Below, piece after piece: positions 1 through 64,000 of a stretch of 64,000 nucleotides of DNA (position 1 is the first letter of the stretch; every line of letters begins with the position of its first letter). The notes below the pieces were generated by a model. It ran no database searches. It was not told where the DNA came from and was given only the letters and a program-made list of their open reading frames with translations. The translations under genes were made by a program, and so were the position numbers. Location: positions 69,387 through 133,386 of the forward strand of contig CAYMPH010000010.1 of assembly GCA_964392365.1 (NCBI GenBank), written 5' to 3'. Origin of the DNA: an uncultured Leptospirales bacterium (GTDB lineage: Bacteria > Spirochaetota > UBA4802 > UBA5550).

Positions 1-765
1 CTGTTTTACACTTTCTTCAAGATATGGAAGAGCCTTATCATAAAATTCATTTTCCATATAATATCCAGCATTTGTATGAAGCATTAAGCCTATTGTTTCT
101 CTTTTTGTCAGGGTTTTTAAATACACACCATTTTTATATGCTTTTAATGGAATTGCTTTATCCTCGATTTGGCTAACATCAAGAACTTCTTTGCCCTCGG
201 CAGTTGTTTCAATATTTATATAATTATTTTTACCTGGCTTGTCGTTAATAACCCATCTACAAAAAGCATGCTGGGGGGCTGAAACCATATAAATAGGGTA
301 TCCAAGTTCCTCTGCAATACTGATATATAATAATGGCATTCCAAAGCATGCTCCCTTGTGACGGTCAAGAACTCCAGCAAGAATGTGATTTTGAATATTA
401 TTTCCTTTAGTATATTCTTCCTCATCATATTCCAACTTGAATTCTTCAAATATTACTCTATTCATCATTATAATTTTATATCTTGGTTCAGTTCTATTAC
501 CAACAAGAAGCCTAACTCTATCAGCAATTCTTTCTATTTTATTGAGATAATTTATAAATTTAATATTGGGATTAAAGTCTTTTGATAAAATCAATGCTGC
601 GATTCTAAAGCTTAACTGTTCATCAGGTAATTTTAAATATTCGAATATAGACATTTTTTCATAATCTGAAATGGTATATTCCTTTGGTGCACATTGAACA
701 TGAATGATGGATATAAATAAAACCGCCAGAAGTATATTTTTTTTATTAGTTCTTATTTTATTCAT
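1..765 (-). CDS. SirB1/transglutaminase-like (Transglut_core2) + TPR protein with signal peptide; partial, runs off the window start
   Basis: Not in the ORF track. Hand translation from ATG at 765 gives MNKIRTNKKNILLAVLFISIIHVQC...GVLDRHKGACFGMPLLYISIAEELGYPIYMVSAPQHAFCRW...YINIETT...GVYLKTLTKRETIGLML..., open to base 1. G-x-C, P-x-H and NIETT motifs are typical of SirB1. Confidence 0.8.
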   Translation of the reverse strand, partial: MNKIRTNKKNILLAVLFISIIHVQCAPKEYTISDYEKMSIFEYLKLPDEQLSFRIAALILSKDFNPNIKFINYLNKIERIADRVRLLVGNRTEPRYKIIMMNRVIFEEFKLEYDEEEYTKGNNIQNHILAGVLDRHKGACFGMPLLYISIAEELGYPIYMVSAPQHAFCRWVINDKPGKNNYINIETTAEGKEVLDVSQIEDKAIPLKAYKNGVYLKTLTKRETIGLMLHTNAGYYMENEFYDKALPYLEESVKQ

Positions 766-1121
766 TTTAAAAAAAATTTGTTCCATCCGGATTGTTTTTA
801 AGAGATTGTTATTCCTGCTGATAAAACTATTCTCATAGTCAATAACCGTTATTTAAGATAGAAACTCAAACTCCTTCAATTCAGTAGCAAAATTAAATTT
901 CAAGCTGTTCGTGAAACACTTCAACACTCTTTTAATTCCTCTGTCTGTCAACTCTCTTTTAGAATCTAACGGAAATATTTAAAAATTTTATTCTCAATAA
1001 GTTATTACTTTATAAACAATAAAGCAGTTAGAAATTATAAAAAATGATTAGAAAAAAATTATAACCTTATAGATATAGAGTTCAATAAAGAAGTTCATCA
1101 ATTTTTTTTACTTCTTTCAAC

Positions 1122-2453
1122 TTATTTAAAAAATTTCATAAATTTAATAGCCATCCCCAGTTCACATGTATTTTCAAGATACCCAAGATTTATTGGATTA
1201 TTGATGCAATCTTGATTTTTAAATTCATGAATACAAAAATTATAAATTGAACAACCTTCTTTTATATTACCAGAGTATAGGTAATTAAATAAATAATGCA
1301 GCCCCATATGAAAAAGATTTTTTTTAACATATAAATCCTTCTGCATATAATCTGGATGATTTTCTAAATAAAAAAATACATAGCTACCATCAAGTATTGT
1401 AGTATCATCTTGAATCAAAGGGGGTGGGAAATGACTAATACAATTTTTAAAAAGAGTCACAGCATCTATCTTATCTAAATCAAATAATGTAAAAATGTAA
1501 TGAGGTAAAATTTTATTTTGAATACGTTTTTCTAAAAAATTATATTTATCAAGAAAAAATCTTAACAATTCATCATCATTTATACTCTTTGCTACATCTC
1601 TTTTTAGCCCTATTAGATAGTTATGAAAGTCAATAATTTGAGGATTTTTCATTTCTTCAAAGTAAATATCTTGCAACTGAGTAATTAATCCATAGTTGAT
1701 GTTATCTTTGGGGAAAGTTTTTAATAATTGCTCATACTTTTTTATTAAATTAAAAAAAGTAAAACCAGGAAATGGATGTTGCAGAGAAATATCAGCAATA
1801 ATTATAAACGGGGAAAGACTATAATTATTTATTCGCATTAATTCCATTAAAATTTGATATTTAAATGGAACTAATTTCAGGTCTGTTTCCTTACCCATTC
1901 TATTACTATTAGTATTTTCAATAATAAAAGCAATACCTTCATTTATAACATCTTCTCCAATTTCAAATGAATGTTTTTCATCCATAATTGATATTTCTAT
2001 TGATGGTATAACCGATTTATATGGATTTCAAGGTAATTCATCAGAAACTTTATTACAGTTAATTGAACCAATCTTAAAATTTTCATTAATATATGAATCA
2101 CTATATTTGAATTTATTTTTAAAATTTTTACCTTGCCGGTTATTCCAATTTTTAAAACAATCAATAAACTTCTTTAAATTTATTTTTTCCAATTTATCAA
2201 AATTTTCAAAAAAAGGAACTTTGGATTTATCAGTTTGAGCCAGTTCAATTATTATTAAAATATAATACAAATATCCTTCGTAATGATACAAGGAATTAAA
2301 TTGTATATAATAATGGATGTATTCATGCAAAAGAAGTGGCAATACTTCAGGATTTATTGCGTCTTTTTCAATTAAAACTTTTTGACCAACCACCTCAATA
2401 ATATTCTTCATAAAATTGTAGTTTGAGAAATCAGAAAATAATTCAGTATCCAT
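1122..2453 (-). pseudogene. HEXXH zinc-metallopeptidase-like gene interrupted by one in-frame TGA (2028-2030)
   Basis: Track ORFs 2028..2453 (LLHEYIHYY) and 1122..1985 (INEGIAF) are in one frame. They are separated only by TGA plus 14 sense codons (...DELP*NPYKSVIPSIEISIMDEK...). Confidence 0.6.
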
Positions 2454-2807
2454 TTTTTCCTCTTCATTATATGAAATACAAAAATTTGATAAAAATACTT
2501 TTATAGTTTTTTAAAATAATTCTATTATCAATTTACTAATTGATAATATGCATAAAGTCTGTTAATAATGATGAGGAATGAAATACAAAACATCATAATC
2601 ACTATCAAAACCGTTTTATAAATACTTTTTATTCGTATACTCTTTTTTTTTAAGTTTGACTTATTTTGTTATATCTTACAGACAATGTAAGTTGTACACA
2701 ATGGCAATAAAAATATTATTTGTCCATCCATGTCTGGACAAAGTGAAAAAAAAATGGCTAATATTGATTTCACGGAAATTCCACATTGGGCTAAAAGATG
2801 GGTTCAA

Positions 2808-2844
2808 CGTCATATACACCAAGGGACGTTAGGCTAAAAACGCC
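2808..2844 (+). repeat. attC-like right half (R' core GTTAGGC at 2828-2834) preceding the DUF6615-like gene
   Basis: CGTCATATACACCAAGGGACGTTAGGCTAAAAACGCC contains a GTTRRRY core. AAACGCC (2838-2844) is complementary to GGCGTTT just after the gene's stop (3677-3683). Confidence 0.55.
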
Positions 2845-2868
2845 GTGTAATTTACTGAGGTATAATAA

Positions 2869-3672
2869 ATGAAACTTTGTGACACTTTTAGGAAACTTTC
2901 TTTTGAAACTTGGTACAAACTATATTCAGCAAAAACTGTTGATATGCAATTAGGTGAGGAAACAATTACTGATATTAATCTCCTTGAGCTTAAATTAAAA
3001 CATGGGAATGAAATAATAACAAAAACATTTACAAAACCAAAAGAATCAAATACTGGTGCTGATTGGGAATGGTGGTTAACAGGAAAATCCAAAAAATGGC
3101 TTGGAATAAGAATTCAGGCTAAAATATTAAATCATAAAACTAATAAATATGAACATTTGCATTATTATAAAAATAATAAACAAAAAACTAAAAAATATCA
3201 ATCCGATAGATTAGTTAAATCAAGCATGTCAGATTCAATAAAAAGAATTCCTTTATACTGTTTATATTCTTATTGGGATAATTTAAATTATAATGTTAAA
3301 TGGAAATGTGGTTCATACCCTGAAGTAATAGATAGTTACGGTTGCTCATTTATTAGTGCCTATGATGTCGTAAAGCTTCGTCAAGGAAATAAATGTAATT
3401 TATCGGATGTGTTAGATTACATGATTCCATGGCATTGTATTATCTGCTGTAAAGGTTTTGGTGGAGATGATTTGCCCAGTAGAGCATTAAATACAATTAT
3501 GGAATTAACTAAAATTTCATCTATAGTAGAAAATCCAAAAAATAAACCAAAATTTAAATTATATGATGAACCACCAGAGTATGTTAAATTATTACTAAGT
3601 AATGATTTAACTGAATTAACGGATGAGCATTTGAGAACAATAACAATTATCAATGAAAATTCAAATGAATAA
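2869..3672 (+). CDS. DUF6615-like PD-(D/E)XK nuclease-fold protein
   Basis: Motifs GEETITD...KPKESNTGADWEWW...IRIQAKIL (E..GAD..Q-A-K). Confidence 0.7.
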   Translation: MKLCDTFRKLSFETWYKLYSAKTVDMQLGEETITDINLLELKLKHGNEIITKTFTKPKESNTGADWEWWLTGKSKKWLGIRIQAKILNHKTNKYEHLHYYKNNKQKTKKYQSDRLVKSSMSDSIKRIPLYCLYSYWDNLNYNVKWKCGSYPEVIDSYGCSFISAYDVVKLRQGNKCNLSDVLDYMIPWHCIICCKGFGGDDLPSRALNTIMELTKISSIVENPKNKPKFKLYDEPPEYVKLLLSNDLTELTDEHLRTITIINENSNE

Positions 3673-3675
3673 TCA

Positions 3676-3715
3676 TGGCGTTTCATCGTCTCCAGACACG
3701 TTGTTTGAAATGCCA
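3676..3715 (+). repeat. Collapsed (internally deleted) attC-like site between two cassette genes
   Basis: TGGCGTTTCA-tcgtctccagacacgttgtt-TGAAATGCCA imperfect inverted repeat. It contains GTT at 3700-3702 but no AAC left core. Confidence 0.5.
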
Positions 3716-3743
3716 CACAAACTTATTTTAAAAAACCGCATCC

Positions 3744-5504
3744 ATGGAAGTTTGGAATGAATATAAAATGAAATTTTTACCATTTAATATCGACGTAAAA
3801 TACAATGTACAATTAAAGATAAATCAAAATAATAATTTTGTTTCCGGAGAACTTATTTTATCACCAAGCAAATTACCAAAACTAAGAATTATTGAATCAG
3901 TAATGAATAATGAGAAACTTTACAGCCTATTAAGTAAGAAAAACAATCTAAAACTAATTACATGCAAATCAGGAAACGAAAATTTTACATTAATCGATTG
4001 TGACATATATGATGATTTAATTTATCCTAAATATATCATTCTTGGTAATCCTTTTACTAAATATATTGATTTAAAATTTAATGGGGCATATATCTGCTTA
4101 AAGAACTTTAATGAATGGTTTATTAATAAAAGGGAAATAAAAAATTCCGTAAAAGGTTTCAAAAATAATATTTCTATGAAAGCTTTTAAATTCAAAATTA
4201 AAACAAGAACTAATAGAATTATTGAAATTTCAAATCGATACAATTGTGTCCCAAAACAAGATGATATTGATAAACAAAAGATTTTCATTGAAGAGTTTCC
4301 AACTATTATAATTAAACCAATAGATGATAGTTTTTCTTTAGATGAAATAATAAATTTTGATTATGATATAAGAATGATTTTTTCATTTCTTATTGGCGAA
4401 TATTCTAATACACTTTATTTATGGGGTTCTATAAAAGATGAAAATGGATATAATCAGTTATTGCCAATTTATTATTCGTGTAATTATATTTTAACAAATG
4501 GTTTAAGCAATTATAGAGAAGGCTTAATGCAGTATCGTTATCTTATTGAAAATAAAAAATTTAAACCTATATTTTCAAATTACTTTTCTAATATAAATTT
4601 TACAAAGGTATGGTCTCGATTATTCGGGATATTGAGTTATTCTGGTATTTGGCAATATGAAATATTAGGATATGTAAGCATTCTTAACAAATATGTTGAA
4701 AGTTATTCAAAAGGGAAAGGTGAAGTATTCCCAGAATCTTCATTTAAATATATTAAAGATGGACTCGTTAAAAAATTAGAAGAATTATTAAAAGATATAA
4801 AAAAAACTGATACGAATGAAAATATCTCTAAGACAATAAAAAATTCAATATTAAAAATTCCTAATACTGACATTGTTTCTTTTCAAGATAAATTTGACTT
4901 ATGGTTTTCTAAAATAAACAATGATATTAAGCAGATAATTAATTTCACAAAAGCTGACTTTAAGGTTTTAAAAGAAATTAGAGATGCGGCAGCTCATGGA
5001 AAGAATATTGATTATGGCTATGACCTTACTGGGATTTATAAACTTAACTACAAATTAACCTTGTTGCTTTATCACTTAGTTTATCTTGATTTAGGTTTAA
5101 GTGGGAGTGATTTTTTACAAAATCTATCTTTGTCAATTCATTCTTTAATAAGAAATTCGGATATTAATCAGAAACATCTTGATAGAGTTTCAGGAAGAAT
5201 CGATTTTATAAAAGTTGATGATACTACATTCGCAAAAATAAAATTATGTAAAAAATATGATATTATTCTTGAGAAAAATATAGAAAAAGAACTCTATATT
5301 TTTAATTATGAATTAACAAAATTCCTTCAAAATAATTGGCCTAAAGTAAGTGATACTTTTCATGATGTAAGAGATTACATAAAACATTTATATTCTGGGA
5401 ATGTTAATGAAGTAATATACAAAACAGCATATATTGAGAATAAGAATGAAGCTATTATGATATTTGGTTTATGTATAGTTGTAAAAATGAATTATTCTTC
5501 ATGA
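3744..5504 (+). CDS. apeA: ApeA-family protein (ApeA N-terminal domain + HEPN RNase domain), predicted anti-phage
   Basis: 586 aa with a beta-rich N-terminus and a C-terminal HEPN motif R-x4-H (EIRDAAAHG), followed by YLDLG-type helices; matches ApeA size and layout. Confidence 0.7.
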   Translation: MEVWNEYKMKFLPFNIDVKYNVQLKINQNNNFVSGELILSPSKLPKLRIIESVMNNEKLYSLLSKKNNLKLITCKSGNENFTLIDCDIYDDLIYPKYIILGNPFTKYIDLKFNGAYICLKNFNEWFINKREIKNSVKGFKNNISMKAFKFKIKTRTNRIIEISNRYNCVPKQDDIDKQKIFIEEFPTIIIKPIDDSFSLDEIINFDYDIRMIFSFLIGEYSNTLYLWGSIKDENGYNQLLPIYYSCNYILTNGLSNYREGLMQYRYLIENKKFKPIFSNYFSNINFTKVWSRLFGILSYSGIWQYEILGYVSILNKYVESYSKGKGEVFPESSFKYIKDGLVKKLEELLKDIKKTDTNENISKTIKNSILKIPNTDIVSFQDKFDLWFSKINNDIKQIINFTKADFKVLKEIRDAAAHGKNIDYGYDLTGIYKLNYKLTLLLYHLVYLDLGLSGSDFLQNLSLSIHSLIRNSDINQKHLDRVSGRIDFIKVDDTTFAKIKLCKKYDIILEKNIEKELYIFNYELTKFLQNNWPKVSDTFHDVRDYIKHLYSGNVNEVIYKTAYIENKNEAIMIFGLCIVVKMNYSS

Positions 5505-5521
5505 ATGCTTAACCTTCCTTT

Positions 5522-5546
5522 GCATTTCATATGTCTGGTGTATGTG
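5522..5546 (+). repeat. attC-like left half after apeA with the AAC core missing
   Basis: GCATTTCATAT-GTCTGGTGTATGTG matches the reverse complement of 3692-3713 (GCATTTCAAAC-AACGT-GTCTGG) except for two substitutions and a 5-nt gap removing AACGT. Confidence 0.5.
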
Positions 5547-5687
5547 CTGCGATTGCGTAAAGACTTGTATACCCCTACAAAGTCGGAATGGGAGAATGCC
5601 AAACGGAATAAAATTTGTTGAGCTTATTCATATACTGACGGGACGAAATATGTCTGAAAATGAAAAATCTATTGACAGACATAAAAC

Positions 5688-5720
5688 TATAATGCAATAA
5701 ATATAATGCAATAAATATAA
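5688..5720 (+). promoter_or_regulatory. 14-bp tandem duplication (TATAATGCAATAAA x2 + TATAA) containing -10 boxes, downstream of TTGACA (5672-5677)
   Basis: Read directly from sequence; lies upstream of the RBS (GGGGGAG) of the 5741 gene. Confidence 0.5.
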
Positions 5721-5740
5721 ATCAAATAAGGGGGAGTATT

Positions 5741-7450
5741 ATGAAAAGATATATTTCATTTTTTTCTATTCTACTTTTTGTTTTGAACTGTTATATAATT
5801 TTTGCTGAAACACCTGGGAAATATACAAATTATAAGGTCAAGCAAGGTGATTCATTAGTAAAAATATCTGAGAAGTTTTATTTAAACGGCTCAAATAATA
5901 ATGATGGGAAAATCAGTAAGAAATGGATTTTAATTTATGATACGAATAAAAATACCTTACCTAAAATAGAAATAACTGGTTTTAATTTAGATGCTTATGT
6001 AAAATTAAATATTGGTCAAGAACTTCGAATCCCACCAATTTCGATTAACCAAACACAAAAAGTTATTAATGAAACATTAAACAGACATCTAAAAAAAGCT
6101 ATAGAACAGCATTATGAACAATACTTGGCTAATAACTACAAAGAAGAAATTAAAAATCATAAAACACCTTTAGAATTTATATATAGTGAAAATAAATCAG
6201 GAAAGCTTAAAATAAATAAAGAGTTTTATGGAAGTGATATAAAACTCACCGATGGAACAATAATACCATCTACATGTATCAATGACTATAACTTATTTCC
6301 ATACCGAATAATTCAAAATCCTGATGCAAAAAAAACTATTTTCATCTTTCCAGAAAGTCATACTGATTTTGGAAGTAATAGATATGATAAATATTTATTA
6401 CTGAATTCTATTGCTGACTATAACAATATAAAAAATTTTCATGTATTTCTTGAATCAATGGATAGCGAGTTTGATAAAGAAAGATACTTTGATAATTATG
6501 AAAAGTTAAAAAATAAAATAGACTCATCAATAATACCAATAAAAAAATTTGATATCCTTTGTTCAGAATATAAGTCTTTCAGAGATAGTTCTAAATTTAG
6601 GGCAGCGATTAATCCATCCATGCTATTCTTTTATACTAAAAAAACATGTACAATTAGTGGCTCAGAGAAATACTCATCAATAAAAAAATTCGAGGATGAG
6701 TTGAATAATTTATTCAAAAATATAAAGACTAATAATGCAATAGAAATAAATAGATTAATTAAAGAACTAATTAGAGAACGTGATAATGATATTTCTCAAT
6801 CATATGAAAGATTACCAGATAATACAATTGGACTAATGGATATTGGAGTCGCTCATACTTTTAATCAATTACAACTGGCTAAAGAAAGGACGAATTATAA
6901 TTTAGTAGTTTTTTATCATCCCACATTAAAGCAATATGAAATAGGAGATAAAAAAAATAGTAAACTATATGCACATAAACAAGAACCTTCTGAGCACACG
7001 TCCGTGTTTGAAAACATAGCTGTGATATCAAAACCATATAAACAAAAAGTATATAATCCACAAAATGGCAAAATAATTTATCAAGATTTTATTGAAGACA
7101 TACTTAATAAAGGAACTTATACAGAGGAAGAAAAAATATTAATAAGAATTCGTGCCAAAGAATTAAAAGAAAAAGAGTTCTTTGCTAAAGACAGATTATT
7201 AAATAAAGGTGAAAAATACTGCAACGTTTTCCCAATTTATGGGAAAGGGTTTTTAGGCCGTTTACGAAATGGTAATAAAATATCATTTATTTTTATACCA
7301 CAGAATGGATTACCAGAAGCATATATCAATGATTTAGTTGCTTCTGATAAAATTGATTCTAATGATGGCTATTTCTTTATAAAATTTTGGACGTCAATTC
7401 CTATTACAAAAAAAGATATTTATATGAAACTTAAAATTGCACAACAATAA
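5741..7450 (+). CDS. Secreted LysM-domain protein with a TIKI/EreA/ChaN/RRSP-like domain
   Basis: Signal peptide, then LysM (YKVKQGDSLVKISEKF), then IFPESH, VFLES, RERD and IGVAH motifs in superfamily order. Confidence 0.55.
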   Translation: MKRYISFFSILLFVLNCYIIFAETPGKYTNYKVKQGDSLVKISEKFYLNGSNNNDGKISKKWILIYDTNKNTLPKIEITGFNLDAYVKLNIGQELRIPPISINQTQKVINETLNRHLKKAIEQHYEQYLANNYKEEIKNHKTPLEFIYSENKSGKLKINKEFYGSDIKLTDGTIIPSTCINDYNLFPYRIIQNPDAKKTIFIFPESHTDFGSNRYDKYLLLNSIADYNNIKNFHVFLESMDSEFDKERYFDNYEKLKNKIDSSIIPIKKFDILCSEYKSFRDSSKFRAAINPSMLFFYTKKTCTISGSEKYSSIKKFEDELNNLFKNIKTNNAIEINRLIKELIRERDNDISQSYERLPDNTIGLMDIGVAHTFNQLQLAKERTNYNLVVFYHPTLKQYEIGDKKNSKLYAHKQEPSEHTSVFENIAVISKPYKQKVYNPQNGKIIYQDFIEDILNKGTYTEEEKILIRIRAKELKEKEFFAKDRLLNKGEKYCNVFPIYGKGFLGRLRNGNKISFIFIPQNGLPEAYINDLVASDKIDSNDGYFFIKFWTSIPITKKDIYMKLKIAQQ

Positions 7451-7461
7451 AGGATTTTTTT

Positions 7462-8226
7462 ATGACCAACAACTTTATAATTAGTGATTTTGCAACAACA
7501 TATTCATTAGTAATGGATATTAGAAATTCAACAGTAAAGACGATTGATTTTGATGACCAAAAAAAAATTAATTATTATAATGGTCTTTTTGAATGTTTTT
7601 CAAATTCATTAAAGGACGCAGCATTAAAAACTGAAATTATCAAATATACAGGTGATGGATTAATTATTTCTATTAGAGATAAAAGAAAAATATTAAATTT
7701 ATTAGCTTTCGTTTTTTCTATTAAATTAAATTTTAACAATATTATGTATAAAAAAATTACGATGTCAGATTGGAAGTTCCGTTTTTCCATAGCTGCTGGT
7801 AAAGATATGGAAGTATATTTTAATGATATGAAAGATTTTGTTGGCGATTCTATACGAAGAGCCACAAGAATTCAAAGTTTATGCAAGGATGATTATCTAA
7901 GAATTGATTCAGAGATATTAAATGTTTGCCTTGAAATTTGTAATAATAATATTGATTCTGAGAAAATTGAAATCAATCGAGAAGATAACATAAAAATAGA
8001 AAAAGATATAACTTCAATATCAAAAATTAAATTGGCAAAAAATAGCGATAAGATTATTGCAATATTAGAACCAGATAAATCTAATGATGAAAATGGGTAT
8101 GCTTATAAATTTGAAAAATTGTCTGTTAGTGATAGAGATTTATTAAAACGAAATACTGATGAAAGCGTCAACATGAAAGATGGATTTGATATTGGAAACG
8201 GATTGAAATTAGTATTTAATAACTAA
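7462..8226 (+). CDS. Stand-alone class III nucleotidyl (adenylate/guanylate) cyclase-domain protein
   Basis: LVMDIRNST, IIKYTGDG, FRFSIAAG and DFVGDSIRRATRIQS motifs; no TM or sensor domain; ~100-aa C-terminal extension. Confidence 0.85.
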   Translation: MTNNFIISDFATTYSLVMDIRNSTVKTIDFDDQKKINYYNGLFECFSNSLKDAALKTEIIKYTGDGLIISIRDKRKILNLLAFVFSIKLNFNNIMYKKITMSDWKFRFSIAAGKDMEVYFNDMKDFVGDSIRRATRIQSLCKDDYLRIDSEILNVCLEICNNNIDSEKIEINREDNIKIEKDITSISKIKLAKNSDKIIAILEPDKSNDENGYAYKFEKLSVSDRDLLKRNTDESVNMKDGFDIGNGLKLVFNN

Positions 8227-8233
8227 AATAAAT

Positions 8234-9274
8234 ATGTCAAGAAATGTAGATAATATTTCAATTAAAACATATATCTATTATGTAGAATATGATACTCACA
8301 ATAAAATCATAATTTTAAGAAACTGTGCTGATAATTCTTCTAAATCAATTCAGCTACCCAAGTACCTTAAAATTGAATCATTTGATATTTTTATTAATGA
8401 ATTAGCCATTTGTTTTTCTTATTTTAAAATCCCTCAAATAAAAATTGATTCAAAGATACCAGACATATATTATTTTTGGATAAATATAGAAAAAGAAAAT
8501 TGGGAAGAAGGATTTTTCATGTGCAATGGAGCGAATATTCAATATGATTATTTTCATGGAGTATTTTCATTACCAAATCCTTGGCATCATTTAACAAAAA
8601 AAAATATCTTCACAGTTAATCCTAATGAAATCTTTTTTCATTTTGGACATAATGAAACTAATGAAAATATAGTGAAATATTTTAAAGAAAAAAATATACA
8701 AAACAGCAATATACATAATAATGCATTTTCAAGTGCTAAAAATGTAAAAAATAATTTTTCAATTATAATGGGAAATATTCAAAATATTTCGGATAACAAT
8801 TCAGATTGCATTAATATCATCAATTTTTTAAAAAATCGATTAAAATTAAATGTATATACTGAAAAAGCTGATATTGATAATTGTTTTGCAGGTAATAATA
8901 ATTTTATAATTGTTATTGCTCATCATTCTGAGGGAAAAATTGAATTAAAGAATGGTGATGGGTATAATTTAGATAATAAAATATCATTTGCAAATAATGA
9001 AAAATATTTACAATTTTGGTGTTGCAATATTGATATTAAGCAAAGCATCAATTGGAATTTGATTAATAATATTACTTTAAATATTCATGTGTCTGAAGCG
9101 GCAACGAAATATTTTAATGAACATATATTATCTTTAATTATTAATGACGACAGTATGGGCTTGAAAACCCTAATTTTTGATAAAAAAATAAAGAAGGATG
9201 AAATATTTAATCTATTCACTTGTCTTGATAATACAATAATTGATAAAATCAATAAATCCCCTCTATTATTATAA
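8234..9274 (+). CDS. Hypothetical protein with a divergent CHAT/caspase-like His-Cys protease domain
   Basis: KENWEEGF (cf. LPWE), FIIVIAHHSEG (His strand), YLQFWCCN (Cys strand) and SEAATKYF helix, in CHAT order. Confidence 0.45.
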   Translation: MSRNVDNISIKTYIYYVEYDTHNKIIILRNCADNSSKSIQLPKYLKIESFDIFINELAICFSYFKIPQIKIDSKIPDIYYFWINIEKENWEEGFFMCNGANIQYDYFHGVFSLPNPWHHLTKKNIFTVNPNEIFFHFGHNETNENIVKYFKEKNIQNSNIHNNAFSSAKNVKNNFSIIMGNIQNISDNNSDCINIINFLKNRLKLNVYTEKADIDNCFAGNNNFIIVIAHHSEGKIELKNGDGYNLDNKISFANNEKYLQFWCCNIDIKQSINWNLINNITLNIHVSEAATKYFNEHILSLIINDDSMGLKTLIFDKKIKKDEIFNLFTCLDNTIIDKINKSPLLL

Positions 9275-9357
9275 TTTATTTAAGTTCATACTTGATTTTT
9301 CAATAAGATATTATACTATATTGCGATAAGAGCTAATAAGAGTAAAAAATATTTAAT

Positions 9358-11301
9358 TTATTTGCTCAACAAACCCATTTCATAAAGAAACCTCGAGGGT
9401 TTCTTAGGCCAGTTTCTATACTTTTCTGCATAACTAAGCGTTAATGTTTCAATTGTTCTTGTTATTGCAACAAAACAATTTCGCCGTTCTTCTTCCATTT
9501 CAAGACTTCTATCTCCATTTTTAATACTTTGAAAAGAAGGTAGCTCATCTTCGACAAGTCCAATAAGATAAACATGATCAAATTCCTTACCTTTAGCTGC
9601 ATGGATAGTCATAAGAATTATTGTATTAGGTTTTGGAGTTGATTCTTTCGAACGCATTTGTAGTTCTTGCAAAAATGCCTCCAAGGTGATCTGTTCCCCT
9701 AAACTCAATTTTATATCTCTCAATAATTCATTCCATACTAATTTTTCTTCATCAAAACGAGCAAATGCTTCAACGTAAGCATTATCTTCATCAGACTGTT
9801 TAGTTTTAGTTAATGAATCAAACCAAGTTAACGCAAATCTGCTGAACTTTTCAAAATCTCTACTCTTTATTAAACAATTTAATATCTCATTGATAATACT
9901 TTTCACTCCATTTCCTATGTTTTTTTGGCTAACTAATGTTAACCAACTTTGCAAAAAACCTATATTTAAAGCTTGGGCTTGTGAAATTACTTTTTCTAAA
10001 TCTACTTCAATTAAAGTTAACTGTAAGAATGAACCATTTACAGCTTCTAAATAATGAAGATTATGAATATCAGTGGCAAGATGTAAAATAGAATGAAGCC
10101 AGATGAAAGGGGTACTTTCAAATTCATCTTTGCGTTGAGAAATAAAGGCAATTAAATTATTTTTATTTAAAGCGTTATATACTGTATCAAGCAATTTGCG
10201 ATTACGTCCTAAAATAACTATTTTTGATAGATGCTCAAAATGAAATTTCTTAATATCTTCTGCAATTCCATTTGCTTCAGCCTCAAAATTGGGAAAACAG
10301 TTTAATAATCGAACTGTATTTTCACTAAGAGTAGGACGAAATGCTTCGAGTGGTTTTTTATCTGTTGTTCTTAAAAAGTTATGCTGGATTAGATTATTCG
10401 CTAAATTAACAATTTCAGGGGGACATCTATAATTCATGGGCAATTGTATCACTTTTGGTGAAAAATTTGTGACAAATTCTTTTAGACGTTCATGACTTGC
10501 TCCTTTCCATTGGTAAATAATCTGATCATCATCAGCAACAATAAACAAATTACGATGTATATTTTCCGTAAGCGCAGTAATAAGACCATATTGTGCTTGA
10601 TCAGTGTCTTGAAATTCGTCTAAACAAATATATTGATAAACCGTACGATAACGTTTAGCAAAAGCAGGAAATTTAGTAAATAATTGATATGTTTTAAAAA
10701 TCAAAGAGTTAAAATCTAAAGCGTTCCGCTTATTTAATTCATTTTCATATGCAGGATAGATAATAGCAATCCTCTCCCCAAATTGTTTATCTGAAAATAT
10801 TTCCCTGCAATTTTCAGGTGAAATAAGCAATGATTTAAGCCGTTGTATAACAAGCAAAGTTTTTTTATCTAAATTGCTTACTATTGAACTGCTTTTTTTT
10901 GACTTTTCTACTGCTTCATCTAAAACAGCTTGTAGATCATTATTTTGAGAATAAATTTGAAAACTGGGATTTATTCCTAAATGAGTACCGTGTTGACGTA
11001 AGACATCTGAACAAAACGAATGAAAAGTTCCTAAAAAAAGACGATCTTCCTGTCCAGGAACTAATAAAGCTACACGATTTCGCATTTCATCAGCTGCTTT
11101 ATTCGTAAATGTTAAACCTAAAATTCGAAAATTACTCCCTATGCTATATTCCAATAAACTTGCGATACGACAAGTTAATACTCTCGTCTTTCCTGATCCT
11201 GGTCCAGCTAAAACTAATAGAGGACCATCTCCCCATTCGGCAACTTGTTTTTGAATTGGGCTTAATTCTTCAAAAGCCCTTTTTAATTCTATTGTACGCA
11301 T
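9358..11301 (-). CDS. gajB: UvrD/PcrA-like SF1 helicase, Gabija GajB-like
   Basis: AGPGSGKT, LTFTNKAA, DEFQD, NYRC, MTIHAAKGKEF and EERRNCFVAITR motifs; overlaps the 3' end of the OLD nuclease gene. Confidence 0.85.
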   Translation of the reverse strand: MRTIELKRAFEELSPIQKQVAEWGDGPLLVLAGPGSGKTRVLTCRIASLLEYSIGSNFRILGLTFTNKAADEMRNRVALLVPGQEDRLFLGTFHSFCSDVLRQHGTHLGINPSFQIYSQNNDLQAVLDEAVEKSKKSSSIVSNLDKKTLLVIQRLKSLLISPENCREIFSDKQFGERIAIIYPAYENELNKRNALDFNSLIFKTYQLFTKFPAFAKRYRTVYQYICLDEFQDTDQAQYGLITALTENIHRNLFIVADDDQIIYQWKGASHERLKEFVTNFSPKVIQLPMNYRCPPEIVNLANNLIQHNFLRTTDKKPLEAFRPTLSENTVRLLNCFPNFEAEANGIAEDIKKFHFEHLSKIVILGRNRKLLDTVYNALNKNNLIAFISQRKDEFESTPFIWLHSILHLATDIHNLHYLEAVNGSFLQLTLIEVDLEKVISQAQALNIGFLQSWLTLVSQKNIGNGVKSIINEILNCLIKSRDFEKFSRFALTWFDSLTKTKQSDEDNAYVEAFARFDEEKLVWNELLRDIKLSLGEQITLEAFLQELQMRSKESTPKPNTIILMTIHAAKGKEFDHVYLIGLVEDELPSFQSIKNGDRSLEMEEERRNCFVAITRTIETLTLSYAEKYRNWPKKPSRFLYEMGLLSK

Positions 11302-13229
11302 GATGGTGCAGCCTTCGAGACTATGTCCGAGATGATATTACTAAAAAATACAGGTATGCGAGAACTATTTATTTTATTTTCACGAAGTTTTTCAATCAAT
11401 TCATTCATATAACCTATTTTATCTTTTTTTATTTCAGAAGCAAGCATATTATAAAACTCAGGGTCAGTCTGGTCTATCGTTAAACTAATTTTATGTTTAC
11501 TAAGAATTTCTAAGTAATCTTGCATAAATCCGTTTTTTATAAGAAACATTTCCAAATCTGATTTTTCTTCTGGTATTGGAAGTACAAGTTTTTTAATTTC
11601 TTCAGTAGTGATTCCATATCCTTCAACTTGTTTTAGAAACTTTAGCCCTCCTTCATCATTATCACAAAACATAATCCATGGTATCTCAAAATTTTGTGCT
11701 AAACCAACAAATGCACCTGGTGAACCATTATTCTGAAAGTCTATAACGCTTATTCCGAATTGGTCTAATGGCTTGCCTAACAAATCTGCAAAATAATGGA
11801 TCAATAGATATTCACTTTGTCCTTCACATAGCAACCATGCACATGCAAATAGTATTTCACCTCTAACGCGTTTTGCATATGTATTAAGATCATTTAATTC
11901 ATCATCGCTTATAAAGTGTTGTGATTCATTATAAAGTTTTTTTATTTGGTCATGAACATCTTTTTGCTCTGGATAAATTTGAAGGAGAGACCTATATTCC
12001 TTTTGCTCCATTTTACCTTTGACATTAAGTTTTGAAATTACACTTTGATAATCATATTTTGTTGCGTGATTTTTACAAAATTTGGATAATTCCTCAGATT
12101 GAGGAAGTTTAGTAGAAAATTTACGCTTTATATAAAATACTTTAGAGGCTGATCCATTTTTGCGAAACAAGCGAAGTTGAGTGAATGGAATTTCCTGAAT
12201 AAAATATGGAGAATGACTTGAAATAATTTTTTGACTTTTTAGCTCATTCAAATTTTTAGATAATGCACGTGTTGCTTGAGGATGAAGATGTGCTTCTGGT
12301 TCTTCTAAAGCTAAAATTGCTTCGGTTTCTGGATAAAATGAAGGTTTTAGGAATACTTCGATGAAAGATTGAAAAAGAAAAAGTACAGACAAACTTTGTA
12401 TACCTTGTCCATGCCTGGAAATAGGAAAATTGAGTTCACTACCCCTTGCTTTAATTACAACCTCTGATTTTGACATCAAATCCCAATGATTTAAAGGTAA
12501 GGCTTGAATTGATGTATTTTGTTCATTTCCAAGTGTAATAACTTTTTGAATATTACTTAATACTGTTCTCACTTGCTCAAACCTTGGATCGGCTTTTAGT
12601 AGTTCATCATTAAGCTTAGTTAAATCTTCGTTTATTGACTTTCTTTGATCTTCACTTATATCAATATCACGAAGTATTCGCCCCCAGTATTGCGATCGAG
12701 AGGAAAACTCATTATCTGAGTCACGTAGAGCTGATAAATAAAATAAACGAATGTAAGAATGAAACTTCGGCAAGTTAGATTGACTTTTACCTTTTCCTCC
12801 TAACGGTTCACCATTTAAATCAAGAAATTCCCAATTATTGTTTATAACTTTTGAAATAGGATCAAATTTACTCGATGCTCGTAAACCAATAGAATCTAAA
12901 TCATTTATTGGATCAGTTTGAATTATTTCGTTTAATGAATTTCCCAAATCTTCAGGCCATTCATCAGATTTATCTTCTCGAAACCAAAGTTCTATAACAA
13001 TACCATCGCTGGTTTGTGGTGAATCACCAACTTTAGACATATAATAGTCATACTCATCGAATGGTTTTCCACGACCGGCTTGATTCCGTGGCAATAATAT
13101 TTTTAATGCATCAAGTAAAGCTGTTTTGCCTGAGTTATTTTCACCAACTAAAACAGAAGTATCATCAATAGGAATTACTACGTCCTGTAAACAACGAAAG
13201 TTTTTTATACTAATCTCTCTTAGCCTCAT
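11289..13229 (-). CDS. gajA: OLD-family ABC-ATPase + TOPRIM nuclease, Gabija GajA-like
   Basis: GENNSGKT Walker A, LEEPEAHLHP Walker B, and TOPRIM LLCEGQSE and CDND motifs; tandem with UvrD (class 2 OLD). Confidence 0.85.
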   Translation of the reverse strand: MRLREISIKNFRCLQDVVIPIDDTSVLVGENNSGKTALLDALKILLPRNQAGRGKPFDEYDYYMSKVGDSPQTSDGIVIELWFREDKSDEWPEDLGNSLNEIIQTDPINDLDSIGLRASSKFDPISKVINNNWEFLDLNGEPLGGKGKSQSNLPKFHSYIRLFYLSALRDSDNEFSSRSQYWGRILRDIDISEDQRKSINEDLTKLNDELLKADPRFEQVRTVLSNIQKVITLGNEQNTSIQALPLNHWDLMSKSEVVIKARGSELNFPISRHGQGIQSLSVLFLFQSFIEVFLKPSFYPETEAILALEEPEAHLHPQATRALSKNLNELKSQKIISSHSPYFIQEIPFTQLRLFRKNGSASKVFYIKRKFSTKLPQSEELSKFCKNHATKYDYQSVISKLNVKGKMEQKEYRSLLQIYPEQKDVHDQIKKLYNESQHFISDDELNDLNTYAKRVRGEILFACAWLLCEGQSEYLLIHYFADLLGKPLDQFGISVIDFQNNGSPGAFVGLAQNFEIPWIMFCDNDEGGLKFLKQVEGYGITTEEIKKLVLPIPEEKSDLEMFLIKNGFMQDYLEILSKHKISLTIDQTDPEFYNMLASEIKKDKIGYMNELIEKLRENKINSSRIPVFFSNIISDIVSKAAPSCVQ

Positions 13230-13487
13230 TTATTATTTCCTATAATATATTTAAATGAAATTCTACATGAGTCATATTGCTTCTTTCTCTATACTTAATC
13301 CTTCTTATAAATTTCATTAAAACAAATAGTTTTAAAAAAAAATGTTTATCAATGAGACAAATTGAAGCATATAATAAGCTTAAAGCAACTATAATTTCAT
13401 TGAGAAATTTTTAATATTTAAAATTTACATTAAATATTTTTCTATTTTCTCATCTCGATAGTATTAACATATAGAGGATAAAAAAAA

Positions 13488-13694
13488 ATGAACTGTATTG
13501 ATTGTAAAAACTACTGTGGCTTCCTGAAAATGGATATAAATTACGTGAAATGCAATTATTGGAAAAATATTGATTACAGAGCTTCCGTTGGAACAAGGGC
13601 GATTGTTTGCCCCAGGGAACCTATTGAACAAGATGAGGATAGGGTTATATTTCAGGCTATTGAGTTTTTTTTTCTTTTTCAAAATTCATCCTGA
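13488..13694 (+). CDS. Small Cys-rich hypothetical protein (CxxCxxxC...C...CP)
   Basis: RBS AGAGGA upstream; a degenerate paralog lies at 15217-15370. Confidence 0.5.
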   Translation: MNCIDCKNYCGFLKMDINYVKCNYWKNIDYRASVGTRAIVCPREPIEQDEDRVIFQAIEFFFLFQNSS

Positions 13695-13801
13695 TGAATA
13701 TTAAAAGTTTAAAGCAACAATAGTTCTTGACTCTTAATCTACTAACAAGAAATGATAAATAAATTTTTAGAAAAATAACTAAAATTCCAAGAGAGAAAAA
13801 A

Positions 13802-14041
13802 ATGGAAAATAATAAACCAGAACAAGAGACATATAAAGGTTTAACGCTGAACTCGTCTATCACAAAAGATGAAAAAGGAAATATCAATATTAACGTTACC
13901 TGTGACGAAAAGGAAATGTTTCATCATGTCGCAGTATCACCAAAAACTATAAATAAAAATGTTTCAATAGATCATTTAATCAATATAATTCATAAAGGTT
14001 TAATCGAATATGCAAAAGAAGTAATTGATAAAAACCCTTGA
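13802..14041 (+). CDS. Hypothetical protein, 79 aa
   Basis: ORF track; purine-rich upstream region; no recognisable motif. Confidence 0.45.
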   Translation: MENNKPEQETYKGLTLNSSITKDEKGNININVTCDEKEMFHHVAVSPKTINKNVSIDHLINIIHKGLIEYAKEVIDKNP

Positions 14042-14119
14042 ATAGAACTTTAGAAATAACCCACCTAATAACAGAAAATGTTAATTAAACTTTGTTCTGT
14101 TAATAGAATAGGATAAAAA

Positions 14120-14743
14120 ATGAAAGAAGAAGCCCATCCTTGGAAATGGTTTGCCCCCAAAGACAGTACAACTTTAATTGTTGGAACATTCCCGACAGCT
14201 AAACACAATTGGCATTTCGACTTTTTCTACCCGAACACAGCCAATTTATTCTGGAAACTATTATCAAAAATTGCATTTACAGAGCTTAAGTATTTTTCAG
14301 GAGATGAAGCAGTAACTGAACGTAAAGACATTCTACGGAAATTGAAAGTAAGCGTAACCGACATGGGATTGAACGTAATTAGACACGACGAGAGTTCTTT
14401 AGATGAAAAACTTGTTCCGCTTAAATACATGGATATTTTTCAAATACTTAACGAAAACCCTTCCATTCAAAAAATAATTTTCACAAGTAGCTCTGGAAAA
14501 GTAAGTGCATCCAAATGGTTCATCAACTATCTTGCCAAACAAAAAATTCAACATAAATTTCCCAAAGGTAAAAAACCAATTAGAAGTCTTCTGCATTACA
14601 AAGACAAACAAATTCAATTAGTAATTTTATACTCTACCTCCCGAAGAGCAGCAAACAGAATTTCATTTGAACAGCTAATAGAGATGTATAAAAACGAATT
14701 TTATTTCACCGAACCACAGGAGCTCCCTTTAAAATGGATGTAG
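14120..14743 (+). CDS. Uracil-DNA glycosylase superfamily protein (family 6 / hypoxanthine-DNA glycosylase-like)
   Basis: HPW...LIVGTFP...FFYPNTANLFW and LYSTS motifs. Confidence 0.8.
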   Translation: MKEEAHPWKWFAPKDSTTLIVGTFPTAKHNWHFDFFYPNTANLFWKLLSKIAFTELKYFSGDEAVTERKDILRKLKVSVTDMGLNVIRHDESSLDEKLVPLKYMDIFQILNENPSIQKIIFTSSSGKVSASKWFINYLAKQKIQHKFPKGKKPIRSLLHYKDKQIQLVILYSTSRRAANRISFEQLIEMYKNEFYFTEPQELPLKWM

Positions 14744-14812
14744 GTGTTGGTGTCTGGTGAACAAAATTAATAATCATTTTTCCCAAAAGGTTGAATATTA
14801 AAATAATTTTTA

Positions 14813-15151
14813 TCACTTAATTTTCTCTGTCACGGTTTTATATACCTGCTTAATTTTTCCATCATGTATAACTACCCTGACAGAAATATCTGCATAATTA
14901 AAACGCTTCGACTGCTCCGATAACCAAGTGGCAGTATCTTTGATTTGATTTGGTATAGTTACTTGATGTTCAATGCTTCTACTTTCAATATTAAAAAATT
15001 TATCGATTTTATTTTTATCAAAACGAACAACTCTTCCAATTTTTATAAAAGTAATTTTTCGATTCATTACATCTCTTCTCAATTTATCTTCAGATACATT
15101 AAGATATTTGGCTAAATCAGAATATTTTCAAAGTGAAATTGGTTGTTCCAT
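14813..15151 (-). pseudogene. Excisionase-like HTH_17 protein with a DUF2292-like tail; in-frame TGA at codon 8 (15128-15130)
   Basis: GGAGG RBS, then MEQPISL*KYSDLAKYLNVSEDKLRRDVMNRKITFIKIGRVVRFDK...VIHDGKIKQVYKTVTEKIK. The track's TTG start at 15082 cuts off the first HTH helix. Confidence 0.65.
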
Positions 15152-15216
15152 TTTGTTACCTCCAATAATTTTTTTTTAATTACATTTTCGTTCTTAATAA
15201 TATAGAGGATAAAATT

Positions 15217-15370
15217 ATGAAAAATTATATTGGTTGTAAATATTACTGCGGATTTCTTAAAATTGATATTGATTATGTTTAATTTTTGGGAAGGAGATAG
15301 AAGGTCTACTGTTGGAACTGAAGTTTTTGTTTGTCCTCGTCGAGAAAATATATTTGGTGAAGAAAAATAA
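15217..15370 (+). pseudogene. Degenerate copy of the Cys-rich 13488 gene
   Basis: Same ATAGAGGATAAAA leader; MKNYIGCKYYCGFLKIDIDYV* then, in another frame, ...STVGTEVFVCPRRE (cf. MNCIDCKNYCGFLKMDINYV...SVGTRAIVCPRE). Confidence 0.7.
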
Positions 15371-15398
15371 ATAGGATAATGAAAAAAATTATTGATTT

Positions 15399-16154
15399 TT
15401 AAGTTATATAGGGTTTTATAAGTATAGGTAATTTTTCTATTACCCGTCTTTTTACAATATTTGTATAAACTTTACAATTATCACTAACATCTTCAAAAAG
15501 TTGATTTATCCATAATGTAAAATCTTCAAAATTATTATTTGTTATCATCTCATTTATGGGATGGTTTCTTATACGTTCATCCCAATGAAATTGTAAGTCA
15601 TTATCAGTAAGAAGCAATTTCTCAAACAAATCAGCATAATCAATTCCATCTGATGAAGTATAATTAAAGTGTGAATCAAAATATTCCTTATATTTACTTT
15701 CATTAACGTCGTCATCTTGAGATAAAATTGAAGCGATAAACTGATGCAAAACAATTGATGATTTAATTTTCTCAATACTTTCTTCAATTATTTTGTCATA
15801 GTTTAGAGGGGCTTGATTTATTAAATTAGCAAAAGCTAAAAAATGACAAAATTCATGGACTATTACAGCCTTCCTTATAAAAGGATAATAATGAACCTCA
15901 TTAAAAAATTTATCAAATTTTTCATTATATGCTATATAGAAGATATATTTATTTTTTTTTATATGAAACCAAAAAAAACCTCCATGGTCTGCTCCCATTT
16001 CAGTTTTAAGTAAAAAAAGAGAACTATTGTTTCTTATAGAAACTGGCAAAGAGGGAAACATAGATAAAGGATAAAAGATATGCTTATTTTGTAGCGGTTC
16101 GTTTACACATAATATCTCTAATAAATCTTTATATTGACTAACTAAATGCTTCAT
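15399..16154 (-). CDS. HEXXH zinc-metallopeptidase-like protein (ImmA/IrrE-like possible)
   Basis: RKAVIVHEFCHFLAF motif; preceded by a beta-rich GGFFWF...YIFYIAYN segment. Confidence 0.55.
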   Translation of the reverse strand: MKHLVSQYKDLLEILCVNEPLQNKHIFYPLSMFPSLPVSIRNNSSLFLLKTEMGADHGGFFWFHIKKNKYIFYIAYNEKFDKFFNEVHYYPFIRKAVIVHEFCHFLAFANLINQAPLNYDKIIEESIEKIKSSIVLHQFIASILSQDDDVNESKYKEYFDSHFNYTSSDGIDYADLFEKLLLTDNDLQFHWDERIRNHPINEMITNNNFEDFTLWINQLFEDVSDNCKVYTNIVKRRVIEKLPILIKPYIT

Positions 16155-16169
16155 AAATTCTTATTTCAT

Positions 16170-16403
16170 CTAAGAATTTATGAATTTTTGATAATCTGAA
16201 TCTTCATTTAATTCGATAGTATTTTTAATAATTAGTTCATATACATCTAATAAATCTTTTGTTGGAGTATCAAAACGTACATCAACTATACCTAATTCAT
16301 CTATTTGATTAAGTATTTTTTTTTGTCTACTTAAATCAACAATATTTAATTGATGTCCTTTAATTTGCTTCTCTTTGCAAGCCATGACAAACTCCTTATC
16401 CAA
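16170..16403 (-). CDS. Hypothetical protein, 77 aa, co-oriented upstream of the HEXXH gene
   Basis: ORF track; 15-nt gap to the next gene. Confidence 0.5.
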   Translation of the reverse strand: MDKEFVMACKEKQIKGHQLNIVDLSRQKKILNQIDELGIVDVRFDTPTKDLLDVYELIIKNTIELNEDSDYQKFINS

Positions 16404-17346
16404 ATTAGTAAAATAAATATAATTATGTTACAAAAATATAACATTATATTAAAAAATAACCTATAAACATAATAGATTATAATTATTTTATCGATTTTAT
16501 TTTACTATTCTATGAAATTATAATACTAATTTAAAAAGAGAAAAGCAAATGGAAAAAAAAAACCCTTTTTTTGTCAAGACAATTTATTAAAAAAACTTTA
16601 TACTTTTTGTCAAGGAAAAAATTCATAAAAATGTTTTATGTCACATTATTTTAAGAATTATAGGGTTCGAAAATAAATGCTTTAAGTAAAAATCTATTCT
16701 GTAATATTTTTCAATTAACATAAATAGTATAAAATTTGAAGCAATATATCGAGTTAAAATAATATTCTTGTTAAGAATTCACTGCAAAGGATTCTTCAGG
16801 TTTCAAAATCCGGCAAAATTTAAATTCCTGCTTAATTCCAATTTTGCACTTGACAAAAAACAATTAATAGCCGCACAAATGTATAGTTGTTCAAAATAAG
16901 CTATATCAAAAGGGGTGAAAATATGGGAATTGCCAATAATACAATATCAGCTAAAAAAACCGATAATTTCACCAATTTATCTCTTTTTTTCTTAAAGCCT
17001 CAAAGCATATTCATCCACTCAATTCCTCAAACCCCATTTCCTCCAGAAAATCCATTTAATCCAAACATCAAACACAAGAATCTAAAACAAACCTATTGCC
17101 ATGAGTTATCTTCTCGTCCTGCTCCAAAGTTTTTATCCCAAATCTTGCTGCTATACTTACAAAGTATTTGAGCAGTTTTAAAAGAAAATTACAAAAAATA
17201 AAATATAAATTGTATTGATCTTCCCCATATAATCTATTCAATTTCAATAATTGCTAATTTGATTATTCCTTGACACAAGGCTGTAGAACTCTATCTATTG
17301 CAACAAAAAATTAAATAAACAGTATATTATTGATGAAGGGTATTTT

Positions 17347-18078
17347 ATGAATAAAAGATATTTACTATTGGCAGTCCCACTGATTTGCTTTTTTTTAAAG
17401 ATAAATGCTTTTAGTCATGGTTTAGGTGTTAAAGCGGAATATGATTTTTATCTTGGTTCTCAGACAAATTTAATTAGTGTTGGCTTGATATATGATTCAA
17501 ATTTAGCAACAACAAAAACAATGAATTTCAGAGTAAATATTGATTATGGTCTATTAAAAATATATGAGAATAAACCAATATGGGCTCCAATGGATTATCT
17601 GTTAAATTTTCGAGTGCTATTTGGATTTGGTCTTTATACAAATTCATGGTCAAGGATTTATTTAGGACCTCAAATTGGTGTTAGTATCTTTATTCCAAAC
17701 CCACTCGGTAGCGGCATAAATAATCCTGCTTCAATATATTCCATGATGCCTATTGGGGTCCCTATTGGTGTTGTTCTGGGTTATAATATTAATATTGGTA
17801 AAAACTTTACAATTTCTTTAGAAGCAGGTTATAATATTGATGTAGTATCAGTAGTAGGAGCGTTAATGACAGCGACTGCAAATTCTTACATGAATTCATA
17901 TTCTACTACATCGACTTCAAATTCTACATATGTTTTAAGGCATAACGTTTTTGGCGGGGTATCATTTATGTTTCGCTTTAGTGGGGATAATTATGAAAAA
18001 CCCAAAAATATAGAAAATCCGATTCTTGATGAAGAGAAAAAAAATGAAAAAAAAGATGAAAATATAAATTATATTTAA
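17347..18078 (+). CDS. Outer-membrane beta-barrel protein
   Basis: Signal peptide; alternating aromatic/Gly strands ending VSFMFRF, then a charged tail. Confidence 0.65.
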   Translation: MNKRYLLLAVPLICFFLKINAFSHGLGVKAEYDFYLGSQTNLISVGLIYDSNLATTKTMNFRVNIDYGLLKIYENKPIWAPMDYLLNFRVLFGFGLYTNSWSRIYLGPQIGVSIFIPNPLGSGINNPASIYSMMPIGVPIGVVLGYNINIGKNFTISLEAGYNIDVVSVVGALMTATANSYMNSYSTTSTSNSTYVLRHNVFGGVSFMFRFSGDNYEKPKNIENPILDEEKKNEKKDENINYI

Positions 18079-18278
18079 TCTAAAAATTTAGCATAAACAA
18101 TAGTTAAAATTACAAATTATAAATTGATCTACTTATCAAGTATTAAATAATGCCTTTCATTGCAATTTGGAAATATAGAAATTAAATTAATAGGTCTGAT
18201 TTCTTTTTTAAAATCTTTATTTGATTAGCACCGAGAAGATACTAATGCGTTTTCAAGAAAGAATTATTAATATTATTT

Positions 18279-18869
18279 TCATTTTCCCTTCATTATCTTT
18301 TTCTGCTTATTAAGTTTAATCCCTACTTTTAATATAAGATTATAAAGATCATTTAATTCATCCCCTTTTCTTAGAGCCCTTCCTGATATTTCTTTTCCTT
18401 TTAAAATATCCTGGAGGTATTTTGTCATAACATAAACAGGTCCGTAGATTTTATGAGTAATCCCAGTGAGGAATAATGTTAGTAAAATAGCAATAACTGA
18501 TAAAACACCTATTAAAATATAAAGTATATTCATCTGCCTAATTGATATTTGCCTCAAAACTTCAATTTGATCATTTATTTTTGTTAGGCTTTTATTATGA
18601 TCAGTTGTGATTTTTTCAGTATGAAGCTCATATTCTTTTCCAATGAGTTTTTTTGCAACAAACACAAAGGAATTTACAATATCATCTTCAGTTTTTATTG
18701 AAGAATTTAGATCACCGATTGCAAAATCAATTTCATTTATATTTTTTTTAAATGAAAAAGAAATTAAAGTAATAGCGAATGCCGATGCTGCAATATAAAT
18801 TATTATTATTGGAATGATTATCTTTAATTGCTTTCTTTTATTTATAATTTTAATATTTCTGTTTATCAA
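18279..18869 (-). CDS. Two-TM membrane protein with a HAMP-like linker
   Basis: Two hydrophobic helices; THKIYGPV...LRKGDEL HAMP-like motif. Confidence 0.6.
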   Translation of the reverse strand: MINRNIKIINKRKQLKIIIPIIIIYIAASAFAITLISFSFKKNINEIDFAIGDLNSSIKTEDDIVNSFVFVAKKLIGKEYELHTEKITTDHNKSLTKINDQIEVLRQISIRQMNILYILIGVLSVIAILLTLFLTGITHKIYGPVYVMTKYLQDILKGKEISGRALRKGDELNDLYNLILKVGIKLNKQKKIMKGK

Positions 18870-18937
18870 AATAGTTCGCTCCTGATTTTTAAATAGTTTC
18901 TGTAAAATTTATTTATAAGATAAATCATAGTCATCTA

Positions 18938-20086
18938 TTAAAATGTGAATTTTACTCCAAGGTCAACTGATAAATAATATCCAGCTAAAGTTTTTTCAAA
19001 GAACAATGTAAAGCCTGGAGTTAAATAAATTGATATTGTTTTATTAAATGAATACCCGACTTCACATTCAATTTTTACAAAAGGGTCATTAAATGTCTCA
19101 ATACCAGTTGAAAAAACATCTTTATATATGTGAAATGTATACCCGCCACTTAATATTGGGCTTAAGTTAAAATTTTTAGGTAATTGAAAATAATAACCCA
19201 GGCCAAGACCAAGTGATGCAATATTGTATAAATTTACAAAGTAAGTATTTTGAGTAAGGAAGTAATATCCAAAGTTTAAATTGATTATACTGTTTTCGAA
19301 TAAAAGATTTCTTAAACCAATATTTACAAAAGGTCCCAAGAATGGATTAACTGCTAATTTTTGAAATATCCCAAAAGGCTGAAGATAAGTAATACCAGTG
19401 GAAGCATAAAATTTCAACTTTACAGTAGTTTTTATTACTATTTCAAGTTGTGGATTGATTATTTCCTTTTGCTGTTCAAATGTTTCCTTCATTGGATCGA
19501 TTTGAATAATTTCATTTTGCGGAAGTGGTGCTTCATCAATTGATCCGATTTGTAGAGTATAATATTTTTCGACTTCCGCAGTGAATTTATTTAGAATTTC
19601 ATTAACTCCAGGTAATAAAACTTTTTCATTAATTTTATATAGAATTTTTCCTTCAAAAATTCTAATAAAAAAAAGTTCGATATGATATATATCAGCAAAT
19701 GTATTCTTGATTACATACTGTTCTTTACCTTCTTTTCCGAGAGGCCGGCTATCAATTAGTTTTTTGATTCTTGTTACTTTGCCAAAAACAGCAAAATTTA
19801 CTCCAATCTTTTTAGCTTCTTCAATTGCATTTTTTTCATTATAACATATTTTATTATCCGGAAGTTTTTTTAAATACTTGATTTTATCAAGATAATTTAA
19901 AAGAGACTCATTTATTTTGTTTTTTACTGATTGATCTGCATTAATATTTTGAAGTTTAAATATTTTTGTGCCTAAAACTTTTAAAGATAATTTAGAATTT
20001 CTGTCAGCGTATACAGGGGAAAGTATAAAAATAAGAGAAGATATACCGATTATTATCGTTTTTTTTAACAACCCTGATTTAATCAT
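18938..20086 (-). CDS. Secreted protein: CsgG/TolB-N-like domain + outer-membrane beta-barrel
   Basis: Signal peptide; AKKIGVNFAVFGKV motif; C-terminal amphipathic strands ending in Phe (GVKFTF). Confidence 0.55.
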   Translation of the reverse strand: MIKSGLLKKTIIIGISSLIFILSPVYADRNSKLSLKVLGTKIFKLQNINADQSVKNKINESLLNYLDKIKYLKKLPDNKICYNEKNAIEEAKKIGVNFAVFGKVTRIKKLIDSRPLGKEGKEQYVIKNTFADIYHIELFFIRIFEGKILYKINEKVLLPGVNEILNKFTAEVEKYYTLQIGSIDEAPLPQNEIIQIDPMKETFEQQKEIINPQLEIVIKTTVKLKFYASTGITYLQPFGIFQKLAVNPFLGPFVNIGLRNLLFENSIINLNFGYYFLTQNTYFVNLYNIASLGLGLGYYFQLPKNFNLSPILSGGYTFHIYKDVFSTGIETFNDPFVKIECEVGYSFNKTISIYLTPGFTLFFEKTLAGYYLSVDLGVKFTF

Positions 20087-20090
20087 GGGT

Positions 20091-23000
20091 TTATAGCCAG
20101 AGCTTATAATGGTAGCCCATGTCTACATATAAACTAAATGGACTTGTTGGAATGTCAATAAGCGGATTTATATCTGAACTATCTGTAGTTTTACCGGATA
20201 TTTCAGCTGGAATATGTAATGGATTTGGATCACCAGCATCAATACATTTACTTTTTGTAAGAATGGGTGTCTGCTTTAAAAAATAATATCCGATTGAATA
20301 GCCGAAGAATTTAACACTTGGATTTTGTAGTGCAAATGAAGGATTACTGTTAATATTACCATCTACAATCAGAAAGGAATTCGAACAAGAGTATGTTGCG
20401 TTTATAATACCAGAATTTGATATATTATTATTCCATATTATTGAATTAAGAATATTTATTGTACCTGTTGAAGTATTAGAAGTATTATATATTCCGCTGC
20501 CTGACGCTGAAATATTGTCTGCGATAGTACAGTTTGTTAATGATGCTGTTCCTTCATTGAATAATCCAGCTCCATTTGTTATTCCTATAATATTTTTCAT
20601 AATTAAACAATTGATTGCATAAAGATTTCCAGTTGGTGCGTTATATATTGCTCCGCCGGAAAAAACATTGTTATTTTCGCCAAAAACTGTATTTGTAAAT
20701 TTTGCCTTGTTCTTGTTATAAAATGTTCCATAAGTGTATAGCTTAGGATCGAATGCTTGAGGATCAGTGTTTTCTATAGGTATCGATTTTGTTATTCCAA
20801 AATTCCCTTGAAATAATGTTTCGTTAATGACGCTTTCTGATGCGCTGTCTGAATAAATTGCAGCGCCATGACCTGAAGTTTTATTTTCCTTAAAAATTGA
20901 TCCTGTAATTAAATAATTTGAAGTCTCCTTATTCTCTATATGAGCTGCCCCGCCTGAACACCTAATAGCAGGTAAAGTAGGATCAGAAATATCATTTTCA
21001 TTATTTGCAGAATTAGAATCAAATTCCGAGTTTTCAATTTTAAATTGAGCACCTATTATACTGTTATAATGATAAATTGCACCTCCCTTATTTAAAGCTG
21101 AATTATTAGTAAAAAAGCAAACAGTAAAGGCATAGACAGCTTTTGATACTGAATTATATTGATAAATTGCTCCTCCGGACAAGTCGAGTGATCCCCAGAT
21201 TGGAGTTGGCAAAGTCTCTAAGTCAAACATTGTTTTATTATTAGAAAATATTGTATTTACTATAGTTGTATTGTCCCTTACCTGAAGATCGCAGATAGCT
21301 CCGCCTTTAGAGCCTGATATTGATTTAGCGTAGTTAGAATCAAATGTTGAATTATTGATTAGAAGAAAAATATGCCTGTAGCCGCAGATTGCCCCGCCTT
21401 TTGTATCTTTATCCTGTACTGAGTTTTCCGCTTTGTTAAATGATAGAGTGCTGTTGTATATTTCACAAGAGCTATCAATATTATTATATATTGCTCCTCC
21501 ATACCTGAATGCTTTATTTGATTTTAATTCTGAATATGTTGGAATATTATTTTCATCAAAATATGTATCAATTCTAAGAATTCCTGAAGAATAGATTGCA
21601 CCTCCATTTTCCAGGGCTGTATTATCATTAATGGTTGAGCCGTAAATATGTAATGAACCTGTGGAATAAATACCTCCGCCATATTTAATATTTGTTTTAT
21701 TATTATGAATGGTAGAAATATTAATTTTAAGACCATTGTGTCTGGCGTTATATATACCGCCGCCGATAGGCTCGCCGGTTGTGCTAACTTTAATTGTATT
21801 GTCTGATATGATACATTTAGATAGAGTAAGAGATGTATTTGTCAGAGACTGAGTATATATGCCGCCTCCAGCTGATCCTGCTTCATTATTTTGAATTTGG
21901 CAGTTTTCTATGCTGGTTTTTCCTGTTGTATCGCTGATACCACCGCCGTAATTTTTAGCTGTATTTTGTGATATTGTACAATTTTTAATTATTGAATTTC
22001 CATTATTGGAAATTCCTCCGCCATCGTTATTTTTGGATTCATTGCTCATTATGTTATAATTTTCAATAGTGATGGGTGTTATTTGTGTTCCGCAATATTG
22101 ATCTATGTAAATAGCTCCACCGCTTCCTGAGGATTTATTTGATGACATATTACCTTTATTTGTGGTGTAAGTCATTATTGAATTTGTAACTTTGCCAAAA
22201 TATACGGCTCCGCCGTTTGCCGCGGCAATATTCCCTGTAAAATTATTATCAATCAGCTGGACGTTTGCTGTATTTCCCAAATAAACAGCGCCGCCCATCC
22301 CTGCTTCATTGGATGTAAAGATACAGTTTTTAATAAAAATATCGCTTGAGTTTATGATAAAAATTCCACCGCCTAAATAGCTATCTCCAAAACCGGTAGC
22401 CCGGCCATTTTGAATTGTAAAACCGTCAATTGTTACATTGGCAACGAGCTCCCCTCTTAAAATAGGATTTGCGTTGTTTCCATCAAGGATAGTTGTAAAA
22501 GTTCTATTTTGCTTGTTAATTTCATTTCCCTGGAATCCGCCATACAGCGAAACATCTGTTTTAAGCTCCTTAAATAAAGTATATGTCCCTTGAGCCACCC
22601 ATATTTCAGACCCCGCAGTAGAAGCATCAATGGCTTGTGAAAGTTCTTTATAAGCTGTATCCCAGGATTTTCCATCAAATAAACCATCCCATCCAGGGGC
22701 ATTAGCCCAAACATATATTACATTTGCAGGAACAACATTTACTGTAATTACGGATGAACTTTCGGCACCTTCTGAATCGGTGACTTTATAATTAAATAAA
22801 AATTTTCCAAAGTAGTTTTTACCAGCTGTAAATTTCCATTTTGTTCCAGTATATATAAGTTTACCATAATCCGGGGGAATGGGATCTATAAGAAAAATTA
22901 AATTCCCGCCATCCGGATTAATTACTGGAAAATCAAATTCAATCCATCCGGGTTCAAGTGGTTCTTCATGATTTTTAACTACCAGGCGCTGAGGCAACGC

Positions 23001-23963
23001 TACGGGGTCATCATGTACAGGGTTTACAGTGACTGTGACTGTTATTACATTGCTGTCGCTTTTACCATCATTTGCATAATAGGTAAAAGTAAACGTTCCA
23101 TTGTAATGATCTTTTGGCGTATATGTTACAATTGATCCGCTTATTGAATATGTTCCATATAAAGGATTTAATGAAACAATATATTGAAGCGGATCATTAT
23201 CAACATCTGTTACATTAAGTGGTATTGCCACAGGCATATGTTCATATGTTGATTGATTCGGCAAAGCGTGTGCAACAGGCGGGTCATTATCCGGATCAAT
23301 AGTTATTGTAACAGTTGCAGGCAAGCTGTCATTGAAACCCGGTGCTCTTGCGATAAAGATGAAAGAGTCTGAATCTGTTCCATTAAAATCGTCAGCCGGA
23401 TCGTATTCCCATTCTAAATTACTTATTTTAGTGAGTGTTCCATGTAATGGCTGCTGTTGAATAATAATATCAAGCGTAGCTAAATTCTTATTGTTAACTC
23501 TTAATTGAAATCTTACTGGTGTATCTTCCTTAGTTGCAACAGTACTATTATAAGCAGTCAGATCGTCTCCTATAAAAAGCGAGATTGTGGATATATTGCT
23601 CGAAGAAGTGCCGTCAGTTACATGGAATTTGAATGAATCAGGGCCATTATAGGTTGGATCATCCGGAGTATAGGTAAATTTATTTTTTTCGGGTTTATTC
23701 TGGGTTAATTTTCCTTTTACAGGGTAAGAGTCTATCATAAAGGCTACTGAATTGGAATTTTTATTAGTTTGCAGTTCAATTTCAACCGGCTGGTTCATAG
23801 GTGTTCGATAATATGCCGAAGATGTTTGAAATGGAATATAAATAGATTGAGAAACAATATCTTTAACATCGCTGTTTGAGCAGCCTGCGAGCATAAACAT
23901 GAATAACAGTATGGGATATAATATTTTTTTACTTTTCATATATTTTATATTTATTTTACTCAT
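20091..23963 (-). CDS. Large surface lipoprotein: tandem Ig/cadherin-like domains + Pmp-like (GGAI/FxxN) beta-helix
   Basis: Lipobox MLAGC; DGPDSF/DNDPP/YTP Ig repeats; more than 10 GGAI-type and FxxN motifs; C-terminal SKCIDAG. Confidence 0.8.
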   Translation of the reverse strand: MSKINIKYMKSKKILYPILLFMFMLAGCSNSDVKDIVSQSIYIPFQTSSAYYRTPMNQPVEIELQTNKNSNSVAFMIDSYPVKGKLTQNKPEKNKFTYTPDDPTYNGPDSFKFHVTDGTSSSNISTISLFIGDDLTAYNSTVATKEDTPVRFQLRVNNKNLATLDIIIQQQPLHGTLTKISNLEWEYDPADDFNGTDSDSFIFIARAPGFNDSLPATVTITIDPDNDPPVAHALPNQSTYEHMPVAIPLNVTDVDNDPLQYIVSLNPLYGTYSISGSIVTYTPKDHYNGTFTFTYYANDGKSDSNVITVTVTVNPVHDDPVALPQRLVVKNHEEPLEPGWIEFDFPVINPDGGNLIFLIDPIPPDYGKLIYTGTKWKFTAGKNYFGKFLFNYKVTDSEGAESSSVITVNVVPANVIYVWANAPGWDGLFDGKSWDTAYKELSQAIDASTAGSEIWVAQGTYTLFKELKTDVSLYGGFQGNEINKQNRTFTTILDGNNANPILRGELVANVTIDGFTIQNGRATGFGDSYLGGGIFIINSSDIFIKNCIFTSNEAGMGGAVYLGNTANVQLIDNNFTGNIAAANGGAVYFGKVTNSIMTYTTNKGNMSSNKSSGSGGAIYIDQYCGTQITPITIENYNIMSNESKNNDGGGISNNGNSIIKNCTISQNTAKNYGGGISDTTGKTSIENCQIQNNEAGSAGGGIYTQSLTNTSLTLSKCIISDNTIKVSTTGEPIGGGIYNARHNGLKINISTIHNNKTNIKYGGGIYSTGSLHIYGSTINDNTALENGGAIYSSGILRIDTYFDENNIPTYSELKSNKAFRYGGAIYNNIDSSCEIYNSTLSFNKAENSVQDKDTKGGAICGYRHIFLLINNSTFDSNYAKSISGSKGGAICDLQVRDNTTIVNTIFSNNKTMFDLETLPTPIWGSLDLSGGAIYQYNSVSKAVYAFTVCFFTNNSALNKGGAIYHYNSIIGAQFKIENSEFDSNSANNENDISDPTLPAIRCSGGAAHIENKETSNYLITGSIFKENKTSGHGAAIYSDSASESVINETLFQGNFGITKSIPIENTDPQAFDPKLYTYGTFYNKNKAKFTNTVFGENNNVFSGGAIYNAPTGNLYAINCLIMKNIIGITNGAGLFNEGTASLTNCTIADNISASGSGIYNTSNTSTGTINILNSIIWNNNISNSGIINATYSCSNSFLIVDGNINSNPSFALQNPSVKFFGYSIGYYFLKQTPILTKSKCIDAGDPNPLHIPAEISGKTTDSSDINPLIDIPTSPFSLYVDMGYHYKLWL

Positions 23964-24219
23964 GGATACCTGTTCTTGTGCTGAGTTATTAAAGCATTCA
24001 CAAGAATGACAGAAAATGTATGCCCACTGACATGATTTTTATTGCATAACCTGCCCTATTTATTAATTAACAAACCGGTATTCTTTATTACCGGCAAATT
24101 TTGATTAAACGCAACAAATTTCAAGAAATTAAAGTTTTTTTTTGGCATTTTTATTGCAATTAATCACTAATATATTGATGGATGCCTTTATATATATTAA
24201 GTGATAAAATTTCAGGTTT

Positions 24220-25758
24220 ATGACAAAAAAAATATTAATAATTTTAACTTTTCTGATACTTTTTTCAGGCTGTTCAAACATGCTCGCAGAAAAAACAGCT
24301 GACCTTTCGTTATATGAAAATATGTTAAACGCAGCATCACCTCAAGCATATTTTGCTATAAACGGAGAAAGCGTTAACTTATACTCATTAACAGCTTATC
24401 TTAATCTGAATGTGACCAATGGATATAAAATGCGTTTCAGTAACGACAATAGTATATGGTCTGAATGGGAAAATTACAGTTTTATAACTAATTGGAATTT
24501 ATCAGATGGAGATGGAGAAAAAACTGTTTTTGCTCAAGTTCAGAAAACCAGCGGGGATATTTTATATTTTAATGATTCTATACGGTATATTAATAAAATT
24601 ATTCCAACTGATTTAAACTCTGATTCTTTCTTCGGGCAAAGCGTATCAATTTCTTCAGACGGCAATGTAATAGCTGCTGGTACAAACATTGGAACAGGCG
24701 GCAGCGCATCCATATACAAGTGGTATACTGCAAACTGGCAGGAAACAAAACTTGAAAGACCATCATCAACTGAAAATGATTTTTATGGACATGCTGTTTC
24801 ATTAAATGGGTCTGGAAATTATGCAGCTGCAGGGGCATACGGATTTAACCAGATAGGAGCTGTTTATATATTCAAACAAAGTTTAATAATTACAGAACCA
24901 TGGGATTTAGTAAAAACTTTAAGTGCAGGCGATGGTTCTGTTGATGACTATTTCGGTTACAGCGTTTCAATGTCAAGAAACGGTTCAATTCTTGCAGTTG
25001 GAGCACCAGGTAAAGACTCAATTGATAAAATGAATACCGGAACCGTTTATATTTATGCCAAGGGATCGGACGATTGGTCTCTTATAACAACAATAACTGC
25101 GGATGCGATTGACCAGGAGGCAGAAGACAAGTTCGGAACAGCAGTTGCAGTTTCAGCAGACGGAACGTATATAGCTGTATCAACGCCCAATGCTTCCCAG
25201 TTCAAAGGAGCAGTGTATGTATATGAAAAAAGCGGAAATAACTATATTAAAAGAAAGAAGCTCATGGCAGATGATTCATCAATTAACAGCCTTTTAGGAA
25301 CTTCCATTTCAATTTCAGATAATGGCCTAATTATTTCCGCTGGAGCCCCGGGCTGTGACATTGCTGGTAAAGTAAATCAGGGAGCTGTTTATATTTTTGA
25401 ACATAACGGCTCTACCTGGATTCAAATAAAAAAACTGACTTCATCCGACGGGCTGTCTAATGACGGCTTCGGCAATTCCGTTTCATTATCATTTGATGGA
25501 ACTTTTTTATGCGCAGGATCAAGCAGATCTGATTTCCAGACTATGAGCGATTCTGGAGCTGTTTATATTTTTAATAGAAATGCAGGCATTTATACTGAAT
25601 ATAAAAAGCATATTGCTCTTGACGGAGGTACCGACTTTTTACTTGGCAGTGCAGTTGCCATTTCATACGACGGCGGGAAAGTAAAAACAGCAGCAGGTTC
25701 AAAAGGAGATTCAACACAAATACCGAGGAAAGGATCAGTATATGTATTCAGCGATTAG
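24220..25758 (+). CDS. FG-GAP (integrin-like beta-propeller) repeat lipoprotein
   Basis: Lipobox FSGC; repeated FGxSVS(I/L)SxDG...GA...GAVY(I/V)(F/Y) units. Confidence 0.85.
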   Translation: MTKKILIILTFLILFSGCSNMLAEKTADLSLYENMLNAASPQAYFAINGESVNLYSLTAYLNLNVTNGYKMRFSNDNSIWSEWENYSFITNWNLSDGDGEKTVFAQVQKTSGDILYFNDSIRYINKIIPTDLNSDSFFGQSVSISSDGNVIAAGTNIGTGGSASIYKWYTANWQETKLERPSSTENDFYGHAVSLNGSGNYAAAGAYGFNQIGAVYIFKQSLIITEPWDLVKTLSAGDGSVDDYFGYSVSMSRNGSILAVGAPGKDSIDKMNTGTVYIYAKGSDDWSLITTITADAIDQEAEDKFGTAVAVSADGTYIAVSTPNASQFKGAVYVYEKSGNNYIKRKKLMADDSSINSLLGTSISISDNGLIISAGAPGCDIAGKVNQGAVYIFEHNGSTWIQIKKLTSSDGLSNDGFGNSVSLSFDGTFLCAGSSRSDFQTMSDSGAVYIFNRNAGIYTEYKKHIALDGGTDFLLGSAVAISYDGGKVKTAAGSKGDSTQIPRKGSVYVFSD

Positions 25759-28069
25759 AAAAAATACATTTCTCGCCTTCTCTGCACTTATATTTTTAAC
25801 AGCCTGCTTGTCAACTGATAACAGTCAAAACTCGTCTGTATCTTCTATATCTGCTGTATTTGGAATTTCAACAACTGAATTAAAAGCAGCACAGATAAAT
25901 AAACCTTATATGGATACAATTACTGCAACTGGCGGTACGGATTATATTTTCTCGCTTATTGGAGTTCTTCCTGCAGGCCTTTCGCTTGAGAGTAATGGAA
26001 AAATTACTGGAACAGTAACAGCAGCAACAGGAATTTATAATTTCCAAATTAAATGCACTGATTCTGCAGATACTGCGAAAACTGATATTAAAGATTTATC
26101 AATTATAGTACTTGATAATACCTGGACTGTTATGCTACATTTTGCAATAGATAACAATATTGATTACGAGTATGAAAGAGATTATGGAATAGTAACAAAT
26201 TATATAAACACTCTTCAGACAATAAAAAGAAACGATACTTTGAACAAGTTGAAAATTCTTTTATTGATGGATGGCTTTAACGGCAATACAACTTTTAAAG
26301 ACGGAATATATAATCTAAGAGGATCGGCTAATTTAAGAGACGATTTAGTGGTTGATATTGCTGAATTAAATTCAGGAGACATTAAATCAACAAAGAACTT
26401 TTTTGACTACGTTGTAAAAAAATATCCAGCAAAGCATTATTTTTATTCTATATTCAATCATGGCGGAGGATTTGACAACACAAACAAAGAAGGAACCGGA
26501 CAAACCTGTTCTAATGAAAATCCGATAACCTCATTTTTTTCCTCTCTTATTAATCTCCTTGGCGGAATAGCTATAGATGAAACAAGCGGGAACGATACTT
26601 TATCATATTATGAACTGGGTAAAATAGCACAATATTTTTCAAAAATAACCGGAGGAGACAAGATTGACATTTTTTTCCCATTTGCCTGCCTTATGGGAAA
26701 TACAGAACTTGCCTATGAATTAAGACAAAATGTGAATTACCTATTATTCTCTGAAGAGGCATTTCCTGCGGATTACTGGTCATACGAGGCACTTAGTGGA
26801 ATAACCAGCGATTATAACATTACTCCAGTAAATTTAGGGAAAAAATTCTGCGACTCGGCGTATACTTATTTCAGCCAGGATTCAGTAAAACTTAATTTTA
26901 CATTGTCTCTTGTTGATAATTCAAAAATTGACGGGCTTATTATTGATTTGAATTCATACGCTGATGCAGCTAATAGCGTTATTCTTGGTGATACATCAAA
27001 AGCTGTATATTTCAACAATGCAGCAGACAATGCATTTTCAATGGATACTGACGGGCTGGATCCAAATTTTTATTATATTGATCTTGGCGGATATCTTAAT
27101 AATATTATAAATTCTCCCTCTATTGATGCAGCTGTAAAAAATAAAGCCCAGAGCGTAATAACTTCTCTGCAAACTGCTGTTTTATATACAAAAAATTACG
27201 GCTTTAATAATGCAACTGGAATGACAATATTTCATAACATCTGGAAATCGAGATATCAGTATGATGTAAATTTTTATAAAACCATACTTTCCGCAGGAAC
27301 AGGCTCATGGGCATTATATATGGAAACAATGACTAATCTTGAAACTATAATTAATCCTCCTCCGCTTGCTGATACTTATGAACCTGACAATTCCTCCTAT
27401 TCAAATATAATAAGGATTGGGGATATTCAAAACCATACTCTTCATGAAGGAACAGTAATAGATGCAGATTTATATACACTTGATTTAAGAGCAATGGGAT
27501 CATCGAAATATATATGCATTGAAACATCAAAATACAATATTGATACAAGCACTTCTATTTATCTTTATGATTCAAACGGCTATTTAATATCTACAGTAAA
27601 CAGTAATGTAACTGGAATGTATTCTAAAATTGTTACGAATTTAAATCCAGGTATTTACTATTTAAAGGTTAGAGGCTATTACACAAGATATGGTGATTAT
27701 AAAATAGCTGTAAGCGAGTACCTGGCTGATTCATATGAAAATGACGATTCTTTTGTAAATGCCAAAGTAATCCTGGCTGGTAGCCCGCAAACTCATAATT
27801 TTATTCCTTTTGGTGAATCTGACTTTTTAACATTTAATATAGATTCTGAAAAATCAGTTACTATTGAAACAAAACCAAACAGCCTTGGAAGCGATACAGT
27901 TCTTTATTTGTATGATAGCAATAAAGCTCTTCTTGAAAGAAACGATGATAACAATGGAACAAGGTATTCAAAAATTACAAGGACTCTGCCTTCTGGAGAT
28001 TATTTCATCAAAATCAGCGATGAATATACCAAAGGCGGGGATTATATTATAGAAGTGACTACGTATTAG
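25742..28069 (+). CDS. Clostripain-family (peptidase C11) lipoprotein with an N-terminal Ig (He_PIG-like) domain and C-terminal PPC-like domains
   Basis: Lipobox LTAC; WTVMLHFAIDNN, FNHGGG (His), FACLMG (Cys), LLFSEE; two DxYExxxS...DTxLYLYD repeats. Confidence 0.8.
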   Translation: MYSAIRKNTFLAFSALIFLTACLSTDNSQNSSVSSISAVFGISTTELKAAQINKPYMDTITATGGTDYIFSLIGVLPAGLSLESNGKITGTVTAATGIYNFQIKCTDSADTAKTDIKDLSIIVLDNTWTVMLHFAIDNNIDYEYERDYGIVTNYINTLQTIKRNDTLNKLKILLLMDGFNGNTTFKDGIYNLRGSANLRDDLVVDIAELNSGDIKSTKNFFDYVVKKYPAKHYFYSIFNHGGGFDNTNKEGTGQTCSNENPITSFFSSLINLLGGIAIDETSGNDTLSYYELGKIAQYFSKITGGDKIDIFFPFACLMGNTELAYELRQNVNYLLFSEEAFPADYWSYEALSGITSDYNITPVNLGKKFCDSAYTYFSQDSVKLNFTLSLVDNSKIDGLIIDLNSYADAANSVILGDTSKAVYFNNAADNAFSMDTDGLDPNFYYIDLGGYLNNIINSPSIDAAVKNKAQSVITSLQTAVLYTKNYGFNNATGMTIFHNIWKSRYQYDVNFYKTILSAGTGSWALYMETMTNLETIINPPPLADTYEPDNSSYSNIIRIGDIQNHTLHEGTVIDADLYTLDLRAMGSSKYICIETSKYNIDTSTSIYLYDSNGYLISTVNSNVTGMYSKIVTNLNPGIYYLKVRGYYTRYGDYKIAVSEYLADSYENDDSFVNAKVILAGSPQTHNFIPFGESDFLTFNIDSEKSVTIETKPNSLGSDTVLYLYDSNKALLERNDDNNGTRYSKITRTLPSGDYFIKISDEYTKGGDYIIEVTTY

Positions 28070-28114
28070 ACTAACTACAGGTCTATTGCTTAGAACCGCT
28101 GAATTATACTTAAT

Positions 28115-28205
28115 GTTATTCCCTTTGAAGAAGGGAATCCAGAGTTTAAATACAATGGATCCCCGCACTTGTGCTGAGCCCAGCCGAAGTATGCGCGGGA
28201 ATGAC
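28115..28205. repeat. Nested REP-like palindromic element
   Basis: GTTATTCCC-tttgaagaa-GGGAATCCAG...TGGATCCCCGC-[ACTTGTGCTGAGCCCAGCCGAAGTAT]-GCGCGGGAATGAC. The outer part resembles dRS3/RPE-type repeats; the inner part resembles CTGAGC..CGAAG-type repeats. Confidence 0.6.
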
Positions 28206-28280
28206 AGAAAGCGATCTAATCAAATCGTTAACTGCTATAGCTGTATAAAAAATATCAATTATAGAAGAGGCTCATTAACA

Positions 28281-29168
28281 ATGAAAACCATAACCAAATC
28301 GCTTTTTATCTTTATAATTATAAATTTAATTTATATCACGGCATTTTCACAAGAAAAATCTGCTGAATTAAAACCAGAAGAAAAAATTGAAATAAAAGAT
28401 GAGCAGGCTGATAAAAAAGAAAATTTAAAATTACAGGAACAAAAGCCGGAAAAAGCTGAAAAGCCAATTGAAAAAAATGATAACCCGGTTGAGAAAGCTG
28501 AAAAAAAAGCAGAACCAGAGATAAAAGAAAAAAGTATAGAGAAAGCACAAGCTGTAAAATCAGATAATACAAATGCTGGAAGACTATTCATAACTCTTAC
28601 CGGATTTGGAGGATTGTCTCTCACAAGCGGAGAATTTTCCGGCAGCGGGAATCAGGAGATGAATGCTGGAGGCAGCGGAGGCGTATTTTTAAATGTAGGC
28701 TATTATCTTTTTGAAAATGGAGGAATCTATTTAGGGCTGGAATATGCAAGCAAGCAGTCAATAATTAAGCGGACATTGCTGAATATGTCCATGAACAATA
28801 CATATAATTTCCAGTTTATGGAATTATTTCTCGGATACAGGGGAGAATATAAATGGTTTTTCTTTACAGCAGGCTTTTACTACGGCTTTAAAGCAGCTCC
28901 ATGGACTGAAGAAGTTAACTTAAATGGAAATTCTACAACAACTATAATAACTACAGCATATCCCACAAACTGTCATGATGAATTTGGAATTCAATTAGCA
29001 GTTGGGGCTACTATTAAAATTACAAGTTTTTTAAATATAGATGTAAGCATTTCATACGAAACTTCTTTTATCAATGCGTATGATAATCTTGATAAATTAA
29101 GAACTAATTTAATCAGCCTGAATGCCGGTGTAACTTTCAAAATTGATCTGGTGAAGAAAAAAGGGTAA
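28281..29168 (+). CDS. Outer-membrane beta-barrel (porin-family-like) protein with a Lys/Glu-rich periplasmic linker
   Basis: Start revised to ATG 28281 (MKTITKSLF.., AGAGG RBS); signal peptide, EK-rich low-complexity segment, then barrel strands. Confidence 0.7.
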   Translation: MKTITKSLFIFIIINLIYITAFSQEKSAELKPEEKIEIKDEQADKKENLKLQEQKPEKAEKPIEKNDNPVEKAEKKAEPEIKEKSIEKAQAVKSDNTNAGRLFITLTGFGGLSLTSGEFSGSGNQEMNAGGSGGVFLNVGYYLFENGGIYLGLEYASKQSIIKRTLLNMSMNNTYNFQFMELFLGYRGEYKWFFFTAGFYYGFKAAPWTEEVNLNGNSTTTIITTAYPTNCHDEFGIQLAVGATIKITSFLNIDVSISYETSFINAYDNLDKLRTNLISLNAGVTFKIDLVKKKG

Positions 29169-29513
29169 TTTCAACAGCGCTCACGAAAATATGATGGAAA
29201 CTAACATGAAAAATAATAAAAATGTTTTTTTTATTAAAAAAATTCTAATAAAACGCTATAATTACTTGATAAAAAATAATATTGAATAATTTTAGGCCGA
29301 AATAAAAAATTTTTGTCATTTTTTAGCATTTTTTGTCACTTATTAGTAAATGGATGATAATAATTAAGAAGCATTAAGAAATATTTATTATAAATTAGCA
29401 AATACAACTATATAAATTAGTTTTCTTCAGTGCTGATTAAAATAATAAATTCTAACGTCCATGGGATTGATTGTTATTGAGGAAAACAAAATTATGCAGG
29501 TTCGCATTGTATT

Positions 29514-30968
29514 ATGTATAAATTTATAATAATTATAATTGTGCCATTCATATTATTTTCATGTTCAAATAATAATGATAAGCCATACAAAATAAACGGT
29601 AAAATAAATGGCAACACATCCTCTTTGGCAGATGTAACATTAACGCTTAAACATTCCCGTTACGGAACATTTACTGTAAAAACAGATTCAAATGGAAATT
29701 ATACACTTCCAGACCTTTGGGATGGGGAATATACTATAACTCCGCAAAAGGAAGGTATTATATTTGAACCAAAAGAAGCTGTTGTTTCAATAAATGGGGA
29801 TATAAGCTGTAGTTTCACAGGTATTATTACCTGGGATAAGATAATTCCAGTTCCATCCGGTACATACGATTCCGGTGCAAATGATGTTGTAATATCCAAT
29901 GACGGCTATTTTATAGCAGGATATATTGATACAGAATTAAACATGTTTGATTTCAGGGCTGTTAAGCTTGATCTTTTTGGTGAAACATCATGGGAAAAAA
30001 CATACGGCACCAGCTTTTCTGATTTTGCCTTTTCAGCAGTAAAACAAAATTCAAACACAGGATATGTGATTATTGGAAATTCAGATACTGCTAGTTCATA
30101 TAAAGCAAGAGTTATTAAAATTGATGAAACTGGAACAATTCAGAAGGACGGCTTAATTGACCAGAATTACTTATTCGGCGTAAACGACTTTGATGAAGTA
30201 TTTAAAATTATTAGATCTTCAGATGGTGTAGGATATATTATTGCAGGCCAGACCAAAATAGCAAATAATGCAAATGTATGGGTACTTAAGCTCAATGAGA
30301 GTTTAGGTCAAATAGGGGAAATATTTTTTGGCGACATTAAAGATGATTATGCAAATGATATATGTGTAACTTCAACCGGTTACATTACCGTAGGCGGAAC
30401 AAAATCAAAGCTGGCCTCTGATAAAATAATCAACGGATATTTCCTTAGTACTGATTCTGTTCTTAGTATTGGTTCTGCAATGGATTTAATTAACCCCGGA
30501 GGATATGAAGAGGAATTCAATTCAATAGCACCTACAACTGATGGAGGATACATTGTAACCGGCTTTACAAGGGAAATCGAAACCTCCCCCTATGCTCTTG
30601 TTATAATTAAAAAAACTTCAGGCCTGGCTGATGAATGGAGAAATGTGGTACACGGAACCTATGGAACAGCCTCCAGAGGATTCAGCGCTATACAGACATC
30701 TGACGGTGGATATGCTGTTGCAGGAGAAAGTTTTAATTCTTCAACAAGATATGATATAGTTCTGATAAAATTTGATTCATTGGGAAATATGCTATGGAAA
30801 AGAACATATCCCGGACAATATGATGATACGGCTTTTTCTTTAAAGGAAACACCTGACTCAGGTTTTATTATAGCAGGAACAACTGAAGGCATAAACAGTA
30901 AAGACTCTATAAGGGTTTTAAAAACAGACCGTGAAGGCAAGATATACGGGCAAAGTTATGATGAGTAA
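29514..30968 (+). CDS. Lipoprotein: carboxypeptidase-regulatory-like domain + beta-propeller (DGGYI(I/V)xG repeats)
   Basis: Lipobox LFSC; TDSNGNYT...GEYTITP; repeated WEKTYG / TSDGGYAVAG units. Confidence 0.75.
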   Translation: MYKFIIIIIVPFILFSCSNNNDKPYKINGKINGNTSSLADVTLTLKHSRYGTFTVKTDSNGNYTLPDLWDGEYTITPQKEGIIFEPKEAVVSINGDISCSFTGIITWDKIIPVPSGTYDSGANDVVISNDGYFIAGYIDTELNMFDFRAVKLDLFGETSWEKTYGTSFSDFAFSAVKQNSNTGYVIIGNSDTASSYKARVIKIDETGTIQKDGLIDQNYLFGVNDFDEVFKIIRSSDGVGYIIAGQTKIANNANVWVLKLNESLGQIGEIFFGDIKDDYANDICVTSTGYITVGGTKSKLASDKIINGYFLSTDSVLSIGSAMDLINPGGYEEEFNSIAPTTDGGYIVTGFTREIETSPYALVIIKKTSGLADEWRNVVHGTYGTASRGFSAIQTSDGGYAVAGESFNSSTRYDIVLIKFDSLGNMLWKRTYPGQYDDTAFSLKETPDSGFIIAGTTEGINSKDSIRVLKTDREGKIYGQSYDE

Positions 30969-33900
30969 AGAAAAAATTATTAAACTCATTGCAGCAATTT
31001 TGGTTGTAACTGCTTTTTTCCCCGGTTGTTTTGAAAATATAACCGGAGGATCAAGCACAACCCAGAGCCCATACCAGGAAGAAGCTGATATAAGATTAAT
31101 ACCAGCACAGATAATTGCCACAGACGCGGAAGCTCTGAAATTATTTGACAGCAACAATGAAAGCGTGTACGCTCCTATTGAGACAAAAGAAATAGTTATA
31201 CAATACCCTTCGAAGCGAAAGATAAGCCGGTTAAAAGTTTTTGGAAGAAGTTCATATTCAATAACTGTTTATAAAGGCTCCGGTGAAAAGAAAGAAGTTA
31301 TAAATGATTTAAAATATACAGGCACTGATGTTTTTCCAACATGGAATGCAATTGAATCATTAAAACCAATATCCACTGACACAATTACACTTGAAATAAC
31401 GCCTCTTGATTCAAGTAATAATGGAATAAAAGAAATTGAAATATGGTCAAGAGATACAGGAGTTGTTGGAAGCTATAAAACAGATACTGATCTTTCCGAA
31501 GTAAAAACCGCTGATGATATGGAAAGCCGCGTTTCAAAAAACTCTGACAATATTAAAACATTCAGTTCATCCGGAGATATATCATTTTCAAATAAAACAG
31601 AAGCTGACCCTGCTTCTGTGACAGTAAATGTTGATATTGATCCTGTCTTGATTAAAAGAGCATATATAACTTACACAGGCGTAAATATAAAAACTCCGGC
31701 TGGAGTGAAGACCCGGATAAACGGAAGCTCATGGCTTGGAGGAAATATTGAACCGGATGGAGGCTCGGCAGGTGAGACAAAACTTTCTCTTGAGATAAAC
31801 CCGGCCTGGCTCAAGCAGGGAACAAACTCAATAGATTTTTCCAGTTTAAAAAGCGATATTTCAATCAAGAAATTAAAAATAGCAGTAGAATTTGAAAACG
31901 GCTACAACCACATTACATCTGTTTCCGACACAAACGCATTTGACAGGAACACATCCACAAATGCTGAAATAAACTTTGATAAGCCAAATTTTGATATAAA
32001 CTTTGGAAGAAAAATTGAATCTGAATATCTATATATAAACTTTTCAGGAACAGGCAATAGTCCGTTTAAGATTCAGAGTGAAAAAGACAATATCTGGATA
32101 GACTGCAGCGAACAGTTAAACCAGTCTGAATTTAAAGCCGGCTGGAATAAAATAAAGATGCAGGACGGGCTTAGTACAAGAGCTATAAGAATTAAATTTA
32201 ATTCTGAAACAGCATTTAAAAGTGAAATTGCAGAAGTACGAGTGAGCGGAAGCCAATCCGGAAATTCCGCTTTACCTGAAATAATAACATCCTTTCCAAG
32301 AAATGGAGAATATTTTTCAAGAAACGCTTCAATACTTGGATTTGTGAAACCTGTAAACGGCGATTTAGGAACTGATAAAATAAATATTGCTGATAAAGCT
32401 GTTAAAGGAATATCTGCTGACGGAGTGATGAACTTCATCCTTGCAAAAGAAGAAGCTGGATTTTCTGCGCAAGCAGACAATGACGCATGGAAAGCAATTC
32501 TAATATTTAACAATGGAACACAATATTCAACAAAAAACCTGGATTTAACACTTAATTTAAACAATGCAAATACAGGCAGTACAACAGGGACAGGAACAAC
32601 AGGAACAACAACAGGCGGAAGCGGAACAACGACAGATACAGTTTCAACTGATACTGAGTTTAGAACCATAGTTGACCCTAAAACGAGCAAATCCATTACA
32701 TACCAGGACATGACACTCGACATACCTGCAGGATCTGTTGACAAGGCAGTTGAAATAAAGATTATTCCATTAAATGAAAAGGATCTGCCAAAGCTTGATC
32801 CCGGTATGACAAATGTAACAACGCCTTTTGCAGGATACAGGTTTCTGCCTCACGGATCATTTAAAAAAGACCTTACACTGAAGCTTGGATACGCAAAAAA
32901 TAAAATACCTGCAGGACACAAGGAAAAGGACATTGTAAGTTTTTTCTTTGACGAGAACGAACGCAAGTGGAAAAAACTCGATACAATACAGATTGATTCC
33001 ACGAGAATGATGGTTCTTTCCGCCACAAATCACTTTACAGATATTATAAACGCAACGCTCACAACACCTGAACATCCTGACCCTCTTTCGTATAACCCGA
33101 ATTCGATTAAGGATATTAAAGCTGGAGACCCTTCGAGCGGAATGAACATGATTGAAGCTCCGAAAGCTTCGAATACAGGAGACGCAGGACTTGCTTACCC
33201 TATTGAAATTCCTAAGGGAAGAAACGGGATGCAGCCTGATGTAGCAATTAGATACAATTCCAGCGGAGGAAACAGCTGGCTCGGGCTCGGGTGGGATATA
33301 CATGTTTCCACGATTGCTGTTGATACAACATTTGGAGTGCCGAGAGGCAATCCCACCTATACACTTGATGGTACTAAACTTGTTTATGATACAGCTACAC
33401 AAACATACAGACCAAGAGTTGAAGGCTCGTTTGCGAAGATAGAAAAAAAAGGCGATACGTGGGTGGTAACTGATAAAAACGGAACTCGTTCTATCTATGG
33501 CGAAACAGGCAATTCAAAACTAAACAGCAGGCAGTGGAACCTCGAGAAAATAATTGATGCAAATGGAAATTATATTAGATATGAATATATTAAGGACTCA
33601 ACAGATGGAGTATGGTTATATTTATCCAAGATAAGCTATACAGGAACAGGCGGAAACGATGGTCCATATAGCGTTAATTTTATTACAGAAAATTCCAGAC
33701 CTGATAAAACAACAAACTTGAGAATGGGATTTAAAACTGCATTGAGATGGAAGTTAAAAGAAATTGAAGTTAGATACAAAGATCAATTAATAAGAAAATA
33801 CTCTCTACAGTATAAAGCAGCAGATCGATTTAATAAAACATTACTTGAAAAGATAATGCAGCTTGGACCTAATAATGAAACTTTCAATGAACATACATTT

Positions 33901-36900
33901 GAATATTATGATGATATTGCTGAAACTGGCGCTGACTCTGAATTTAGATCAGTTGGTACTATATTAAACCAGGATGGACAGACAAATCTATTGTCATCTG
34001 ATGGATGGGATTTAGGTACAAGCTTTGTACTTGCAATATCGCCTTTTTCAGCGGGACTTAATACATCTTTTGGATTGAAAATTGGATTTGGAGGAGGGGA
34101 AACCTTTACCAGAGGTGTGTTTATGGATATTGACGGTGACGGGCTGCCTGATTATGTTTTCACATTAAATAATGTAGCTTATTACCGTAAAAATTCTTTA
34201 TCCGATAAAGGAATCCCTACTTTTTCGAAGCCTATACCTATAGATACCCTGACTCAATTCCATCATCTTGGATCAGAATCAAATTTTGGTTTCAATTTGG
34301 GAGTAATGGGGTCTTTTATTTATTTGGGAGGCGGCGGACAAATTTCATTCAGCTGGAGTACAGGTACCGGATATTTTGCAGATGCCAATGGCGATGGGTT
34401 AATAGATTTCGTGTATAATGGCGATGTTTATTTTAATACACTCGTTGATGGCAAGCCGACATTCTCACTAAACTGCCCGGTTGATTCAGGGTTAACTGAG
34501 ACCACAGCTGATTTTTCTGCAACAAGGACTTTCCTTCCAGATGAATTAAAAAAGGAAAATCTTTTAAAAAAATTCTACAGGGATGATCCTCTGCTTGTAT
34601 GGAAAGCGCCATTTAGTGGTTCTGTAAGAATTAAAGGAAATCCAAGGTTACTACCAACAAAACCACTGGACTCATTAATTACAACTGATGATGGAGTAAG
34701 GGTGAGCATTGAAAGAGACGGGTATGTTATTTGGCAAAATGAGATAACAGGAGATGACAAATATAATAAAGAAACATTCCTTGTTGGAACAGATAGTGTT
34801 CCTGTAAACAAAGGGGATAGAATATTTTTTAGAGTTGATTCTATTAATGACGGAAACTTTGATGCGGTGGCATGGACCCCTGTTATTGAATATTCCGGAC
34901 CAAATACAAACACTACTGATGAAAACGGCTTCTTTCCTTATAAATATAATGCCAGAGATGATTTTAATATTACAGGAAATAACGCTGAGTTAGATGTTCC
35001 TACATCCGGTACTGTGAATTTTACAGGCTCAATAACGAAAGGTTTTAAAACAACTGATGATGTTTCATTAAAAATATATTTGATAACAGAAATAAGAGAG
35101 ACTGATGCAAATAATAACCCAACTTTAAGAGAAATAGACAGACAGGAAATTTATTCAAAAGACATAGATAGAAATTCCACAGGAACATTTCCAGTCAGTT
35201 TAACAGGTATAAATGTAATCAATAATATTGAAAGAGAAAATGGACAGGACCCTGATAGAAATAATGATCCAAAATATGCTAGAAATAAAATTCTTTGTAA
35301 AATTCATTCAGATACGCCAATTAAATTGAAAGAAGGCATAAATGAAATAAAAGCAGATGTTGCTATTGAATATACAGAAGCAGTTATAATAGATATTGAC
35401 CCAAAAAATTCACCAACTGCATGGAATCCTGATGATCCTAAATCTTATAAACCAGGAGTTATAAGCAGAGTAAGCGGTGATAAAATAAAAGATTTGAAAG
35501 CACCTATTCCGATTACATATACAACTTATCCTGAAACAGGCGACCTTCCCCCATATTCATGGAAGAGCGACAGCTCAGATAGAAGCGGAACCGCAACTGT
35601 TGAGATGAATTTGAGCATGCTATCAAACAACAGCCCTGATCCATTTTTAAATCTTCTTTCAGATTATACAGGAGGAGCTAAAACGCAACAAGAACCTTTA
35701 CTGGACCCTTTAAATGATAGAAATTATATCACACTTGCAGTAAAAATTGTAAATAATAATGAATTAGTTAAAGTAGTAAAGAAAAAATATTTTATAAAAA
35801 GTAATTTTGATTCAGGTAATGATATAAAATTTGAAGAACAGATAACAATCAACCCGGGTGATGAAGTATTTTGTATAGCTGCTTCTGACAGATCTGATAT
35901 TCAAAAATTTGTTCTGGTAATAAGTCCGAAAATAACAATTGGATCAAAAAATTTCTATGACGCCGCAACTTACCTTTACAGGGCTAAAGACAAAAACGAC
36001 CCGTTTGCCGGAGGATTTAGAAACTGGTATTTTGCAAGATACAATGGAGAAAACGAAGGGCCTCTTGATCCTTCAAAAATGGCAATCACGAATTTTACTG
36101 ATATTAAAGTCCCAACAAGCACAAATTGCAATGACCTGAATGCTCAAGAAGCTGCAAATAATGTTATAAAGAATTTTACTCCAATGATATCCATGGTAAA
36201 ACCAACGCCATTAAGGGAAACATACCCCGCTTGCCCCCTTGGAGTAAAAGATATAGACAGTGAAGGATATAAACAGTGGGCTGCTGCAGTGGAAGAAGCA
36301 AACAGAAAAATATGGGAAGGGCATGATAAATCCTGTTTTATTGGTTTTGTAAAAGGAAATGATACGGATCTTGTAATAAGTTCAACAAGGGTTGGACAAA
36401 AATATATTAAAGAAGATGCAGAAACCCTTGCATTGCCTGTTGCAAAATCGCAGGCAGGTTCTGCAACTGGAGCAGGAAGGGGAAGAGGAACCAATAAATC
36501 AACTTTTAGTTTTTCATACGGCGGTAATTTAATGACGCCTGTTGTGGATTTACAGGCATCAGTAAGCGTATCCACCACAGATTCTGATTATATAGATTTA
36601 AACGGCGATGGATATCCTGATGTAATAAAAAGCGGATCTGTTCGTTTTTCAAGGCCTGATGGCACATATCAACCTACTGAATCAACTAACTATGGCTCAT
36701 TTGTTAGAGCCAGCGACGCTAATAATAATGGTTTTAGTTTTCCTGGTACATCTGGAGCACATTATACGCCTGAGAGCGTGTTTGGAGCTGATGGAGCCGC
36801 CGAAGGAACAAAAGGCAGCAATCCAAGTGTATCTGGAAATTTTTCCTATAGCGATTATGCTCAATCTTCTGAAGATTTTATAGACATTAATGGCGATGGT

Positions 36901-39900
36901 CTTCCTGACAAAGTGACAAGGAATTTTTGGTCACCTGTAACAAAGGTTAAGTTAAATAACGGGTACGGATTAGAAGAATGTAATATAGCTCTTCCAGGAG
37001 CAAATGCTGAAGGTTTTAAGAAAAACTCATCCGGCTCTTTTACACTGGGAGTTGGTGTTTCAATTGATGATACTAAATTTTCTTTTGGAGCATCAGCCAC
37101 TATGGCTGAAGCAGCTGCAAAAATAGATTATATTGATGTTAATGGAGATGGGTTGCCGGATAAAGTACTAAAAGAAGGCGCTACATTACCATATATTGGC
37201 TTTGTACCTTCAGGAGGAGACTGGACAGTTTGTTTAAATAATGGAGACGGGTTTGATGCACCAATATCCTGGAGAGGAGCTGAATCATCAAAAGCAATAT
37301 CCGATAATTCGAATTTGACTTTGAATGCCGGGGGTGCATTTACTATTACAATACCTATTGCTTATGTAGGAATATTAATAAATCTTGGAATAAACGGCGG
37401 AGGAAAATTAGGTTTTAATACAGCACAAGCAATTGATATTGATGGAGATGGTATTGTTGACCATGTTGTTACTAATCCAGTTTCAATTACCAGTAAAACC
37501 GGCGGTGAAGTCAGAGCAGTTCTGAGCAACATTGGGAAAACACACCTTCTTAAATCTGTAACCCGGCCTCTTGGCGGAAAAATAACCCTGAAATACAAAC
37601 GTGCCGGTAATACACAGGACATGCCCAGGTCGAGATGGACTATGTCTCAAGTAACCATTACAGACGGTAACACCAGCACTTATACAACAAAATATGATTA
37701 CGAAGCCGGAAAATATGACAGATATGAAAGGGAATTCTATGGATTTGCCAAGGTAACAGAAACAAAGACAGACGTGGATGGAAATCCACTTCCAGAAGGA
37801 ACAAATCTTGAAAGGAATTTTATTACAGAAAACTACCACCAGAAAGGGCTTGAAACAAAATCTTTTTTAAGAGGTAATGGGAGTGATAAAAAGCTCTATG
37901 TTCAAACAATATCAAATTATGATTTAGCAGATTCAGCAGGTATTATTACAACTGTAACTGAAAGAAATAAATCATATTCCCCGAGATTAAGAAATAAAAC
38001 AACAGAATATTTTGAAGACGGAGGATCAGTAAAATCCTGGCAAACATACGATTACGATAAATACGGCAATGTGACAACATTTACAGACGAGGGCGACGGA
38101 GTACCGAAAGTAAAAGCATTAATTGTTTACGCATTCAATATCTCATCTTACATAATGAACAGGCCGCAGACAATACAGGTAACAGGAGACAAGCTATACA
38201 GACACAGAATTGGAAGCTACGACAGCCAGGGAAGACTGACACAGCTTACACAAACAGATGACAAGGGTAAAACAGCAATAACAGACATGCAATACGACAG
38301 CGCTGGAAACCTTATAAAAATAACAGGCCCTGCAAATGAATCAGGCCAGAGATACAGTGAAACCTATTCATACGATGATACAGGAAATATAAGCGCAATA
38401 AGCGACTCATTCGGCTACACATCCCGTGCAACATATGATCAGAAATGGGGGAAACCACTTAGCACTACAGACATAAACGGCAATTACATGACATATTCAT
38501 ACGATCAATACGGTAGAACAAAAAGAATATACGGCCCTAACGACCTTGGAAGCGGCAGGGCAACAATAGAATACATGTATGAAATAGCAGGACTGACGGC
38601 AAAATGCACAACAACAAATAAGCCAAGACCGGAAAGCAATGATACAATAGACGCAGTAACAACAATAGACGCACTGAAAAGGGTTCTCCAGACAACAGTA
38701 ACATCTGAAAGGAATGGAGCTCTTGGCTTTACCTCAAGCGGCGGCATAAAATATGATAGCTTGGGAAGAGTAACACAACAGGGAGAACCTGAATTTAATG
38801 GAGCACTTGGAAGTATAAAAAATGCCACAACTTTTGATTATGATAAACTCGGCAGAGTAACAACAACCAGATACCCTGACGGAAAAAATGAAAAGAACAC
38901 ATACGGTATATCTGGACAATACCTCACTACACTAACAACAGACAGGAATGGAGAACCAAAAACAGCGTATAAAGACATTAGAGGAAGAATACGGGCGATA
39001 GCAGAAAACGCAGGCACAACAGCATACGAATATAACCCAATGGGAGAAATAACAGCAGTAATAGACTCAAAAACAAATAGAACAAGCATAACATATGATA
39101 ATTTCGGCAGAAGAACGAGTATAAATAACCCTGACACAGGACTTGTGTCATATGCATATGACGCAGCAGGAAACCTGGTTAGAAAAGTAACGCCAAACCA
39201 GCTTAAACGAGGCGCATTCACAAGTTACAGATACACTTTCAATAGACTTGACAGAATAGATTACAAGGATATGCCAAGTGTAATATACACATACGGAAGC
39301 CCTGGAGCAGGAAACAACAGAGCAGGAAGAATAGTAACAGTAGAAAACGGCAACATGAAAGAAGAACGAAGCTATGGAAAAATGGGTGAAACAGTAAAAA
39401 CAGTAAGATCCATAAAGCAAGCAAACTCATGGACAAGCTATGAAATGAAATACGCATGGGATAACCTGGGAAGAATGACACAGCTGATATACCCAGACGG
39501 AGAAATACTGAGCTATACATACAACAGAGGCGGACTACTCAAGGCAGCAATAGGAAGAAGCAAGGAAAAAACAGAAACATACGTAAAAGAAATACTCTAC
39601 GACGAATTTGGCCATAGAACAAAGGTGGAATATGGAAACGGAATAAAATCGGAATATACATACGATCCGTTAAACCACAGACTGAATACATTAACAACAA
39701 AAGGTGCAGATAACAAGACATACCAGAACCTGACATATGAATATGACGCAGTGGGAAATATAATAACACGAACAAACAATGGATTTGTAACAACAGATAA
39801 AACAGAAAAAACAGCAACACAGACATACGGATATGACAATATGCACAGACTCATAAATTCAACAGGAACATACAGCAATGAAAGCTGGATACCATTTAAT

Positions 39901-41346
39901 ACAACAAGAACAAATGAATATACAAACCAGTTTAAATATGACAATATTGGAAACATAACCGAGAAAAACCAGACACACAGGGCAAAATACGCAGATACAG
40001 GGAAAACAGCAACTATTGAAGAAACAACATATACACTGAAATATACATACGGAGCAAAACCGCACGCAGTGACAAGTGACGGAGCAATAAACGGAGCAGA
40101 CAAGCTTGACCAGCCCAGAACCTACTCATATGATGACAACGGAAACATGATTGCATGGAGCGAAAAAGGAACCGGCAGAAACAGAACCATGGCATGGGAT
40201 GAAGAAAACAGGCTTACAAAAGTTACAGATGCAAGCATAACAGAATTTAAATACGATGACACAGGCATGAGAATATCCAAAAAAGGAAACTCTGGCGAAG
40301 TACTGTACGTGAACCCTAACTACACAATACGGGACGGGGGAATAATAAGCAAACATGTGTTTGCAGGAAATACACGAGTAGCATCTAAGGTAGCTTCAAG
40401 TGAAGCTGGAGGCACATACTACTACCATGCAGACCATCTTGGCTCAAGTTCTGTTGTAACAAACCAGACTGGTGCTTACCATGAGTCGCTTGAGTACTTC
40501 CCGTATGGGGAAACATGGGTTCATGAGAAGGCGAATTCGAAGGGGTTTACTACGCCCTATCAGTTTACCTCAAAGGAACTTGATCCGGAGACAAATCTTT
40601 ACTACCACGGTGCACGGTATAGGGATGCAAGGCTGAATAACTGGTTGAGTCCTGATCCGATATTAAATTCATATCTGCCAAGTGGGAACAAGGATAAAAA
40701 TTCAAAATTGCCAGGACATGGTGGAGTTTACAATTCTGTGAATTTAAATCTATATCATTATGCAGGGAATAATCCGGTTATTTATGTTGATCCAGACGGA
40801 AGGGCACATAAAAACCTTAGGAATGAAGTTTATGGCACTCTTACTTATGATAAAGGTTTAAAAATGTTTAGATCAACATTAAACGGTAAAGAAATTCTTT
40901 TTTCAAGAGAAAATAAAACACCTAAAGAGCTTCGTGAAATGATAGCTAATACCAGATTAGAAACTTTTGAAGTAATAAAAGATTTAATGAAAGATGCAAA
41001 ATTGGATGGAGTGATATTACGATCTTTATATCGAGAAGGGCCTAATGATTCTCATGGGAAGGGTTTAGGTGTCGATATGATTGCAGCTAAAGGAAAATCA
41101 TCGGGAGGGGCTTGGACTATGCTTCAAGATAATATCAAGAATGAGCCAAAATCTCAACCTCAAATAGCACAAGATATAACTGCATGGCTGACAAGTGGAA
41201 GTATTGGAAGGGTAGATACAGGACAAATTTTAACTCCTTGGACTATGTATGGGAAAGATAATACATGGAGAACCAATGATCCAACTGGTCAACATGCTGA
41301 ACATAATCATCATTTCCATTTTAAAGCAATAAGAAAAGAGGACTGA
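30958..41346 (+). CDS. Lipoprotein-type SpvB/TcdB-Rhs polymorphic toxin (~3460 aa) with an M15-like metallopeptidase C-terminal domain
   Basis: Start revised to ATG 30958 (MMSKEKIIKLIAAILVVTAFFPGC lipobox). SpvB motif GRNGMQPDVAIRYNSSGGNSWLGLGW, FG-GAP DxNGDGxxD repeats, YD repeats, Rhs core YHADHLGSS...ELDPETNLYY...NNPVIYVDPDG. Confidence 0.9.
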   Translation: MMSKEKIIKLIAAILVVTAFFPGCFENITGGSSTTQSPYQEEADIRLIPAQIIATDAEALKLFDSNNESVYAPIETKEIVIQYPSKRKISRLKVFGRSSYSITVYKGSGEKKEVINDLKYTGTDVFPTWNAIESLKPISTDTITLEITPLDSSNNGIKEIEIWSRDTGVVGSYKTDTDLSEVKTADDMESRVSKNSDNIKTFSSSGDISFSNKTEADPASVTVNVDIDPVLIKRAYITYTGVNIKTPAGVKTRINGSSWLGGNIEPDGGSAGETKLSLEINPAWLKQGTNSIDFSSLKSDISIKKLKIAVEFENGYNHITSVSDTNAFDRNTSTNAEINFDKPNFDINFGRKIESEYLYINFSGTGNSPFKIQSEKDNIWIDCSEQLNQSEFKAGWNKIKMQDGLSTRAIRIKFNSETAFKSEIAEVRVSGSQSGNSALPEIITSFPRNGEYFSRNASILGFVKPVNGDLGTDKINIADKAVKGISADGVMNFILAKEEAGFSAQADNDAWKAILIFNNGTQYSTKNLDLTLNLNNANTGSTTGTGTTGTTTGGSGTTTDTVSTDTEFRTIVDPKTSKSITYQDMTLDIPAGSVDKAVEIKIIPLNEKDLPKLDPGMTNVTTPFAGYRFLPHGSFKKDLTLKLGYAKNKIPAGHKEKDIVSFFFDENERKWKKLDTIQIDSTRMMVLSATNHFTDIINATLTTPEHPDPLSYNPNSIKDIKAGDPSSGMNMIEAPKASNTGDAGLAYPIEIPKGRNGMQPDVAIRYNSSGGNSWLGLGWDIHVSTIAVDTTFGVPRGNPTYTLDGTKLVYDTATQTYRPRVEGSFAKIEKKGDTWVVTDKNGTRSIYGETGNSKLNSRQWNLEKIIDANGNYIRYEYIKDSTDGVWLYLSKISYTGTGGNDGPYSVNFITENSRPDKTTNLRMGFKTALRWKLKEIEVRYKDQLIRKYSLQYKAADRFNKTLLEKIMQLGPNNETFNEHTFEYYDDIAETGADSEFRSVGTILNQDGQTNLLSSDGWDLGTSFVLAISPFSAGLNTSFGLKIGFGGGETFTRGVFMDIDGDGLPDYVFTLNNVAYYRKNSLSDKGIPTFSKPIPIDTLTQFHHLGSESNFGFNLGVMGSFIYLGGGGQISFSWSTGTGYFADANGDGLIDFVYNGDVYFNTLVDGKPTFSLNCPVDSGLTETTADFSATRTFLPDELKKENLLKKFYRDDPLLVWKAPFSGSVRIKGNPRLLPTKPLDSLITTDDGVRVSIERDGYVIWQNEITGDDKYNKETFLVGTDSVPVNKGDRIFFRVDSINDGNFDAVAWTPVIEYSGPNTNTTDENGFFPYKYNARDDFNITGNNAELDVPTSGTVNFTGSITKGFKTTDDVSLKIYLITEIRETDANNNPTLREIDRQEIYSKDIDRNSTGTFPVSLTGINVINNIERENGQDPDRNNDPKYARNKILCKIHSDTPIKLKEGINEIKADVAIEYTEAVIIDIDPKNSPTAWNPDDPKSYKPGVISRVSGDKIKDLKAPIPITYTTYPETGDLPPYSWKSDSSDRSGTATVEMNLSMLSNNSPDPFLNLLSDYTGGAKTQQEPLLDPLNDRNYITLAVKIVNNNELVKVVKKKYFIKSNFDSGNDIKFEEQITINPGDEVFCIAASDRSDIQKFVLVISPKITIGSKNFYDAATYLYRAKDKNDPFAGGFRNWYFARYNGENEGPLDPSKMAITNFTDIKVPTSTNCNDLNAQEAANNVIKNFTPMISMVKPTPLRETYPACPLGVKDIDSEGYKQWAAAVEEANRKIWEGHDKSCFIGFVKGNDTDLVISSTRVGQKYIKEDAETLALPVAKSQAGSATGAGRGRGTNKSTFSFSYGGNLMTPVVDLQASVSVSTTDSDYIDLNGDGYPDVIKSGSVRFSRPDGTYQPTESTNYGSFVRASDANNNGFSFPGTSGAHYTPESVFGADGAAEGTKGSNPSVSGNFSYSDYAQSSEDFIDINGDGLPDKVTRNFWSPVTKVKLNNGYGLEECNIALPGANAEGFKKNSSGSFTLGVGVSIDDTKFSFGASATMAEAAAKIDYIDVNGDGLPDKVLKEGATLPYIGFVPSGGDWTVCLNNGDGFDAPISWRGAESSKAISDNSNLTLNAGGAFTITIPIAYVGILINLGINGGGKLGFNTAQAIDIDGDGIVDHVVTNPVSITSKTGGEVRAVLSNIGKTHLLKSVTRPLGGKITLKYKRAGNTQDMPRSRWTMSQVTITDGNTSTYTTKYDYEAGKYDRYEREFYGFAKVTETKTDVDGNPLPEGTNLERNFITENYHQKGLETKSFLRGNGSDKKLYVQTISNYDLADSAGIITTVTERNKSYSPRLRNKTTEYFEDGGSVKSWQTYDYDKYGNVTTFTDEGDGVPKVKALIVYAFNISSYIMNRPQTIQVTGDKLYRHRIGSYDSQGRLTQLTQTDDKGKTAITDMQYDSAGNLIKITGPANESGQRYSETYSYDDTGNISAISDSFGYTSRATYDQKWGKPLSTTDINGNYMTYSYDQYGRTKRIYGPNDLGSGRATIEYMYEIAGLTAKCTTTNKPRPESNDTIDAVTTIDALKRVLQTTVTSERNGALGFTSSGGIKYDSLGRVTQQGEPEFNGALGSIKNATTFDYDKLGRVTTTRYPDGKNEKNTYGISGQYLTTLTTDRNGEPKTAYKDIRGRIRAIAENAGTTAYEYNPMGEITAVIDSKTNRTSITYDNFGRRTSINNPDTGLVSYAYDAAGNLVRKVTPNQLKRGAFTSYRYTFNRLDRIDYKDMPSVIYTYGSPGAGNNRAGRIVTVENGNMKEERSYGKMGETVKTVRSIKQANSWTSYEMKYAWDNLGRMTQLIYPDGEILSYTYNRGGLLKAAIGRSKEKTETYVKEILYDEFGHRTKVEYGNGIKSEYTYDPLNHRLNTLTTKGADNKTYQNLTYEYDAVGNIITRTNNGFVTTDKTEKTATQTYGYDNMHRLINSTGTYSNESWIPFNTTRTNEYTNQFKYDNIGNITEKNQTHRAKYADTGKTATIEETTYTLKYTYGAKPHAVTSDGAINGADKLDQPRTYSYDDNGNMIAWSEKGTGRNRTMAWDEENRLTKVTDASITEFKYDDTGMRISKKGNSGEVLYVNPNYTIRDGGIISKHVFAGNTRVASKVASSEAGGTYYYHADHLGSSSVVTNQTGAYHESLEYFPYGETWVHEKANSKGFTTPYQFTSKELDPETNLYYHGARYRDARLNNWLSPDPILNSYLPSGNKDKNSKLPGHGGVYNSVNLNLYHYAGNNPVIYVDPDGRAHKNLRNEVYGTLTYDKGLKMFRSTLNGKEILFSRENKTPKELREMIANTRLETFEVIKDLMKDAKLDGVILRSLYREGPNDSHGKGLGVDMIAAKGKSSGGAWTMLQDNIKNEPKSQPQIAQDITAWLTSGSIGRVDTGQILTPWTMYGKDNTWRTNDPTGQHAEHNHHFHFKAIRKED

Positions 41347-41349
41347 TAT

Positions 41350-41940
41350 ATGAAAAATATAATAAATATTTCTATACTCATTGTAATAATTTTATTTTTA
41401 TATAATAATGTATTTACACAAGAGTATTTTACGATTGCTGGGGATTATGTAAATTTAAGAGAAAAAGCAAATTCCAAATCCAAAGTCGTTTGTCAATTAC
41501 GTTTAGCTGAAGATATTAAGTTTATTAAAAAATCAGGAATCCGAGAAAAAATTGGAAATATCGAAGGCGAATGGGTATATGTTGATTCTTTAAGGTTTAT
41601 CAATTCTATGTATGGGGAAACATATAAAGGATGGGTCTTAGATTATTTTTTAGCTGATATAAGCAAATTTCAAAGAGTAAAAAATTTCAAAAAATGCAAT
41701 TTAGATGGATATTCCGGTGATTGGCACGGACATTATGAATTTGCAAAAGATGGCAGTTATAAGAGTATAATAAATCAAACTACAAAGATAAATGGATATA
41801 TATATCAATTCAGAGATTTAATTATGTTGAAAGATCAACAAGGAGTAAATAGAGGAGTCTTTTTTATTGATAATAATAATATCTGCTTGTCATCAAGAGG
41901 TTTGAATGGGATTCCAATTCTCTGTGGCAAATGTGAGTAA
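41350..41940 (+). CDS. Secreted SH3-domain protein; probable cognate immunity protein
   Basis: 3 nt after the Rhs stop; signal peptide; VNLREKANSKSKVV...GEWVYV...GWVL SH3b pattern. Confidence 0.7.
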   Translation: MKNIINISILIVIILFLYNNVFTQEYFTIAGDYVNLREKANSKSKVVCQLRLAEDIKFIKKSGIREKIGNIEGEWVYVDSLRFINSMYGETYKGWVLDYFLADISKFQRVKNFKKCNLDGYSGDWHGHYEFAKDGSYKSIINQTTKINGYIYQFRDLIMLKDQQGVNRGVFFIDNNNICLSSRGLNGIPILCGKCE

Positions 41941-42062
41941 TAGTTACAGTTATTCCAGATTGAATAGCGTTTCGGCATAATGGCCTGAGTTTGGCGAAGT
42001 CACGGCTTGCCGGGATTTGGGGCGACCGTTCAGAGAGATCACTTTCTTATTAGGGGATTATA

Positions 42063-42847
42063 ATGTCAGATAAACAAACCTACTATCAAATCATAGCAGT
42101 ATTACCTGGTTCTACTACAAAATCAATTATTAACAAAACCGAATTACAAGTAATGGATTATGTTATATCTTTTTTAAACAATGGAACAATCAAAGAAGGC
42201 TGGGGAGAAAAAGATTTTTCTTATCAAGCTTATGAATTAAAGATTTATCAGACTAAAACGAAATACGCCAAAACTGCTGGTGTGAAACTTGAAGATTTTG
42301 TAAAAAGAGAAAGAAATAAATTTTCATCTTTTGAAAAAAGAGCATCTAATTTATTACATCGAAAAGAATATAGATCATTCGTTATTATGCCTATTCAAGG
42401 AAAGAATATGGAAGCCAGAATGAGCAAAGAATATATAATGAATTTGATCAACGTTTTATAAAGATTAGAGATGCTTTAAAGAATTATGGAACAATAGCAA
42501 TTCGTATTGATAAAGAATTTCCTATGGAACAACTTGTTGCTCGTATTAAATATGAAATTGAAAAAGCAGATTTCATCATTGCTGATTTAACTGATGAAAG
42601 ACCATCATGTTATTTTGAAGCAGGTTATGCTGAAGCATTAAAAAAACCAATTATATATATAGCAAGTGAACAAAGCATCATTGAGCCATCAAATTTAACA
42701 AAAATTCATTTTGATGTTCATATGAATGTCAATAAATTTTCAAATATGACTGAAATGATTAAGAAAATTTTAAATGTTATTGATAAAAATAAAAATATAA
42801 TCTTCAAAGAAGAAGAAGTTGTTACTATAATCAAAGCTGATGAATAA
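42063..42847 (+). pseudogene. Nucleoside 2-deoxyribosyltransferase/TIR-like domain gene split by a 1-nt frameshift near 42400
   Basis: ORF1 ends ...SFVIMPIQG. The -1 frame continues EYGSQNEQRIYNEFDQRF...ADFIIADLTDERPSCYFEAGYAEALKKPII. The 785-nt span is 1 nt short of a whole number of codons. Confidence 0.75.
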
Positions 42848-43031
42848 AAATTGCGATGGTAAAGTATATAGAAAAAATTCCAAACGAGCCGGTGCACCCT
42901 ACTCCACCGGCGGAATAGAGAGTATTTTACAAACAGCATTTAAAAAAATTCACTTCAAACAGAAATAATAATAAACAGGAAAAGACCCTGAGCCTGCGCT
43001 CTGAGCAGCCGGCTTTCGGGTGGAAGTCCAG

Positions 43032-43072
43032 AAGGAGGGGTGCTTTTCCGGCTTAAATGCATCCCTCCTTTT
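43032..43072 (+). terminator. GC-rich hairpin followed by a T-run
   Basis: AAGGAGGGGTGC-15 nt-GCATCCCTCCTT then TT. Confidence 0.45.
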
Positions 43073-43107
43073 GCATTATTGTAACACTGCATATTACCAG
43101 TGAAAAG

Positions 43108-43150
43108 CATCTCGATACGTCCAGCGAAAGGATTGGCCTACTCGATGACC
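43108..43150. repeat. REP-like element (TCTCGATACG...CTACTCGA type)
   Basis: CATCTCGATACG-tccagcgaaaggattggc-CTACTCGATGAC resembles a widespread REP class. Confidence 0.35.
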
Positions 43151-43197
43151 GAGTATTTATTAAACCTGAATTCAAATTAGGATCGCACAGAATTGTC

Positions 43198-44522
43198 GAG
43201 GGTGTAAGGATTTTTGTGTAAATGGCCTTTGATCACATAGAAATCCTGTCCTCAAAGTAAACTACCAATTGATTCAAAGCAGCACCCCAATCCCTGATCG
43301 GCATCGTCCATCTTTTTGAAGCGTTCGTCAAGGCTAAAAACATAATTTTCAGGATCGCATCATCATTTGGAAATGCCGACCTGTTTTTCGTTACTTTTCG
43401 TAGACTGAAATTTAGAGATTCTATAGCATTTGTAGTATATATTATCTTTCGAATATCCGGAGGGTATGCAAAGAATTCGTTCAAATTTTCCCAGTTTGAT
43501 CTCCAGGATTTTGAAATCATAGGAAATTTTTTATCTCTCTTCTCAGCAAATTCATCAAGAGCAGCAAGTACTTCTTTTTCACTTGGTGCTCTGTAAATGG
43601 TTTTCAAATCTGCACAAATTATTTTTCGATCTTTCCAGGATACATATTTTACTGAATTTCGAATCATGTGAACGATGCACAGTTGAATTCGTGTCTGTGG
43701 GTATACAGAATTGATAGCTTCAGGAAATCCTTTGAGTCCATCAATGCAGGCTATCAGAATATCTTTTATTCCTCGGTTATAAAGCTCAGTAATAACACCA
43801 AGCCAGAATTTTGACCCTTCAGTTTCTGCTATCCAGAGGCCTAAAACTTCCTTTTTCCCCTCTAAATAAATTCCTATTGCAGTATAAACGGCTTTATTTA
43901 TCACTTTGCCATCAGTTCTACCCTTAACCATAATCGCATCAAGAAAAACTATCGGGTAGATATTATCAAGAGGACGATTTTGCCACTCCCTGACATCATC
44001 CATAATTGCATTCGTGACTTGACTTACCAGTTCAGGTGAAATTTCAACACCATAAATTTCATGCAGATAGGCCTGTATGTCACGGGTTGGTAATCCTCGA
44101 CCATACAAAGAAATAATCTTATCATCAAATCCTTCGAATCGTCTCTGATGTTTTTTTATTATTGTAGGTTCGAAATCGGCATTTCTATCTCTCGGAATTT
44201 TAATGTCGATATCACCGATTTCTGTTGTTACTGTTTTTTTGCTTTTTCCATTGCGTGAATTGACGGTTTGTTTGTTTTCTGCCTGGTGTTTTTCATAGCC
44301 GAGATGATTTTTCATCTCGGTGTTCAACGCCTTCTCAAGCATTCGTTTTGTAAAAAACTTGATCAGGCCATTTGAGCCTGCAATCTCTTCTGCTGTTAGA
44401 TTATCAAAATCAATTTCATCCAGAAGCTTTTCTACTGATTCTTCATTCTTTATTGCCATATCATTCTCCTTGGTATATCTTATATTAGATATGGCTGTTT
44501 ACACAATCTTTTTTACACGCTC
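43198..44522 (-). mobile_element. IS256-family insertion sequence
   Basis: Imperfect ~30-bp terminal IRs: GAGGGTGTAAGGATTTTTGTGTAAATGGCC vs (reverse complement) GAGCGTGTAAAAAAGATTGTGTAAACAGCC. No matching target-site duplication. Confidence 0.9.
43233..44459 (-). CDS. IS256-family DDE transposase
   Basis: RNG...PRDR, VFLDAI, IACIDGLKGF, QLCIVH and YTTNAIESLN motifs. Confidence 0.97.
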   Translation of the reverse strand: MAIKNEESVEKLLDEIDFDNLTAEEIAGSNGLIKFFTKRMLEKALNTEMKNHLGYEKHQAENKQTVNSRNGKSKKTVTTEIGDIDIKIPRDRNADFEPTIIKKHQRRFEGFDDKIISLYGRGLPTRDIQAYLHEIYGVEISPELVSQVTNAIMDDVREWQNRPLDNIYPIVFLDAIMVKGRTDGKVINKAVYTAIGIYLEGKKEVLGLWIAETEGSKFWLGVITELYNRGIKDILIACIDGLKGFPEAINSVYPQTRIQLCIVHMIRNSVKYVSWKDRKIICADLKTIYRAPSEKEVLAALDEFAEKRDKKFPMISKSWRSNWENLNEFFAYPPDIRKIIYTTNAIESLNFSLRKVTKNRSAFPNDDAILKIMFLALTNASKRWTMPIRDWGAALNQLVVYFEDRISM

Positions 44523-44572
44523 TTTAAAATTTGAAAAGTAATTTATAATAGATTAAATTTTTTAAAAATCAT

Positions 44573-45124
44573 CTATGGGTGTTTGGAAAATACATCAAAT
44601 AAATCTCCAACTCCCTTCTCCTTATCAATTAATTCTCTTATATTTCTTGGTAAAAAATCCCAAGCTTCGTTTATAAATTTATTCCATTCTTCTTGATCTA
44701 ACTTGTCTTTAATCTCGTAACATTTTTCAACTAAATAATTAAAATCATTTCTCTTATCTTTTTTTATACGTTCGACTTCTAAAGGAAAGTAATTTTTAGC
44801 TAAATTTTCAAGAGCTGAATATATCAAAGTTTTCTTATTTATAAAATGTTTATGAATTTTTTTACCATCAGCAGATGAAAAATACTCTGATTTTTTACCC
44901 ATAAGAATATAGTGGATATCAAAATTAGGATATACTTCAGCTATTTTAATGAGCATCTCAGCAGAAGGATTACTTTTCCCTACTTCAATTGAAGAAATCA
45001 TCATATGAGAATACCCAACTTTTTCTGCAAATTGTTTTTGGGTAAGTTTAACTTCATCTTCTCTAAAAGAGCGCATTCTATCTTTAACACTCTCAGAATT
45101 TCTTTTATCTTTAGCTTTTCTCAT
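44573..45124 (-). CDS. XRE-family HTH transcriptional regulator (putative element repressor)
   Basis: LTQKQFAEKVGYSHMMISSIEVGKSNPS HTH_3 motif; divergent from the xis/int operon. Confidence 0.9.
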   Translation of the reverse strand: MRKAKDKRNSESVKDRMRSFREDEVKLTQKQFAEKVGYSHMMISSIEVGKSNPSAEMLIKIAEVYPNFDIHYILMGKKSEYFSSADGKKIHKHFINKKTLIYSALENLAKNYFPLEVERIKKDKRNDFNYLVEKCYEIKDKLDQEEWNKFINEAWDFLPRNIRELIDKEKGVGDLFDVFSKHP

Positions 45125-45157
45125 TTTTTTTCCTTATTTATATATTTTTTGCTTGAC

Positions 45158-45209
45158 AATTCTAATGTAATCATATAAATATATATATTATTAATTCTAA
45201 TGTAATCAT
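45158..45209. promoter_or_regulatory. Two exact 17-bp direct repeats AATTCTAATGTAATCAT (45158-45174, 45193-45209), putative Xre operators
   Basis: Located between divergent genes; the first copy overlaps TTGACA at 45153-45158. Confidence 0.65.
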
Positions 45210-45361
45210 TGTAGCATCTTACTTGAATTTATTTAAAAATGTCAAGTGAAAATTTTTTAAAAAGGAGGCTGAGTAAAATTCAAAAGGATAAAACCAACAA
45301 GCAAGTAGAATTAAAAAAGGAAGTTTTAAAAATCAAAATAAAATAAAAAAAGGAGACCCAT

Positions 45362-46015
45362 ATGAGAACTACAGCACGAAGAAAAAAAGTATTAAAAGTT
45401 TCAACGTATAAATCCTCAGAAAATAATTTAGGTGAGAAATCTATGTTTAGTCTAAAAAAAATTACAGAAGAGGAAATTCAAACAATTAATAACAGAGTAG
45501 TGTTACATTTGCAAATGAAAAAAAAGATTCTCATCCATACAAATTGTGCAAATAGAGGAGATGGTGCAAATCCAGATGATTCTCACTTACTAATAATATA
45601 TTCTCAGATTTTAGCTTTTCATTTAGAATTGGATTTAAATCCAATTCTAAATGATTTATTAAAAAATTTAGGTTCATATAAATTTGTAAACATATTTAAC
45701 AAGTATTTTTCTGAATATGCTGAAGTAATTGATGAGTCACAAAAACAATTTGCAGAAAAAGGTCAGAAAATTCGTATAAAAATTGAATGTTATCTAAAAC
45801 AAGGAAATAAGGTTCCAATCTTTGTAAAATCTAAATCAGTTTATGAAGATTTTCAATTATTAAGAGCTCACGCAGCGATATTATGTTTATGGAAGAAATT
45901 AGATTATAATCCAATTCAAGAAGAGTTTGATAAGGCTTATAATGAAAATCAATATATAGAAATCCTTCTTAAATATTTTTCAGATGAAGTTATAATAATA
46001 CATCAAGTAGAATGA
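45362..46015 (+). CDS. Hypothetical protein with an internal ~90-aa duplication
   Basis: LL...IL...LDLNPI...K...IFNKYFSE (aa 76-118) and LL...IL...LDYNPI...K...ILLKYFSD (aa 166-208). Confidence 0.65.
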   Translation: MRTTARRKKVLKVSTYKSSENNLGEKSMFSLKKITEEEIQTINNRVVLHLQMKKKILIHTNCANRGDGANPDDSHLLIIYSQILAFHLELDLNPILNDLLKNLGSYKFVNIFNKYFSEYAEVIDESQKQFAEKGQKIRIKIECYLKQGNKVPIFVKSKSVYEDFQLLRAHAAILCLWKKLDYNPIQEEFDKAYNENQYIEILLKYFSDEVIIIHQVE

Positions 46016-46075
46016 TTCAAACAGCCTGAAGGGATTTAAAATATCTCTTCAGGCTTAATTTTATAAAAGTGAGTT

Positions 46076-46351
46076 GTGACTATGCAAAAAGAAATTAAAT
46101 CAAACGATAGAAAAGAATTAATTCAAAAACCTGCATTGATAGATTTAAAAAGATTATCTGAAGAGGTATCCCTTTCAGTTCCTTTTCTAAGGCAATTAAT
46201 AACTGCAGGAATAATTAAACCAATAAAGGTTGGTGCAAGATTACTATTTGATTTAAATGATGTTGTTTTAAGTTTAAAGAAAAATAGCAATTATGATTTG
46301 ACTTTATTATTAATTTTGGCAGTCTTGAACCTGCTATTGGTTTGTTTATAA
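46076..46351 (+). CDS. Excisionase-like HTH DNA-binding protein
   Basis: LIDLKRLSEEVSLSVPFLRQLITAGIIKPIKVGARLLFD pattern; directly upstream of the integrase. Confidence 0.7.
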   Translation: MTMQKEIKSNDRKELIQKPALIDLKRLSEEVSLSVPFLRQLITAGIIKPIKVGARLLFDLNDVVLSLKKNSNYDLTLLLILAVLNLLLVCL

Positions 46352-46364
46352 GGTAGGTGAAAAA

Positions 46365-47423
46365 ATGCCATATAAACTAAAACCATCTAAAAGAAAGTCT
46401 TCTAATGATAAAAATTTTAAGTATGATTTGTCTTGTAGATATAAAGGAGAAGCATATCGGAAAAGGGTATCTTGTCCTAAATCTGAAATTCAAACTATTT
46501 ATCATAAATGGAAGGCTACAATCTTTGACGGAAGTATTAAAAAGAAAGACTGCTTGCTCTTTGAAAACCTGTCCTTTTATAGAGAATCTAAAAAAAATGA
46601 AGTATCTGAAAATTATTTCAAACTAACTGAATCAAAATGGAAAAAGATAAGAACTATTTTAAAAGATATTCCATTAAGTGAATTTAGAAGATGTGATGTT
46701 GAAAAAATAAAAATTACACTCATTAAAGAAGGTTATGGCAATTCAACTGTCAATAGTTATGTTGTACAAATGAGTGATTATTTTTCTTGGTTAATTAAAA
46801 ATGAATTTTGGGAAAAAGTTAATCCTGCTTTTAAACAAAAGTTAAAAGAACGCAATCAAAGAGTTATTGACTTAACAGATAATCAGATTAAAGAACTTTT
46901 AACACTTGCTGAAAAACAATCTGAAGAATTTTATTTAGTTATACTAATTGCAGTAATGTGTGGAATGAGACAAGATGAAATATTAAAATTAAAATGGGAA
47001 GAAATAGACTTAAAAAATAGAATAATTAAACTTCCCGCCAGTAGAACAAAAAATAAAAAATCAAGAAATGTTCCAGTGTTTGAAACTTTATTTAAACTCA
47101 TTCAGGATTATAGGAAACAGCACCCATTTCAAAAAGAAGTTTTTCAAAAATACTACAATTCTAAAAGATGGGGATTTCTAACTGAATGGGAAAAATTCAG
47201 AAATCAACTATCATTTGCAACACTTAATGATGAATTAAAGAAATTTAGATTTCATGATTTACGACATTTATCAGCCTCAATCATGATTCAAGCAGGATTA
47301 TCAATGCAGGAAGTTCAACAAATACTTGGACACTGTGATGTTAGAATAACTCAAACAAGATATGCTAACCAAGAAATAAAACATATCGACATCAATAAAC
47401 TTTCAAAAGTTCTTCCACTCTAA
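46365..47423 (+). CDS. Tyrosine recombinase/integrase
   Basis: Catalytic set GMRQDEI (R), RTKN (K), FHDLRH (HxxR), LGH and TRY (Y). Confidence 0.95.
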   Translation: MPYKLKPSKRKSSNDKNFKYDLSCRYKGEAYRKRVSCPKSEIQTIYHKWKATIFDGSIKKKDCLLFENLSFYRESKKNEVSENYFKLTESKWKKIRTILKDIPLSEFRRCDVEKIKITLIKEGYGNSTVNSYVVQMSDYFSWLIKNEFWEKVNPAFKQKLKERNQRVIDLTDNQIKELLTLAEKQSEEFYLVILIAVMCGMRQDEILKLKWEEIDLKNRIIKLPASRTKNKKSRNVPVFETLFKLIQDYRKQHPFQKEVFQKYYNSKRWGFLTEWEKFRNQLSFATLNDELKKFRFHDLRHLSASIMIQAGLSMQEVQQILGHCDVRITQTRYANQEIKHIDINKLSKVLPL

Positions 47424-47706
47424 AATACTCTAATTATAAAAAACAAATATAATTTTGTTGACTGTGATATACAGAATTATAAAGTGATATACAGAAATAT
47501 TGCATAATTGCCTGTTTTTTATACAACGATTATACAACGATTTTTTAATTTACTAACTATTACATATACAATTTTATATCAATGTTTAAAAAATTAGCTT
47601 TTTTATGAACATTTACAAATTTTGTTATTAAAAATTCAAGGGAAGCATGAGCCCGAAAACTCTGGGGGTCATGTGGTCGGAGGTTCAAATCCTCTCGTCC
47701 CGAAAT
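47388..47706 (+). repeat. att scar copy 1: integrase C-terminus + arm-type repeats + tRNA-Pro 3' half
   Basis: Aligns with 48468-48786; internal direct repeats TGATATACAGAA x2 and TATACAACGA x2. Confidence 0.8.
47662..47703 (+). tRNA. tRNA-Pro(GGG) 3' half only (attachment-site fragment)
   Basis: CTGGGGG-TCATG-TGGTC-GGAGG-TTCAAAT-CCTCT-CGTCCCG-A; no D-arm or acceptor 5' strand upstream. Confidence 0.75.
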
Positions 47707-47747
47707 GCATAAACAGATATTGCATAAAATATCACTTTAATTATTTA

Positions 47748-48419
47748 TCATTTTCTTTTTATAAAAACAATATTTTCTAAATCCCTCAGCTTATCGTCTG
47801 TAATATTTGTAAGCTTAATTTTATTTGAATCAATAATAACAATTGTAAAATTTGCATTTATCTTTTCAGTCCATGCTTTAGGATATCCTTTTTCGTCACA
47901 ACAAACCCCCCTGCTGATAAAACCGCTGGATTTAACATTATATTTTTTACCATCTTTTTCTAAATAATCAAGATTAAACTCCAGGCTTTCCATTAAATTA
48001 GGATAATAATTTATTTTTAAATCAGAAATTGAAAGAGAAAAATTTCCATCTGGAGAATCAGATGCCTTTGCAAAATTCCCCTGGATTTCTTTTGGAAAAA
48101 ATGATTTGATATTAGAATAAGTTTCGCTTAATAAAAATCCTCCAAAAACCCAGCCTGTTTTATCGTTCACTTCAACTTTCATCCATTTGCCAATTACACC
48201 TGATATTTTAACTTCTTCATTCTTTTTTTCAATAACATTGACTTTAGTATTATAAGGTAATAATTGAATCGGTATACCTGTATTTTCAGGAGTTTCTCTT
48301 ATCCAGAGCCCGTTTTTGGAAGAAACATAATAATAATCAGAATCTGCAGAAATTACTGTTTGTGGAAATATTAAAAAATAAAATCCAGTAATTGAAATTA
48401 TTAAAATAATTTTTTTCAT
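47748..48419 (-). CDS. Secreted SH3-domain protein
   Basis: Start revised to ATG 48419 (MKKIILIISITGFYFLIFPQ..); GLWIRETP...GKWMKV...GWVFGGFL. Confidence 0.8.
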   Translation of the reverse strand: MKKIILIISITGFYFLIFPQTVISADSDYYYVSSKNGLWIRETPENTGIPIQLLPYNTKVNVIEKKNEEVKISGVIGKWMKVEVNDKTGWVFGGFLLSETYSNIKSFFPKEIQGNFAKASDSPDGNFSLSISDLKINYYPNLMESLEFNLDYLEKDGKKYNVKSSGFISRGVCCDEKGYPKAWTEKINANFTIVIIDSNKIKLTNITDDKLRDLENIVFIKRK

Positions 48420-48467
48420 ATTAAATTTCTCTCTTATAACGATTAAAATTCTATAAAATAACAAAAC

Positions 48468-48786
48468 GACATTAATAGACTGTCAAAAGTTCTATCACTT
48501 TAAAATACTCTAAAAATAAAAACAAATATAATTTTGTTGACTGTGATAAACAGAATTATAAAATGATATACAGAAATATTGCATAATTGTCTGTTTTAGT
48601 ATAACGATTATACAACGGTTTATATTTAAGGTTAACAATTACATAAGCAAGTAATGTAAAAAAAGTACATAAAATAATCCTTTTTCTGTACATTAATAGA
48701 TTTTATTATTAAAAATTTAAGGGAAGCATGAGCCTGAAATCTCCTGGGTCATGTGGCTGCCGGTTCGAATCCGGTCGTCCCGAAAT
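48468..48786 (+). repeat. att scar copy 2: integrase C-terminal remnant (DINRLSKVLSL*) + arm repeats + second tRNA-Pro-like 3' half
   Basis: Homologous to 47388-47706 (DINKLSKVLPL*). Confidence 0.8.
48742..48783 (+). tRNA. tRNA-Pro-like 3' half only; anticodon loop not canonical
   Basis: TCCTGGG-TCATG-TGGCT-GCCGG-TTCGAAT-CCGGT-CGTCCCG-A. Confidence 0.65.
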
Positions 48787-48799
48787 CTACAGGTAAAAA

Positions 48800-49618
48800 A
48801 TGAATATAGATACTTTCTTCATTAAAGAACAGGTTATAAAACTAAAGTCCAAAGAGAAACAGCATGTATTCAAAGAACTGGTTGATAAGCTGCATGAACT
48901 CAATCTTATTGAAAACAAGGAAAGATTCTATGCCCAGATAATTCACAGGGAATCCCTTGAAAATACTGGAATCGGAAACGGCCTTGCCATACCTCATGCA
49001 CGGACTGAATCAGTTAAAGAATATATTTCAATATTCGGTATTCTCGATGAAGGAATTGACTATCAGTCTTTTGACGGCAAACCGGTCCGATATATACTTC
49101 TCAGCATTTTTCCATCTGAACTGAGCACTAAATATCTTTATTTAATAGGAATGATGGCAAGAATCTTCTCAAACAAAGAAAAAAGGAAAATTTTTGATGA
49201 GGAAACCAAACCTGCAAAAATCTACACCATGTTAAAAAATGAAGCTAAATCATATTTCGAAGCTTTGTCAGATAAAAAAAGCAGTTTCAAAGATATACCT
49301 GATACCCTTACAGGAGTTCCGTCTTCAGACCTTGATCTTCTAATCAGACTTGACCGTCTTTTTCATCTTTTCGATGAAGGTGAAAAAAGCGATGCTTTTA
49401 TTAAGAAAATTGATGATCTGAAAAAACTTATTGATGCAAGATCATTGAAATATTATGAAAGAATGAGAAGCAAACACAACAATCCTTTTTCAATTCTTGA
49501 AAAAGCCAGCTGCTCAGGTTGTCATCTGGGAATTCCTCCGATTGAAATTAATAAAATTAAAGAAGGTAAGGAAATTGCCATATGCACACATTGCGGAAGG
49601 TTTCTTATTGTAGTTTAA
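48800..49618 (+). CDS. PTS EIIA (fructose/mannitol/Ntr-type) domain fused to a C-terminal C4 zinc ribbon
   Basis: RESLENTGIGNGLAIPHAR (phospho-His motif); CSGCH...CTHCGRFL. Confidence 0.85.
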   Translation: MNIDTFFIKEQVIKLKSKEKQHVFKELVDKLHELNLIENKERFYAQIIHRESLENTGIGNGLAIPHARTESVKEYISIFGILDEGIDYQSFDGKPVRYILLSIFPSELSTKYLYLIGMMARIFSNKEKRKIFDEETKPAKIYTMLKNEAKSYFEALSDKKSSFKDIPDTLTGVPSSDLDLLIRLDRLFHLFDEGEKSDAFIKKIDDLKKLIDARSLKYYERMRSKHNNPFSILEKASCSGCHLGIPPIEINKIKEGKEIAICTHCGRFLIVV

Positions 49619-49641
49619 AATTGTAATATAAACGAATAAAT

Positions 49642-49675
49642 AAAAAGCCCTGAGGTAATTCTCAGGGCTTTTTTT
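49642..49675. terminator. Bidirectional intrinsic terminator
   Basis: AAAAAGCCCTGAG-gtaatt-CTCAGGGCTTTTTTT between convergent genes. Confidence 0.85.
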
Positions 49676-49700
49676 ATAATATTAAATGTCTTTAATTGGA

Positions 49701-50903
49701 TTAAAAATAGAACGAAATCGACGGCATCCAGAAAAAACCGCCCAGTTCCATTTTACCGTTATTTGTGTTTGCTACAAGACCTGGTAAATGTGCTTGATTA
49801 GCAAAATTAACATTTATCCAACCAAGATCATAACCTACAACCAATGAAATAGCAAGCCTTGGTGTAACAAAAAATTCAATCCCTCCTCTGAAAACACCAA
49901 TTGCAGTTTCAAATGCTATTTGAGGTCCAAATTGGTTAACTCCGAATCCTTTACCACCACCCGCTGAAAAAGAATCTTTATAATAACCGAGAAGATTGAT
50001 GTTATAATATTCAATACCTGCAGCTACAAATAAATTCAGCCATCTCAAAGGAGAGAAATTGAAATATAATAAAATTGGAATACCGAACCCTTTAGCATCA
50101 ATAATAAATGGACCAGAATCAGTACCTACGCCAGCTGGTACAAGTTTTGTTTTATCAAATGTTTGATTTGGTATATAGTATAATTGTCCCCAGACGAAAT
50201 CAACTCCTGTGCCAAACATGAGCCATGTTGTGAATCTGTATTTAACCTCTACCCCAACTCTCCTATATAATCCAGTTCCTTCATCAAATCCGGGAAATGG
50301 ATTTATTGTAGGATTACTTCCTGCCATTGTACCGCCTAAAAAATTTACAGATATACCAACACCCATTTTCTTTACATACTGCATATTAAGCAGATCTTCT
50401 TTGACAGTAATCATTTCTTTCTTTTCAACAGAAACAGTTTCTGATATAACCTTACCTGATTCAACATCAACAAGCTTGACTGTGATATTGAACATATCTC
50501 CAAGCTCAGTTATGCTTCCATAAACAAGAGCATCCGCGTTCAGCAGGTTTCCTATATTAACTGCTGAATTCTGGTCTGTCGCTCCTGTGAGCTGTAGTTC
50601 CTGTTCTTTTAAAACTTTATCGAGATTTTTTCTTTCAACAAGATTGAAAATAGTAGTCTGGGAAAATTTACTCGATAAAAGCTCGCTTACTGATTCGCCG
50701 AGTTTTTCTTTTTTTGCTGTTTCGCTGATATTTTCAAAATCTGCAATAGCGAGATTTTTTTTCATTACAATATCTTTACCCTGTTTGTAAGTGGCGGATA
50801 TTTTATTAACAAGTATAGAAATTTCCCTGTTTATTTTCATATCAGCCGCAAAAACAAAAGCAGGAATTAATAATGTAGTGATAACAAGAGATAATTTTTT
50901 CAT
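49701..50903 (-). CDS. CsgG/HfaB/FlgO-like domain + outer-membrane beta-barrel protein
   Basis: Signal peptide; LAIADF...FNLVERKNLDKVLKEQELQLTG...IGNLLNADALVYGSI; C-terminal Phe (ISFYF). Confidence 0.8.
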   Translation of the reverse strand: MKKLSLVITTLLIPAFVFAADMKINREISILVNKISATYKQGKDIVMKKNLAIADFENISETAKKEKLGESVSELLSSKFSQTTIFNLVERKNLDKVLKEQELQLTGATDQNSAVNIGNLLNADALVYGSITELGDMFNITVKLVDVESGKVISETVSVEKKEMITVKEDLLNMQYVKKMGVGISVNFLGGTMAGSNPTINPFPGFDEGTGLYRRVGVEVKYRFTTWLMFGTGVDFVWGQLYYIPNQTFDKTKLVPAGVGTDSGPFIIDAKGFGIPILLYFNFSPLRWLNLFVAAGIEYYNINLLGYYKDSFSAGGGKGFGVNQFGPQIAFETAIGVFRGGIEFFVTPRLAISLVVGYDLGWINVNFANQAHLPGLVANTNNGKMELGGFFWMPSISFYF

Positions 50904-50976
50904 TTTTCCCTCTCTGTTTTAGTTCTTTATATTTGATTGGATTTTTAATATATAATTCTTCAAGTCAATAAGAAAA

Positions 50977-51639
50977 TCATTTAAAAACATCGCCTGCTTC
51001 CTTATACCACAAAACAAAGTCAAGGTGTCCCATAGGAATTGAACTTGATTCTGAAAACTCCTTCAGCAATGTTTCCAGAAATAAATAATTTACTTTTGAT
51101 ATTGTTTTTGGAATTTCATCAATAATTCCAAGCTTAACCATGTTTTTTAAAATATGGCGGTCAAGAATAGCAATATCCTCGCCAAGCCCTATATTCCTGA
51201 GATAATGACTCGCTTCTTTATATCCCATACCTTTAATGTTTGTAACCAGCCATTCCCTTTTTGAAAAAGAATCAGGATAATTTTCAAGAACAGATCTTAA
51301 AGAATTGCTGTTTTTTCCGAAAAATTTTCCACGCGCTTCAACAAGATACGAAGCTTTATTATTCCTGAACCGGACCAGATTTATTTTTTCGCTGATTTCC
51401 GAGCATGTTCCTTTTTTGATTAAATCTTCTTCCAGAAGAATTTCTACGGCTTTCCAGCAGCTTTTTGCATTAGATTGGGGCGTAAACAGGCAGAAAGATA
51501 ACTCGATAAAAAGCTTTTCATCATCTGCTGTATCCCAGATTTTCCTGAATTCAGATAATCTTTTTACAATTTTTGGATGAATTTCTTCATATACAGAATA
51601 AATTTCCTGAAGATATTTTTTATTATATTTTTTTTTCAT
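50977..51639 (-). CDS. ogg: 8-oxoguanine DNA glycosylase/AP lyase (Thermotoga/archaeal OGG2 type)
   Basis: ELSFCLFTPQS, VRFRNNKASY, IKGMGYKEASHYLRNIG and AILDRHIL motifs. Confidence 0.92.
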   Translation of the reverse strand: MKKKYNKKYLQEIYSVYEEIHPKIVKRLSEFRKIWDTADDEKLFIELSFCLFTPQSNAKSCWKAVEILLEEDLIKKGTCSEISEKINLVRFRNNKASYLVEARGKFFGKNSNSLRSVLENYPDSFSKREWLVTNIKGMGYKEASHYLRNIGLGEDIAILDRHILKNMVKLGIIDEIPKTISKVNYLFLETLLKEFSESSSIPMGHLDFVLWYKEAGDVFK

Positions 51640-51785
51640 AATTTATAATTTTAACAAGCAAGCATATTATTACGTCAATTCAATTTAATTATAAATAAAT
51701 AAATTACTTGAAATGTTTACATCATGGAATATTCTCGGCTGATAATTTTAAATAAACACTTCAGGAAAAATTAAGGAATCAATAA

Positions 51786-52952
51786 ATGAAAGCTGTACCA
51801 ATTACTGAAAAAATCTTCTGGGTAGGAGCAGTTGACTGGGATCTCCGCAATTTCCACGGATATCTTACGCAAAAAGGTTCAACCTATAATTCATATCTTG
51901 TAATAGATGATAAGGTTACTCTTGTTGATACAGTAAAGATTACCTTTTTTCATGAAATGCTTGAAAGAATAAAATCTGTGATTGATCCTTCTAAAATTGA
52001 TTATATAATATCCAATCATACTGAAATGGACCACTCAGGTTCAATTCCTGAAATCCTTAAATTGTGTCCAAATGCACAAATCATCTGTTCCCCGAACGGA
52101 GTTAAAGGTTTAAAGGAACATTTTAAGAAAGAATGGAATTTTAAAGAAGTTAAATCCGGCGATATTTTAAAAACAGGGAAATACTCCTATAATTTTATAC
52201 TAACGCCAATGATTCACTGGCCGGATAATATGGTATCCTATCTCCCTGAAGAAAAAATTCTTTTCTCAAACGATGCTTTCGGCCAGCATCTTGCCACATC
52301 TGAAAAATTTGATGATGAATATTACTATGAAATAATCATGAATGAAGCGAAAAAATATTACGCAAATATTGTTCTGCCGTATTCCGGCCAGGTTCAGAAA
52401 GCTCTTGCAGATGTTCAGGGGCTTGATATAAAAATTATTGCACCAAGTCACGGTATTATGTGGAGAAAACACATTCCCGAAATCATCAAAGAATACAAGG
52501 CCTGGAGTGAAAATATTATTTCAAAAAAAGCTCTCATTATATATGATACAATGTGGAATTCTACTAAAATAATAGCAAACGGACTTCAGCGGATTTTTAA
52601 TGAAAACGGATACCATACAAAATTATTAAATCTTCAGTTTAATCATATGTCGGACATTATGACTGATGTAATTGATGCAGAATATATTTGTGTCGGGTCC
52701 CCTACTCTGAATAATAATATGCTTCCGACTGTTGCTGCGTTTCTAACTTATCTGAAAGGCCTGGCTCCTAAAAAAAGAAAAGGCCTGGCTTTCGGTTCAT
52801 ACGGCTGGGGAGGTCAGAGCGTTGATTTAATAAATGAAGTTTTGAGTTCTTCAGGTTTTCAAATGCTTGAAAAAATAAAAATGAAATATATTCCTGATGA
52901 AATCAAACTTGAAGAAGAATTAAAAAAATTAGATCTGTTTTTAAAACAATAA
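51786..52952 (+). CDS. fprA: Flavodiiron protein (FprA, A-type flavoprotein)
   Basis: GSTYNSYL, NHTEMDHSG, HWPD, FSNDAFGQH, PSHG, and a flavodoxin domain (GSPTLN, FGSYGW). Confidence 0.95.
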   Translation: MKAVPITEKIFWVGAVDWDLRNFHGYLTQKGSTYNSYLVIDDKVTLVDTVKITFFHEMLERIKSVIDPSKIDYIISNHTEMDHSGSIPEILKLCPNAQIICSPNGVKGLKEHFKKEWNFKEVKSGDILKTGKYSYNFILTPMIHWPDNMVSYLPEEKILFSNDAFGQHLATSEKFDDEYYYEIIMNEAKKYYANIVLPYSGQVQKALADVQGLDIKIIAPSHGIMWRKHIPEIIKEYKAWSENIISKKALIIYDTMWNSTKIIANGLQRIFNENGYHTKLLNLQFNHMSDIMTDVIDAEYICVGSPTLNNNMLPTVAAFLTYLKGLAPKKRKGLAFGSYGWGGQSVDLINEVLSSSGFQMLEKIKMKYIPDEIKLEEELKKLDLFLKQ

Positions 52953-53007
52953 AGATTTGCCTTAATAAATAAACTATATTATCTTGTTTATTAATTGGAG
53001 AATTCAA

Positions 53008-53418
53008 ATGAATCATGTAAAAGAAAAATTACTTGAAAATAAAATAAGTCCTTCTTTTCACAGGATAAAAGTTTATGAATATCTCGTAAAAAATAAAACC
53101 CATCCTTCTGTTGATACAATATATTCAGAGCTTCATGCTGTTATACCAACATTGTCAAAAACAACAATATATAATAATTTAAAAACTTTTATGGAACACG
53201 GAATTGTAATGCCAATTACAATTTCTGAAAATGAAGTCAGGTACGATGCTGATATAACCTTTCATGGACATTTTAAATGCACAGAATGCGGTGAGGTTCA
53301 TGATGTTTTTGATATTGAAAAGTTATGCAGAAAAATGGAAACTGTAGATGGTCACCGTATATCTGATACACAGGTTTATTTCCGTGGCGTATGTAAATCA
53401 TGTCTTGATAATTTATAA
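53008..53418 (+). CDS. perR: Fur-family regulator, PerR-like
   Basis: Start at ATG 53008 after GGAG; HPSVDTIY, RYD, HGHFKCTECG and GVCKSC motifs; sits inside an oxidative-stress cluster. Confidence 0.8.
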   Translation: MNHVKEKLLENKISPSFHRIKVYEYLVKNKTHPSVDTIYSELHAVIPTLSKTTIYNNLKTFMEHGIVMPITISENEVRYDADITFHGHFKCTECGEVHDVFDIEKLCRKMETVDGHRISDTQVYFRGVCKSCLDNL

Positions 53419-53534
53419 TAGACATTTTTTCTTTTTTAAATCAATTTTTATCATAATTAACAGCTAAATAATATTTTTTATTTAAATTAAAAAAAATCTT
53501 GCTTTTTTATGCATAAATTATTAATCTTTAATAA

Positions 53535-53549
53535 TTGTAATCATTACAA
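53535..53549. promoter_or_regulatory. Perfect 7-1-7 palindrome TTGTAAT-C-ATTACAA; putative PerR/Fur box
   Basis: 25 nt upstream of the rubredoxin start; resembles the B. subtilis Per box TTATAATNATTATAA. Confidence 0.65.
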
Positions 53550-53574
53550 TATTATAAAATAAAGAGGTGATCTT

Positions 53575-53733
53575 ATGAAAAAATACGTATGTAAAGTTTG
53601 CGGTTATATTTATGATCCGGCTGCAGGTGATCCTGATAGCGGAATTGCTCCAGGTACACCGTTTGATAAAATTCCTTCTGACTGGGTTTGTCCTGTCTGC
53701 GGAGTTGAGAAAGATTCTTTTGAACCAATGTAA
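53575..53733 (+). CDS. Rubredoxin (52 aa; below the ORF-track cutoff)
   Basis: [52 protein letters not shown]. Confidence 0.97.
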
Positions 53734-53768
53734 TATGCCTGAAACAACTCAAATTTAAGGAGATTCCA

Positions 53769-55094
53769 ATGGATGCAGTTTTTTTATCAAGAATCCAGTT
53801 TGCTCTTACAGCAGGATTTCATTTTTTATTTCCACCTCTTACTTTCGGGGTGGCATTGATACTGGTAATAGTCGAAACATTTTATTTTAAAACCAGAGAT
53901 GAAATATATAAAAAAATATCGAAATTTATTGTAAAAATATTTACTCTCATATTTACAGTAGGTGTTGCAACAGGAATTGTACTTGAATTTTCATTTGGAA
54001 CCAACTGGTCTTCATATTCTAGAATGGTTGGAGATATTTTCGGTGCGCCGCTAGCTGCTGAAGGCATATTGGCATTTTTCCTTGAATCTACTTTTCTTGG
54101 TATACTGATTTTTGGTAGAGAAAAAGTTTCAAAAAATACTTATTATATTGCAGCCATAATGGTTTTTCTTGCATCTCATCTTTCAGGTCTGTGGATTATT
54201 ATTGCCAATTCATGGATGCAGACTCCTGCAGGTTTTGAACTTAAAGACGGAGTCGCAAGGCTGACTGATTTTTTTGCAGCAGCTGTAAATTATTCAACTC
54301 TTCAGAGATATTTTCACACTGTTATTGCAGGCTGGATAACAGGTTCCCTGTTCCTTGCAGGAATTTCGGCCTGGTACGTTAAAAAAAACCGGGATTTAAA
54401 ATATGCAAAACCTCTTCTTGTGATTTCACTCTCAGTTTTTATAATTACATCCGTACTTCAATTCGGTACAGGGCATGCACATGCTGTTCAGGTTGCAAAA
54501 ACACAACCTGAAAAAATGGCATCTTTCGAAGCTTTGTGGAAGACAGAAAAAGGCGCTCAGATGTCATTATTCGGTTTTCCTGATGAAGTAAACAAAAAAA
54601 CTCATTTTGAAATTGCAGTACCGAAATTATTAAGCTTAATGATTGATTTTCAAACAGATTCAGAAGTTAAAGGCCTAAATGAATATAGGAAAGATGAGAA
54701 ACCGCCCCTATTCATAACATATATGAGCTATCATATGATGATCTGGCTTGGAAGTTTATTCGGACTTTTATCAGCTATCGGAGCTTTTTTAATTATAAGA
54801 AAAAAACTATTTGAAGCCCGCTGGTATTTAACAGCACTGATTTTTTCAATACCTTTACCTCTTCTTGCAAATGAAGTCGGATGGATATCTGCAGAAGTTG
54901 GCCGCCAGCCATGGGCCGTTTATAGAATATTAAGAACTGCAGATGCTGCATCCAAAGTTGTTCCGGCAGAGCAGATCCTTTTTACAATTATAATGTTTAC
55001 AATCATATACATTATACTATTCATATTTTTTATAAAACTCTTAAGAAATCTGGTTGATCAGGGACCGGAAAAAATTTCATCAGACGGATATTAA
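53769..55094 (+). CDS. cydA: Cytochrome bd ubiquinol oxidase subunit I
   Basis: RIQFALTAGFHFLF, EFSFGTNW, NSWMQTP, QPEKMASFE and GRQPW motifs. Confidence 0.97.
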   Translation: MDAVFLSRIQFALTAGFHFLFPPLTFGVALILVIVETFYFKTRDEIYKKISKFIVKIFTLIFTVGVATGIVLEFSFGTNWSSYSRMVGDIFGAPLAAEGILAFFLESTFLGILIFGREKVSKNTYYIAAIMVFLASHLSGLWIIIANSWMQTPAGFELKDGVARLTDFFAAAVNYSTLQRYFHTVIAGWITGSLFLAGISAWYVKKNRDLKYAKPLLVISLSVFIITSVLQFGTGHAHAVQVAKTQPEKMASFEALWKTEKGAQMSLFGFPDEVNKKTHFEIAVPKLLSLMIDFQTDSEVKGLNEYRKDEKPPLFITYMSYHMMIWLGSLFGLLSAIGAFLIIRKKLFEARWYLTALIFSIPLPLLANEVGWISAEVGRQPWAVYRILRTADAASKVVPAEQILFTIIMFTIIYIILFIFFIKLLRNLVDQGPEKISSDGY

Positions 55095-55107
55095 GGAGAC
55101 TGAATAT

Positions 55108-56094
55108 ATGGATACACTTCAAATTCTTCAAATAATCTGGTTCTGCCTCGTTGGTGTTCTCCTGATTGGTTATTCGATCCTTGACGGATTCGATCTCGGT
55201 GTGGCATCTCTTGCGCCTTTTATTGCAAAAGATGAAAAAGAAACCGGGCAGCTCATAACAGCAATCGGACCTGTCTGGGATGGTAATGAGGTATGGCTGC
55301 TAACCGGAGGCGGAGCTCTTTTTGCAGCTTTTCCAAATGCTTATGCAACTGTATTCAGCGGCTTTTATCTTGCTCTGATGTTGGTTTTATTTGCCCTGAT
55401 TTTCAGAGCTGTTTCTATGGAATTCTGGACTCTTGATGAAAAAAACAGAGGCATATGGAAAATTGCCTTTTCATTAGGCAGCTTTCTGCCGGCTCTTCTT
55501 TATGGAGTAGCTCTCGGTAATATAATTGTTGGTATTCCTCTTGATAATAAACTGGAATTTACAGGGTCATTTTTTACTCTGCTCAGGCCATTCCCTCTTT
55601 CAATAGGTCTTCTGGGTCTTGCTGCAATTTTAATGCAGGGTGCCACTTACGCCATGCTTAAAACAAAAGGAGATATTCATAAAAGAACAAAAGAACTGGC
55701 TGACAAAATCTGGATCAGCTACATTGTTTTATTGGCTATTGCAGTTGTTTTTTCATTTATATTTCTAAATTCGTTTACTCAAAATATTTCTGGATGGATT
55801 TCACTGATTATTGTAATTGCATCGCTTGTATTACTTAAAAGTTTTATCAAATCCAGGAAAGAATTCCCTGCATTTTTAATGTCGTCTTTGAGCTTTATAG
55901 GACTATGGGGAATGGCAGGTTCATATCTTTTTCCTAATTTAGTTGTGGCAATTAACCCTGCAAACAGTATTGCAATTTCAAATTCCTCAAGCCAGCTTAC
56001 ATTAACTGTAATGCTTATTATTGCTCTGATAGGAATGCCGGTTGTTATAGGATACACGACTTTTGTTTATAGAGTATTTAAAGGGAAAGTTTAA
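55108..56094 (+). CDS. cydB: Cytochrome bd ubiquinol oxidase subunit II
   Basis: Start revised to ATG 55108; LDGFDLGV, GPVWDGNEVWL and FAAFP motifs. Confidence 0.97.
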   Translation: MDTLQILQIIWFCLVGVLLIGYSILDGFDLGVASLAPFIAKDEKETGQLITAIGPVWDGNEVWLLTGGGALFAAFPNAYATVFSGFYLALMLVLFALIFRAVSMEFWTLDEKNRGIWKIAFSLGSFLPALLYGVALGNIIVGIPLDNKLEFTGSFFTLLRPFPLSIGLLGLAAILMQGATYAMLKTKGDIHKRTKELADKIWISYIVLLAIAVVFSFIFLNSFTQNISGWISLIIVIASLVLLKSFIKSRKEFPAFLMSSLSFIGLWGMAGSYLFPNLVVAINPANSIAISNSSSQLTLTVMLIIALIGMPVVIGYTTFVYRVFKGKV

Positions 56095-56173
56095 TTACCA
56101 TTTTTTTAATTTTTTAGATTTATTATTTAAAAGATCCAAAAATTTTATATAAAAATTTTAAAAGGAGTTTTAT

Positions 56174-56554
56174 ATGACAAACAGAAATGAAATTTATAAG
56201 TGCAGCGTTTGCGGAAACATAATTGAGGTTCTGCATAATGGCGCTACAGCTTTAGTTTGCTGCGGTCAGGCGATGAATCTGCTAAATGAAAATTCAACTG
56301 ATGCTGCACAGGAAAAACATGTTCCGGTTATTGAAAAAACATCTGGTGGCTTTAAAGTTACTGTTGGAAGCGTGACTCATCCAATGGAGGAAAAACATTT
56401 CATTGAATGGATAGAACTTTTAGCTGATAATAAGTCCTATACGCATTTTTTAAAACCTGGAGACAAACCTGAAGCTGAATTTAAAGTATCAGCATCTGCA
56501 GTAACAGCAAGAGAGCACTGTAATCTTCATGGTCTATGGAAAAAATCTTTATAA
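56174..56554 (+). CDS. dfx: Desulfoferrodoxin (2Fe superoxide reductase)
   Basis: [10 protein letters not shown]...CCGQ; EKHVP, HPM, CNLHG motifs. Confidence 0.96.
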
Positions 56555-56566
56555 AAGGAAAAAACA

Positions 56567-57085
56567 ATGATTGATAAAAAAATGGAAGACGCAATCAATA
56601 AGCAGATCAATGAAGAAGCTTATTCAGCATATCTATATATGTCAATGTCAGCTTATTTTTCATCAGTAAATCTTTTGGGTTTTGCCCACTGGATGCTGAT
56701 TCAGGCTCAAGAGGAATATATGCATTCAAAAATTTTCTATAATTTTATTTTGGATAGAGGCGGTAAGATTAAACTCGCACCTATTGAAGGTCCAAAAACT
56801 GAATGGAAATCTGCAGAGGAAGCTTTTGCGGATGCATATAAACATGAACAGCATATCACATCTTGCATAAATACTTTAATGGATGTTTCAATTTCATTAA
56901 AAGATCATGCAAGCACATCTATGCTGAACTGGTTTGTTTCAGAGCAGGTTGAAGAAGAAGCAAATGCAAGCGGAATTCTTGAAAAAATTAAACTTGCTGC
57001 AGGAAATTCAGGCGGCTTGTTCATGATAGATAAGGATCTGGCTGCCAGAGTCTTCAATATGGCTTCTTTTCCAATTACAGAATAA
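56567..57085 (+). CDS. ftnA: Non-heme ferritin
   Basis: QINEEAYSAYLY, QAQEEYMH, HEQHIT and WFVSEQVEEE motifs. Confidence 0.93.
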   Translation: MIDKKMEDAINKQINEEAYSAYLYMSMSAYFSSVNLLGFAHWMLIQAQEEYMHSKIFYNFILDRGGKIKLAPIEGPKTEWKSAEEAFADAYKHEQHITSCINTLMDVSISLKDHASTSMLNWFVSEQVEEEANASGILEKIKLAAGNSGGLFMIDKDLAARVFNMASFPITE

Positions 57086-57118
57086 AAATTAAATTTAATA
57101 TTAAAAAAAGGATATGAT

Positions 57119-57694
57119 ATGAAATCAATAAAAGGATCAGAAACAGAAAAAAATCTCCTGAAATCATTTGCAGGAGAATCGCAGGCTTTTGGAAGATATA
57201 CTTTTTTTGCCAAACAGGCTAAAAAAGAAGGATATGAACAAATATCTGCTATTTTTTCAGAGACTGCAGAAAATGAACAACAGCACTCCAAATCTTTTTT
57301 TCAATTTCTTGAAGGCGGTGAAGTCGAGATTACTGCATCTTATCCTGCCGGAAAAATCGGAACAACAATTGAAAATCTAAAGGCATCAGCAGCAGGAGAG
57401 AATGAGGAACATACATTATTGTATCCTCAATTTTCTGAAACTGCAAAAAAAGAAGGATTTGATGATATTGCTTTTTTATATAAAAAGATTGCAGGTGTTG
57501 AAAAACATCACGAATTCCGTTTTCTTGAATTGCTGAAAAACTTAGTAAATGGCACTGCATTTAAAAAAGATAAATCTGTTTCCTGGAAATGCAGAAAATG
57601 CGGACATATTCATGAAGGTCCTGAAGCACCTGAAAAGTGTCCAACATGCTCCCACCCGAAAGGATATTTTGAATTGTTATGTGATTTATTTTAA
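57119..57694 (+). CDS. rbr: Rubrerythrin
   Basis: SFAGESQA, ENEQQH, GENEE, EKHHE; C-terminal WKCRKCG...CPTC. Confidence 0.96.
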   Translation: MKSIKGSETEKNLLKSFAGESQAFGRYTFFAKQAKKEGYEQISAIFSETAENEQQHSKSFFQFLEGGEVEITASYPAGKIGTTIENLKASAAGENEEHTLLYPQFSETAKKEGFDDIAFLYKKIAGVEKHHEFRFLELLKNLVNGTAFKKDKSVSWKCRKCGHIHEGPEAPEKCPTCSHPKGYFELLCDLF

Positions 57695-57725
57695 TTTTTT
57701 AAAAATAGATTTTTTATATATCAAG

Positions 57726-57762
57726 AACAAAAAAGCGTTCAGAAACTGAACGCTTTTTTGTT
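57726..57762. terminator. Bidirectional intrinsic terminator
   Basis: AACAAAAAAGCGTTCAG-aaa-CTGAACGCTTTTTTGTT between convergent genes. Confidence 0.88.
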
Positions 57763-57782
57763 TAACTTATATTTAAATATTT

Positions 57783-58814
57783 TTACTTAATAACTCTTAC
57801 ACTTTTAATCTGACTTTCAGGAACATCTATTGCTCCGCTTGTCGTAAGTATTTTATATACTGCTCCTCTGTTAATAATTGCTCCCTGCACTATTCTCTTG
57901 TTATAAAGGGTTATTTCATCAACTCTATCAAAAACTTCTTTAATCTCTTCAATAGTTTTTGGAGTATTTGTCATCATGTCCTGAATTTTTTCTTTTCTTA
58001 TTTCTATCTTAAGCTCTCTATCAATTATTGTATCTTTATCAATTGATGATTTCTGAATATTTATCAGTTCGGAATCTGTTTTTTTGTCTGGTTCGGGAAT
58101 TATTGCAATCATAGATACTTTATCTATTGTCAGTATTTCAGCGTTTGAAATTGGTCTAACCTGAATATCAAGTTGTGGTTCTGCTGTTTTTTCTGATGTA
58201 TCCTTTGCAACAATAACAGGATCATTAATAACAGCAGTTTTTCCTTCTTCTATTATCTTTTCTTTACCGGTGTCTTCATTCTTCCCTAAATCGGGCTTAT
58301 CGCCGGTTGAATTGGATGATAATGAAATTTTACCTTTTTTAACAGCAACAAGACTTTTTCCATTCGAATATCCAGTGCTGAATTCAGTTCCTCTAACAGA
58401 CGCAACAGCAGTTCTAGTTTTAACGCTGAATTTATCGCCTTTCTGCAGTTTTTCAAATTTTGCTAAAATCTGGCCGTTTTCAAGAAAAATCTCACCTGAA
58501 TTATTACCAAATAGATTAAGCATTTTTAATTGCGTTTTTTCAAGAATTTTTACAAGCCCTTTGTCACCAAACTGAATCGTAGCATAAGATGCCGGACCTG
58601 TAATAATTACATCTCCTGCAGAAACCTGATCTTTAATAGATAAAGGTTGAGCTTGTAATCCGTTTTTCTGAATTTTAACGTCTCCTATCTGAAGTAAAAC
58701 AAATCCTTTGATTTGATTTAAATCTGTGATTTCAACAGGTTTGCTTTTATTACATCCAGTAGAGATTAAAAGGATCGCTGTAATTAATAAAATAGAATTT
58801 CTAATAATATTCAT
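57783..58814 (-). CDS. FecR-domain lipoprotein (LipL45-like)
   Basis: Lipobox STGC; GDVIITG, KTRTAVASVRGTEF FecR motifs. Confidence 0.8.
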   Translation of the reverse strand: MNIIRNSILLITAILLISTGCNKSKPVEITDLNQIKGFVLLQIGDVKIQKNGLQAQPLSIKDQVSAGDVIITGPASYATIQFGDKGLVKILEKTQLKMLNLFGNNSGEIFLENGQILAKFEKLQKGDKFSVKTRTAVASVRGTEFSTGYSNGKSLVAVKKGKISLSSNSTGDKPDLGKNEDTGKEKIIEEGKTAVINDPVIVAKDTSEKTAEPQLDIQVRPISNAEILTIDKVSMIAIIPEPDKKTDSELINIQKSSIDKDTIIDRELKIEIRKEKIQDMMTNTPKTIEEIKEVFDRVDEITLYNKRIVQGAIINRGAVYKILTTSGAIDVPESQIKSVRVIK

Positions 58815-59113
58815 ATATAACTCCTTGTTTAATACAGAAAAATTTAGTTGAAAAAAAATTAAATAATTAATAAGTATTATAATAAAAATTACTTATTAAT
58901 ATCAATAATAAAATATCGATTTAAATATAATAATAATACTGGTTATAAACCTTAAAGTGAAAAATAATATAGTTTTTTTTAAAAAAATATTTTACTTTTA
59001 TTCAGAAACGCATTCCCAATAAAGTGCTAAAGATCTTTTTTTAATCATAGAGAATATTTTTGAACTAATTAAAAATTATTGACATATAAAATAAATTAAG
59101 TTTTATAAATAAC

Positions 59114-60970
59114 ATGGAAGAACTATTAAAAAAATATCCTTTTATTCACAGCCACATTGCAAAAGAACCTTATGTATTTGATGTACTTGAAGAAATATCA
59201 AGATTTCAGGATAATTTTATTCTTGAAGGAACAGGCGAACTTGCTTCCCTTGATATATTAAAAAATTCAAAGAATTTAAAGATGCCTGTCAGCCCTGCCA
59301 GAAATAAAAATATACTGTATCTTCTTGAGCTGCTGGTAAAATCTTATCCTGATCAGATTAAGCCTGTTTTTTCATTCGATTTCATAGTTGATCCAGAAAC
59401 AAAAAAATTGACTATCTTGCAGACAACAGAATTTACTATTCAAATATCAAATGACAGATTTAACAGAATTCAGGGTGATCGTGATATAAAAACAATTGAA
59501 AATCTTTCAGTGCTGTTGAAAAAGTTCAGACTTTTTAACCTGACAAAGCTTATAAAAAAAGCACAGAACAAAGCGTATCTCTCCCAGGTGATTAAATCAG
59601 AAATTGGAAAATCCATATTTACCTTTAAAAACTATTATCTTGATGGGAATTCAGTAGAATCATCAGAGGATTATTGCTTTCATGCAGTAAATTACGAACA
59701 GGTTGATAATTCATTAAAAATAGATTCTATACAGAAACTTGTGCTGATGCATATTCAGGCAGTAAATAACAGACTTAAAAAATACGGCATTTTTAATTCA
59801 GATTTTTCTGATTTCAGAGACAGTAAAGTTGATTATATTCTCAATATATTATTAAATGATATAAATAATATTATTGGTGCAAAATCTCTTGTGGAAGTAA
59901 AAAATTTTGCATCTTTAAGAGAATGTCTCATCAAAGTAGAAAAACTTATTGATCCTCTTATCGCACTCAATAAAGACATTACATCTTATATTAAAGAACA
60001 TTCTTCTTGTAAATGGATGGATCTGGTGGCTGTTATAAACGGCATTTCTTTAAGCATGCTTGCTGAATGGGATGAAAAATATTCAGAAAAAAGCAGGATT
60101 TTTTCATTTGGTTATGCAACCGGCGAAAAATTCTTCATGTCTGCTGAAAATTATATGCTTATGCTTGCAGCTTATAATAATGAAATTGTTATTGATTCCG
60201 GTTTGTTTTCAACATTATCAGCATCTGAAAAACAAAGAAAACTCCTTCAGCTCGATCTATATGCCAGCGCAGGTGAAACACTTCTATTGAATAAGCCAAA
60301 AGCTTTAATCATGCTTGGTAATGATGAAAATATTCAAGCTGTAGAATCTATGCTTGAAGAATATAAAAACTATAAAAATTTAAGAAAGTCTATTGAGAAA
60401 AGACCTGTCTCCGGTTTGATAATTCAGAAAGAACCGATTATTAAAAGAATTTTAAAATATTTTCTGGGCATCTTCTCAAGAACTGAAACTGAGGTTCAAG
60501 AAGTAAGTGAAGTAAATGAAAGAAGATCCACTGCTAGAGTTAAACGAAGGGAATTGTCAAAGGATGCTGTTGAAATTTATAGAAATATAAAAGCAATGAA
60601 TTCGCCTCTTATACCCCTTTCAGATGTGATTGAAATATTACCTGAAAATGAAATTGCAATAAATACTGTAATAACAGAATTGAGAGCAAACAATTTAAAA
60701 ATTGTAATACCCATTTATAAAGCCAGGATGACTTTATATCCCAATAGAAGTTCACAATATTTAATGTCAGATATAGAATATTTACTTGTTGATCCGAAAG
60801 TAATAGAATCATCTGAAAGTATAAATGATTATCTCGATGATATAAAGGGAAGAAGACTGAAGGATGAAAAAATTCCATTGTCAGGATTCATTTCAATTGA
60901 AAAATATTTAATAAGTCTTTTTAAACAGAAAAAAACCCTTGATTCAATGAAGAAACAGGCTAAATCATAA
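59114..60970 (+). CDS. Hypothetical protein, 618 aa
   Basis: Long ORF with host-like codon usage; no motif recognised. Confidence 0.75.
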   Translation: MEELLKKYPFIHSHIAKEPYVFDVLEEISRFQDNFILEGTGELASLDILKNSKNLKMPVSPARNKNILYLLELLVKSYPDQIKPVFSFDFIVDPETKKLTILQTTEFTIQISNDRFNRIQGDRDIKTIENLSVLLKKFRLFNLTKLIKKAQNKAYLSQVIKSEIGKSIFTFKNYYLDGNSVESSEDYCFHAVNYEQVDNSLKIDSIQKLVLMHIQAVNNRLKKYGIFNSDFSDFRDSKVDYILNILLNDINNIIGAKSLVEVKNFASLRECLIKVEKLIDPLIALNKDITSYIKEHSSCKWMDLVAVINGISLSMLAEWDEKYSEKSRIFSFGYATGEKFFMSAENYMLMLAAYNNEIVIDSGLFSTLSASEKQRKLLQLDLYASAGETLLLNKPKALIMLGNDENIQAVESMLEEYKNYKNLRKSIEKRPVSGLIIQKEPIIKRILKYFLGIFSRTETEVQEVSEVNERRSTARVKRRELSKDAVEIYRNIKAMNSPLIPLSDVIEILPENEIAINTVITELRANNLKIVIPIYKARMTLYPNRSSQYLMSDIEYLLVDPKVIESSESINDYLDDIKGRRLKDEKIPLSGFISIEKYLISLFKQKKTLDSMKKQAKS

Positions 60971-60983
60971 TAAATGTGACTTT

Positions 60984-61220
60984 TTAAGATACTGCTGCTT
61001 TAGCAGGACTTTCATTTTTAGAAGAAGATGAATCAGCACTTTTTTTCTTATAATCATTTACATAAAATCCTGACCCTTTGAATATTATTCCGGTTGAAGA
61101 GAATAGTTTTTTTACATCGCTGCCGCAACTTACGCATAATTTAATTGGATCATCATGAATTGACTGAAAAACTTCAAATCTGTGTTTACATGCACCACAT
61201 TCATATTCATAAGTTGGCAT
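60984..61220 (-). CDS. FmdB-family zinc-ribbon protein
   Basis: MPTYEYECGAC...CVSCG...FKGSGFYVNDY. Confidence 0.92.
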   Translation of the reverse strand: MPTYEYECGACKHRFEVFQSIHDDPIKLCVSCGSDVKKLFSSTGIIFKGSGFYVNDYKKKSADSSSSKNESPAKAAVS

Positions 61221-61522
61221 TTAATAATTTCTCCATTAATAGTATTTTTTATAATTTACTATATTTTTTTCACAATGTAAAGAGTCAATAAAAAAAAATG
61301 AACAAAATTTAGGAAAAATGTTAAAAAAATGATAATTGGCATAATAAATATTGTAAAAATTGATTATTATTTAATATAATATGAAATAATAATATTAAAT
61401 GGAATAATTTAATTAATTTATTAATTTAATAATTAATTATTGACTAAAAATTTTGTAAAAATATCAAGGTTAAAATTATTTTTTAACTTCAGGAATTTAT
61501 TTTAATTATAAGAGGATATTAT

Positions 61523-64000
61523 ATGAATACAGCATCTTTTTCAATCAAACGGCCAATATTCATTACAAGTATAGTTATTATTGTATTAGTTGTAGGATAT
61601 ATTTCTTTGCAGCGCTTAAGGGTTGATTTGTTTCCGAATATTGAAATACCGGTTGTAGTAACAACTATACTTTATCCCGGAACTTCATCTGAAGAAATTG
61701 AAAATCTGGTTACGAAACCTCTTGAAGATGAAGTTGCTACAATCAATGGTTTAAAGCGAATCACTTCTACATCACAGGAAGGTGCTTCAATTATTGTCAC
61801 TGAGTTTCAGCTTGAAACTGACATGAAGGATGCATACCAGCAGGTTAAAGATAAAGTTTCAGCAATCAGGTATAAGCTTCCTGATGATATCAAAGAACCG
61901 GTTTTCAGGAGATTTGACCCTTCCAACTCACCAATCCTCAGGCTGGCATTGAATGGAGATCTTTCCGCTACAGATTTATATGATGTGGCAAATGAAGATA
62001 TTAAATCAAAACTCGAACAGATAGAAAATGTCGGATCTGTGCAGGTTCTCGGTGGAACAAGAAGAGAAGTACAGGTTGAAATTGACAGAGAGCTTCTATA
62101 TAATCACACAATTTCTGCTTTCACTGTAGCCAATCAACTGAGAAGTACAGGTGTAAATATGCCGGTTGGAAAATTTGAACAGGGACCGAAGGAAACTGCA
62201 TATAGAACTATCGGTCAGTTTGAAAAACTGGATCAGATCAATGATTCTATTATTAACTATTCCGGTGATATGGAAAATTCAATTTCTTTGAAATCCGTTG
62301 CAAACGTAAAAGATGGCGCTGAAGACTTTGTCACCAGAGCATATTTATACTATCCTGAAGCAGCAAAAAATACGGACAATAAATCTGAAACAAGACCTGC
62401 TTTATTTCTTGATGTATTCAAGCAATCAGGCTCAAACACAGTTCAGGTTGCAGATAATGTTCTTAAAAAAATAGATAAAATCAATGATATTCTGAAAAAT
62501 CACCCTGGAAGCCCTAAACTTCTTTTGATTTATGACGGTGCAAAGGCAATCAGGGCTAATGTTGCTGACGTTAAGGATACAATTATAATGGGTATTATAC
62601 TTGCGATACTCGTTGTATATTTATTTCTTGGAAATATCAGGTCTACTCTCATTACAGGTATAGCGATTCCCAACAGTATCATGGGAGCGTTTATTATCAT
62701 GACACTTTTCGGATTCTCACTTAATCTTATGACACTTATGGCTCTATCTCTAACTGTTGGACTTCTGATAGACGATGCCATTGTTGTGCGGGAAAATATA
62801 TTCCGGAAACTTGAAGGCGGACTGCATCCGTTTAAAGCAGCTGATATCGGTACTACAGAGGTTATGCTTGCTGTAATAGCAACAACCATGACTGTTATTG
62901 CCGTATTTTTCCCTATCGGATTTCTCCAGGGTATGATAGGAAGATTTTTCAAGGAATTCGGTTTTACTGTAGTTTTTGCAATGATAATAAGCCTGTTTGA
63001 TGCTTTAACAGTAGCGCCTTTTTTAAGCGGTTATTTTGCAATTGAACCGAAAAAAGCAAATAACCCTGTTGTACAGGGTTTTGACAGATTTCAGACCAGG
63101 CTTGAAAATATATACAGCAAAGCGATGAAATATTCACTTGCTCATCCTGTAAAAATACTATTAATAACCGGTTCTGTTTTCCTGGGAAGTCTTGTTACTC
63201 TTGCTTTTGTTCCAAGAACTTTTATGCCGGATTCAAACTGGGGTGAATTCAGTTTAAATATTGAATTGCCTCCAGGTACTAGTCTTGATGGAACATATAA
63301 AGTTTTAAAGGAAATTGAAGAAAAACTTAAAAGCCATGATGAAATAAGATTCTTTGCAACTGTAGTCGGGAATGACAGAGGGGAATCAAATATTGGTTCT
63401 ATTGCTATTTTTCTTCAGCCTAAAGAGAAATTAAAAATCACTACAAATGATGCGAAGGAAAAGATACGGGTTCTTCTTAAAGATTATAAATATGCAAAAC
63501 CGACAGTAAATAATTATGATCTATCCGGAATGTCAGGCGGCGGAGGCGGAGCTTTTGTAATTAATATTACTGGAGATGACCTGGTTGAGCTTGAAAAATA
63601 TTCTGAAAAAGTTAAAGCTCTTGCAAATAAAGTACCGGATCTAATAGAAATTACAACATCATCTCAAGGTGGAAAACCTGAATACCAGGTGCAGCTAGAT
63701 ACAAAAAAAATGCAGGCTTTGGGTGTACAGCCGCGACTTGCCGGAGCTGAACTTCGTTATTATGTTGCAGGCGGTGTTGTCGGAAAACTTCATCAGAACG
63801 GTCTAGAATATGATATCAGATTAAGATTAAAACCTGAGCAGAGAAATTTAAAAGATTCTTATAAATATATAAAAGTTCCAAATATGCAGCAGAGATTAAT
63901 TCCTCTATCAGCAATCAGCACAGCATCAGTCAAGGATGGCCCGGCAAAAATAACACGCCAGGACAGGGTGCGAATCATACAGATAAAAGCTAACCTCGGG
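61523..64000 (+). CDS. RND (AcrB/AcrD/AcrF) efflux permease; partial, runs off the window end
   Basis: Not in the ORF track. MNTASFSIKRPIF...VDLFPNIEIPVV; GLLIDDAIVVRENI; FFKEFGFTV. Confidence 0.95.
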   Translation, partial: MNTASFSIKRPIFITSIVIIVLVVGYISLQRLRVDLFPNIEIPVVVTTILYPGTSSEEIENLVTKPLEDEVATINGLKRITSTSQEGASIIVTEFQLETDMKDAYQQVKDKVSAIRYKLPDDIKEPVFRRFDPSNSPILRLALNGDLSATDLYDVANEDIKSKLEQIENVGSVQVLGGTRREVQVEIDRELLYNHTISAFTVANQLRSTGVNMPVGKFEQGPKETAYRTIGQFEKLDQINDSIINYSGDMENSISLKSVANVKDGAEDFVTRAYLYYPEAAKNTDNKSETRPALFLDVFKQSGSNTVQVADNVLKKIDKINDILKNHPGSPKLLLIYDGAKAIRANVADVKDTIIMGIILAILVVYLFLGNIRSTLITGIAIPNSIMGAFIIMTLFGFSLNLMTLMALSLTVGLLIDDAIVVRENIFRKLEGGLHPFKAADIGTTEVMLAVIATTMTVIAVFFPIGFLQGMIGRFFKEFGFTVVFAMIISLFDALTVAPFLSGYFAIEPKKANNPVVQGFDRFQTRLENIYSKAMKYSLAHPVKILLITGSVFLGSLVTLAFVPRTFMPDSNWGEFSLNIELPPGTSLDGTYKVLKEIEEKLKSHDEIRFFATVVGNDRGESNIGSIAIFLQPKEKLKITTNDAKEKIRVLLKDYKYAKPTVNNYDLSGMSGGGGGAFVINITGDDLVELEKYSEKVKALANKVPDLIEITTSSQGGKPEYQVQLDTKKMQALGVQPRLAGAELRYYVAGGVVGKLHQNGLEYDIRLRLKPEQRNLKDSYKYIKVPNMQQRLIPLSAISTASVKDGPAKITRQDRVRIIQIKANLG

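What the first reader, a model, noticed from the sequence alone, without database searches (positions are those of the whole stretch)
2808..5546. Two defence-type genes embedded as integron-like cassettes whose attC sites have lost their AAC cores
Seen: each gene starts just after a GTT core and ends at a sequence complementary to its own start. The DUF6615-like cassette runs G^TTAGGCTAAAAACGCC ... GGCGTTT (3677). The ApeA cassette runs G^TTGTTTGAAATGCC ... GCATTTCATAT-GTCTGG (5522). Both left halves lack the AAC: the central site is collapsed to ~40 bp, and the last site has a 5-nt gap removing AACGT. No integron integrase is in the window. Known: start/end self-complementarity is the hallmark of integron cassettes, and integron arrays are known to carry anti-phage genes. 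Inference: a CALIN-like array whose defence cassettes were fixed in place by attC decay.
Basis: partly seen in the sequence, partly recalled or inferred. Interest (0 to 1): 0.7.

Follow-up and report, generated by a model that had tools for sequence, protein, structure and literature searches.

The report
Possible fossil integron cassettes, two defence genes
Two probable anti-phage genes in an AT-rich spirochaete-like genome are bracketed by the short core motifs of integron recombination sites, so they may be old gene cassettes now stuck in place. No working recombination site or integron integrase is present, and the evidence falls short of proof.

Summary
The "start/end self-complementarity" is only 7 nt (AAACGCC/GGCGTTT) and 8 nt (TGAAATGC/GCATTTCA). 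That is the usual length for genes in this window, and it is only marginal after correcting for composition (P≈0.04 and 0.03).

Two attC covariance models, built here from genuine attC sites, find no attC anywhere in the 64 kb. The central site scores -1 bit. There is no integron integrase. This is therefore not a CALIN by definition.

The integron idea still gains independent support:
- About a fifth of DUF6615 homologues (15/85 by core signature, more with the model) sit in textbook cassettes with the same geometry.
- An ApeA-family homologue is a genuine single-gene cassette.
- Only four perfect RYYYAAC…GTTRRRY pairs occur in the window, and two of them bracket exactly this two-gene block: 2802-2834 and 5507-5623.

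It keeps its AAC, starts 2 nt after the ApeA-like stop, and is 6/7 complementary to GTTAGGC at 2828.

Verdict: plausible (about 50%) fossil cassette(s) inside a defence island next to Gabija. This would be a new member of a known kind. The details given for the central and last sites are not supported.

The parts
2756..2791 (+). Mini-palindrome S0 (GGCTAAT...ATTGGGC). It is the top hit of both attC covariance models in the whole window, but it is not significant.
   Evidence: It scores 11.5 bits (E 1.6) with model R1 and 10.1 bits (E 4.4) with model R2. Its 3' end ACATTGGGCTAAAA repeats ACGTTAGGCTAAAA at 2826-2839 (family D18, P 0.03).
2802..2834 (+). Left boundary site S1: R''-like GTTCAAC, a 6-bp stem AACGTC/GACGTT, then R' GTTAGGC. 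At 33 nt it is too short to be an attC.
   Evidence: It is one of only four perfect RYYYAAC...GTTRRRY pairs in the 64 kb. The hairpin has z about -2.8 to -3.0. The model scores it 7.9 bits. GTTRRRY within 65 nt upstream occurs for this gene alone among 40 ORFs.
2869..3672 (+). DUF6615-family gene (267 aa). Function is unknown. The family is frequently carried in integron cassettes.
   Evidence: Pfam PF20320 scores 58 bits against a 23.8-bit cut-off. There are 112 homologues. Cassette context is shown. The structure model has pLDDT 92, and its only fold neighbour is Rep15.
3677..3714 (+). Central spacer site S2: a 9-bp hairpin GGCGTTTCA/TGAAATGCC with a 20-nt loop that contains GTTGTTT (3700-3706).
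   Evidence: See: z is -1.5 on the + strand and +0.2 on the - strand. The attC model scores it -1 bit. It has no AAC and no canonical GTTRRRY.
3744..5504 (+). ApeA-family HEPN gene (586 aa), containing the R-x4-H motif RDAAAH (R413-H418).
   Evidence: Pfam HEPN_Apea scores 24.2 bits against a 24.4-bit cut-off. HMMER finds 177 cluster representatives. Of 40 aligned sequences, 29 hit HEPN_Apea and 22 hit ApeA_NTD1. H418 is invariant and R413 nearly invariant.
5507..5623 (+). Right boundary: a candidate degenerate attC of 117 nt. R'' is GCTTAAC (5507-5513), R' is GTTGAGC (5617-5623), and an inner stem pairs TTCCTTTGCATT with AATGC-C-AAA-C-GGAA.
   Evidence: Both cores are perfect. They are 6/7 complementary to each other and to GTTAGGC at 2828. 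The fold is no better than shuffles: z is -0.9 on the top strand and +1.1 on the bottom strand. Neither attC model detects it.
5522..5546 (+). The latter is the right arm of a 10-of-11 inverted repeat with CATATACACCA at 2811-2821.
   Evidence: Shuffle tests give P 0.034 for TGAAATGC/GCATTTCA and 0.057 for ATACACCA. The site lies inside the left arm of the 5507-5623 candidate, downstream of its AAC.

Best explanation
The block 2802-5623 most likely consists of one or two former integron gene cassettes that are now immobile.

Its cargo is two stand-alone candidate anti-phage genes:
- a DUF6615-family protein of unknown activity;
- an ApeA-family HEPN RNase. ApeA proteins are abortive-infection tRNA anticodon nucleases activated by a small ligand (bioRxiv 10.64898/2026.01.26.701840).

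The block lies in a defence island next to a Gabija system, in an AT-rich genome that looks like Spirochaetota.

Shown:
- the gene families;
- canonical R''/R' core boxes at both outer boundaries, with typical cassette geometry;
- homologues of both genes inside genuine cassettes elsewhere;
- no IntI and no model-detectable attC in the window.

Inferred:
- The block entered by IntI-type recombination, either in an ancestor or at a secondary site.
- The attC hairpins have since eroded. The left site is cut down to 33 nt. The central spacer is 71 nt, with at most about 30 nt left of any site. The right site has full length but a weak stem.
- The genes can therefore no longer be excised.
- They are probably expressed from their own or read-through promoters as ordinary chromosomal defence genes.
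For: (1) Among the 40 large ORFs, only the DUF6615 gene has a GTTRRRY 8-65 nt upstream, and only the ApeA-like gene has an RYYYAAC within 30 nt after its stop.

(2) Perfect RYYYAAC...GTTRRRY pairs 30-170 nt apart occur four times in 64 kb. Two of them sit in the two spacers that flank this pre-specified block. The other two lie inside the coordinates of unrelated genes. The chance that one of three other pairs falls in that 236-nt spacer is about 0.01.

(3) GCTTAAC is 6/7 complementary to GTTAGGC and to GTTGAGC.

(4) The best hit of both independently built attC models, over 128 kb of search space, lies 11 nt upstream of the left boundary site.

(5) DUF6615 genes are cassette cargo in 15/85 loci by core signature, against 2.2% of controls. 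Model-detected attCs abut at least 11 of them, always co-oriented with the gene. In signature-positive loci GTT lies 19-65 nt before the start; here it is 41 nt.

(6) The ApeA-family homologue P0117 is a 1.8-kb cassette between attCs at 3865-3963 and 5704-5794 of L098.

(7) The two families are never adjacent in about 88 other DUF6615 loci. This fits independent acquisition rather than a conserved operon.

(8) Precedent in spirochaetes: attC-like sites without an identifiable AAC, and loss of intI with attCs left behind, are both described in Treponema (PMC3607928).
Against: - No site reaches attC model significance: 11.5, 7.9, -1 and 4.5 bits, against 17-76 bits for genuine sites in the locus searches.
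- The 117-nt candidate folds no better than shuffles. Its bulged bases lie on the arm opposite to that of the attCs used for training.
- The models were trained mostly on G+C-rich attCs and may be insensitive to AT-rich ones.
- Each individual complementarity is only marginal (P 0.03-0.06), and several features were found by looking, so the combined significance is inflated.
- The closest DUF6615 relatives lack attC flanks.
- As of 2013, integrons were reported in spirochaetes only within Treponema (PMC3607928).
- No related genome was available to show an empty site or intact sites.
- Public contigs show no structural variant at about 5-7x depth.
Confidence: 0.5

Rival explanations
1. This is an ordinary defence island with no integron ancestry. 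The two genes arrived by some other route of horizontal transfer, and the short complements and core-like heptamers at their borders are chance matches in G+C-richer intergenic patches.
For: - The exact complements are 7-8 nt, as for any gene in the window.
- The shuffle P values are only 0.03-0.06.
- The sites show no significant direct similarity to one another.
- Neither model finds an attC.
- The folds are not better than shuffles.
- Four core pairs in the window is about the number expected by chance.
- The nearest homologues L013 and L014 have no attC.
- A Gabija system and unknown genes lie alongside, as in any defence island.
Against: - Two of the four canonical core pairs bracket exactly the flagged block, with cassette-like distances to the start and stop codons.
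- The top model hit of the whole window lies at the same boundary.
- Both gene families are recurrent cassette cargo.
Confidence: 0.4
2. There are two separate cassettes. Each gene starts at G|TT and ends at the complement of its own start. The central attC has collapsed to about 40 bp, and the last attC has lost AACGT by a 5-nt deletion.
For: - Each family occurs elsewhere as a single-gene cassette and never as a pair.
- GTT at 3700 lies 44 nt before the ATG. In the genuine ApeA cassette of L098, the R' box starts 44 nt before the ATG and the attC ends 38 nt before it.
- GGCGTTT starts 5 nt after the DUF6615 stop, where an R'' region would be expected.
- S1 and S2 share the layout ...CA(A/T)C-GTC...GAC-(AC)GTT.
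Against: - GTTGTTT is not GTTRRRY, and the central site scores -1 bit.
- The complement of the ApeA 'start' (GCATTTCA, 5522) lies downstream of an intact canonical R'' (GCTTAAC, 5507). It therefore cannot be that cassette's R'', and no AAC has been lost there.
- The complements are at chance length.
Confidence: 0.2
3. The block is a different kind of mobile or inserted element, bounded by the inverted repeat CATATACACCA (2811-2821) / TGGTGTATGTG (5536-5546). It could be a transposon remnant, or an insertion into the loop of a pre-existing palindrome.
For:
- The one real transposon in the window (IS256 family, 43233-44459) shows a flank complement of similar information content.
Against: - The shuffle P is only 0.057.
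- No transposase lies inside the block, no target duplication was seen, and no other copy of either arm occurs in 64 kb with up to 3 mismatches.
- Both arms lie inside the core-box sites and are explained equally well by them.
Confidence: 0.05

Closest known systems
[quoted passage not shown] Treponema phagedenis
   Same: Co-oriented accessory or defence genes lie between RYYYAAC...GTTRRRY core pairs with no intI nearby. Spirochaete precedents exist for attC-like sites without an AAC and for integrase loss (PMC4889954, PMC3607928).
   Different: [quoted passage not shown] One site is 33 nt, the central one is essentially gone, and the units hold two large genes (2.8 kb).
Integron cassettes that encode anti-phage defence systems (sedentary chromosomal integrons as defence 'biobanks')
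   Same: Single-gene, compact defence candidates are carried as cassette cargo (bioRxiv 10.1101/2024.07.02.601686). DUF6615 and ApeA-family homologues are found here in genuine cassettes.
   Different: The window copy is not in a functional array. The host is an AT-rich spirochaete-like bacterium, not a Vibrio or another Pseudomonadota member. DUF6615 has no demonstrated defence activity.
ApeA (HEPN abortive-infection tRNA anticodon nuclease)
   Same: The protein is full length (about 560-590 aa). The homologues align over most of the length. The family shows the ApeA_NTD1 plus HEPN_Apea architecture and a conserved R-x4-H motif.
   Different: The window protein itself is just below Pfam's cut-off (24.2 against 24.4 bits). 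It hits no PADLOC ApeA model. It is at most 39% identical to any other protein found.
Fused or attC-truncated cassettes of mobile resistance integrons
   Same: Two genes of independent origin are joined by a spacer too short to hold an attC, so they would move, or stay, as one unit.
   Different: This comparison rests on my own knowledge of class 1 integron arrays. No flanking intact attC or integrase is present here to show that the fusion happened inside an integron.

Membership tests
integron attC site | Inverse core sites: R'' RYYYAAC at the 5' end and R' GTTRRRY at the 3' end | tested here: met
This holds for 2802-2834 (GTTCAAC...GTTAGGC) and 5507-5623 (GCTTAAC...GTTGAGC).
integron attC site | Length about 57-141 bp (my own knowledge; Treponema attCs measure 63-132 bp, PMC3607928), with L''/L' boxes and a variable loop | tested here: not met
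   S1 is 33 nt, S0 is 36 nt and S2 is about 30-38 nt. Only 5507-5623 (117 nt) is in range.
integron attC site | An imperfect palindrome whose single strand folds into R-box and L-box stems, with extrahelical bases on the '' arm | tested here: inconclusive
   In 5507-5623 the top strand pairs the R boxes and a 12-bp inner stem. However, z is -0.9 on the top strand and +1.1 on the bottom strand, and the bulges lie on the opposite arm to the training attCs. S1 forms only a 6-bp stem.
integron attC site | Recognised by an attC covariance model | tested here: not met
   Models R1 and R2 were built from 15 and 37 genuine attCs. In the locus searches they score attCs, held-out ones included, at 17-76 bits. 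The window maximum is 11.5 bits (E 1.6). S1 scores 7.9 bits and S2 scores -1 bit. For 5507-5623 no full-length match is reported; a short fragment at its 3' end (5598-5623) scores 4.5 bits. IntegronFinder's own model was not available.
CALIN | At least two attC sites clustered together | tested here: not met
   The window has no model-detectable attC. The definition is taken from PMC4889954.
CALIN | No integron integrase nearby | tested here: met
   The only tyrosine recombinase lies 41 kb away. It scores 46 bits against 265 for TIGR02249 and 18 bits against 435 for PRK15417. ORFs within about 4.4 kb upstream and 8 kb downstream have no integrase domain.
integron gene cassette | The unit begins at G|TTRRRY and ends at an R'' complementary to its own start | tested here: inconclusive
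   For the whole block, GTTAGGC (2828) against GCTTAAC (5507) is 6/7. For each gene separately there are only 7-8-nt internal complements without cores, at background length. The strict signature that flags 15/85 homologue loci does not flag the window.
DUF6615 (PF20320) | Pfam score above the gathering threshold | tested here: met
   It scores 58.1 bits against 23.8. There are 112 homologues, nearly all annotated PF20320.
ApeA | ApeA_NTD1 plus HEPN_Apea domains with a catalytic R-x4-H motif | tested here: inconclusive
   The window protein scores 24.2 bits on HEPN_Apea against a 24.4-bit cut-off and has no direct NTD1 hit. Of 40 aligned sequences, 29 hit HEPN_Apea and 22 hit NTD1. The RDAAAH motif is conserved. 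The window protein hits no PADLOC model. No solved relative was found by sequence.
integron integrase IntI | A tyrosine recombinase that matches the IntI-specific models | tested here: not met
   See, as above.

The most novel reading that the evidence does not exclude
The 30-36-bp palindromes at 2756-2791, 2802-2834 and 3684-3706 share the layout ...CA(A/T)C-GTC...GAC-(AC)GTT. They may not be decay products. They could instead be a working class of miniature attC-like sites, used by a non-IntI tyrosine recombinase (for example the one at 46365-47423) to shuffle defence genes in an AT-rich spirochaete lineage that has no canonical integron.
Probability: 0.05. Interest if true: 0.7.

Novelty: new member of a known kind. 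Interest (0 to 1): 0.3.

Why it matters
If the ancestry is real, this locus shows how integron cargo becomes ordinary chromosomal defence genes once the attC hairpins erode. It would also extend integron traces to a spirochaete lineage outside Treponema.

The more useful by-product is independent of the window. DUF6615, a family with no literature, is carried in integron cassettes in about a fifth of the loci sampled, and here it sits beside ApeA and Gabija. That makes it a reasonable candidate for an untested single-gene defence function.

Tried and rejected
- **Known RNA elements.** Rfam found nothing at gathering level or at permissive thresholds, and there are no tRNA or tmRNA genes. The G+C-rich patches are not known RNAs.
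- **Split small gene.** I tested whether the patches at 2730-2837 and 5534-5620 are halves of a small gene broken by an insertion (they look RelE-like by eye). Pfam gave no hit even at E 10.
- **Conserved two-gene system.** Rejected. No ApeA-like gene lies in any of about 88 DUF6615 loci.
- **Empty site or intact relatives.**
  - The flank protein found nothing in the genome and metagenome collections.
  - The ApeA alignment was unusable or found nothing.
  - All flank proteins are singletons.
  - The only plasmid hit is an unrelated Arsenophonus HEPN gene.
- **Read evidence.** The four rock-metagenome runs provide only low-depth contigs identical to the window, with no joints.
- **Terminator reading of the central hairpin.** No T-run follows it. 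The only terminator-like site is at 2719-2742 on the - strand.
- **Third boundary.** GCTCAAC at 9364 is the only copy in the window and the exact complement of GTTGAGC at 5617. It lies in the last codons of gajB, whose homology runs to the end of the protein, so I treat it as coincidence.
- **Structures.** A single-sequence model of the ApeA-like protein was useless (pLDDT 33). My first strict hairpin scanner missed genuine attCs and was replaced.
- **Xer/dif-type sites.** Considered by eye only; I saw no resemblance to the conserved XerD arm.
Full report
**What is there**

The window is AT-rich: 32% G+C overall and about 22-25% around the finding. Named best hits to its cytochrome bd subunit I are uncultured Spirochaetota at 64-69% identity. 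One unnamed relative reaches 93%. Public contigs from four rock-metagenome runs are identical to the window.

The finding covers two co-oriented genes:
- 2869-3672 encodes a 267-aa DUF6615 protein (Pfam 58 bits against a 23.8-bit cut-off).
- 3744-5504 encodes a 586-aa protein that scores 24.2 bits on HEPN_Apea, just under the 24.4-bit cut-off.

An exhaustive HMMER search finds 177 cluster representatives for the second protein, most of them full length. Of 40 aligned sequences, 29 hit HEPN_Apea and 22 hit ApeA_NTD1. H418 of the HEPN R-x4-H motif (RDAAAH, R413-H418) is invariant and R413 nearly so. It is a divergent ApeA-family protein. ApeA is an abortive-infection HEPN RNase that cuts tRNA anticodon loops when a ligand binds (bioRxiv 10.64898/2026.01.26.701840).

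Downstream lie a three-gene operon of unknown function (5741-9274) and a clear Gabija system: GajB at 9358-11301 and GajA at 11289-13229, scoring 842 and 734 bits in PADLOC. The setting is a defence island.

**Checking the observation**

The complementary runs are 7 nt (AAACGCC/GGCGTTT) and 8 nt (TGAAATGC/GCATTTCA). Neither includes GTT or AAC.

The same measurement on 40 ORFs of the window gives 5-9 nt, most often 7. After weighting for G+C and shuffling the actual flanks, P is 0.043 and 0.034. An outer inverted repeat (CATATACACCA at 2811 / TGGTGTATGTG at 5536) gives P 0.057. Direct similarity among the three sites is not significant. None of the site sequences recurs elsewhere in the window.

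**Direct tests for attC and IntI**

I harvested genuine attC sites from loci that carry DUF6615 homologues. I aligned them, derived the R-box/L-box consensus structure, and built a covariance model. A second, broader model came from 37 sites.

In the locus searches these models score attCs, held-out ones included, at 17-76 bits. The recovered sites include 126-nt Vibrio- and Oceanospirillum-type sites and one with 41% G+C.

With filters off over all 64 kb and both strands, the best window scores are 11.5 and 10.1 bits (E 1.6 and 4.4), at 2756-2791. Searched locally:
- the left site 2802-2834 scores 7.9 bits;
- the central site scores -1 bit;

The only tyrosine recombinase (46365-47423) scores 46 bits against a 265-bit cut-off for the integron-integrase model. 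[quoted passage not shown] The models were trained mostly on G+C-rich sites, which limits how much weight this negative result can bear.

**Evidence that nevertheless favours an integron origin**

1. Cassette context of DUF6615.
   - Of 85 DUF6615 loci, 15 show GTT-core sequence 19-65 nt before the start, with its reverse complement ending in AAC just after the stop. Control positions show this in 2.2% of cases.
   - Examples are GTTAGGCAGCC/GGCTGCCTAAC (L019) and GTTATGTGGTTA/TAACCACATAAC (Vibrio mytili, L042).
   - The broader model places co-oriented attCs directly against at least 11 of these genes. Some lie in long arrays, such as L055 with six attCs and L082 with eight.
2. Cassette context of ApeA. 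Of three ApeA-family homologues whose contexts I could fetch, one (P0117) is a clean 1.8-kb cassette. It lies between attCs at 3865-3963 and 5704-5794 of L098, in an array that also holds PIN-HicB and Mrr cassettes.
3. Core boxes around the block.
   - Only the DUF6615 gene has a perfect GTTRRRY 8-65 nt upstream (GTTAGGC, 41 nt before the ATG).
   - Only the ApeA-like gene has a perfect RYYYAAC within 30 nt of its stop (GCTTAAC, 2 nt after it).
   - Perfect RYYYAAC...GTTRRRY pairs 30-170 nt apart occur only four times in the window. Two are at 2802-2834 and 5507-5623, the two spacers that flank the block. The other two lie inside the coordinates of the IS256-family transposase gene and the FecR-domain gene.
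   - GCTTAAC is 6/7 complementary to both GTTAGGC and GTTGAGC.
4. The top hit of both models in the whole window falls 11 nt upstream of the left site. That is roughly a 1% coincidence, given that the three spacers together cover 722 nt.

The last site has not lost its AAC. The canonical R'' sits at 5507-5513, and the string GCATTTCA (5522) lies downstream of it, inside what would be the L'' arm. There it pairs with AATGC at 5592-5596.

The central GTTGTTT is not a GTTRRRY core. Nothing in the 71-nt spacer resembles an attC beyond a 9-bp hairpin with unremarkable stability (z -1.5 and +0.2).

The 117-nt right site has the right length and cores. However, it folds no better than shuffled sequence (z -0.9 on the top strand, +1.1 on the bottom strand). 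Its bulged bases lie on the arm opposite to that of the training attCs.

**Interpretation**

The two families are never neighbours elsewhere, and each occurs elsewhere as a single-gene cassette. If the ancestry is integron-type, two cassettes fused by loss of the middle attC is the natural reading.

A single two-gene cassette is equally compatible with the 6/7 match between the start and end cores.

The alternative is that these are chance heptamers in a defence island. It remains nearly as likely for three reasons. Every individual statistic is modest. Several features were found by inspection. The closest DUF6615 relatives (60% and 54% identity, also AT-rich) have no such flanks.

No related genome could be retrieved to show an empty or intact site. 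The metagenome contigs show no variant.

Treponema integrons provide precedents for attC-like sites that lack an AAC and for integrase loss that leaves attCs behind (PMC3607928). Defence genes as integron cargo are established (bioRxiv 10.1101/2024.07.02.601686).

**DUF6615 itself**

The alignment-based model is confident (pLDDT 92, pTM 0.90). Its only structural neighbours in the PDB are human Rep15 chains (E 3e-4, TM 0.37-0.49), matching a weak Pfam hit to Rab15_effector. No solved relative is found by sequence, and no paper mentions the family.

Several residues are invariant and fall on consecutive predicted strands after two helices: E59, G63, D65, E67, and Q83-A84-K85. Four cysteines are also conserved. 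This pattern suggests a nuclease-type D...(Q)xK core. That is my inference and is not supported by the fold search.

**Verdict**

The most likely description is a pair of stand-alone defence-type genes that descend from integron cassette(s) and are no longer mobile. My confidence is about 0.5. The locus is not a CALIN or an attC array by any testable definition. It would be a new member of a known kind, of modest interest.

Noticed in passing
window 9358-13229 (- strand): A complete Gabija system. GajB (9358-11301) scores 842 bits and GajA (11289-13229) scores 734 bits in PADLOC. It converges on the + strand block that contains the finding.
   Followed up: yes
window 5741-9274 (+ strand): A tight three-gene operon (569 aa with a weak LysM-domain match near the N-terminus (Pfam E 1e-4), 254 aa, 346 aa; spacers of 11 and 7 nt). 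It has no assignable Pfam function and no PADLOC match. All three proteins are singletons in the 15-billion-protein collection. It lies between the ApeA-like gene and Gabija, so it is a candidate unknown defence system.
   Followed up: partly
window 9364-9370 and 5617-5623: GCTCAAC occurs once in the 64 kb. It is the exact reverse complement of the GTTGAGC that ends the candidate attC, and it sits 90 nt after the last gene of the three-gene operon. It lies within the last codons of gajB, whose homology runs to residue 646 of 647, so it is probably coincidence.
   Followed up: partly
window 2719-2742: An 8-bp hairpin (TTTGTCCA...TGGACAAA) followed by a T-run on the - strand. This is a terminator-like site facing into the block from the right, with no - strand gene to terminate.
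   Followed up: no
window 43233-47423: An IS256/Mutator-family transposase (43233-44459, -), an HTH protein (44573-45124, -) and a generic tyrosine recombinase (46365-47423, +; far below every curated cut-off, including IntI and XerC/D). This may be another integrated element.
   Followed up: partly
loci L019, L020, L031, L032, L035, L040-L043, L048, L049, L052, L055, L082 and others: DUF6615 (PF20320) has no literature. It is integron-cassette cargo in roughly a fifth of the 85 loci sampled, from cyanobacteria-free groups such as Vibrio, Oceanospirillum, Limnobacter and Microbulbifer and from several uncultured lineages. The attC is always co-oriented with the gene.
   Followed up: yes
L098 1-7110 (also L099, L100): A metagenomic cassette array with six attCs (27-42 bits). 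Its cassettes include Pmp3, PIN-HicB, an Mrr-type restriction enzyme and an ApeA-family gene. It is a clean example of a defence-rich integron array.
   Followed up: partly
window 20091-23963 and 30931-41346: Two very large surface-type proteins. One is 1290 aa with bacterial Ig, cadherin and Chlamydia PMP repeats. The other is a 3471-aa ORF that was not examined.
   Followed up: no
L096 1100-2900: This is the closest ApeA-family homologue (P0114, 39% identity; contig 22% G+C). ATTAGGC lies about 50 nt before its start and ATCTAAC 27 nt after its stop. No attC is detected by the model. It echoes the window's pattern, but it is weak.
   Followed up: partly

What the first reader, a model, noticed from the sequence alone, without database searches (positions are those of the whole stretch)
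5741..9274. Candidate new nucleotide-signalling system: class III cyclase + caspase(CHAT)-like protease + secreted LysM-TIKI protein in a defence island
Seen: three co-oriented genes separated by 11 and 7 nt, lying between ApeA and Gabija. The middle gene is a sensor-less class III cyclase. It keeps both metal Asp residues (VMDIR, TGDG), the Lys and Asp that select adenine in adenylate cyclases (IKY, DFVG) and the transition-state Arg, but has Arg where Asn is normally found (IRRATR vs VNxAxR). The last gene has a His strand and a Cys strand in CHAT order. Known: stand-alone cyclase + effector pairs act in anti-phage signalling (Pycsar: PycC + cNMP-binding effector), and CHAT/caspase-like proteases are effectors in several defence systems. 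Inference: this may be a cyclase-triggered proteolytic defence or conflict module. No cNMP-binding domain is recognisable, so it does not fit Pycsar. The envelope-located LysM protein might be the sensor, or an unrelated passenger.
Basis: partly seen in the sequence, partly recalled or inferred. Interest (0 to 1): 0.8.

Follow-up and report, generated by a model that had tools for sequence, protein, structure and literature searches.

The report
Rare cyclase-centred three-gene cassette
Three tightly packed genes in an AT-rich defence-gene neighbourhood form a real, conserved but very rare cassette: its middle gene is a true though unusual nucleotide cyclase, while what its two unannotated partners do, and whether it fights phages, is still unproven.

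Summary
The three ORFs are as described: 5741-7450, 7462-8226 and 8234-9274, with gaps of 11 and 7 nt. They lie between a marginal ApeA-like HEPN gene and a clear Gabija system.

**g2** is a divergent class III nucleotidyl cyclase. A family profile hits solved adenylate cyclases (E~1e-5). An AF2 model (pLDDT >90 over residues 1-165) matches only class III cyclases, Pycsar PycC among them. Both metal Asps, the adenine-type Lys/Asp pair and the transition-state Arg are kept. The catalytic Asn is Arg, and this is invariant family-wide.

Most relatives are unannotated single proteins fused to PPR/TPR repeats, and they are not defence-linked.

The closest relative (37% identity) sits in the same three-gene arrangement on an unrelated metagenome contig, with g1 at 31% and g3 at 27% identity. 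The cassette, including the exported LysM-like protein, is therefore one unit.

**g3**'s caspase fold could not be tested because AF2 failed. A caspase-3 His-strand match (P~0.005) and a conserved His/Cys pair give weak support.

**g1**'s TIKI label is unsupported.

The cassette is not Pycsar: no CNBD effector is present. A defence role rests on context alone.

The parts
5649..5712 (.). Putative regulatory region upstream of g1. It holds a 13-nt inverted repeat (5649-5661 / 5671-5683) spanning a TTGACA, followed by two tandem 14-nt copies (5685-5712) that each contain TATAAT. A strong Shine-Dalgarno sequence (AAGGGGGAG) follows.
   Evidence: Function is inferred only. No equivalent motif was seen upstream of the L143 copy.
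5741..7450 (+). g1: 569-aa exported protein. It is a conserved cassette member of unknown biochemical function.
   Evidence: ORF. Orthologue on L143 at 31% identity, E=1e-68. No family hit apart from a partial LysM match.
5741..5815 (+). g1 N-terminal hydrophobic segment (aa 3-25), either a signal peptide or a signal anchor.
   Evidence: Kyte-Doolittle 19-residue window maximum of 2.18 at residue 4. The same feature is present in the L143 orthologue. g2 and g3 have none.
5831..6034 (+). g1 LysM-like region (aa 31-98). The start (YKVKQGDSLVKIS) and end (LNIGQELRIP) signatures are separated by an insert.
   Evidence: Pfam LysM 9.7e-5, 22.7 bits, profile positions 1-16 only. NCBIfam YneA 3.5e-5. 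The orthologue has no Pfam hit.
6218..6940 (+). g1 central conserved domain (aa 160-400). Motifs invariant in both orthologues are P204-E205-x-H207-x-D209, L237-E238-S239-M240-D241 and G369-x-A371-H372.
   Evidence: Invariant columns. No similarity to the TraB/PrgY family protein YbaP (hhalign P=0.25). No Pfam or PDB hits.
7462..7956 (+). g2 catalytic domain (aa 1-165), class III nucleotidyl cyclase fold. Key residues are D19, D65 (metals), K61, D125 (adenine-type pair) and R136 (transition state). R132 replaces the catalytic Asn, and D115 is an extra family invariant.
   Evidence: Profile against PDB, E=9.7e-6 to 5o5k and 5e-4 to 8jsz. AF2 pLDDT >90. The top 50 Foldseek hits are all class III cyclases, best E=2.6e-9. 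Residues.
7957..8226 (+). g2 C-terminal tail (aa 166-254). It replaces the PPR/TPR repeats found in most relatives and is conserved only with the L143 orthologue.
   Evidence: The phmmer alignment to P0003 spans residues 8-244. The tail is unmodelled, pLDDT <50. No Pfam hit.
8234..9274 (+). g3: 346-aa cytoplasmic protein with no detectable family. It is the candidate receptor/effector.
   Evidence: ORF. Orthologue on L143 at 27% identity, E=1e-35. No Pfam, NCBIfam, PADLOC, PHROGs or PDB hits. AF2 failed with pLDDT 31.
8900..8935 (+). g3 candidate catalytic His strand (aa 223-234, NFIIVIAHHSEG). H230 is conserved.
   Evidence: hhalign places aa 224-242 on caspase-3 residues 87-105 of the construct, which is the His121 strand. 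Score 24.5, P=0.011. None of 300 shuffles and 1 of 330 real proteins reach it. Conservation.
9002..9031 (+). g3 candidate catalytic Cys strand (aa 257-266, KYLQFWCCNI). C264 is conserved and lies 34 residues after H230.
   Evidence: Evidence is at motif level only. The Cys strands were aligned only approximately in a zero-confidence greedy alignment.
3744..5504 (+). Context, not part of the cassette: 586-aa HEPN protein (RDAAAH at aa 413), ApeA-like. It is preceded by a DUF6615 gene at 2869-3672.
9358..13229 (-). Context, not part of the cassette: Gabija system, GajB at 9358-11301 and GajA at 11289-13229, convergent with g3.
   Evidence: (PADLOC 1.1e-253 and 4.9e-221).

Best explanation
This is a horizontally acquired three-gene operon built around a stand-alone, divergent class III nucleotidyl cyclase.

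Shown:
- g2 has the class III cyclase fold.
- It keeps a complete two-metal site (D19, D65), adenine-type specificity residues (K61, D125) and the transition-state Arg (R136).
- It carries a family-invariant Arg132 in place of the ribose-positioning Asn.
- g1, g2 and g3 are inherited together.
- g1 is exported or membrane-anchored, while g2 and g3 are cytoplasmic.

Inferred:
- g2, acting as a homodimer like other class III cyclases, converts a purine NTP (most likely ATP) into a nucleotide second messenger when triggered.
- g3 is the cytoplasmic receptor/effector. Its N-terminal ~170 residues would take over the sensing or regulatory role that PPR/TPR repeats play in the rest of the family. 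Its C-terminal half, with a caspase-type His strand and Cys strand, would execute a proteolytic response.
- g1, a peptidoglycan-tethered exported protein, acts at the envelope, either as the downstream target or executor, or as an envelope-side input.
- Given its position between a HEPN gene and Gabija in an AT-rich island, the most likely role is anti-phage or conflict signalling of the abortive-infection type.
For: Cyclase identity:
- A profile of 34 relatives hits only class III cyclases in the PDB, best E=9.7e-6. The alignment superposes the metal Asps, K/D, R, and N->R.
- The AF2 model with a 32-sequence alignment has pLDDT >90 for residues 1-165.
- Foldseek gives 182 PDB matches at E<=1e-3. 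The top 50 are all class III cyclases and include the Pycsar cyclases 8jsz and 7r65.
- Invariant or near-invariant residues are listed.

Unit of inheritance:
- P0003 is the only close g2 relative among 1.84 billion representative proteins.
- It lies on L143 between a g1 orthologue (31% identity, 1e-68) and a g3 orthologue (27%, 1e-35), with 4- and 3-nt gaps and different flanks.
- No other L143 gene has a homologue in the window.

Mobility and island context:
- Cassette GC is 22-26% against a 31.6% window mean. In L143 it is 27-28% against 31-46% in the flanks.
- Neighbours are Gabija and a HEPN protein.

Protease hint:
- The best hhalign match of the g3 pair to verified caspase-3 falls on the catalytic His strand.
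- H230 and C264 are conserved.

Localisation.

Precedent: a nucleotide signal activates a caspase-like protease in type IV Thoeris (bioRxiv 10.1101/2024.10.24.620036).
Against: - g3's fold is unknown. AF2 gave pLDDT 31.
- g3 has no hit to Peptidase_C14, CHAT or any PADLOC protease model, and none to the window's own clan-CD Peptidase_C11.
- The caspase-3 match is 19 columns long with probability 3.9%.
- His and Cys are conserved at about the background rate: 3 of 11 His, 3 of 8 Cys, against 28% overall identity.
- No nucleotide-binding receptor domain is recognisable anywhere in the cassette.
- No protein links exported g1 to cytoplasmic g2 and g3, as neither has a TM segment.
- The Asn->Arg change could alter or abolish cyclisation.
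- The wider g2 family is not defence-associated. Only 2 of 137 neighbours hit defence methylases, and the rest are mostly housekeeping. Its usual partner is a PPR/TPR region.
- Only two independent loci are known, and the L143 flanks are not classical defence genes.
- No PADLOC or PHROGs hit was found for any of the three genes.
Confidence: 0.35

Rival explanations
1. The cassette is an envelope or cell-wall signalling module and not an immune system. The cyclase makes a conventional second messenger such as cAMP. Together with g3, that messenger controls production or activity of the exported LysM-like protein g1, for example in wall remodelling, division control or surface adaptation. The cassette simply landed in a variable, AT-rich region.
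For: - g1 is exported, LysM-like, and strictly co-inherited.
- Its N-terminus resembles the LysM division inhibitor YneA, NCBIfam 3.5e-5.
- The wider g2 family sits among housekeeping genes.
- The L143 flanks are a transglutaminase-like lipoprotein, an HTH gene and fmt.
- The window beyond 20 kb is rich in surface proteins.
Against: - In the window the cassette is wedged between a HEPN gene and Gabija.
- It has atypically low GC in both hosts.
- It is extremely rare and patchy, with two loci. That pattern is more typical of accessory conflict genes than of envelope homeostasis.
Confidence: 0.25
2. g2 is not a messenger-producing cyclase. The invariant Asn->Arg (plus invariant Asp115) marks a family with a changed reaction, such as nucleotidyl transfer, NTP consumption, a non-cyclic product, or ligand binding only. 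g3 is then its regulator or sensor, the functional replacement of the PPR/TPR repeats, and not a protease.
For: - R132 and D115 are invariant across 34-49 relatives, while canonical cyclases have Asn at this position.
- 92 of 106 complete relatives carry C-terminal repeats, and short ones are followed by a detached PPR gene. The family's normal partner is therefore a sensor-like repeat region.
- No receptor domain for a cyclic nucleotide is detectable.
- g3 has no protease HMM hit.
Against: - All other catalytic determinants of cyclisation are retained: two Asps, K/D and the transition-state Arg.
- The fold is closest to active adenylate, guanylate and uridylate cyclases.
- The g3 His strand matches caspase-3 better than 329 of 330 unrelated proteins do.
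Confidence: 0.2
3. The cassette is a divergent Pycsar system: PycC plus an unrecognised effector.
For: - Structural similarity of g2 to the PycC cyclases 8jsz (E=6e-9) and 7r65.
- Profile hit to 8jsz at 5e-4.
- Defence-island location.
Against: - Pycsar is defined by a pyrimidine cyclase plus a CNBD-TM or CNBD-TIR receptor (PMC11224242). No CNBD, TM or TIR is present.
- No PADLOC Pycsar model hits g2.
- g2 keeps the adenine-type Lys/Asp pair.
- g2 scores better against mycobacterial adenylate cyclases than against PycC.
Confidence: 0.05
4. The three genes are unrelated neighbours, or spurious ORFs.
For: No family annotation exists for g1 or g3.
Against: - All three are conserved, in the same order and with near-abutting spacing, on an unrelated contig.
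- ORFs of 254-569 codons in DNA of ~25% GC do not arise by chance.
Confidence: 0.02

Closest known systems
Canonical class III adenylate cyclases (e.g. Mycobacterium Rv1625c/Cya: 5o5k, 4p2f, 7yz9; Ma1120)
   Same: - Same fold, and best sequence-profile and Foldseek matches.
- Both metal Asps, the Lys/Asp adenine-selecting pair and the transition-state Arg align.
   Different: - The catalytic Asn is an invariant Arg, and there is an extra invariant Asp115.
- There is no Pfam PF00211 hit for g2.
- g2 has no membrane, HAMP, GAF or other known sensor domain.
- It belongs to a separate unannotated clade, usually fused to PPR/TPR repeats.
Pycsar (PycC pyrimidine cyclase + CNBD-TM / CNBD-TIR effector; PMC11224242)
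   Same: - A stand-alone class III-type cyclase lies next to a candidate effector in a defence island.
- PycC structures are among the top structural matches.
   Different: - No cyclic-nucleotide-binding domain, TM or TIR effector is present.
- The specificity residues are purine-type.
- The cassette has three genes, one of them an exported LysM-like protein.
- No PADLOC hit was found.
Type IV Thoeris (TIR + caspase-like protease; bioRxiv 10.1101/2024.10.24.620036, PMC13243611)
   Same: The proposed logic is the same: a nucleotide-derived signal made by one enzyme activates a caspase-like protease encoded next to it.
   Different: - The signal generator here is a class III cyclase, not a TIR.
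- g3's caspase fold is unproven and matches no caspase HMM.
- A third, exported component is present.
Type III CRISPR-associated SAVED-CHAT and TPR-CHAT (Craspase) proteases (from my own knowledge, not tested here)
   Same: A cyclic-nucleotide or complex-activated clan-CD protease acts as an immune effector. g3 has a His...Cys order with a spacing compatible with clan CD.
   Different: No Cas10, SAVED or TPR domain is detectable, and no CHAT HMM hit was found.
Prokaryotic cyclase-PPR/TPR fusion proteins (the unannotated family found here, P0004-P0085, L003-L142)
   Same: g2 is a member of this clade by sequence, with E down to 5e-33 and shared invariants D19, K61, GDG, D115, R132 and R136.
   Different: - g2 and P0003 lack the repeats and have GDGL instead of GDGW.
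- They carry a private ~85-aa tail and are flanked by g1 and g3. Neither of these has a homologue in the 140 other loci.

Membership tests
Class III nucleotidyl cyclase superfamily | Palm-type cyclase catalytic fold | tested here: met
   AF2 pLDDT >90 for residues 1-165. The top 50 Foldseek PDB hits are all class III cyclases at prob 1.00, best E=2.6e-9.
Class III nucleotidyl cyclase superfamily | Two metal-binding aspartates | tested here: met
   D19 and D65 align with the metal Asps of Rv1625c-type cyclases. D65 is invariant and D19 nearly invariant in the family.
Class III nucleotidyl cyclase superfamily | Substrate-specifying pair (Lys/Asp for ATP) and transition-state Arg | tested here: met
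   K61, D125 and R136 align to the corresponding residues in 5o5k and 4p2f and are present in g2.
Class III nucleotidyl cyclase superfamily | Transition-state / ribose-positioning Asn (VNxAxR) | tested here: not met
   R132 occupies the Asn column and is invariant in all 34-49 relatives.
Class III nucleotidyl cyclase superfamily | Significant match to Pfam PF00211 (Guanylate_cyc) | tested here: not met
   g2 has no Pfam hit at E<=0.1. One relative, P0006, has a precomputed PF00211 hit.
Class III nucleotidyl cyclase superfamily | NTP cyclising activity | not testable with these tools
   Needs an enzyme assay.
Pycsar | Effector with a cyclic-nucleotide-binding domain fused to TM helices or TIR | tested here: not met
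   No cNMP_binding or TIR hit in g1 or g3, whole or as sub-domains. The only hydrophobic segment is g1's N-terminus. Definition taken from PMC11224242.
Pycsar | PycC-type cyclase recognised by defence-system models | tested here: not met
   No PADLOC hit for g2 at E<=0.1. Similarity to PycC (8jsz, 7r65) is at fold level only.
Pycsar | Pyrimidine (cCMP/cUMP) product | not testable with these tools
   The sequence shows an adenine-type K/D pair, which argues against it.
Caspase / CHAT (clan CD) protease, for g3 | Caspase-hemoglobinase fold | tested here: inconclusive
   The single-sequence AF2 model is unusable, pLDDT 31 and pTM 0.20.
Caspase / CHAT (clan CD) protease, for g3 | His (after a beta-strand, followed by Gly) then Cys (after a beta-strand) catalytic dyad | tested here: inconclusive
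   H230 and C264 are conserved in both known sequences. The His strand aligns to the caspase-3 His121 strand, score 24.5, reached by 0 of 300 shuffles and 1 of 330 real proteins. Background conservation of His and Cys is similar, and the Cys strand is not confidently aligned.
Caspase / CHAT (clan CD) protease, for g3 | Match to Peptidase_C14, CHAT or other clan-CD profiles | tested here: not met
   No Pfam, NCBIfam, PADLOC or PDB-sequence hit. hhalign against the window's Peptidase_C11 gave P=0.5.
TIKI / TraB / PrgY / ChaN superfamily, for g1 | Detectable homology to a family member or profile | tested here: not met
   No Pfam or NCBIfam hit. The PDB profile search gave only spurious repeat hits. 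hhalign against E. coli YbaP (PF01963, 8.8e-44) gave P=0.25, away from any catalytic motif. The ChaN and erythromycin-esterase branches were not tested.
TIKI / TraB / PrgY / ChaN superfamily, for g1 | Conserved His...Glu...His motif set | tested here: inconclusive
   H207, E238 and H372 are invariant in the two orthologues. With only two sequences at 33% identity this is weak. Correspondence to TIKI residues rests on memory.
LysM domain, for g1 | Pfam LysM match above gathering score | tested here: inconclusive
   g1 scores 22.7 bits against a 20.9 cut-off but covers only profile positions 1-16 of 43. The orthologue has no hit. Start and end signatures flank an insert.
Gabija (flanking system) | GajA (ATPase-TOPRIM) plus GajB (UvrD helicase) adjacent | tested here: met
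   PADLOC GajA 4.9e-221 and GajB 1.1e-253, with overlapping genes.
ApeA (flanking gene) | HEPN_Apea domain / ApeA model match | tested here: inconclusive
   PF18739 scores 24.2 bits against a 24.4 cut-off. An RDAAAH motif is present. No PADLOC hit.

The most novel reading that the evidence does not exclude
The cassette is a previously unrecognised three-component immune signalling system. A class III cyclase with an Arg-for-Asn active site makes a nucleotide messenger, possibly a non-canonical one. That messenger switches on a new, highly divergent caspase-like protease, and the response is coupled to an exported peptidoglycan-binding protein at the envelope. More broadly, the parent clade of cyclase-PPR/TPR fusion proteins, found in many bacterial and archaeal phyla, would be a new class of repeat-sensor-coupled nucleotide signalling enzymes.
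Probability: 0.2. Interest if true: 0.8.

Novelty: new variant of a known kind. Interest (0 to 1): 0.6.

Why it matters
If the mechanism holds, it would add a third way of generating the signal that activates caspase-like immune proteases in prokaryotes. TIR (type IV Thoeris) and Cas10 (SAVED-CHAT) are the known two. It would also add a cyclase-based defence distinct from Pycsar, and it would tie cytoplasmic nucleotide signalling to an exported wall-binding protein.

Independently of that, the work exposes an unannotated clade of class III cyclase homologues. These share an invariant Asn->Arg substitution and are mostly fused to PPR repeats, which are rare in prokaryotes. More than 140 loci were found across Armatimonadota, Chloroflexota, Planctomycetota and methane-cycling archaea. 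The chemistry and biology of this clade are completely unknown and directly testable.

Tried and rejected
**Direct family scans.** Pfam, NCBIfam, PADLOC and PHROGs gave nothing for g2 or g3, whether scanned whole or as sub-domains. g1 gave only a partial LysM hit.

**Word-indexed homology searches.** g2 and g3 returned only themselves. The same-strain contigs L001 and L002 added no diversity.

**PDB sequence and profile searches.**
- g2 and g3 alone: no hits.
- The full-length family alignment was swamped by PPR repeats, so it was redone on the trimmed domain.
- The g1 pair and g3 pair profiles found nothing real.

**Structure prediction of g3.**
- The single-sequence model was unusable, so no fold search was run on it.

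**Searches for cassette genes elsewhere.**
- g1 or g3 homologues in the 140 g2-family loci: none at E<=10.
- In all collected proteins: none.
- In IMG/VR viral contigs: none.
- In plasmids: none.
- In phage genomes: none.

**Context of the g2 family.**
- No conserved neighbour was found.
- There is no defence enrichment.

**Comparator tests.**
- g3 against the window's own clan-CD Peptidase_C11: no similarity.
- g1 against the TraB family protein YbaP: no similarity.
- g3 against the 289-aa partner of another stand-alone member, P0064: no similarity.

**Organism identification.** It failed: all tested window proteins are singletons at 90% identity, and there are no tRNA or Rfam hits.

**Signals and literature.**
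- The promoter and terminator scans were uninformative in this AT-rich DNA: 40 promoter-like sites against 33.6 expected.
- Literature searches found no description of this cassette, of DUF6615, or of cyclase-PPR proteins.
- The Pycsar founding paper was not held.
- No supplement gave a bacterial caspase-like sequence to compare with.

**Rejected ideas.**
- Pycsar membership, because no CNBD effector is present.
- 'g1 is a passenger', because it is co-conserved.
- Chance adjacency.

Full report
**Observation**

- g1, 5741-7450, 569 aa
- g2, 7462-8226, 254 aa
- g3, 8234-9274, 346 aa

The gaps are 11 and 7 nt. g1 is preceded by a strong Shine-Dalgarno sequence and g2 by AAGGA.

Downstream and convergent is an unambiguous Gabija pair, GajB at 1.1e-253 and GajA at 4.9e-221.

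Upstream is a 586-aa protein with an RDAAAH HEPN motif. Its HEPN_Apea score is just below Pfam's cut-off (24.2 against 24.4 bits) and no PADLOC ApeA model hits it. That gene is preceded by a DUF6615 gene.

The first 20 kb of the window has 27.0% GC, against 33.6% for the rest. The three genes are at 22-26%.

**g2 is a class III cyclase homologue**

g2 has no direct Pfam, NCBIfam, PADLOC or PDB sequence hit, and a word-indexed search of 5.8 billion proteins found only itself.

An exhaustive phmmer search of 1.84 billion representatives found 48 relatives sharing the N-terminal ~170 residues.

A profile of that domain hits only class III cyclases in the PDB:
- Rv1625c-type adenylate cyclases at E~1e-5
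- Ma1120
- a rhodopsin guanylyl cyclase
- the Pycsar uridylate cyclase 8jsz at 5e-4

With a 32-sequence alignment, AF2 models residues 1-165 at pLDDT >90. Foldseek returns 182 PDB matches at E<=1e-3. The top 50 are all class III cyclases and include PycC 8jsz and 7r65. The BFVD viral library likewise gives only cyclase domains.

The alignment to Rv1625c-type enzymes places the residues as follows:

| g2 residue | Aligns with |
|---|---|
| D19, D65 | the two metal-binding Asps |
| K61, D125 | the adenine-selecting Lys/Asp pair |
| R136 | the transition-state Arg |
| R132 | the catalytic Asn |

R132 is invariant in every relative, as is an additional Asp115. The substitution is thus a family trait under selection and not decay. 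The tail, residues 166-254, is unmodelled and matches nothing.

**The family g2 belongs to**

All members are unannotated ('hypothetical protein'). One has a precomputed PF00211 hit.

Genome and metagenome scans gave 140 loci in Armatimonadota, Chloroflexota, Planctomycetota, Acidimicrobiia, ANME/Methanosarcinales archaea and others.

Of 106 complete ORFs, 92 are 397-1020 aa. Of the 49 proteins in alignment A1 (the query plus its relatives), 31 carry PPR repeats, with PPR_3 down to 8e-71, or TPRs. The repeat region matches designer PPR proteins at 1e-157.

Where the cyclase ORF is short, the next gene is usually the detached PPR part.

The family has no conserved neighbour. Of 137 flanking proteins, only two hit defence methylase models. 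The rest are MFS transporters, glycosyltransferases, methyltransferases, radical-SAM enzymes, IF-2, HisG and the like.

One close PPR-type relative sits beside an Abi_alpha gene. One stand-alone member, P0064, is followed in two contigs by a 289-aa gene containing 'VLVLAHSQG', which may be an alpha/beta-hydrolase elbow but has no Pfam hit.

As a whole, then, the family is not a defence-island family. Its normal partner is a helical-repeat region.

**The cassette is conserved as a unit**

The only close relative of g2 is P0003 (37% identity over residues 8-244, also 'GDGL', also repeat-less). It lies on a JGI metagenome contig, L143, between a 580-aa and a 354-aa gene, with 4- and 3-nt gaps.

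The 580-aa protein is 31% identical to g1 (E=1e-68). It has the same N-terminal hydrophobic segment and the same invariant motifs. The 354-aa protein is 27% identical to g3 over its full length (E=1e-35).

The flanks differ: a DprA/SLOG-like gene, a transglutaminase-like lipoprotein, an HTH gene and fmt. No other L143 gene has a homologue in the window.

In L143 the cassette is again AT-rich relative to its flanks, 27-28% against 31-46% GC.

It also shows that the LysM-like protein is a component and not a passenger.

No g1 or g3 homologue occurs in the 140 other family loci, in viral contigs, in plasmids or in phage genomes. Two caveats apply. Only g2 had an exhaustive protein search. The word-indexed search with g3 returned only itself; at 27% identity its one known orthologue would be beyond that method's reach in any case.

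**g3**

No profile library or PDB search gives any hit, whether g3 is scanned whole or in halves.

AF2 on the single sequence failed, with pLDDT 31. The two-sequence alignment was not admissible. The caspase fold therefore could not be tested, and I ran no fold search on that model.

At sequence level, H230 and C264 are conserved. So are C31, H136, C217 and H297, which is 3 of 11 His and 3 of 8 Cys against 28% overall identity. Conservation alone is therefore uninformative.

I compared the g3 pair with human caspase-3 by profile. The caspase-3 sequence came from memory and was verified identical to 2j30_A. The single best local alignment puts g3 FIIVIAHHSEGKIELKNGD on VCVLLSHGEEGIIFGTNGP, the catalytic His121 strand. 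The score is 24.5 with P=0.011. None of 300 shuffles and one of 330 unrelated real proteins reach that score.

A greedy extension puts the Cys strands roughly opposite each other, but at zero confidence. The window's own Peptidase_C11 gives nothing.

My verdict is that g3 carries a caspase-type His-strand motif that is better than chance. It does not demonstrate the fold.

**g1**

Only g1 and its orthologue have a hydrophobic segment (residues 3-25). g2 and g3 have none.

The LysM hit is partial, and the domain appears split by an insert.

The central domain has invariant P-E-x-H-x-D, L-E-S-M-D and G-x-A-H motifs. These resemble, from memory, the His/Glu/His set of the TIKI/ChaN/erythromycin-esterase superfamily.

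No test supports homology. There is no Pfam or NCBIfam hit, no real PDB profile hit, and hhalign against the verified TraB-family protein YbaP gives P=0.25. The ChaN and esterase branches could not be tested.

**Mechanism**

Shown:
- a structurally intact class III cyclase core with a family-specific Asn->Arg change
- strict co-inheritance of three genes
- one exported and two cytoplasmic products
- low-GC, island-like placement beside Gabija and a HEPN gene

Inferred:
- g2 dimerises and makes a purine-derived nucleotide signal.
- g3 receives the signal and acts, possibly as a clan-CD-like protease.
- g1 works at the wall.

The nearest functional precedents are:
- type IV Thoeris, where a TIR-made N7-cADPR activates a caspase-like protease that cleaves EF-Tu (bioRxiv 10.1101/2024.10.24.620036; PMC13243611)
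- SAVED-CHAT in type III CRISPR (from my own knowledge)
- Pycsar for the cyclase side (PMC11224242)

The cassette fails the defining Pycsar feature, since it has no CNBD effector. It also matches no PADLOC model.

I put about 0.35 on the cyclase-to-effector defence model. I put 0.25 on a non-immune envelope signalling module, and 0.2 on an altered-chemistry enzyme for which g3 serves as regulator in place of the PPR/TPR repeats.

**Novelty and score**

No paper in the held library describes the cassette or the cyclase-PPR clade.

The cassette is best called a new variant of a known kind: nucleotide-signalling modules in defence islands. Two of its three parts have unknown fold.

It is very rare, with two independent loci, and unproven functionally. 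Against that, the cyclase assignment is solid, the co-conservation is clear, and the parent family is itself an unexplored enzyme clade.

Interest 0.6.

Noticed in passing
L003-L142 (e.g. L063:1953-3500, L005:5956-7608, L047:5941-7431): An unannotated prokaryotic protein family pairs an N-terminal class III cyclase-like domain (invariant Asn->Arg and Asp115) with C-terminal PPR/TPR repeats. It occurs in more than 140 loci across many bacterial phyla and in ANME/Methanosarcinales archaea. PPR repeats are unusual in prokaryotes. No literature was found.
   Followed up: partly
L146:729-2527 and L145:5001-6799: P0064, a stand-alone 306-aa member of the cyclase family, is followed after 8 nt by a 289-aa gene with a 'VLVLAHSQG' motif. 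This looks like an alpha/beta-hydrolase nucleophile elbow but has no Pfam hit. The pair occurs in two different contigs and may be another cyclase + effector pair.
   Followed up: partly
window 2869-5504: A DUF6615 gene (1.3e-15) lies 71 nt upstream of a 586-aa HEPN protein (RDAAAH; HEPN_Apea 24.2 bits against a 24.4 cut-off; no PADLOC ApeA hit). This may be a two-gene unit and not a classical single-gene ApeA. No paper mentions DUF6615.
   Followed up: partly
window 1-20000: This is an AT-rich block, 27.0% GC against 33.6% for the rest of the window. It holds the HEPN gene, the cassette, Gabija and many small ORFs without family hits (1122-2453 and 13464-20086). It looks like a variable or defence island, but no integrase or tRNA was found.
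   Followed up: partly
window 5520-5712: The g1 upstream intergenic region has a 39.7% GC patch (5520-5650), a 13-nt inverted repeat spanning a TTGACA (5649-5683), and two tandem 14-nt repeats each containing TATAAT (5685-5712). These may be an operator or promoter arrangement. There is no Rfam hit.
   Followed up: no
window 20091-41346: A cluster of large surface or secreted proteins:
- a 1290-aa Big_9/cadherin/Chlamydia-PMP protein
- an FG-GAP repeat protein
- a Peptidase_C11 (clostripain) with He_PIG and PPC domains
- an OMP beta-barrel
- a 3471-aa ORF at 30931-41346
   Followed up: no
L143:37-591: A stand-alone 184-aa DprA/SLOG-like protein (DNA_processg_A at 29.6 bits, equal to the cut-off; 'GGAIGADQ') lies about 200 nt upstream of the second cassette copy. 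Its GC is 46% against 27% for the cassette. Further downstream, beyond a transglutaminase-like lipoprotein gene, are an HTH_3 gene overlapping a 120-aa ORF, possibly a toxin-antitoxin pair.
   Followed up: no
window (whole): Every window protein tested, including likely housekeeping ones, is a singleton at 90% identity among 15 billion sequences. There are no tRNA or Rfam hits in 64 kb. The host is therefore an unsampled lineage, and its taxonomy could not be established here.
   Followed up: partly
L063:1140-1826: The closest PPR-type relative of g2 (36% identity) has an Abi_alpha (PF14337, 1.6e-24) gene immediately upstream. It is the only defence-flavoured neighbour seen among the close relatives.
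   Followed up: no
window 7227-7247: This is the only terminator-like hairpin in 5400-9500, and it lies inside the g1 coding region. It is probably a chance match (0.5 expected in shuffles).
   Followed up: no

Follow-up and report, generated by a model that had tools for sequence, protein, structure and literature searches.

Two related elements probably integrated at tRNA-Pro(GGG) mark the right-hand end of a composite island in a Leptospirales genome

The most probable reading of this locus, to which we give a probability of about 0.85, is that two related elements, E1 and E2, integrated at a tRNA-Pro(GGG) gene and form a composite island whose right-hand end lies here. The evidence comes from a 64-kb window (the whole stretch of DNA analysed), from metagenome contigs with the uvrC allele of its contig, and from related genomes in which the site is empty or differently occupied.

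Results

Two direct repeats contain the 3' part of tRNA-Pro(GGG)

A repeat search and MAFFT alignment across the window identified two direct copies at 47375-47706 and 48455-48786, each 332 bp long and offset from one another by 1080 nt. In each copy, the C-terminal end of an integrase gene and a set of arm-type repeats are joined to the 3' part of tRNA-Pro(GGG), which runs from position 32 in the anticodon loop; the initial annotation had described this arrangement with a length of ~320 bp. Identity between the copies varies strongly along their length: 83% in the last 11 integrase codons and stop, 89% in the arm-repeat block, 61% in the spacer, 89% on the element side adjoining the core, 67% in the variable-loop end and T-arm, and 100% in the acceptor strand. 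The right flanks, at 46%, are unrelated. The T-arms read GGAGG/TTCAAAT/CCTCT in copy 1 and GCCGG/TTCGAAT/CCGGT in copy 2, and their T-stem differences (4/4) fall in two fully compensated pairs, while the acceptor strand CGTCCCG-A is common to both; the compensatory changes and the shared strand are thus as first described. The tRNA part of copy 1 (47662..47704, plus strand) covers tRNA positions 32-73 plus 1 nt, and these 43 nt are 100% identical to the complete tRNA-Pro(GGG) of a co-resident related Leptospirales MAG, L009, which bears out the earlier tRNA-Pro assignment. ARAGORN detected no tRNA at all in the window, and blastn-short no tRNA-Pro fragment beyond the two copies.

E1 carries an intact integrase and leads into an attP-like junction

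An IS256-family (Mutator) transposase gene (43233..44459, minus strand; PF00872, E=2e-120) abuts the E1 recombination module on its left. The module comprises an HTH_3 (cI/Cro-type) regulator (44573..45124, minus strand; PF01381, E=6e-14), a 217-aa protein without a Pfam match (45362..46015, plus strand), an HTH_17-like candidate excisionase (46076..46351, plus strand; PF12728, E=0.003, under the curated cut-off), and an intact tyrosine integrase of 352 aa (46365..47423, plus strand; PF00589, E=2e-29, positions 3-169 of 172). The candidate excisionase (91 aa) is named for its position and size, its gene lying 14 nt ahead of that for the integrase. The integrase translation contains the catalytic motifs GMRQDE (R), HDLRH (HxxR), LGH, and TRY (Y), and an Int_N domain (PF24624) matches it below cut-off (E=0.0027). 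Among 5.8 billion proteins, the best homologues are at most 34% identical, too distant to give comparable att sites; one of them (L062) has a complete tRNA-Lys(CTT) beside it, with the geometry reversed. The E1 module showed no genes for conjugation or mobilisation. There is no tRNA fragment in the window to the left of the IS256/E1 module, so the left part of E1 is either rearranged or very long, and the 47 kb to the left are not set apart from E1. In Logan assemblies, a branch point lies 1.6 kb left of the window.

Downstream of the integrase, the P arm of E1 (47427..47661, plus strand) consists of arm-type direct repeats followed by a conserved core-proximal block. The repeats, all on the plus strand, are GATATACAGAA (twice, at 47466 and 47486), ATATTGCATAA (47497), and TATACAACGAT (twice, at 47520 and 47531), and the block, on the same strand, is AAGGGAAGCATGAGCCCGAAAACT, 89% identical between the copies. 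The 11-mer ATATTGCATAA occurs three times in the 64 kb, each time at this locus, with 0.36 occurrences expected. A further arm-type site, ATAAACAGATATTGCATAA (47709..47727, plus strand), lies to the right of copy 1, and we interpret it as the E2 P' arm. To the right of copy 2 there is no such site, the best match being 11/19. A similar site flanks the tRNA gene of L009 (14/19, p about 0.006), and none was found at the tRNA flank of the empty-site relatives.

Because an arm-type site follows it, we read copy 1 as an attP-like internal junction at which E1 meets E2; judged by its sequence, it is the core of a junction with attP architecture, made up of the E1 P arm, the core, and the E2 P' arm. 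The initial annotation had taken both copies as tandem attR-like scars; copy 2 we read as the terminal attR. The arm sites would serve as binding sites of a lambda-type heterobivalent integrase.

E2 is decayed and ends at the ancestral right neighbour of the tRNA gene

The single gene between the copies, and the sole surviving gene of E2, encodes an SH3_3-domain protein (47748..48419, minus strand; PF08239, E=2.5e-8). It is followed by an integrase remnant of the last 11 codons and stop (48468..48503, plus strand), with in-frame stops just upstream; its sequence is DINRLSKVLSL*, compared with DINKLSKVLPL* in the intact E1 integrase. E2 had been said to keep about 11 integrase codons and one SH3 gene, and this is what we found. 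In the P arm of E2 (48504..48743, plus strand), the arm-type repeats of E1 recur at 48545, 48565, 48576, and 48609. Next comes the tRNA-Pro 3' part of copy 2 (48744..48783, plus strand); its anticodon-loop G-run is shortened to CTGGG by the loss of two G.

Copy 2 ends 16 nt ahead of a conserved gene for a PTS-EIIA and zinc-ribbon protein (48800..49618, plus strand; PF00359 and PF02591), which has 245 homologues in Spirochaetota. This gene is the ancestral right neighbour of tRNA-Pro, and the core genome resumes there. The flank of copy 2, AATCTACAGGTAAAAAATG, is identical in the relative L067 (87% aa), whose T-arm, GCTGG/TTCGAAT/CCAGT, is near-identical to that of copy 2. Since both the flank and the T-arm type match this closest relative, we read copy 2 as the terminal attR, carrying the oldest 3' half. 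The exact copy 2 variant is absent from the genomes of 185,579 species. Position 68 is U in copy 2, in L067, and in the element-type halves but C in the empty-site relatives. It is therefore possible that copy 2 is not a pristine host half, and its sequence suggests that it may itself derive from an older element. L067 in turn is possibly a scar and not an intact gene, as its contig begins inside the tRNA.

Relatives preserve the empty site

Two relatives, L068 and L069, have the order uvrC, tRNA-Pro(GGG), 40 nt, and PTS-EIIA, an unoccupied site, and in L070 tRNA-Pro(GGG) is followed by 47 nt and then PTS-EIIA. The empty-site relatives pair CGGGGCG with CGCCCCG, and L009 pairs CGGGGCG with CGTCCCG (G5.U68). 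A further relative located via UvrC (L072, 86% identity) has a contig that stops 117 nt past uvrC, with no tRNA in that stretch. Fragments of tRNA-Pro(GGG) starting at the same CTGGGGG were seen in seven unrelated genomes.

The probable working tRNA-Pro lies beside uvrC

The window belongs to a 137,440-nt contig that encodes uvrC (P0125), together with P0001 and P0005. Metagenome contigs with a second uvrC allele encode the P0125 residues, and they merge into one unitig that is unbranched through tRNA-Pro to the T-loop. The tRNA-Pro read beside the uvrC allele of the window's contig has a copy-1-type T-arm, with coverage as far as the T-loop, all but the last 12 nt. Those 12 nt, the 3' flank, and the orientation would follow from the assembly-graph logic of one run. 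The intact 5' half had been expected outside the window, and the uvrC allele of the window's contig does run into a tRNA-Pro. A CATGA anticodon stem had also been anticipated; a relative with uvrC followed by tRNA-Pro(GGG) has CATGA/TCATG, and its 3' part is identical to copy 1. The predicted 5' acceptor strand CGGGA(C/T)G was wrong: the actual sequence is CGGGGCG, which with CGTCCCG forms a G5.U68 wobble.

Discussion

How the island would have formed

Under the preferred reading, a mosaic island of ~76 kb would have been inserted in tRNA-Pro(GGG) between uvrC and PTS-EIIA. A lineage-specific tyrosine integrase would recombine an element-borne attP, consisting of arm-type repeats and a 43-nt tRNA copy that extends from position 32, in the anticodon loop, to the 3' end, with the tRNA gene. 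At the left end, the element's tRNA part would complete the gene, and the regenerated plus-strand tRNA-Pro(GGG) would end ...GGAGGTTCAAATCCTCTCGTCCCGA; at the right end, the previous 3' part would be displaced to a position beside the integrase. The crossover would fall between tRNA positions 32 and 46, left of position 47 because both T-arms are internally complementary. A crossover in the T-loop was considered and rejected, as it would need mismatched T-stems in both the attP and the regenerated tRNA. E1 retains an intact regulator, candidate excisionase, and integrase, and E2, reduced to the SH3 gene and 11 integrase codons, still has both arms.

The initial annotation proposed successive integrations, each displacing a different tRNA 3' half. 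Two elements agree with our results; that each displaced a different half is one of two possibilities, because the map does not give the insertion order. The order of the E1 and E2 insertions and the current activity of either element are matters of inference. Under one insertion order, the tRNA part of copy 1 never belonged to the working tRNA. No circular or deleted forms were found in Logan contigs, which drop rare variants, and an exact-pattern scan with the conserved element-side core block found no related attP in viral or JGI metagenome contigs.

Alternative origins of the tandem

The rival that survives best is that the E1-E2 tandem came pre-formed from a donor via its outer att sites, with a single integration in this lineage. 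Unit transfer of such composites is documented (PMC5704250), and the working tRNA and copy 1 are of the same T-arm type, which fits one element family. The present data do not tell this from accretion in situ, and we consider it unlikely, though a serious candidate; it only shifts the place of the events, because the tandem still needs two recombinations somewhere.

Far less probable is a simple local tandem duplication of one attR and its adjacent gene, by unequal crossing-over or slippage followed by drift. Direct repeats 1080 nt apart with one gene between them are what such an event could leave, but the copies are not a true tandem, given their unrelated right flanks (46%), and the uneven conservation, with 89% identity in the arm and core blocks but 61% in the spacer, is what functional sites in diverged elements would show. 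Nor would a dead copy be expected to drift into T-stem differences of which 4/4 are compensated; copy 2 matches the same-locus sequence of a relative, and an arm-type site follows copy 1. That the repeat is no plain local duplication is further borne out by the empty site in relatives, the ancestral flank at copy 2, and the presence of the arm-type site only to the right of copy 1.

We give almost no credence to the fragments being functional RNA genes, either split-tRNA 3' halves or a D-arm-less tRNA-like RNA with AGGGAAG as its 5' acceptor strand: the T-arm changes are compensatory, an upstream extended hairpin GCATGA...TCATG is conserved, and AGGGAAG pairs with CGTCCCG at 5/7 positions, but ARAGORN reported nothing in the window, an Rfam search as permissive as E<=10 matched neither a tRNA nor a tRNA-like family, the same genome has a tRNA-Pro(GGG) at uvrC (read to the T-loop), the anticodon loop of copy 2 is short by two G, the candidate acceptor pairing is invariant between the copies and hence without covariation evidence, and the integration model accounts for every feature.

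Relation to known systems

Integration of phage P22 at thrW is the classic case of anticodon-centred tRNA integration. As in other islands of this type, a tyrosine integrase is accompanied here by an attP whose tRNA sequence spans the part between anticodon loop and 3' end, the gene is regenerated under the integration model, and a displaced 3' fragment in direct orientation marks the island end. The Islander database holds 2,083 islands with such an anticodon-centred attP (class 'A') and 3,760 islands in which a 3' tDNA fragment is present, along with 125 tandem arrays of two or more at one tDNA (PMC4383910). Unlike typical class 'A' islands, this one has its integrase at the fragment end, reading toward the fragment; at about 76 kb it is very large, and it is also mosaic and IS256-interrupted; and its integrase is remote from all of the 5.8 billion proteins searched, at the identity of 34% or less given above. 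Like the Islander tandem arrays, the locus has more than one tDNA fragment following a single tRNA gene in a common orientation, and each fragment belongs to an element with its own integrase, which for E2 is a remnant. With only 11 integrase codons left, E2 would fail Islander's rule of one own integrase per member.

A second parallel is found in the ICESt1-related elements of Streptococcus thermophilus, in which, according to work cited in PMC5704250 (Pavlovic 2004, Bellanger 2011), an intact element is accreted in tandem with a decayed cis-mobilizable element (CIME) that has both att sites. Similarly, E2 has lost its integrase and has copy 1 and copy 2 as its boundaries, both with conserved arm sites, E1 with its recombination module adjoins it, and their shared internal junction would be a hybrid att site. 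The two cases differ in that the target here is a tRNA gene, the E1 module has no conjugation or mobilisation genes, and excision or cis-mobilisation was not seen in the contigs.

Element-borne tRNA regeneration, displaced fragments, tandem arrays, and a decayed element beside an intact neighbour are all documented, and the locus is a clear but ordinary instance of a well-known process that changes no concept. It nevertheless fixes where a large island of defence and toxin genes ends on the right, with scars about 76 kb from the tRNA; it marks, for this Leptospirales lineage, an integration hotspot at the ancestral site of uvrC, tRNA-Pro, and PTS-EIIA; and it provides the attP and attB of an integrase lineage without close relatives.

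A possibly live E2

The 1.08-kb E2 could be a live one-gene mini-element with a secreted SH3 protein, moved in trans by the E1 integrase and excisionase. This is suggested by the arm and core-proximal blocks, which have stayed at 89% while the spacer drifted to 61%. In addition, the attP core of this integrase family may be an unusual one. Taken jointly, these two proposals are doubtful, and we would put them forward as speculation drawn from the sequence. A putative cognate half-site, GCATGA, lies 11 bp (one helical turn) from the crossover region, within the extended imperfect palindrome GCATGAGCCC ... GGGGGTCATG.

Results

Two 332-nt direct repeats, copy 1 (47375-47706) and copy 2 (48455-48786), occur at a spacing of 1080 nt; both begin within the 3' end of an integrase open reading frame and end in sequence resembling the 3' part of a tRNA. 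Between these ends, each carries short direct arm repeats, with two occurrences each of GATATACAGAA and TATACAACGAT and one of ATATTGCATAA. Pairwise identity between the copies varied by segment: 89% in the arm block, 61% in the spacer, 89% in the 44 nt next to the core on its element side, 100% in the acceptor strand (CGTCCCG-A in both), and 46% in the right flanks. The T-arms read GGAGG/TTCAAAT/CCTCT in copy 1 and GCCGG/TTCGAAT/CCGGT in copy 2, and the four differences in the stem all fall into two compensated pairs. Upstream of copy 1 lies an intact 352-aa tyrosine integrase (PF00589, E=2e-29; R, HxxR, H, and Y motifs present), while only the last 11 codons remain upstream of copy 2 (DINRLSKVLSL-stop; intact gene, DINKLSKVLPL-stop), closely preceded by stop codons. 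A single gene, encoding an SH3_3-domain protein, separates the copies. The initial annotation had described the repeats, T-arms, shared acceptor strand, 11 codons, and lone SH3 gene, and was accurate in every detail checked.

We refer to the element with the intact integrase as E1 and to its decayed neighbor as E2. The recognizable E1 module is only 2.9 kb and is abutted by IS256; no tRNA fragment was found to its left within the window. The closest homologues of its integrase are at most 34% identical, and no related attP was found in viral or JGI collections. The best-contextualized distant homologue (34%; L062:6001-7317, another genome's locus) is followed by two arm-like repeats, TATGGTCAA, beyond which a complete tRNA-Lys(CTT) lies on the opposite strand at the contig end, a geometry opposite to that of the window's element. 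E2 (47705-48743, 1.08 kb) retains the SH3 gene, the 11 integrase codons, and the arms, the rest having been lost. Its SH3 protein (47748-48419) weakly resembles the SH3 protein encoded after an Rhs toxin gene (41350-41940; 21% over 95 aa, pairwise E=0.003), a similarity that does not support its being a spare copy of the Rhs-associated immunity gene.

ARAGORN found no tRNA in the window, and Rfam found no tRNA-like family there even at E<=10. A pattern scan of one genome per species (185,579 species) gave a single Leptospirales match, the related co-resident MAG L009, which carries a complete tRNA-Pro(GGG): CGGGGCG TA GCGC AGTCAGGTA GCGC A CATGA CTGGGGG TCATG TGGTC GGAGG TTCAAAT CCTCT CGTCCCG A. 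Window positions 47662-47704 are identical to this tRNA over 43 nt, from anticodon-loop C32 to one base beyond A73. The window holds no further fragment of this tRNA besides the two copies, and the exact copy 2 variant was absent from all genomes of the 185,579-species collection.

The right neighbor of copy 2 is a gene with a PTS-EIIA domain and a zinc ribbon, a conserved Spirochaetota core gene with 245 homologues. Two relatives with an empty site (L068 and L069) carry uvrC, tRNA-Pro(GGG), 40 nt, and PTS-EIIA in succession; in a third (L070), tRNA-Pro(GGG) is separated from PTS-EIIA by 47 nt. In L070 (1-3233), uvrC's place 5' of the tRNA is taken by an integrase fragment together with an IS3-family transposase pair, so the 5' side has also been disturbed in some lineages. 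L067, which has the PTS-EIIA gene closest to the window's (87% aa) and whose contig starts within the tRNA, reads TGGTC GCTGG TTCGAAT CCAGT CGTCCCGA AATCTACAGGTAAAAAATG; its flank is identical to that of copy 2 and its T-arm is one compensated pair apart. Given this synteny and flank identity, copy 2 is the tRNA 3' half still joined to its ancestral downstream neighbor. U68 is present in both copy 2 and L067, given which copy 2 may descend from a still earlier replacement or may have mutated.

The T-arm of each copy is internally complementary. Strand exchange within the T-arm or anywhere to its right would leave a scar whose stem strands came from different parents and were mismatched. Since both T-arms are self-complementary, we infer a crossover to their left, in the anticodon loop/stem region at positions 32-46 (CTGGGGGTCATGTGG), where a perfect inverted repeat, CACATGA / TCATGTG, flanks the 7-nt loop. 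An attP with this type of crossover belongs to Islander's anticodon-centered class (PMC4383910). The 185,579-species scan also found fragments of tRNA-Pro(GGG) whose identity starts at CTGGGGG in seven unrelated genomes (L004, L019, L022, L026, L032, L033, and L050), which marks CTGGGGG as a recurrent integration position. These come from Bacteroidota, Actinomycetota, Thermodesulfobacteriota, Phycisphaerae, and one delta-proteobacterial MAG; within 8 kb, L032 has the full gene together with one such fragment and another partial tRNA match. Both copies have, on their element side, an imperfect extended palindrome, GCATGAGCC(C/T) with GGG(GG)TCATG around a 9-nt center (47645-47676 and 48726-48756), which counts as one observation since the copies are homologous. 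Within it, a copy of the 5' strand of the anticodon stem sits 11-12 nt farther from the loop than it does in the tRNA; the palindrome could be an accessory core-type site.

The 64-kb window contains only three occurrences of the 11-mer ATATTGCATAA (0.36 expected), one per P arm (the attP flank with arm-type repeats) and one at 47717, inside ATAAACAGATATTGCATAA, 5 nt to the right of the copy 1 tRNA end. No arm-type site was found to the right of copy 2 (11/19 match only). The tRNA flank of L009 matches the arm-type site at 14/19 at an equal offset, a level reached by ~0.6% of control windows, and empty-site relatives match at 7-10/19. With an arm-type site to its right and none to the right of copy 2, copy 1 has attP architecture; a tandem of two integrated elements would yield such an internal junction. 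Copy 1 would join the E1 P arm, through a core that includes the tRNA part, to the E2 P' arm, the arm roles being putative.

With the UvrC C-terminus of L009 as query, we recovered a 92% identical homologue (P0125) on a contig of 137,440 nt, a length also recorded for the contig of the window's own integrase and PTS-EIIA; the window's contig therefore encodes uvrC. Contigs from the four rock-metagenome runs in which the window occurs were compared with the L009 uvrC-tRNA stretch. One run (X1) holds two uvrC alleles, one that of L009 (depth 7.4-7.9) and the other 86-91% identical to it (depth 6.7-7.7, similar to the window's 6.9). All 17 listed substitutions in the second allele are synonymous or encode P0125 residues (I31V, N33D). 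Both alleles converge on one unbranched unitig (L009 747-886), which spans the final 77 nt before the tRNA and the tRNA itself as far as the T-loop. As the second allele matches P0125 and runs into this unitig, the window's genome has uvrC followed by tRNA-Pro(GGG). The unitig ends at 886, where 31-mers lie wholly within the 43-nt block common to copy 1, so the last 12 nt of the tRNA fall outside the assembly reading. Read through the T-loop, the genome's tRNA would have CGGGGCG as its 5' strand, CATGA in the anticodon stem, and GGAGG as the 5' strand of the T-stem, apparently the copy 1 type and unlike copy 2. A matching 5' half with a CATGA anticodon stem, as foreseen, thus exists in the assembly contigs, with CGGGGCG in place of the predicted CGGGA(C/T)G.

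The T-arm of the working tRNA is thus unlike that of the half attached to the ancestral flank, a direct consequence of integration. In L009, CGGGGCG opposite CGTCCCG gives a G5.U68 wobble; empty-site relatives pair CGGGGCG with CGCCCCG, and most other tRNAs with CGTCCCG begin with CGGGACG. This wobble fits a foreign 3' half on a native 5' half. The T-arm difference supports the earlier proposal of a chimeric working tRNA-Pro, and the wobble agrees with it.

Discussion

Two integration orders predict an identical map. E2 could have entered first, with E1 later entering the regenerated tRNA; or E1 could have been first, with E2 later entering its attR, in which case the tRNA part of copy 1 would never have been in a working tRNA. 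The tandem scars of two elements stand, whereas two integrations each displacing a different 3' half, as first proposed, describes only one of these orders. Alternatively, the E1-E2 tandem may have arrived as a single composite (PMC5704250). No excised or deleted forms were found in the assembled sample contigs. Overall, the initial interpretation is supported, with its 5' strand, insertion order, and displaced-half wording corrected.

The locus works like the thousands of tDNA islands in Islander, which lists 2,083 anticodon-centered islands and 125 tandem arrays (PMC4383910), and like streptococcal elements, in which a decayed cis-mobilizable element (CIME) accretes with an intact neighbor (PMC5704250), as decayed E2 lies beside E1 with its intact integrase. 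The mechanism is already known; the integrase is isolated from known homologues. The practical gain is that the true right boundary of the island, and the ancestral site, have been established.

In L009, uvrC and tRNA-Pro are followed by homologues of window genes 18279-23963 (~70% nt) with no PTS-EIIA there, so L009 also has an island at tRNA-Pro. When L009:900-7861 is compared with window 18279-28069, the genes directly after the L009 tRNA encode proteins of 196 aa and 382 aa and a Big_9/cadherin/PMP surface protein of 1290 aa, and a clostripain-like gene is inverted. Island genes are ~70% identical in nucleotides between L009 and the window's genome, and uvrC 86-91%. The latter genome has ~46 kb of extra DNA between the 18279-23963 genes and the tRNA, with no scar between.

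From 4 nt before the ATG, the start of PTS-EIIA is common to the window and the co-resident strain; farther upstream the strain's sequence is unlike the copy 2 flank (48796-48837). This difference is visible as an in-branch of the assembly graph, and the strain's island therefore ends differently. At L009:747-886, the two co-resident strains, ~86% identical at the 3' end of uvrC, become 100% identical across the tRNA and the 77 nt before it, which could reflect promoter/tRNA conservation or recent exchange at a hotspot. Among sample contigs that end on the tRNA 3' end, two more besides the L009 flank carry CGTCCCGAATAAAAA and then diverge, one into GCTCTGATAATATCAGGGCTTTTTTT, a terminator-like hairpin, and the other into ATGACACTTGCATACGCTGC, neither found in the window or in any locus compared. 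One of these contigs may represent the flank of the tRNA in the window's genome, and the other may be a third att junction, located beyond the window.
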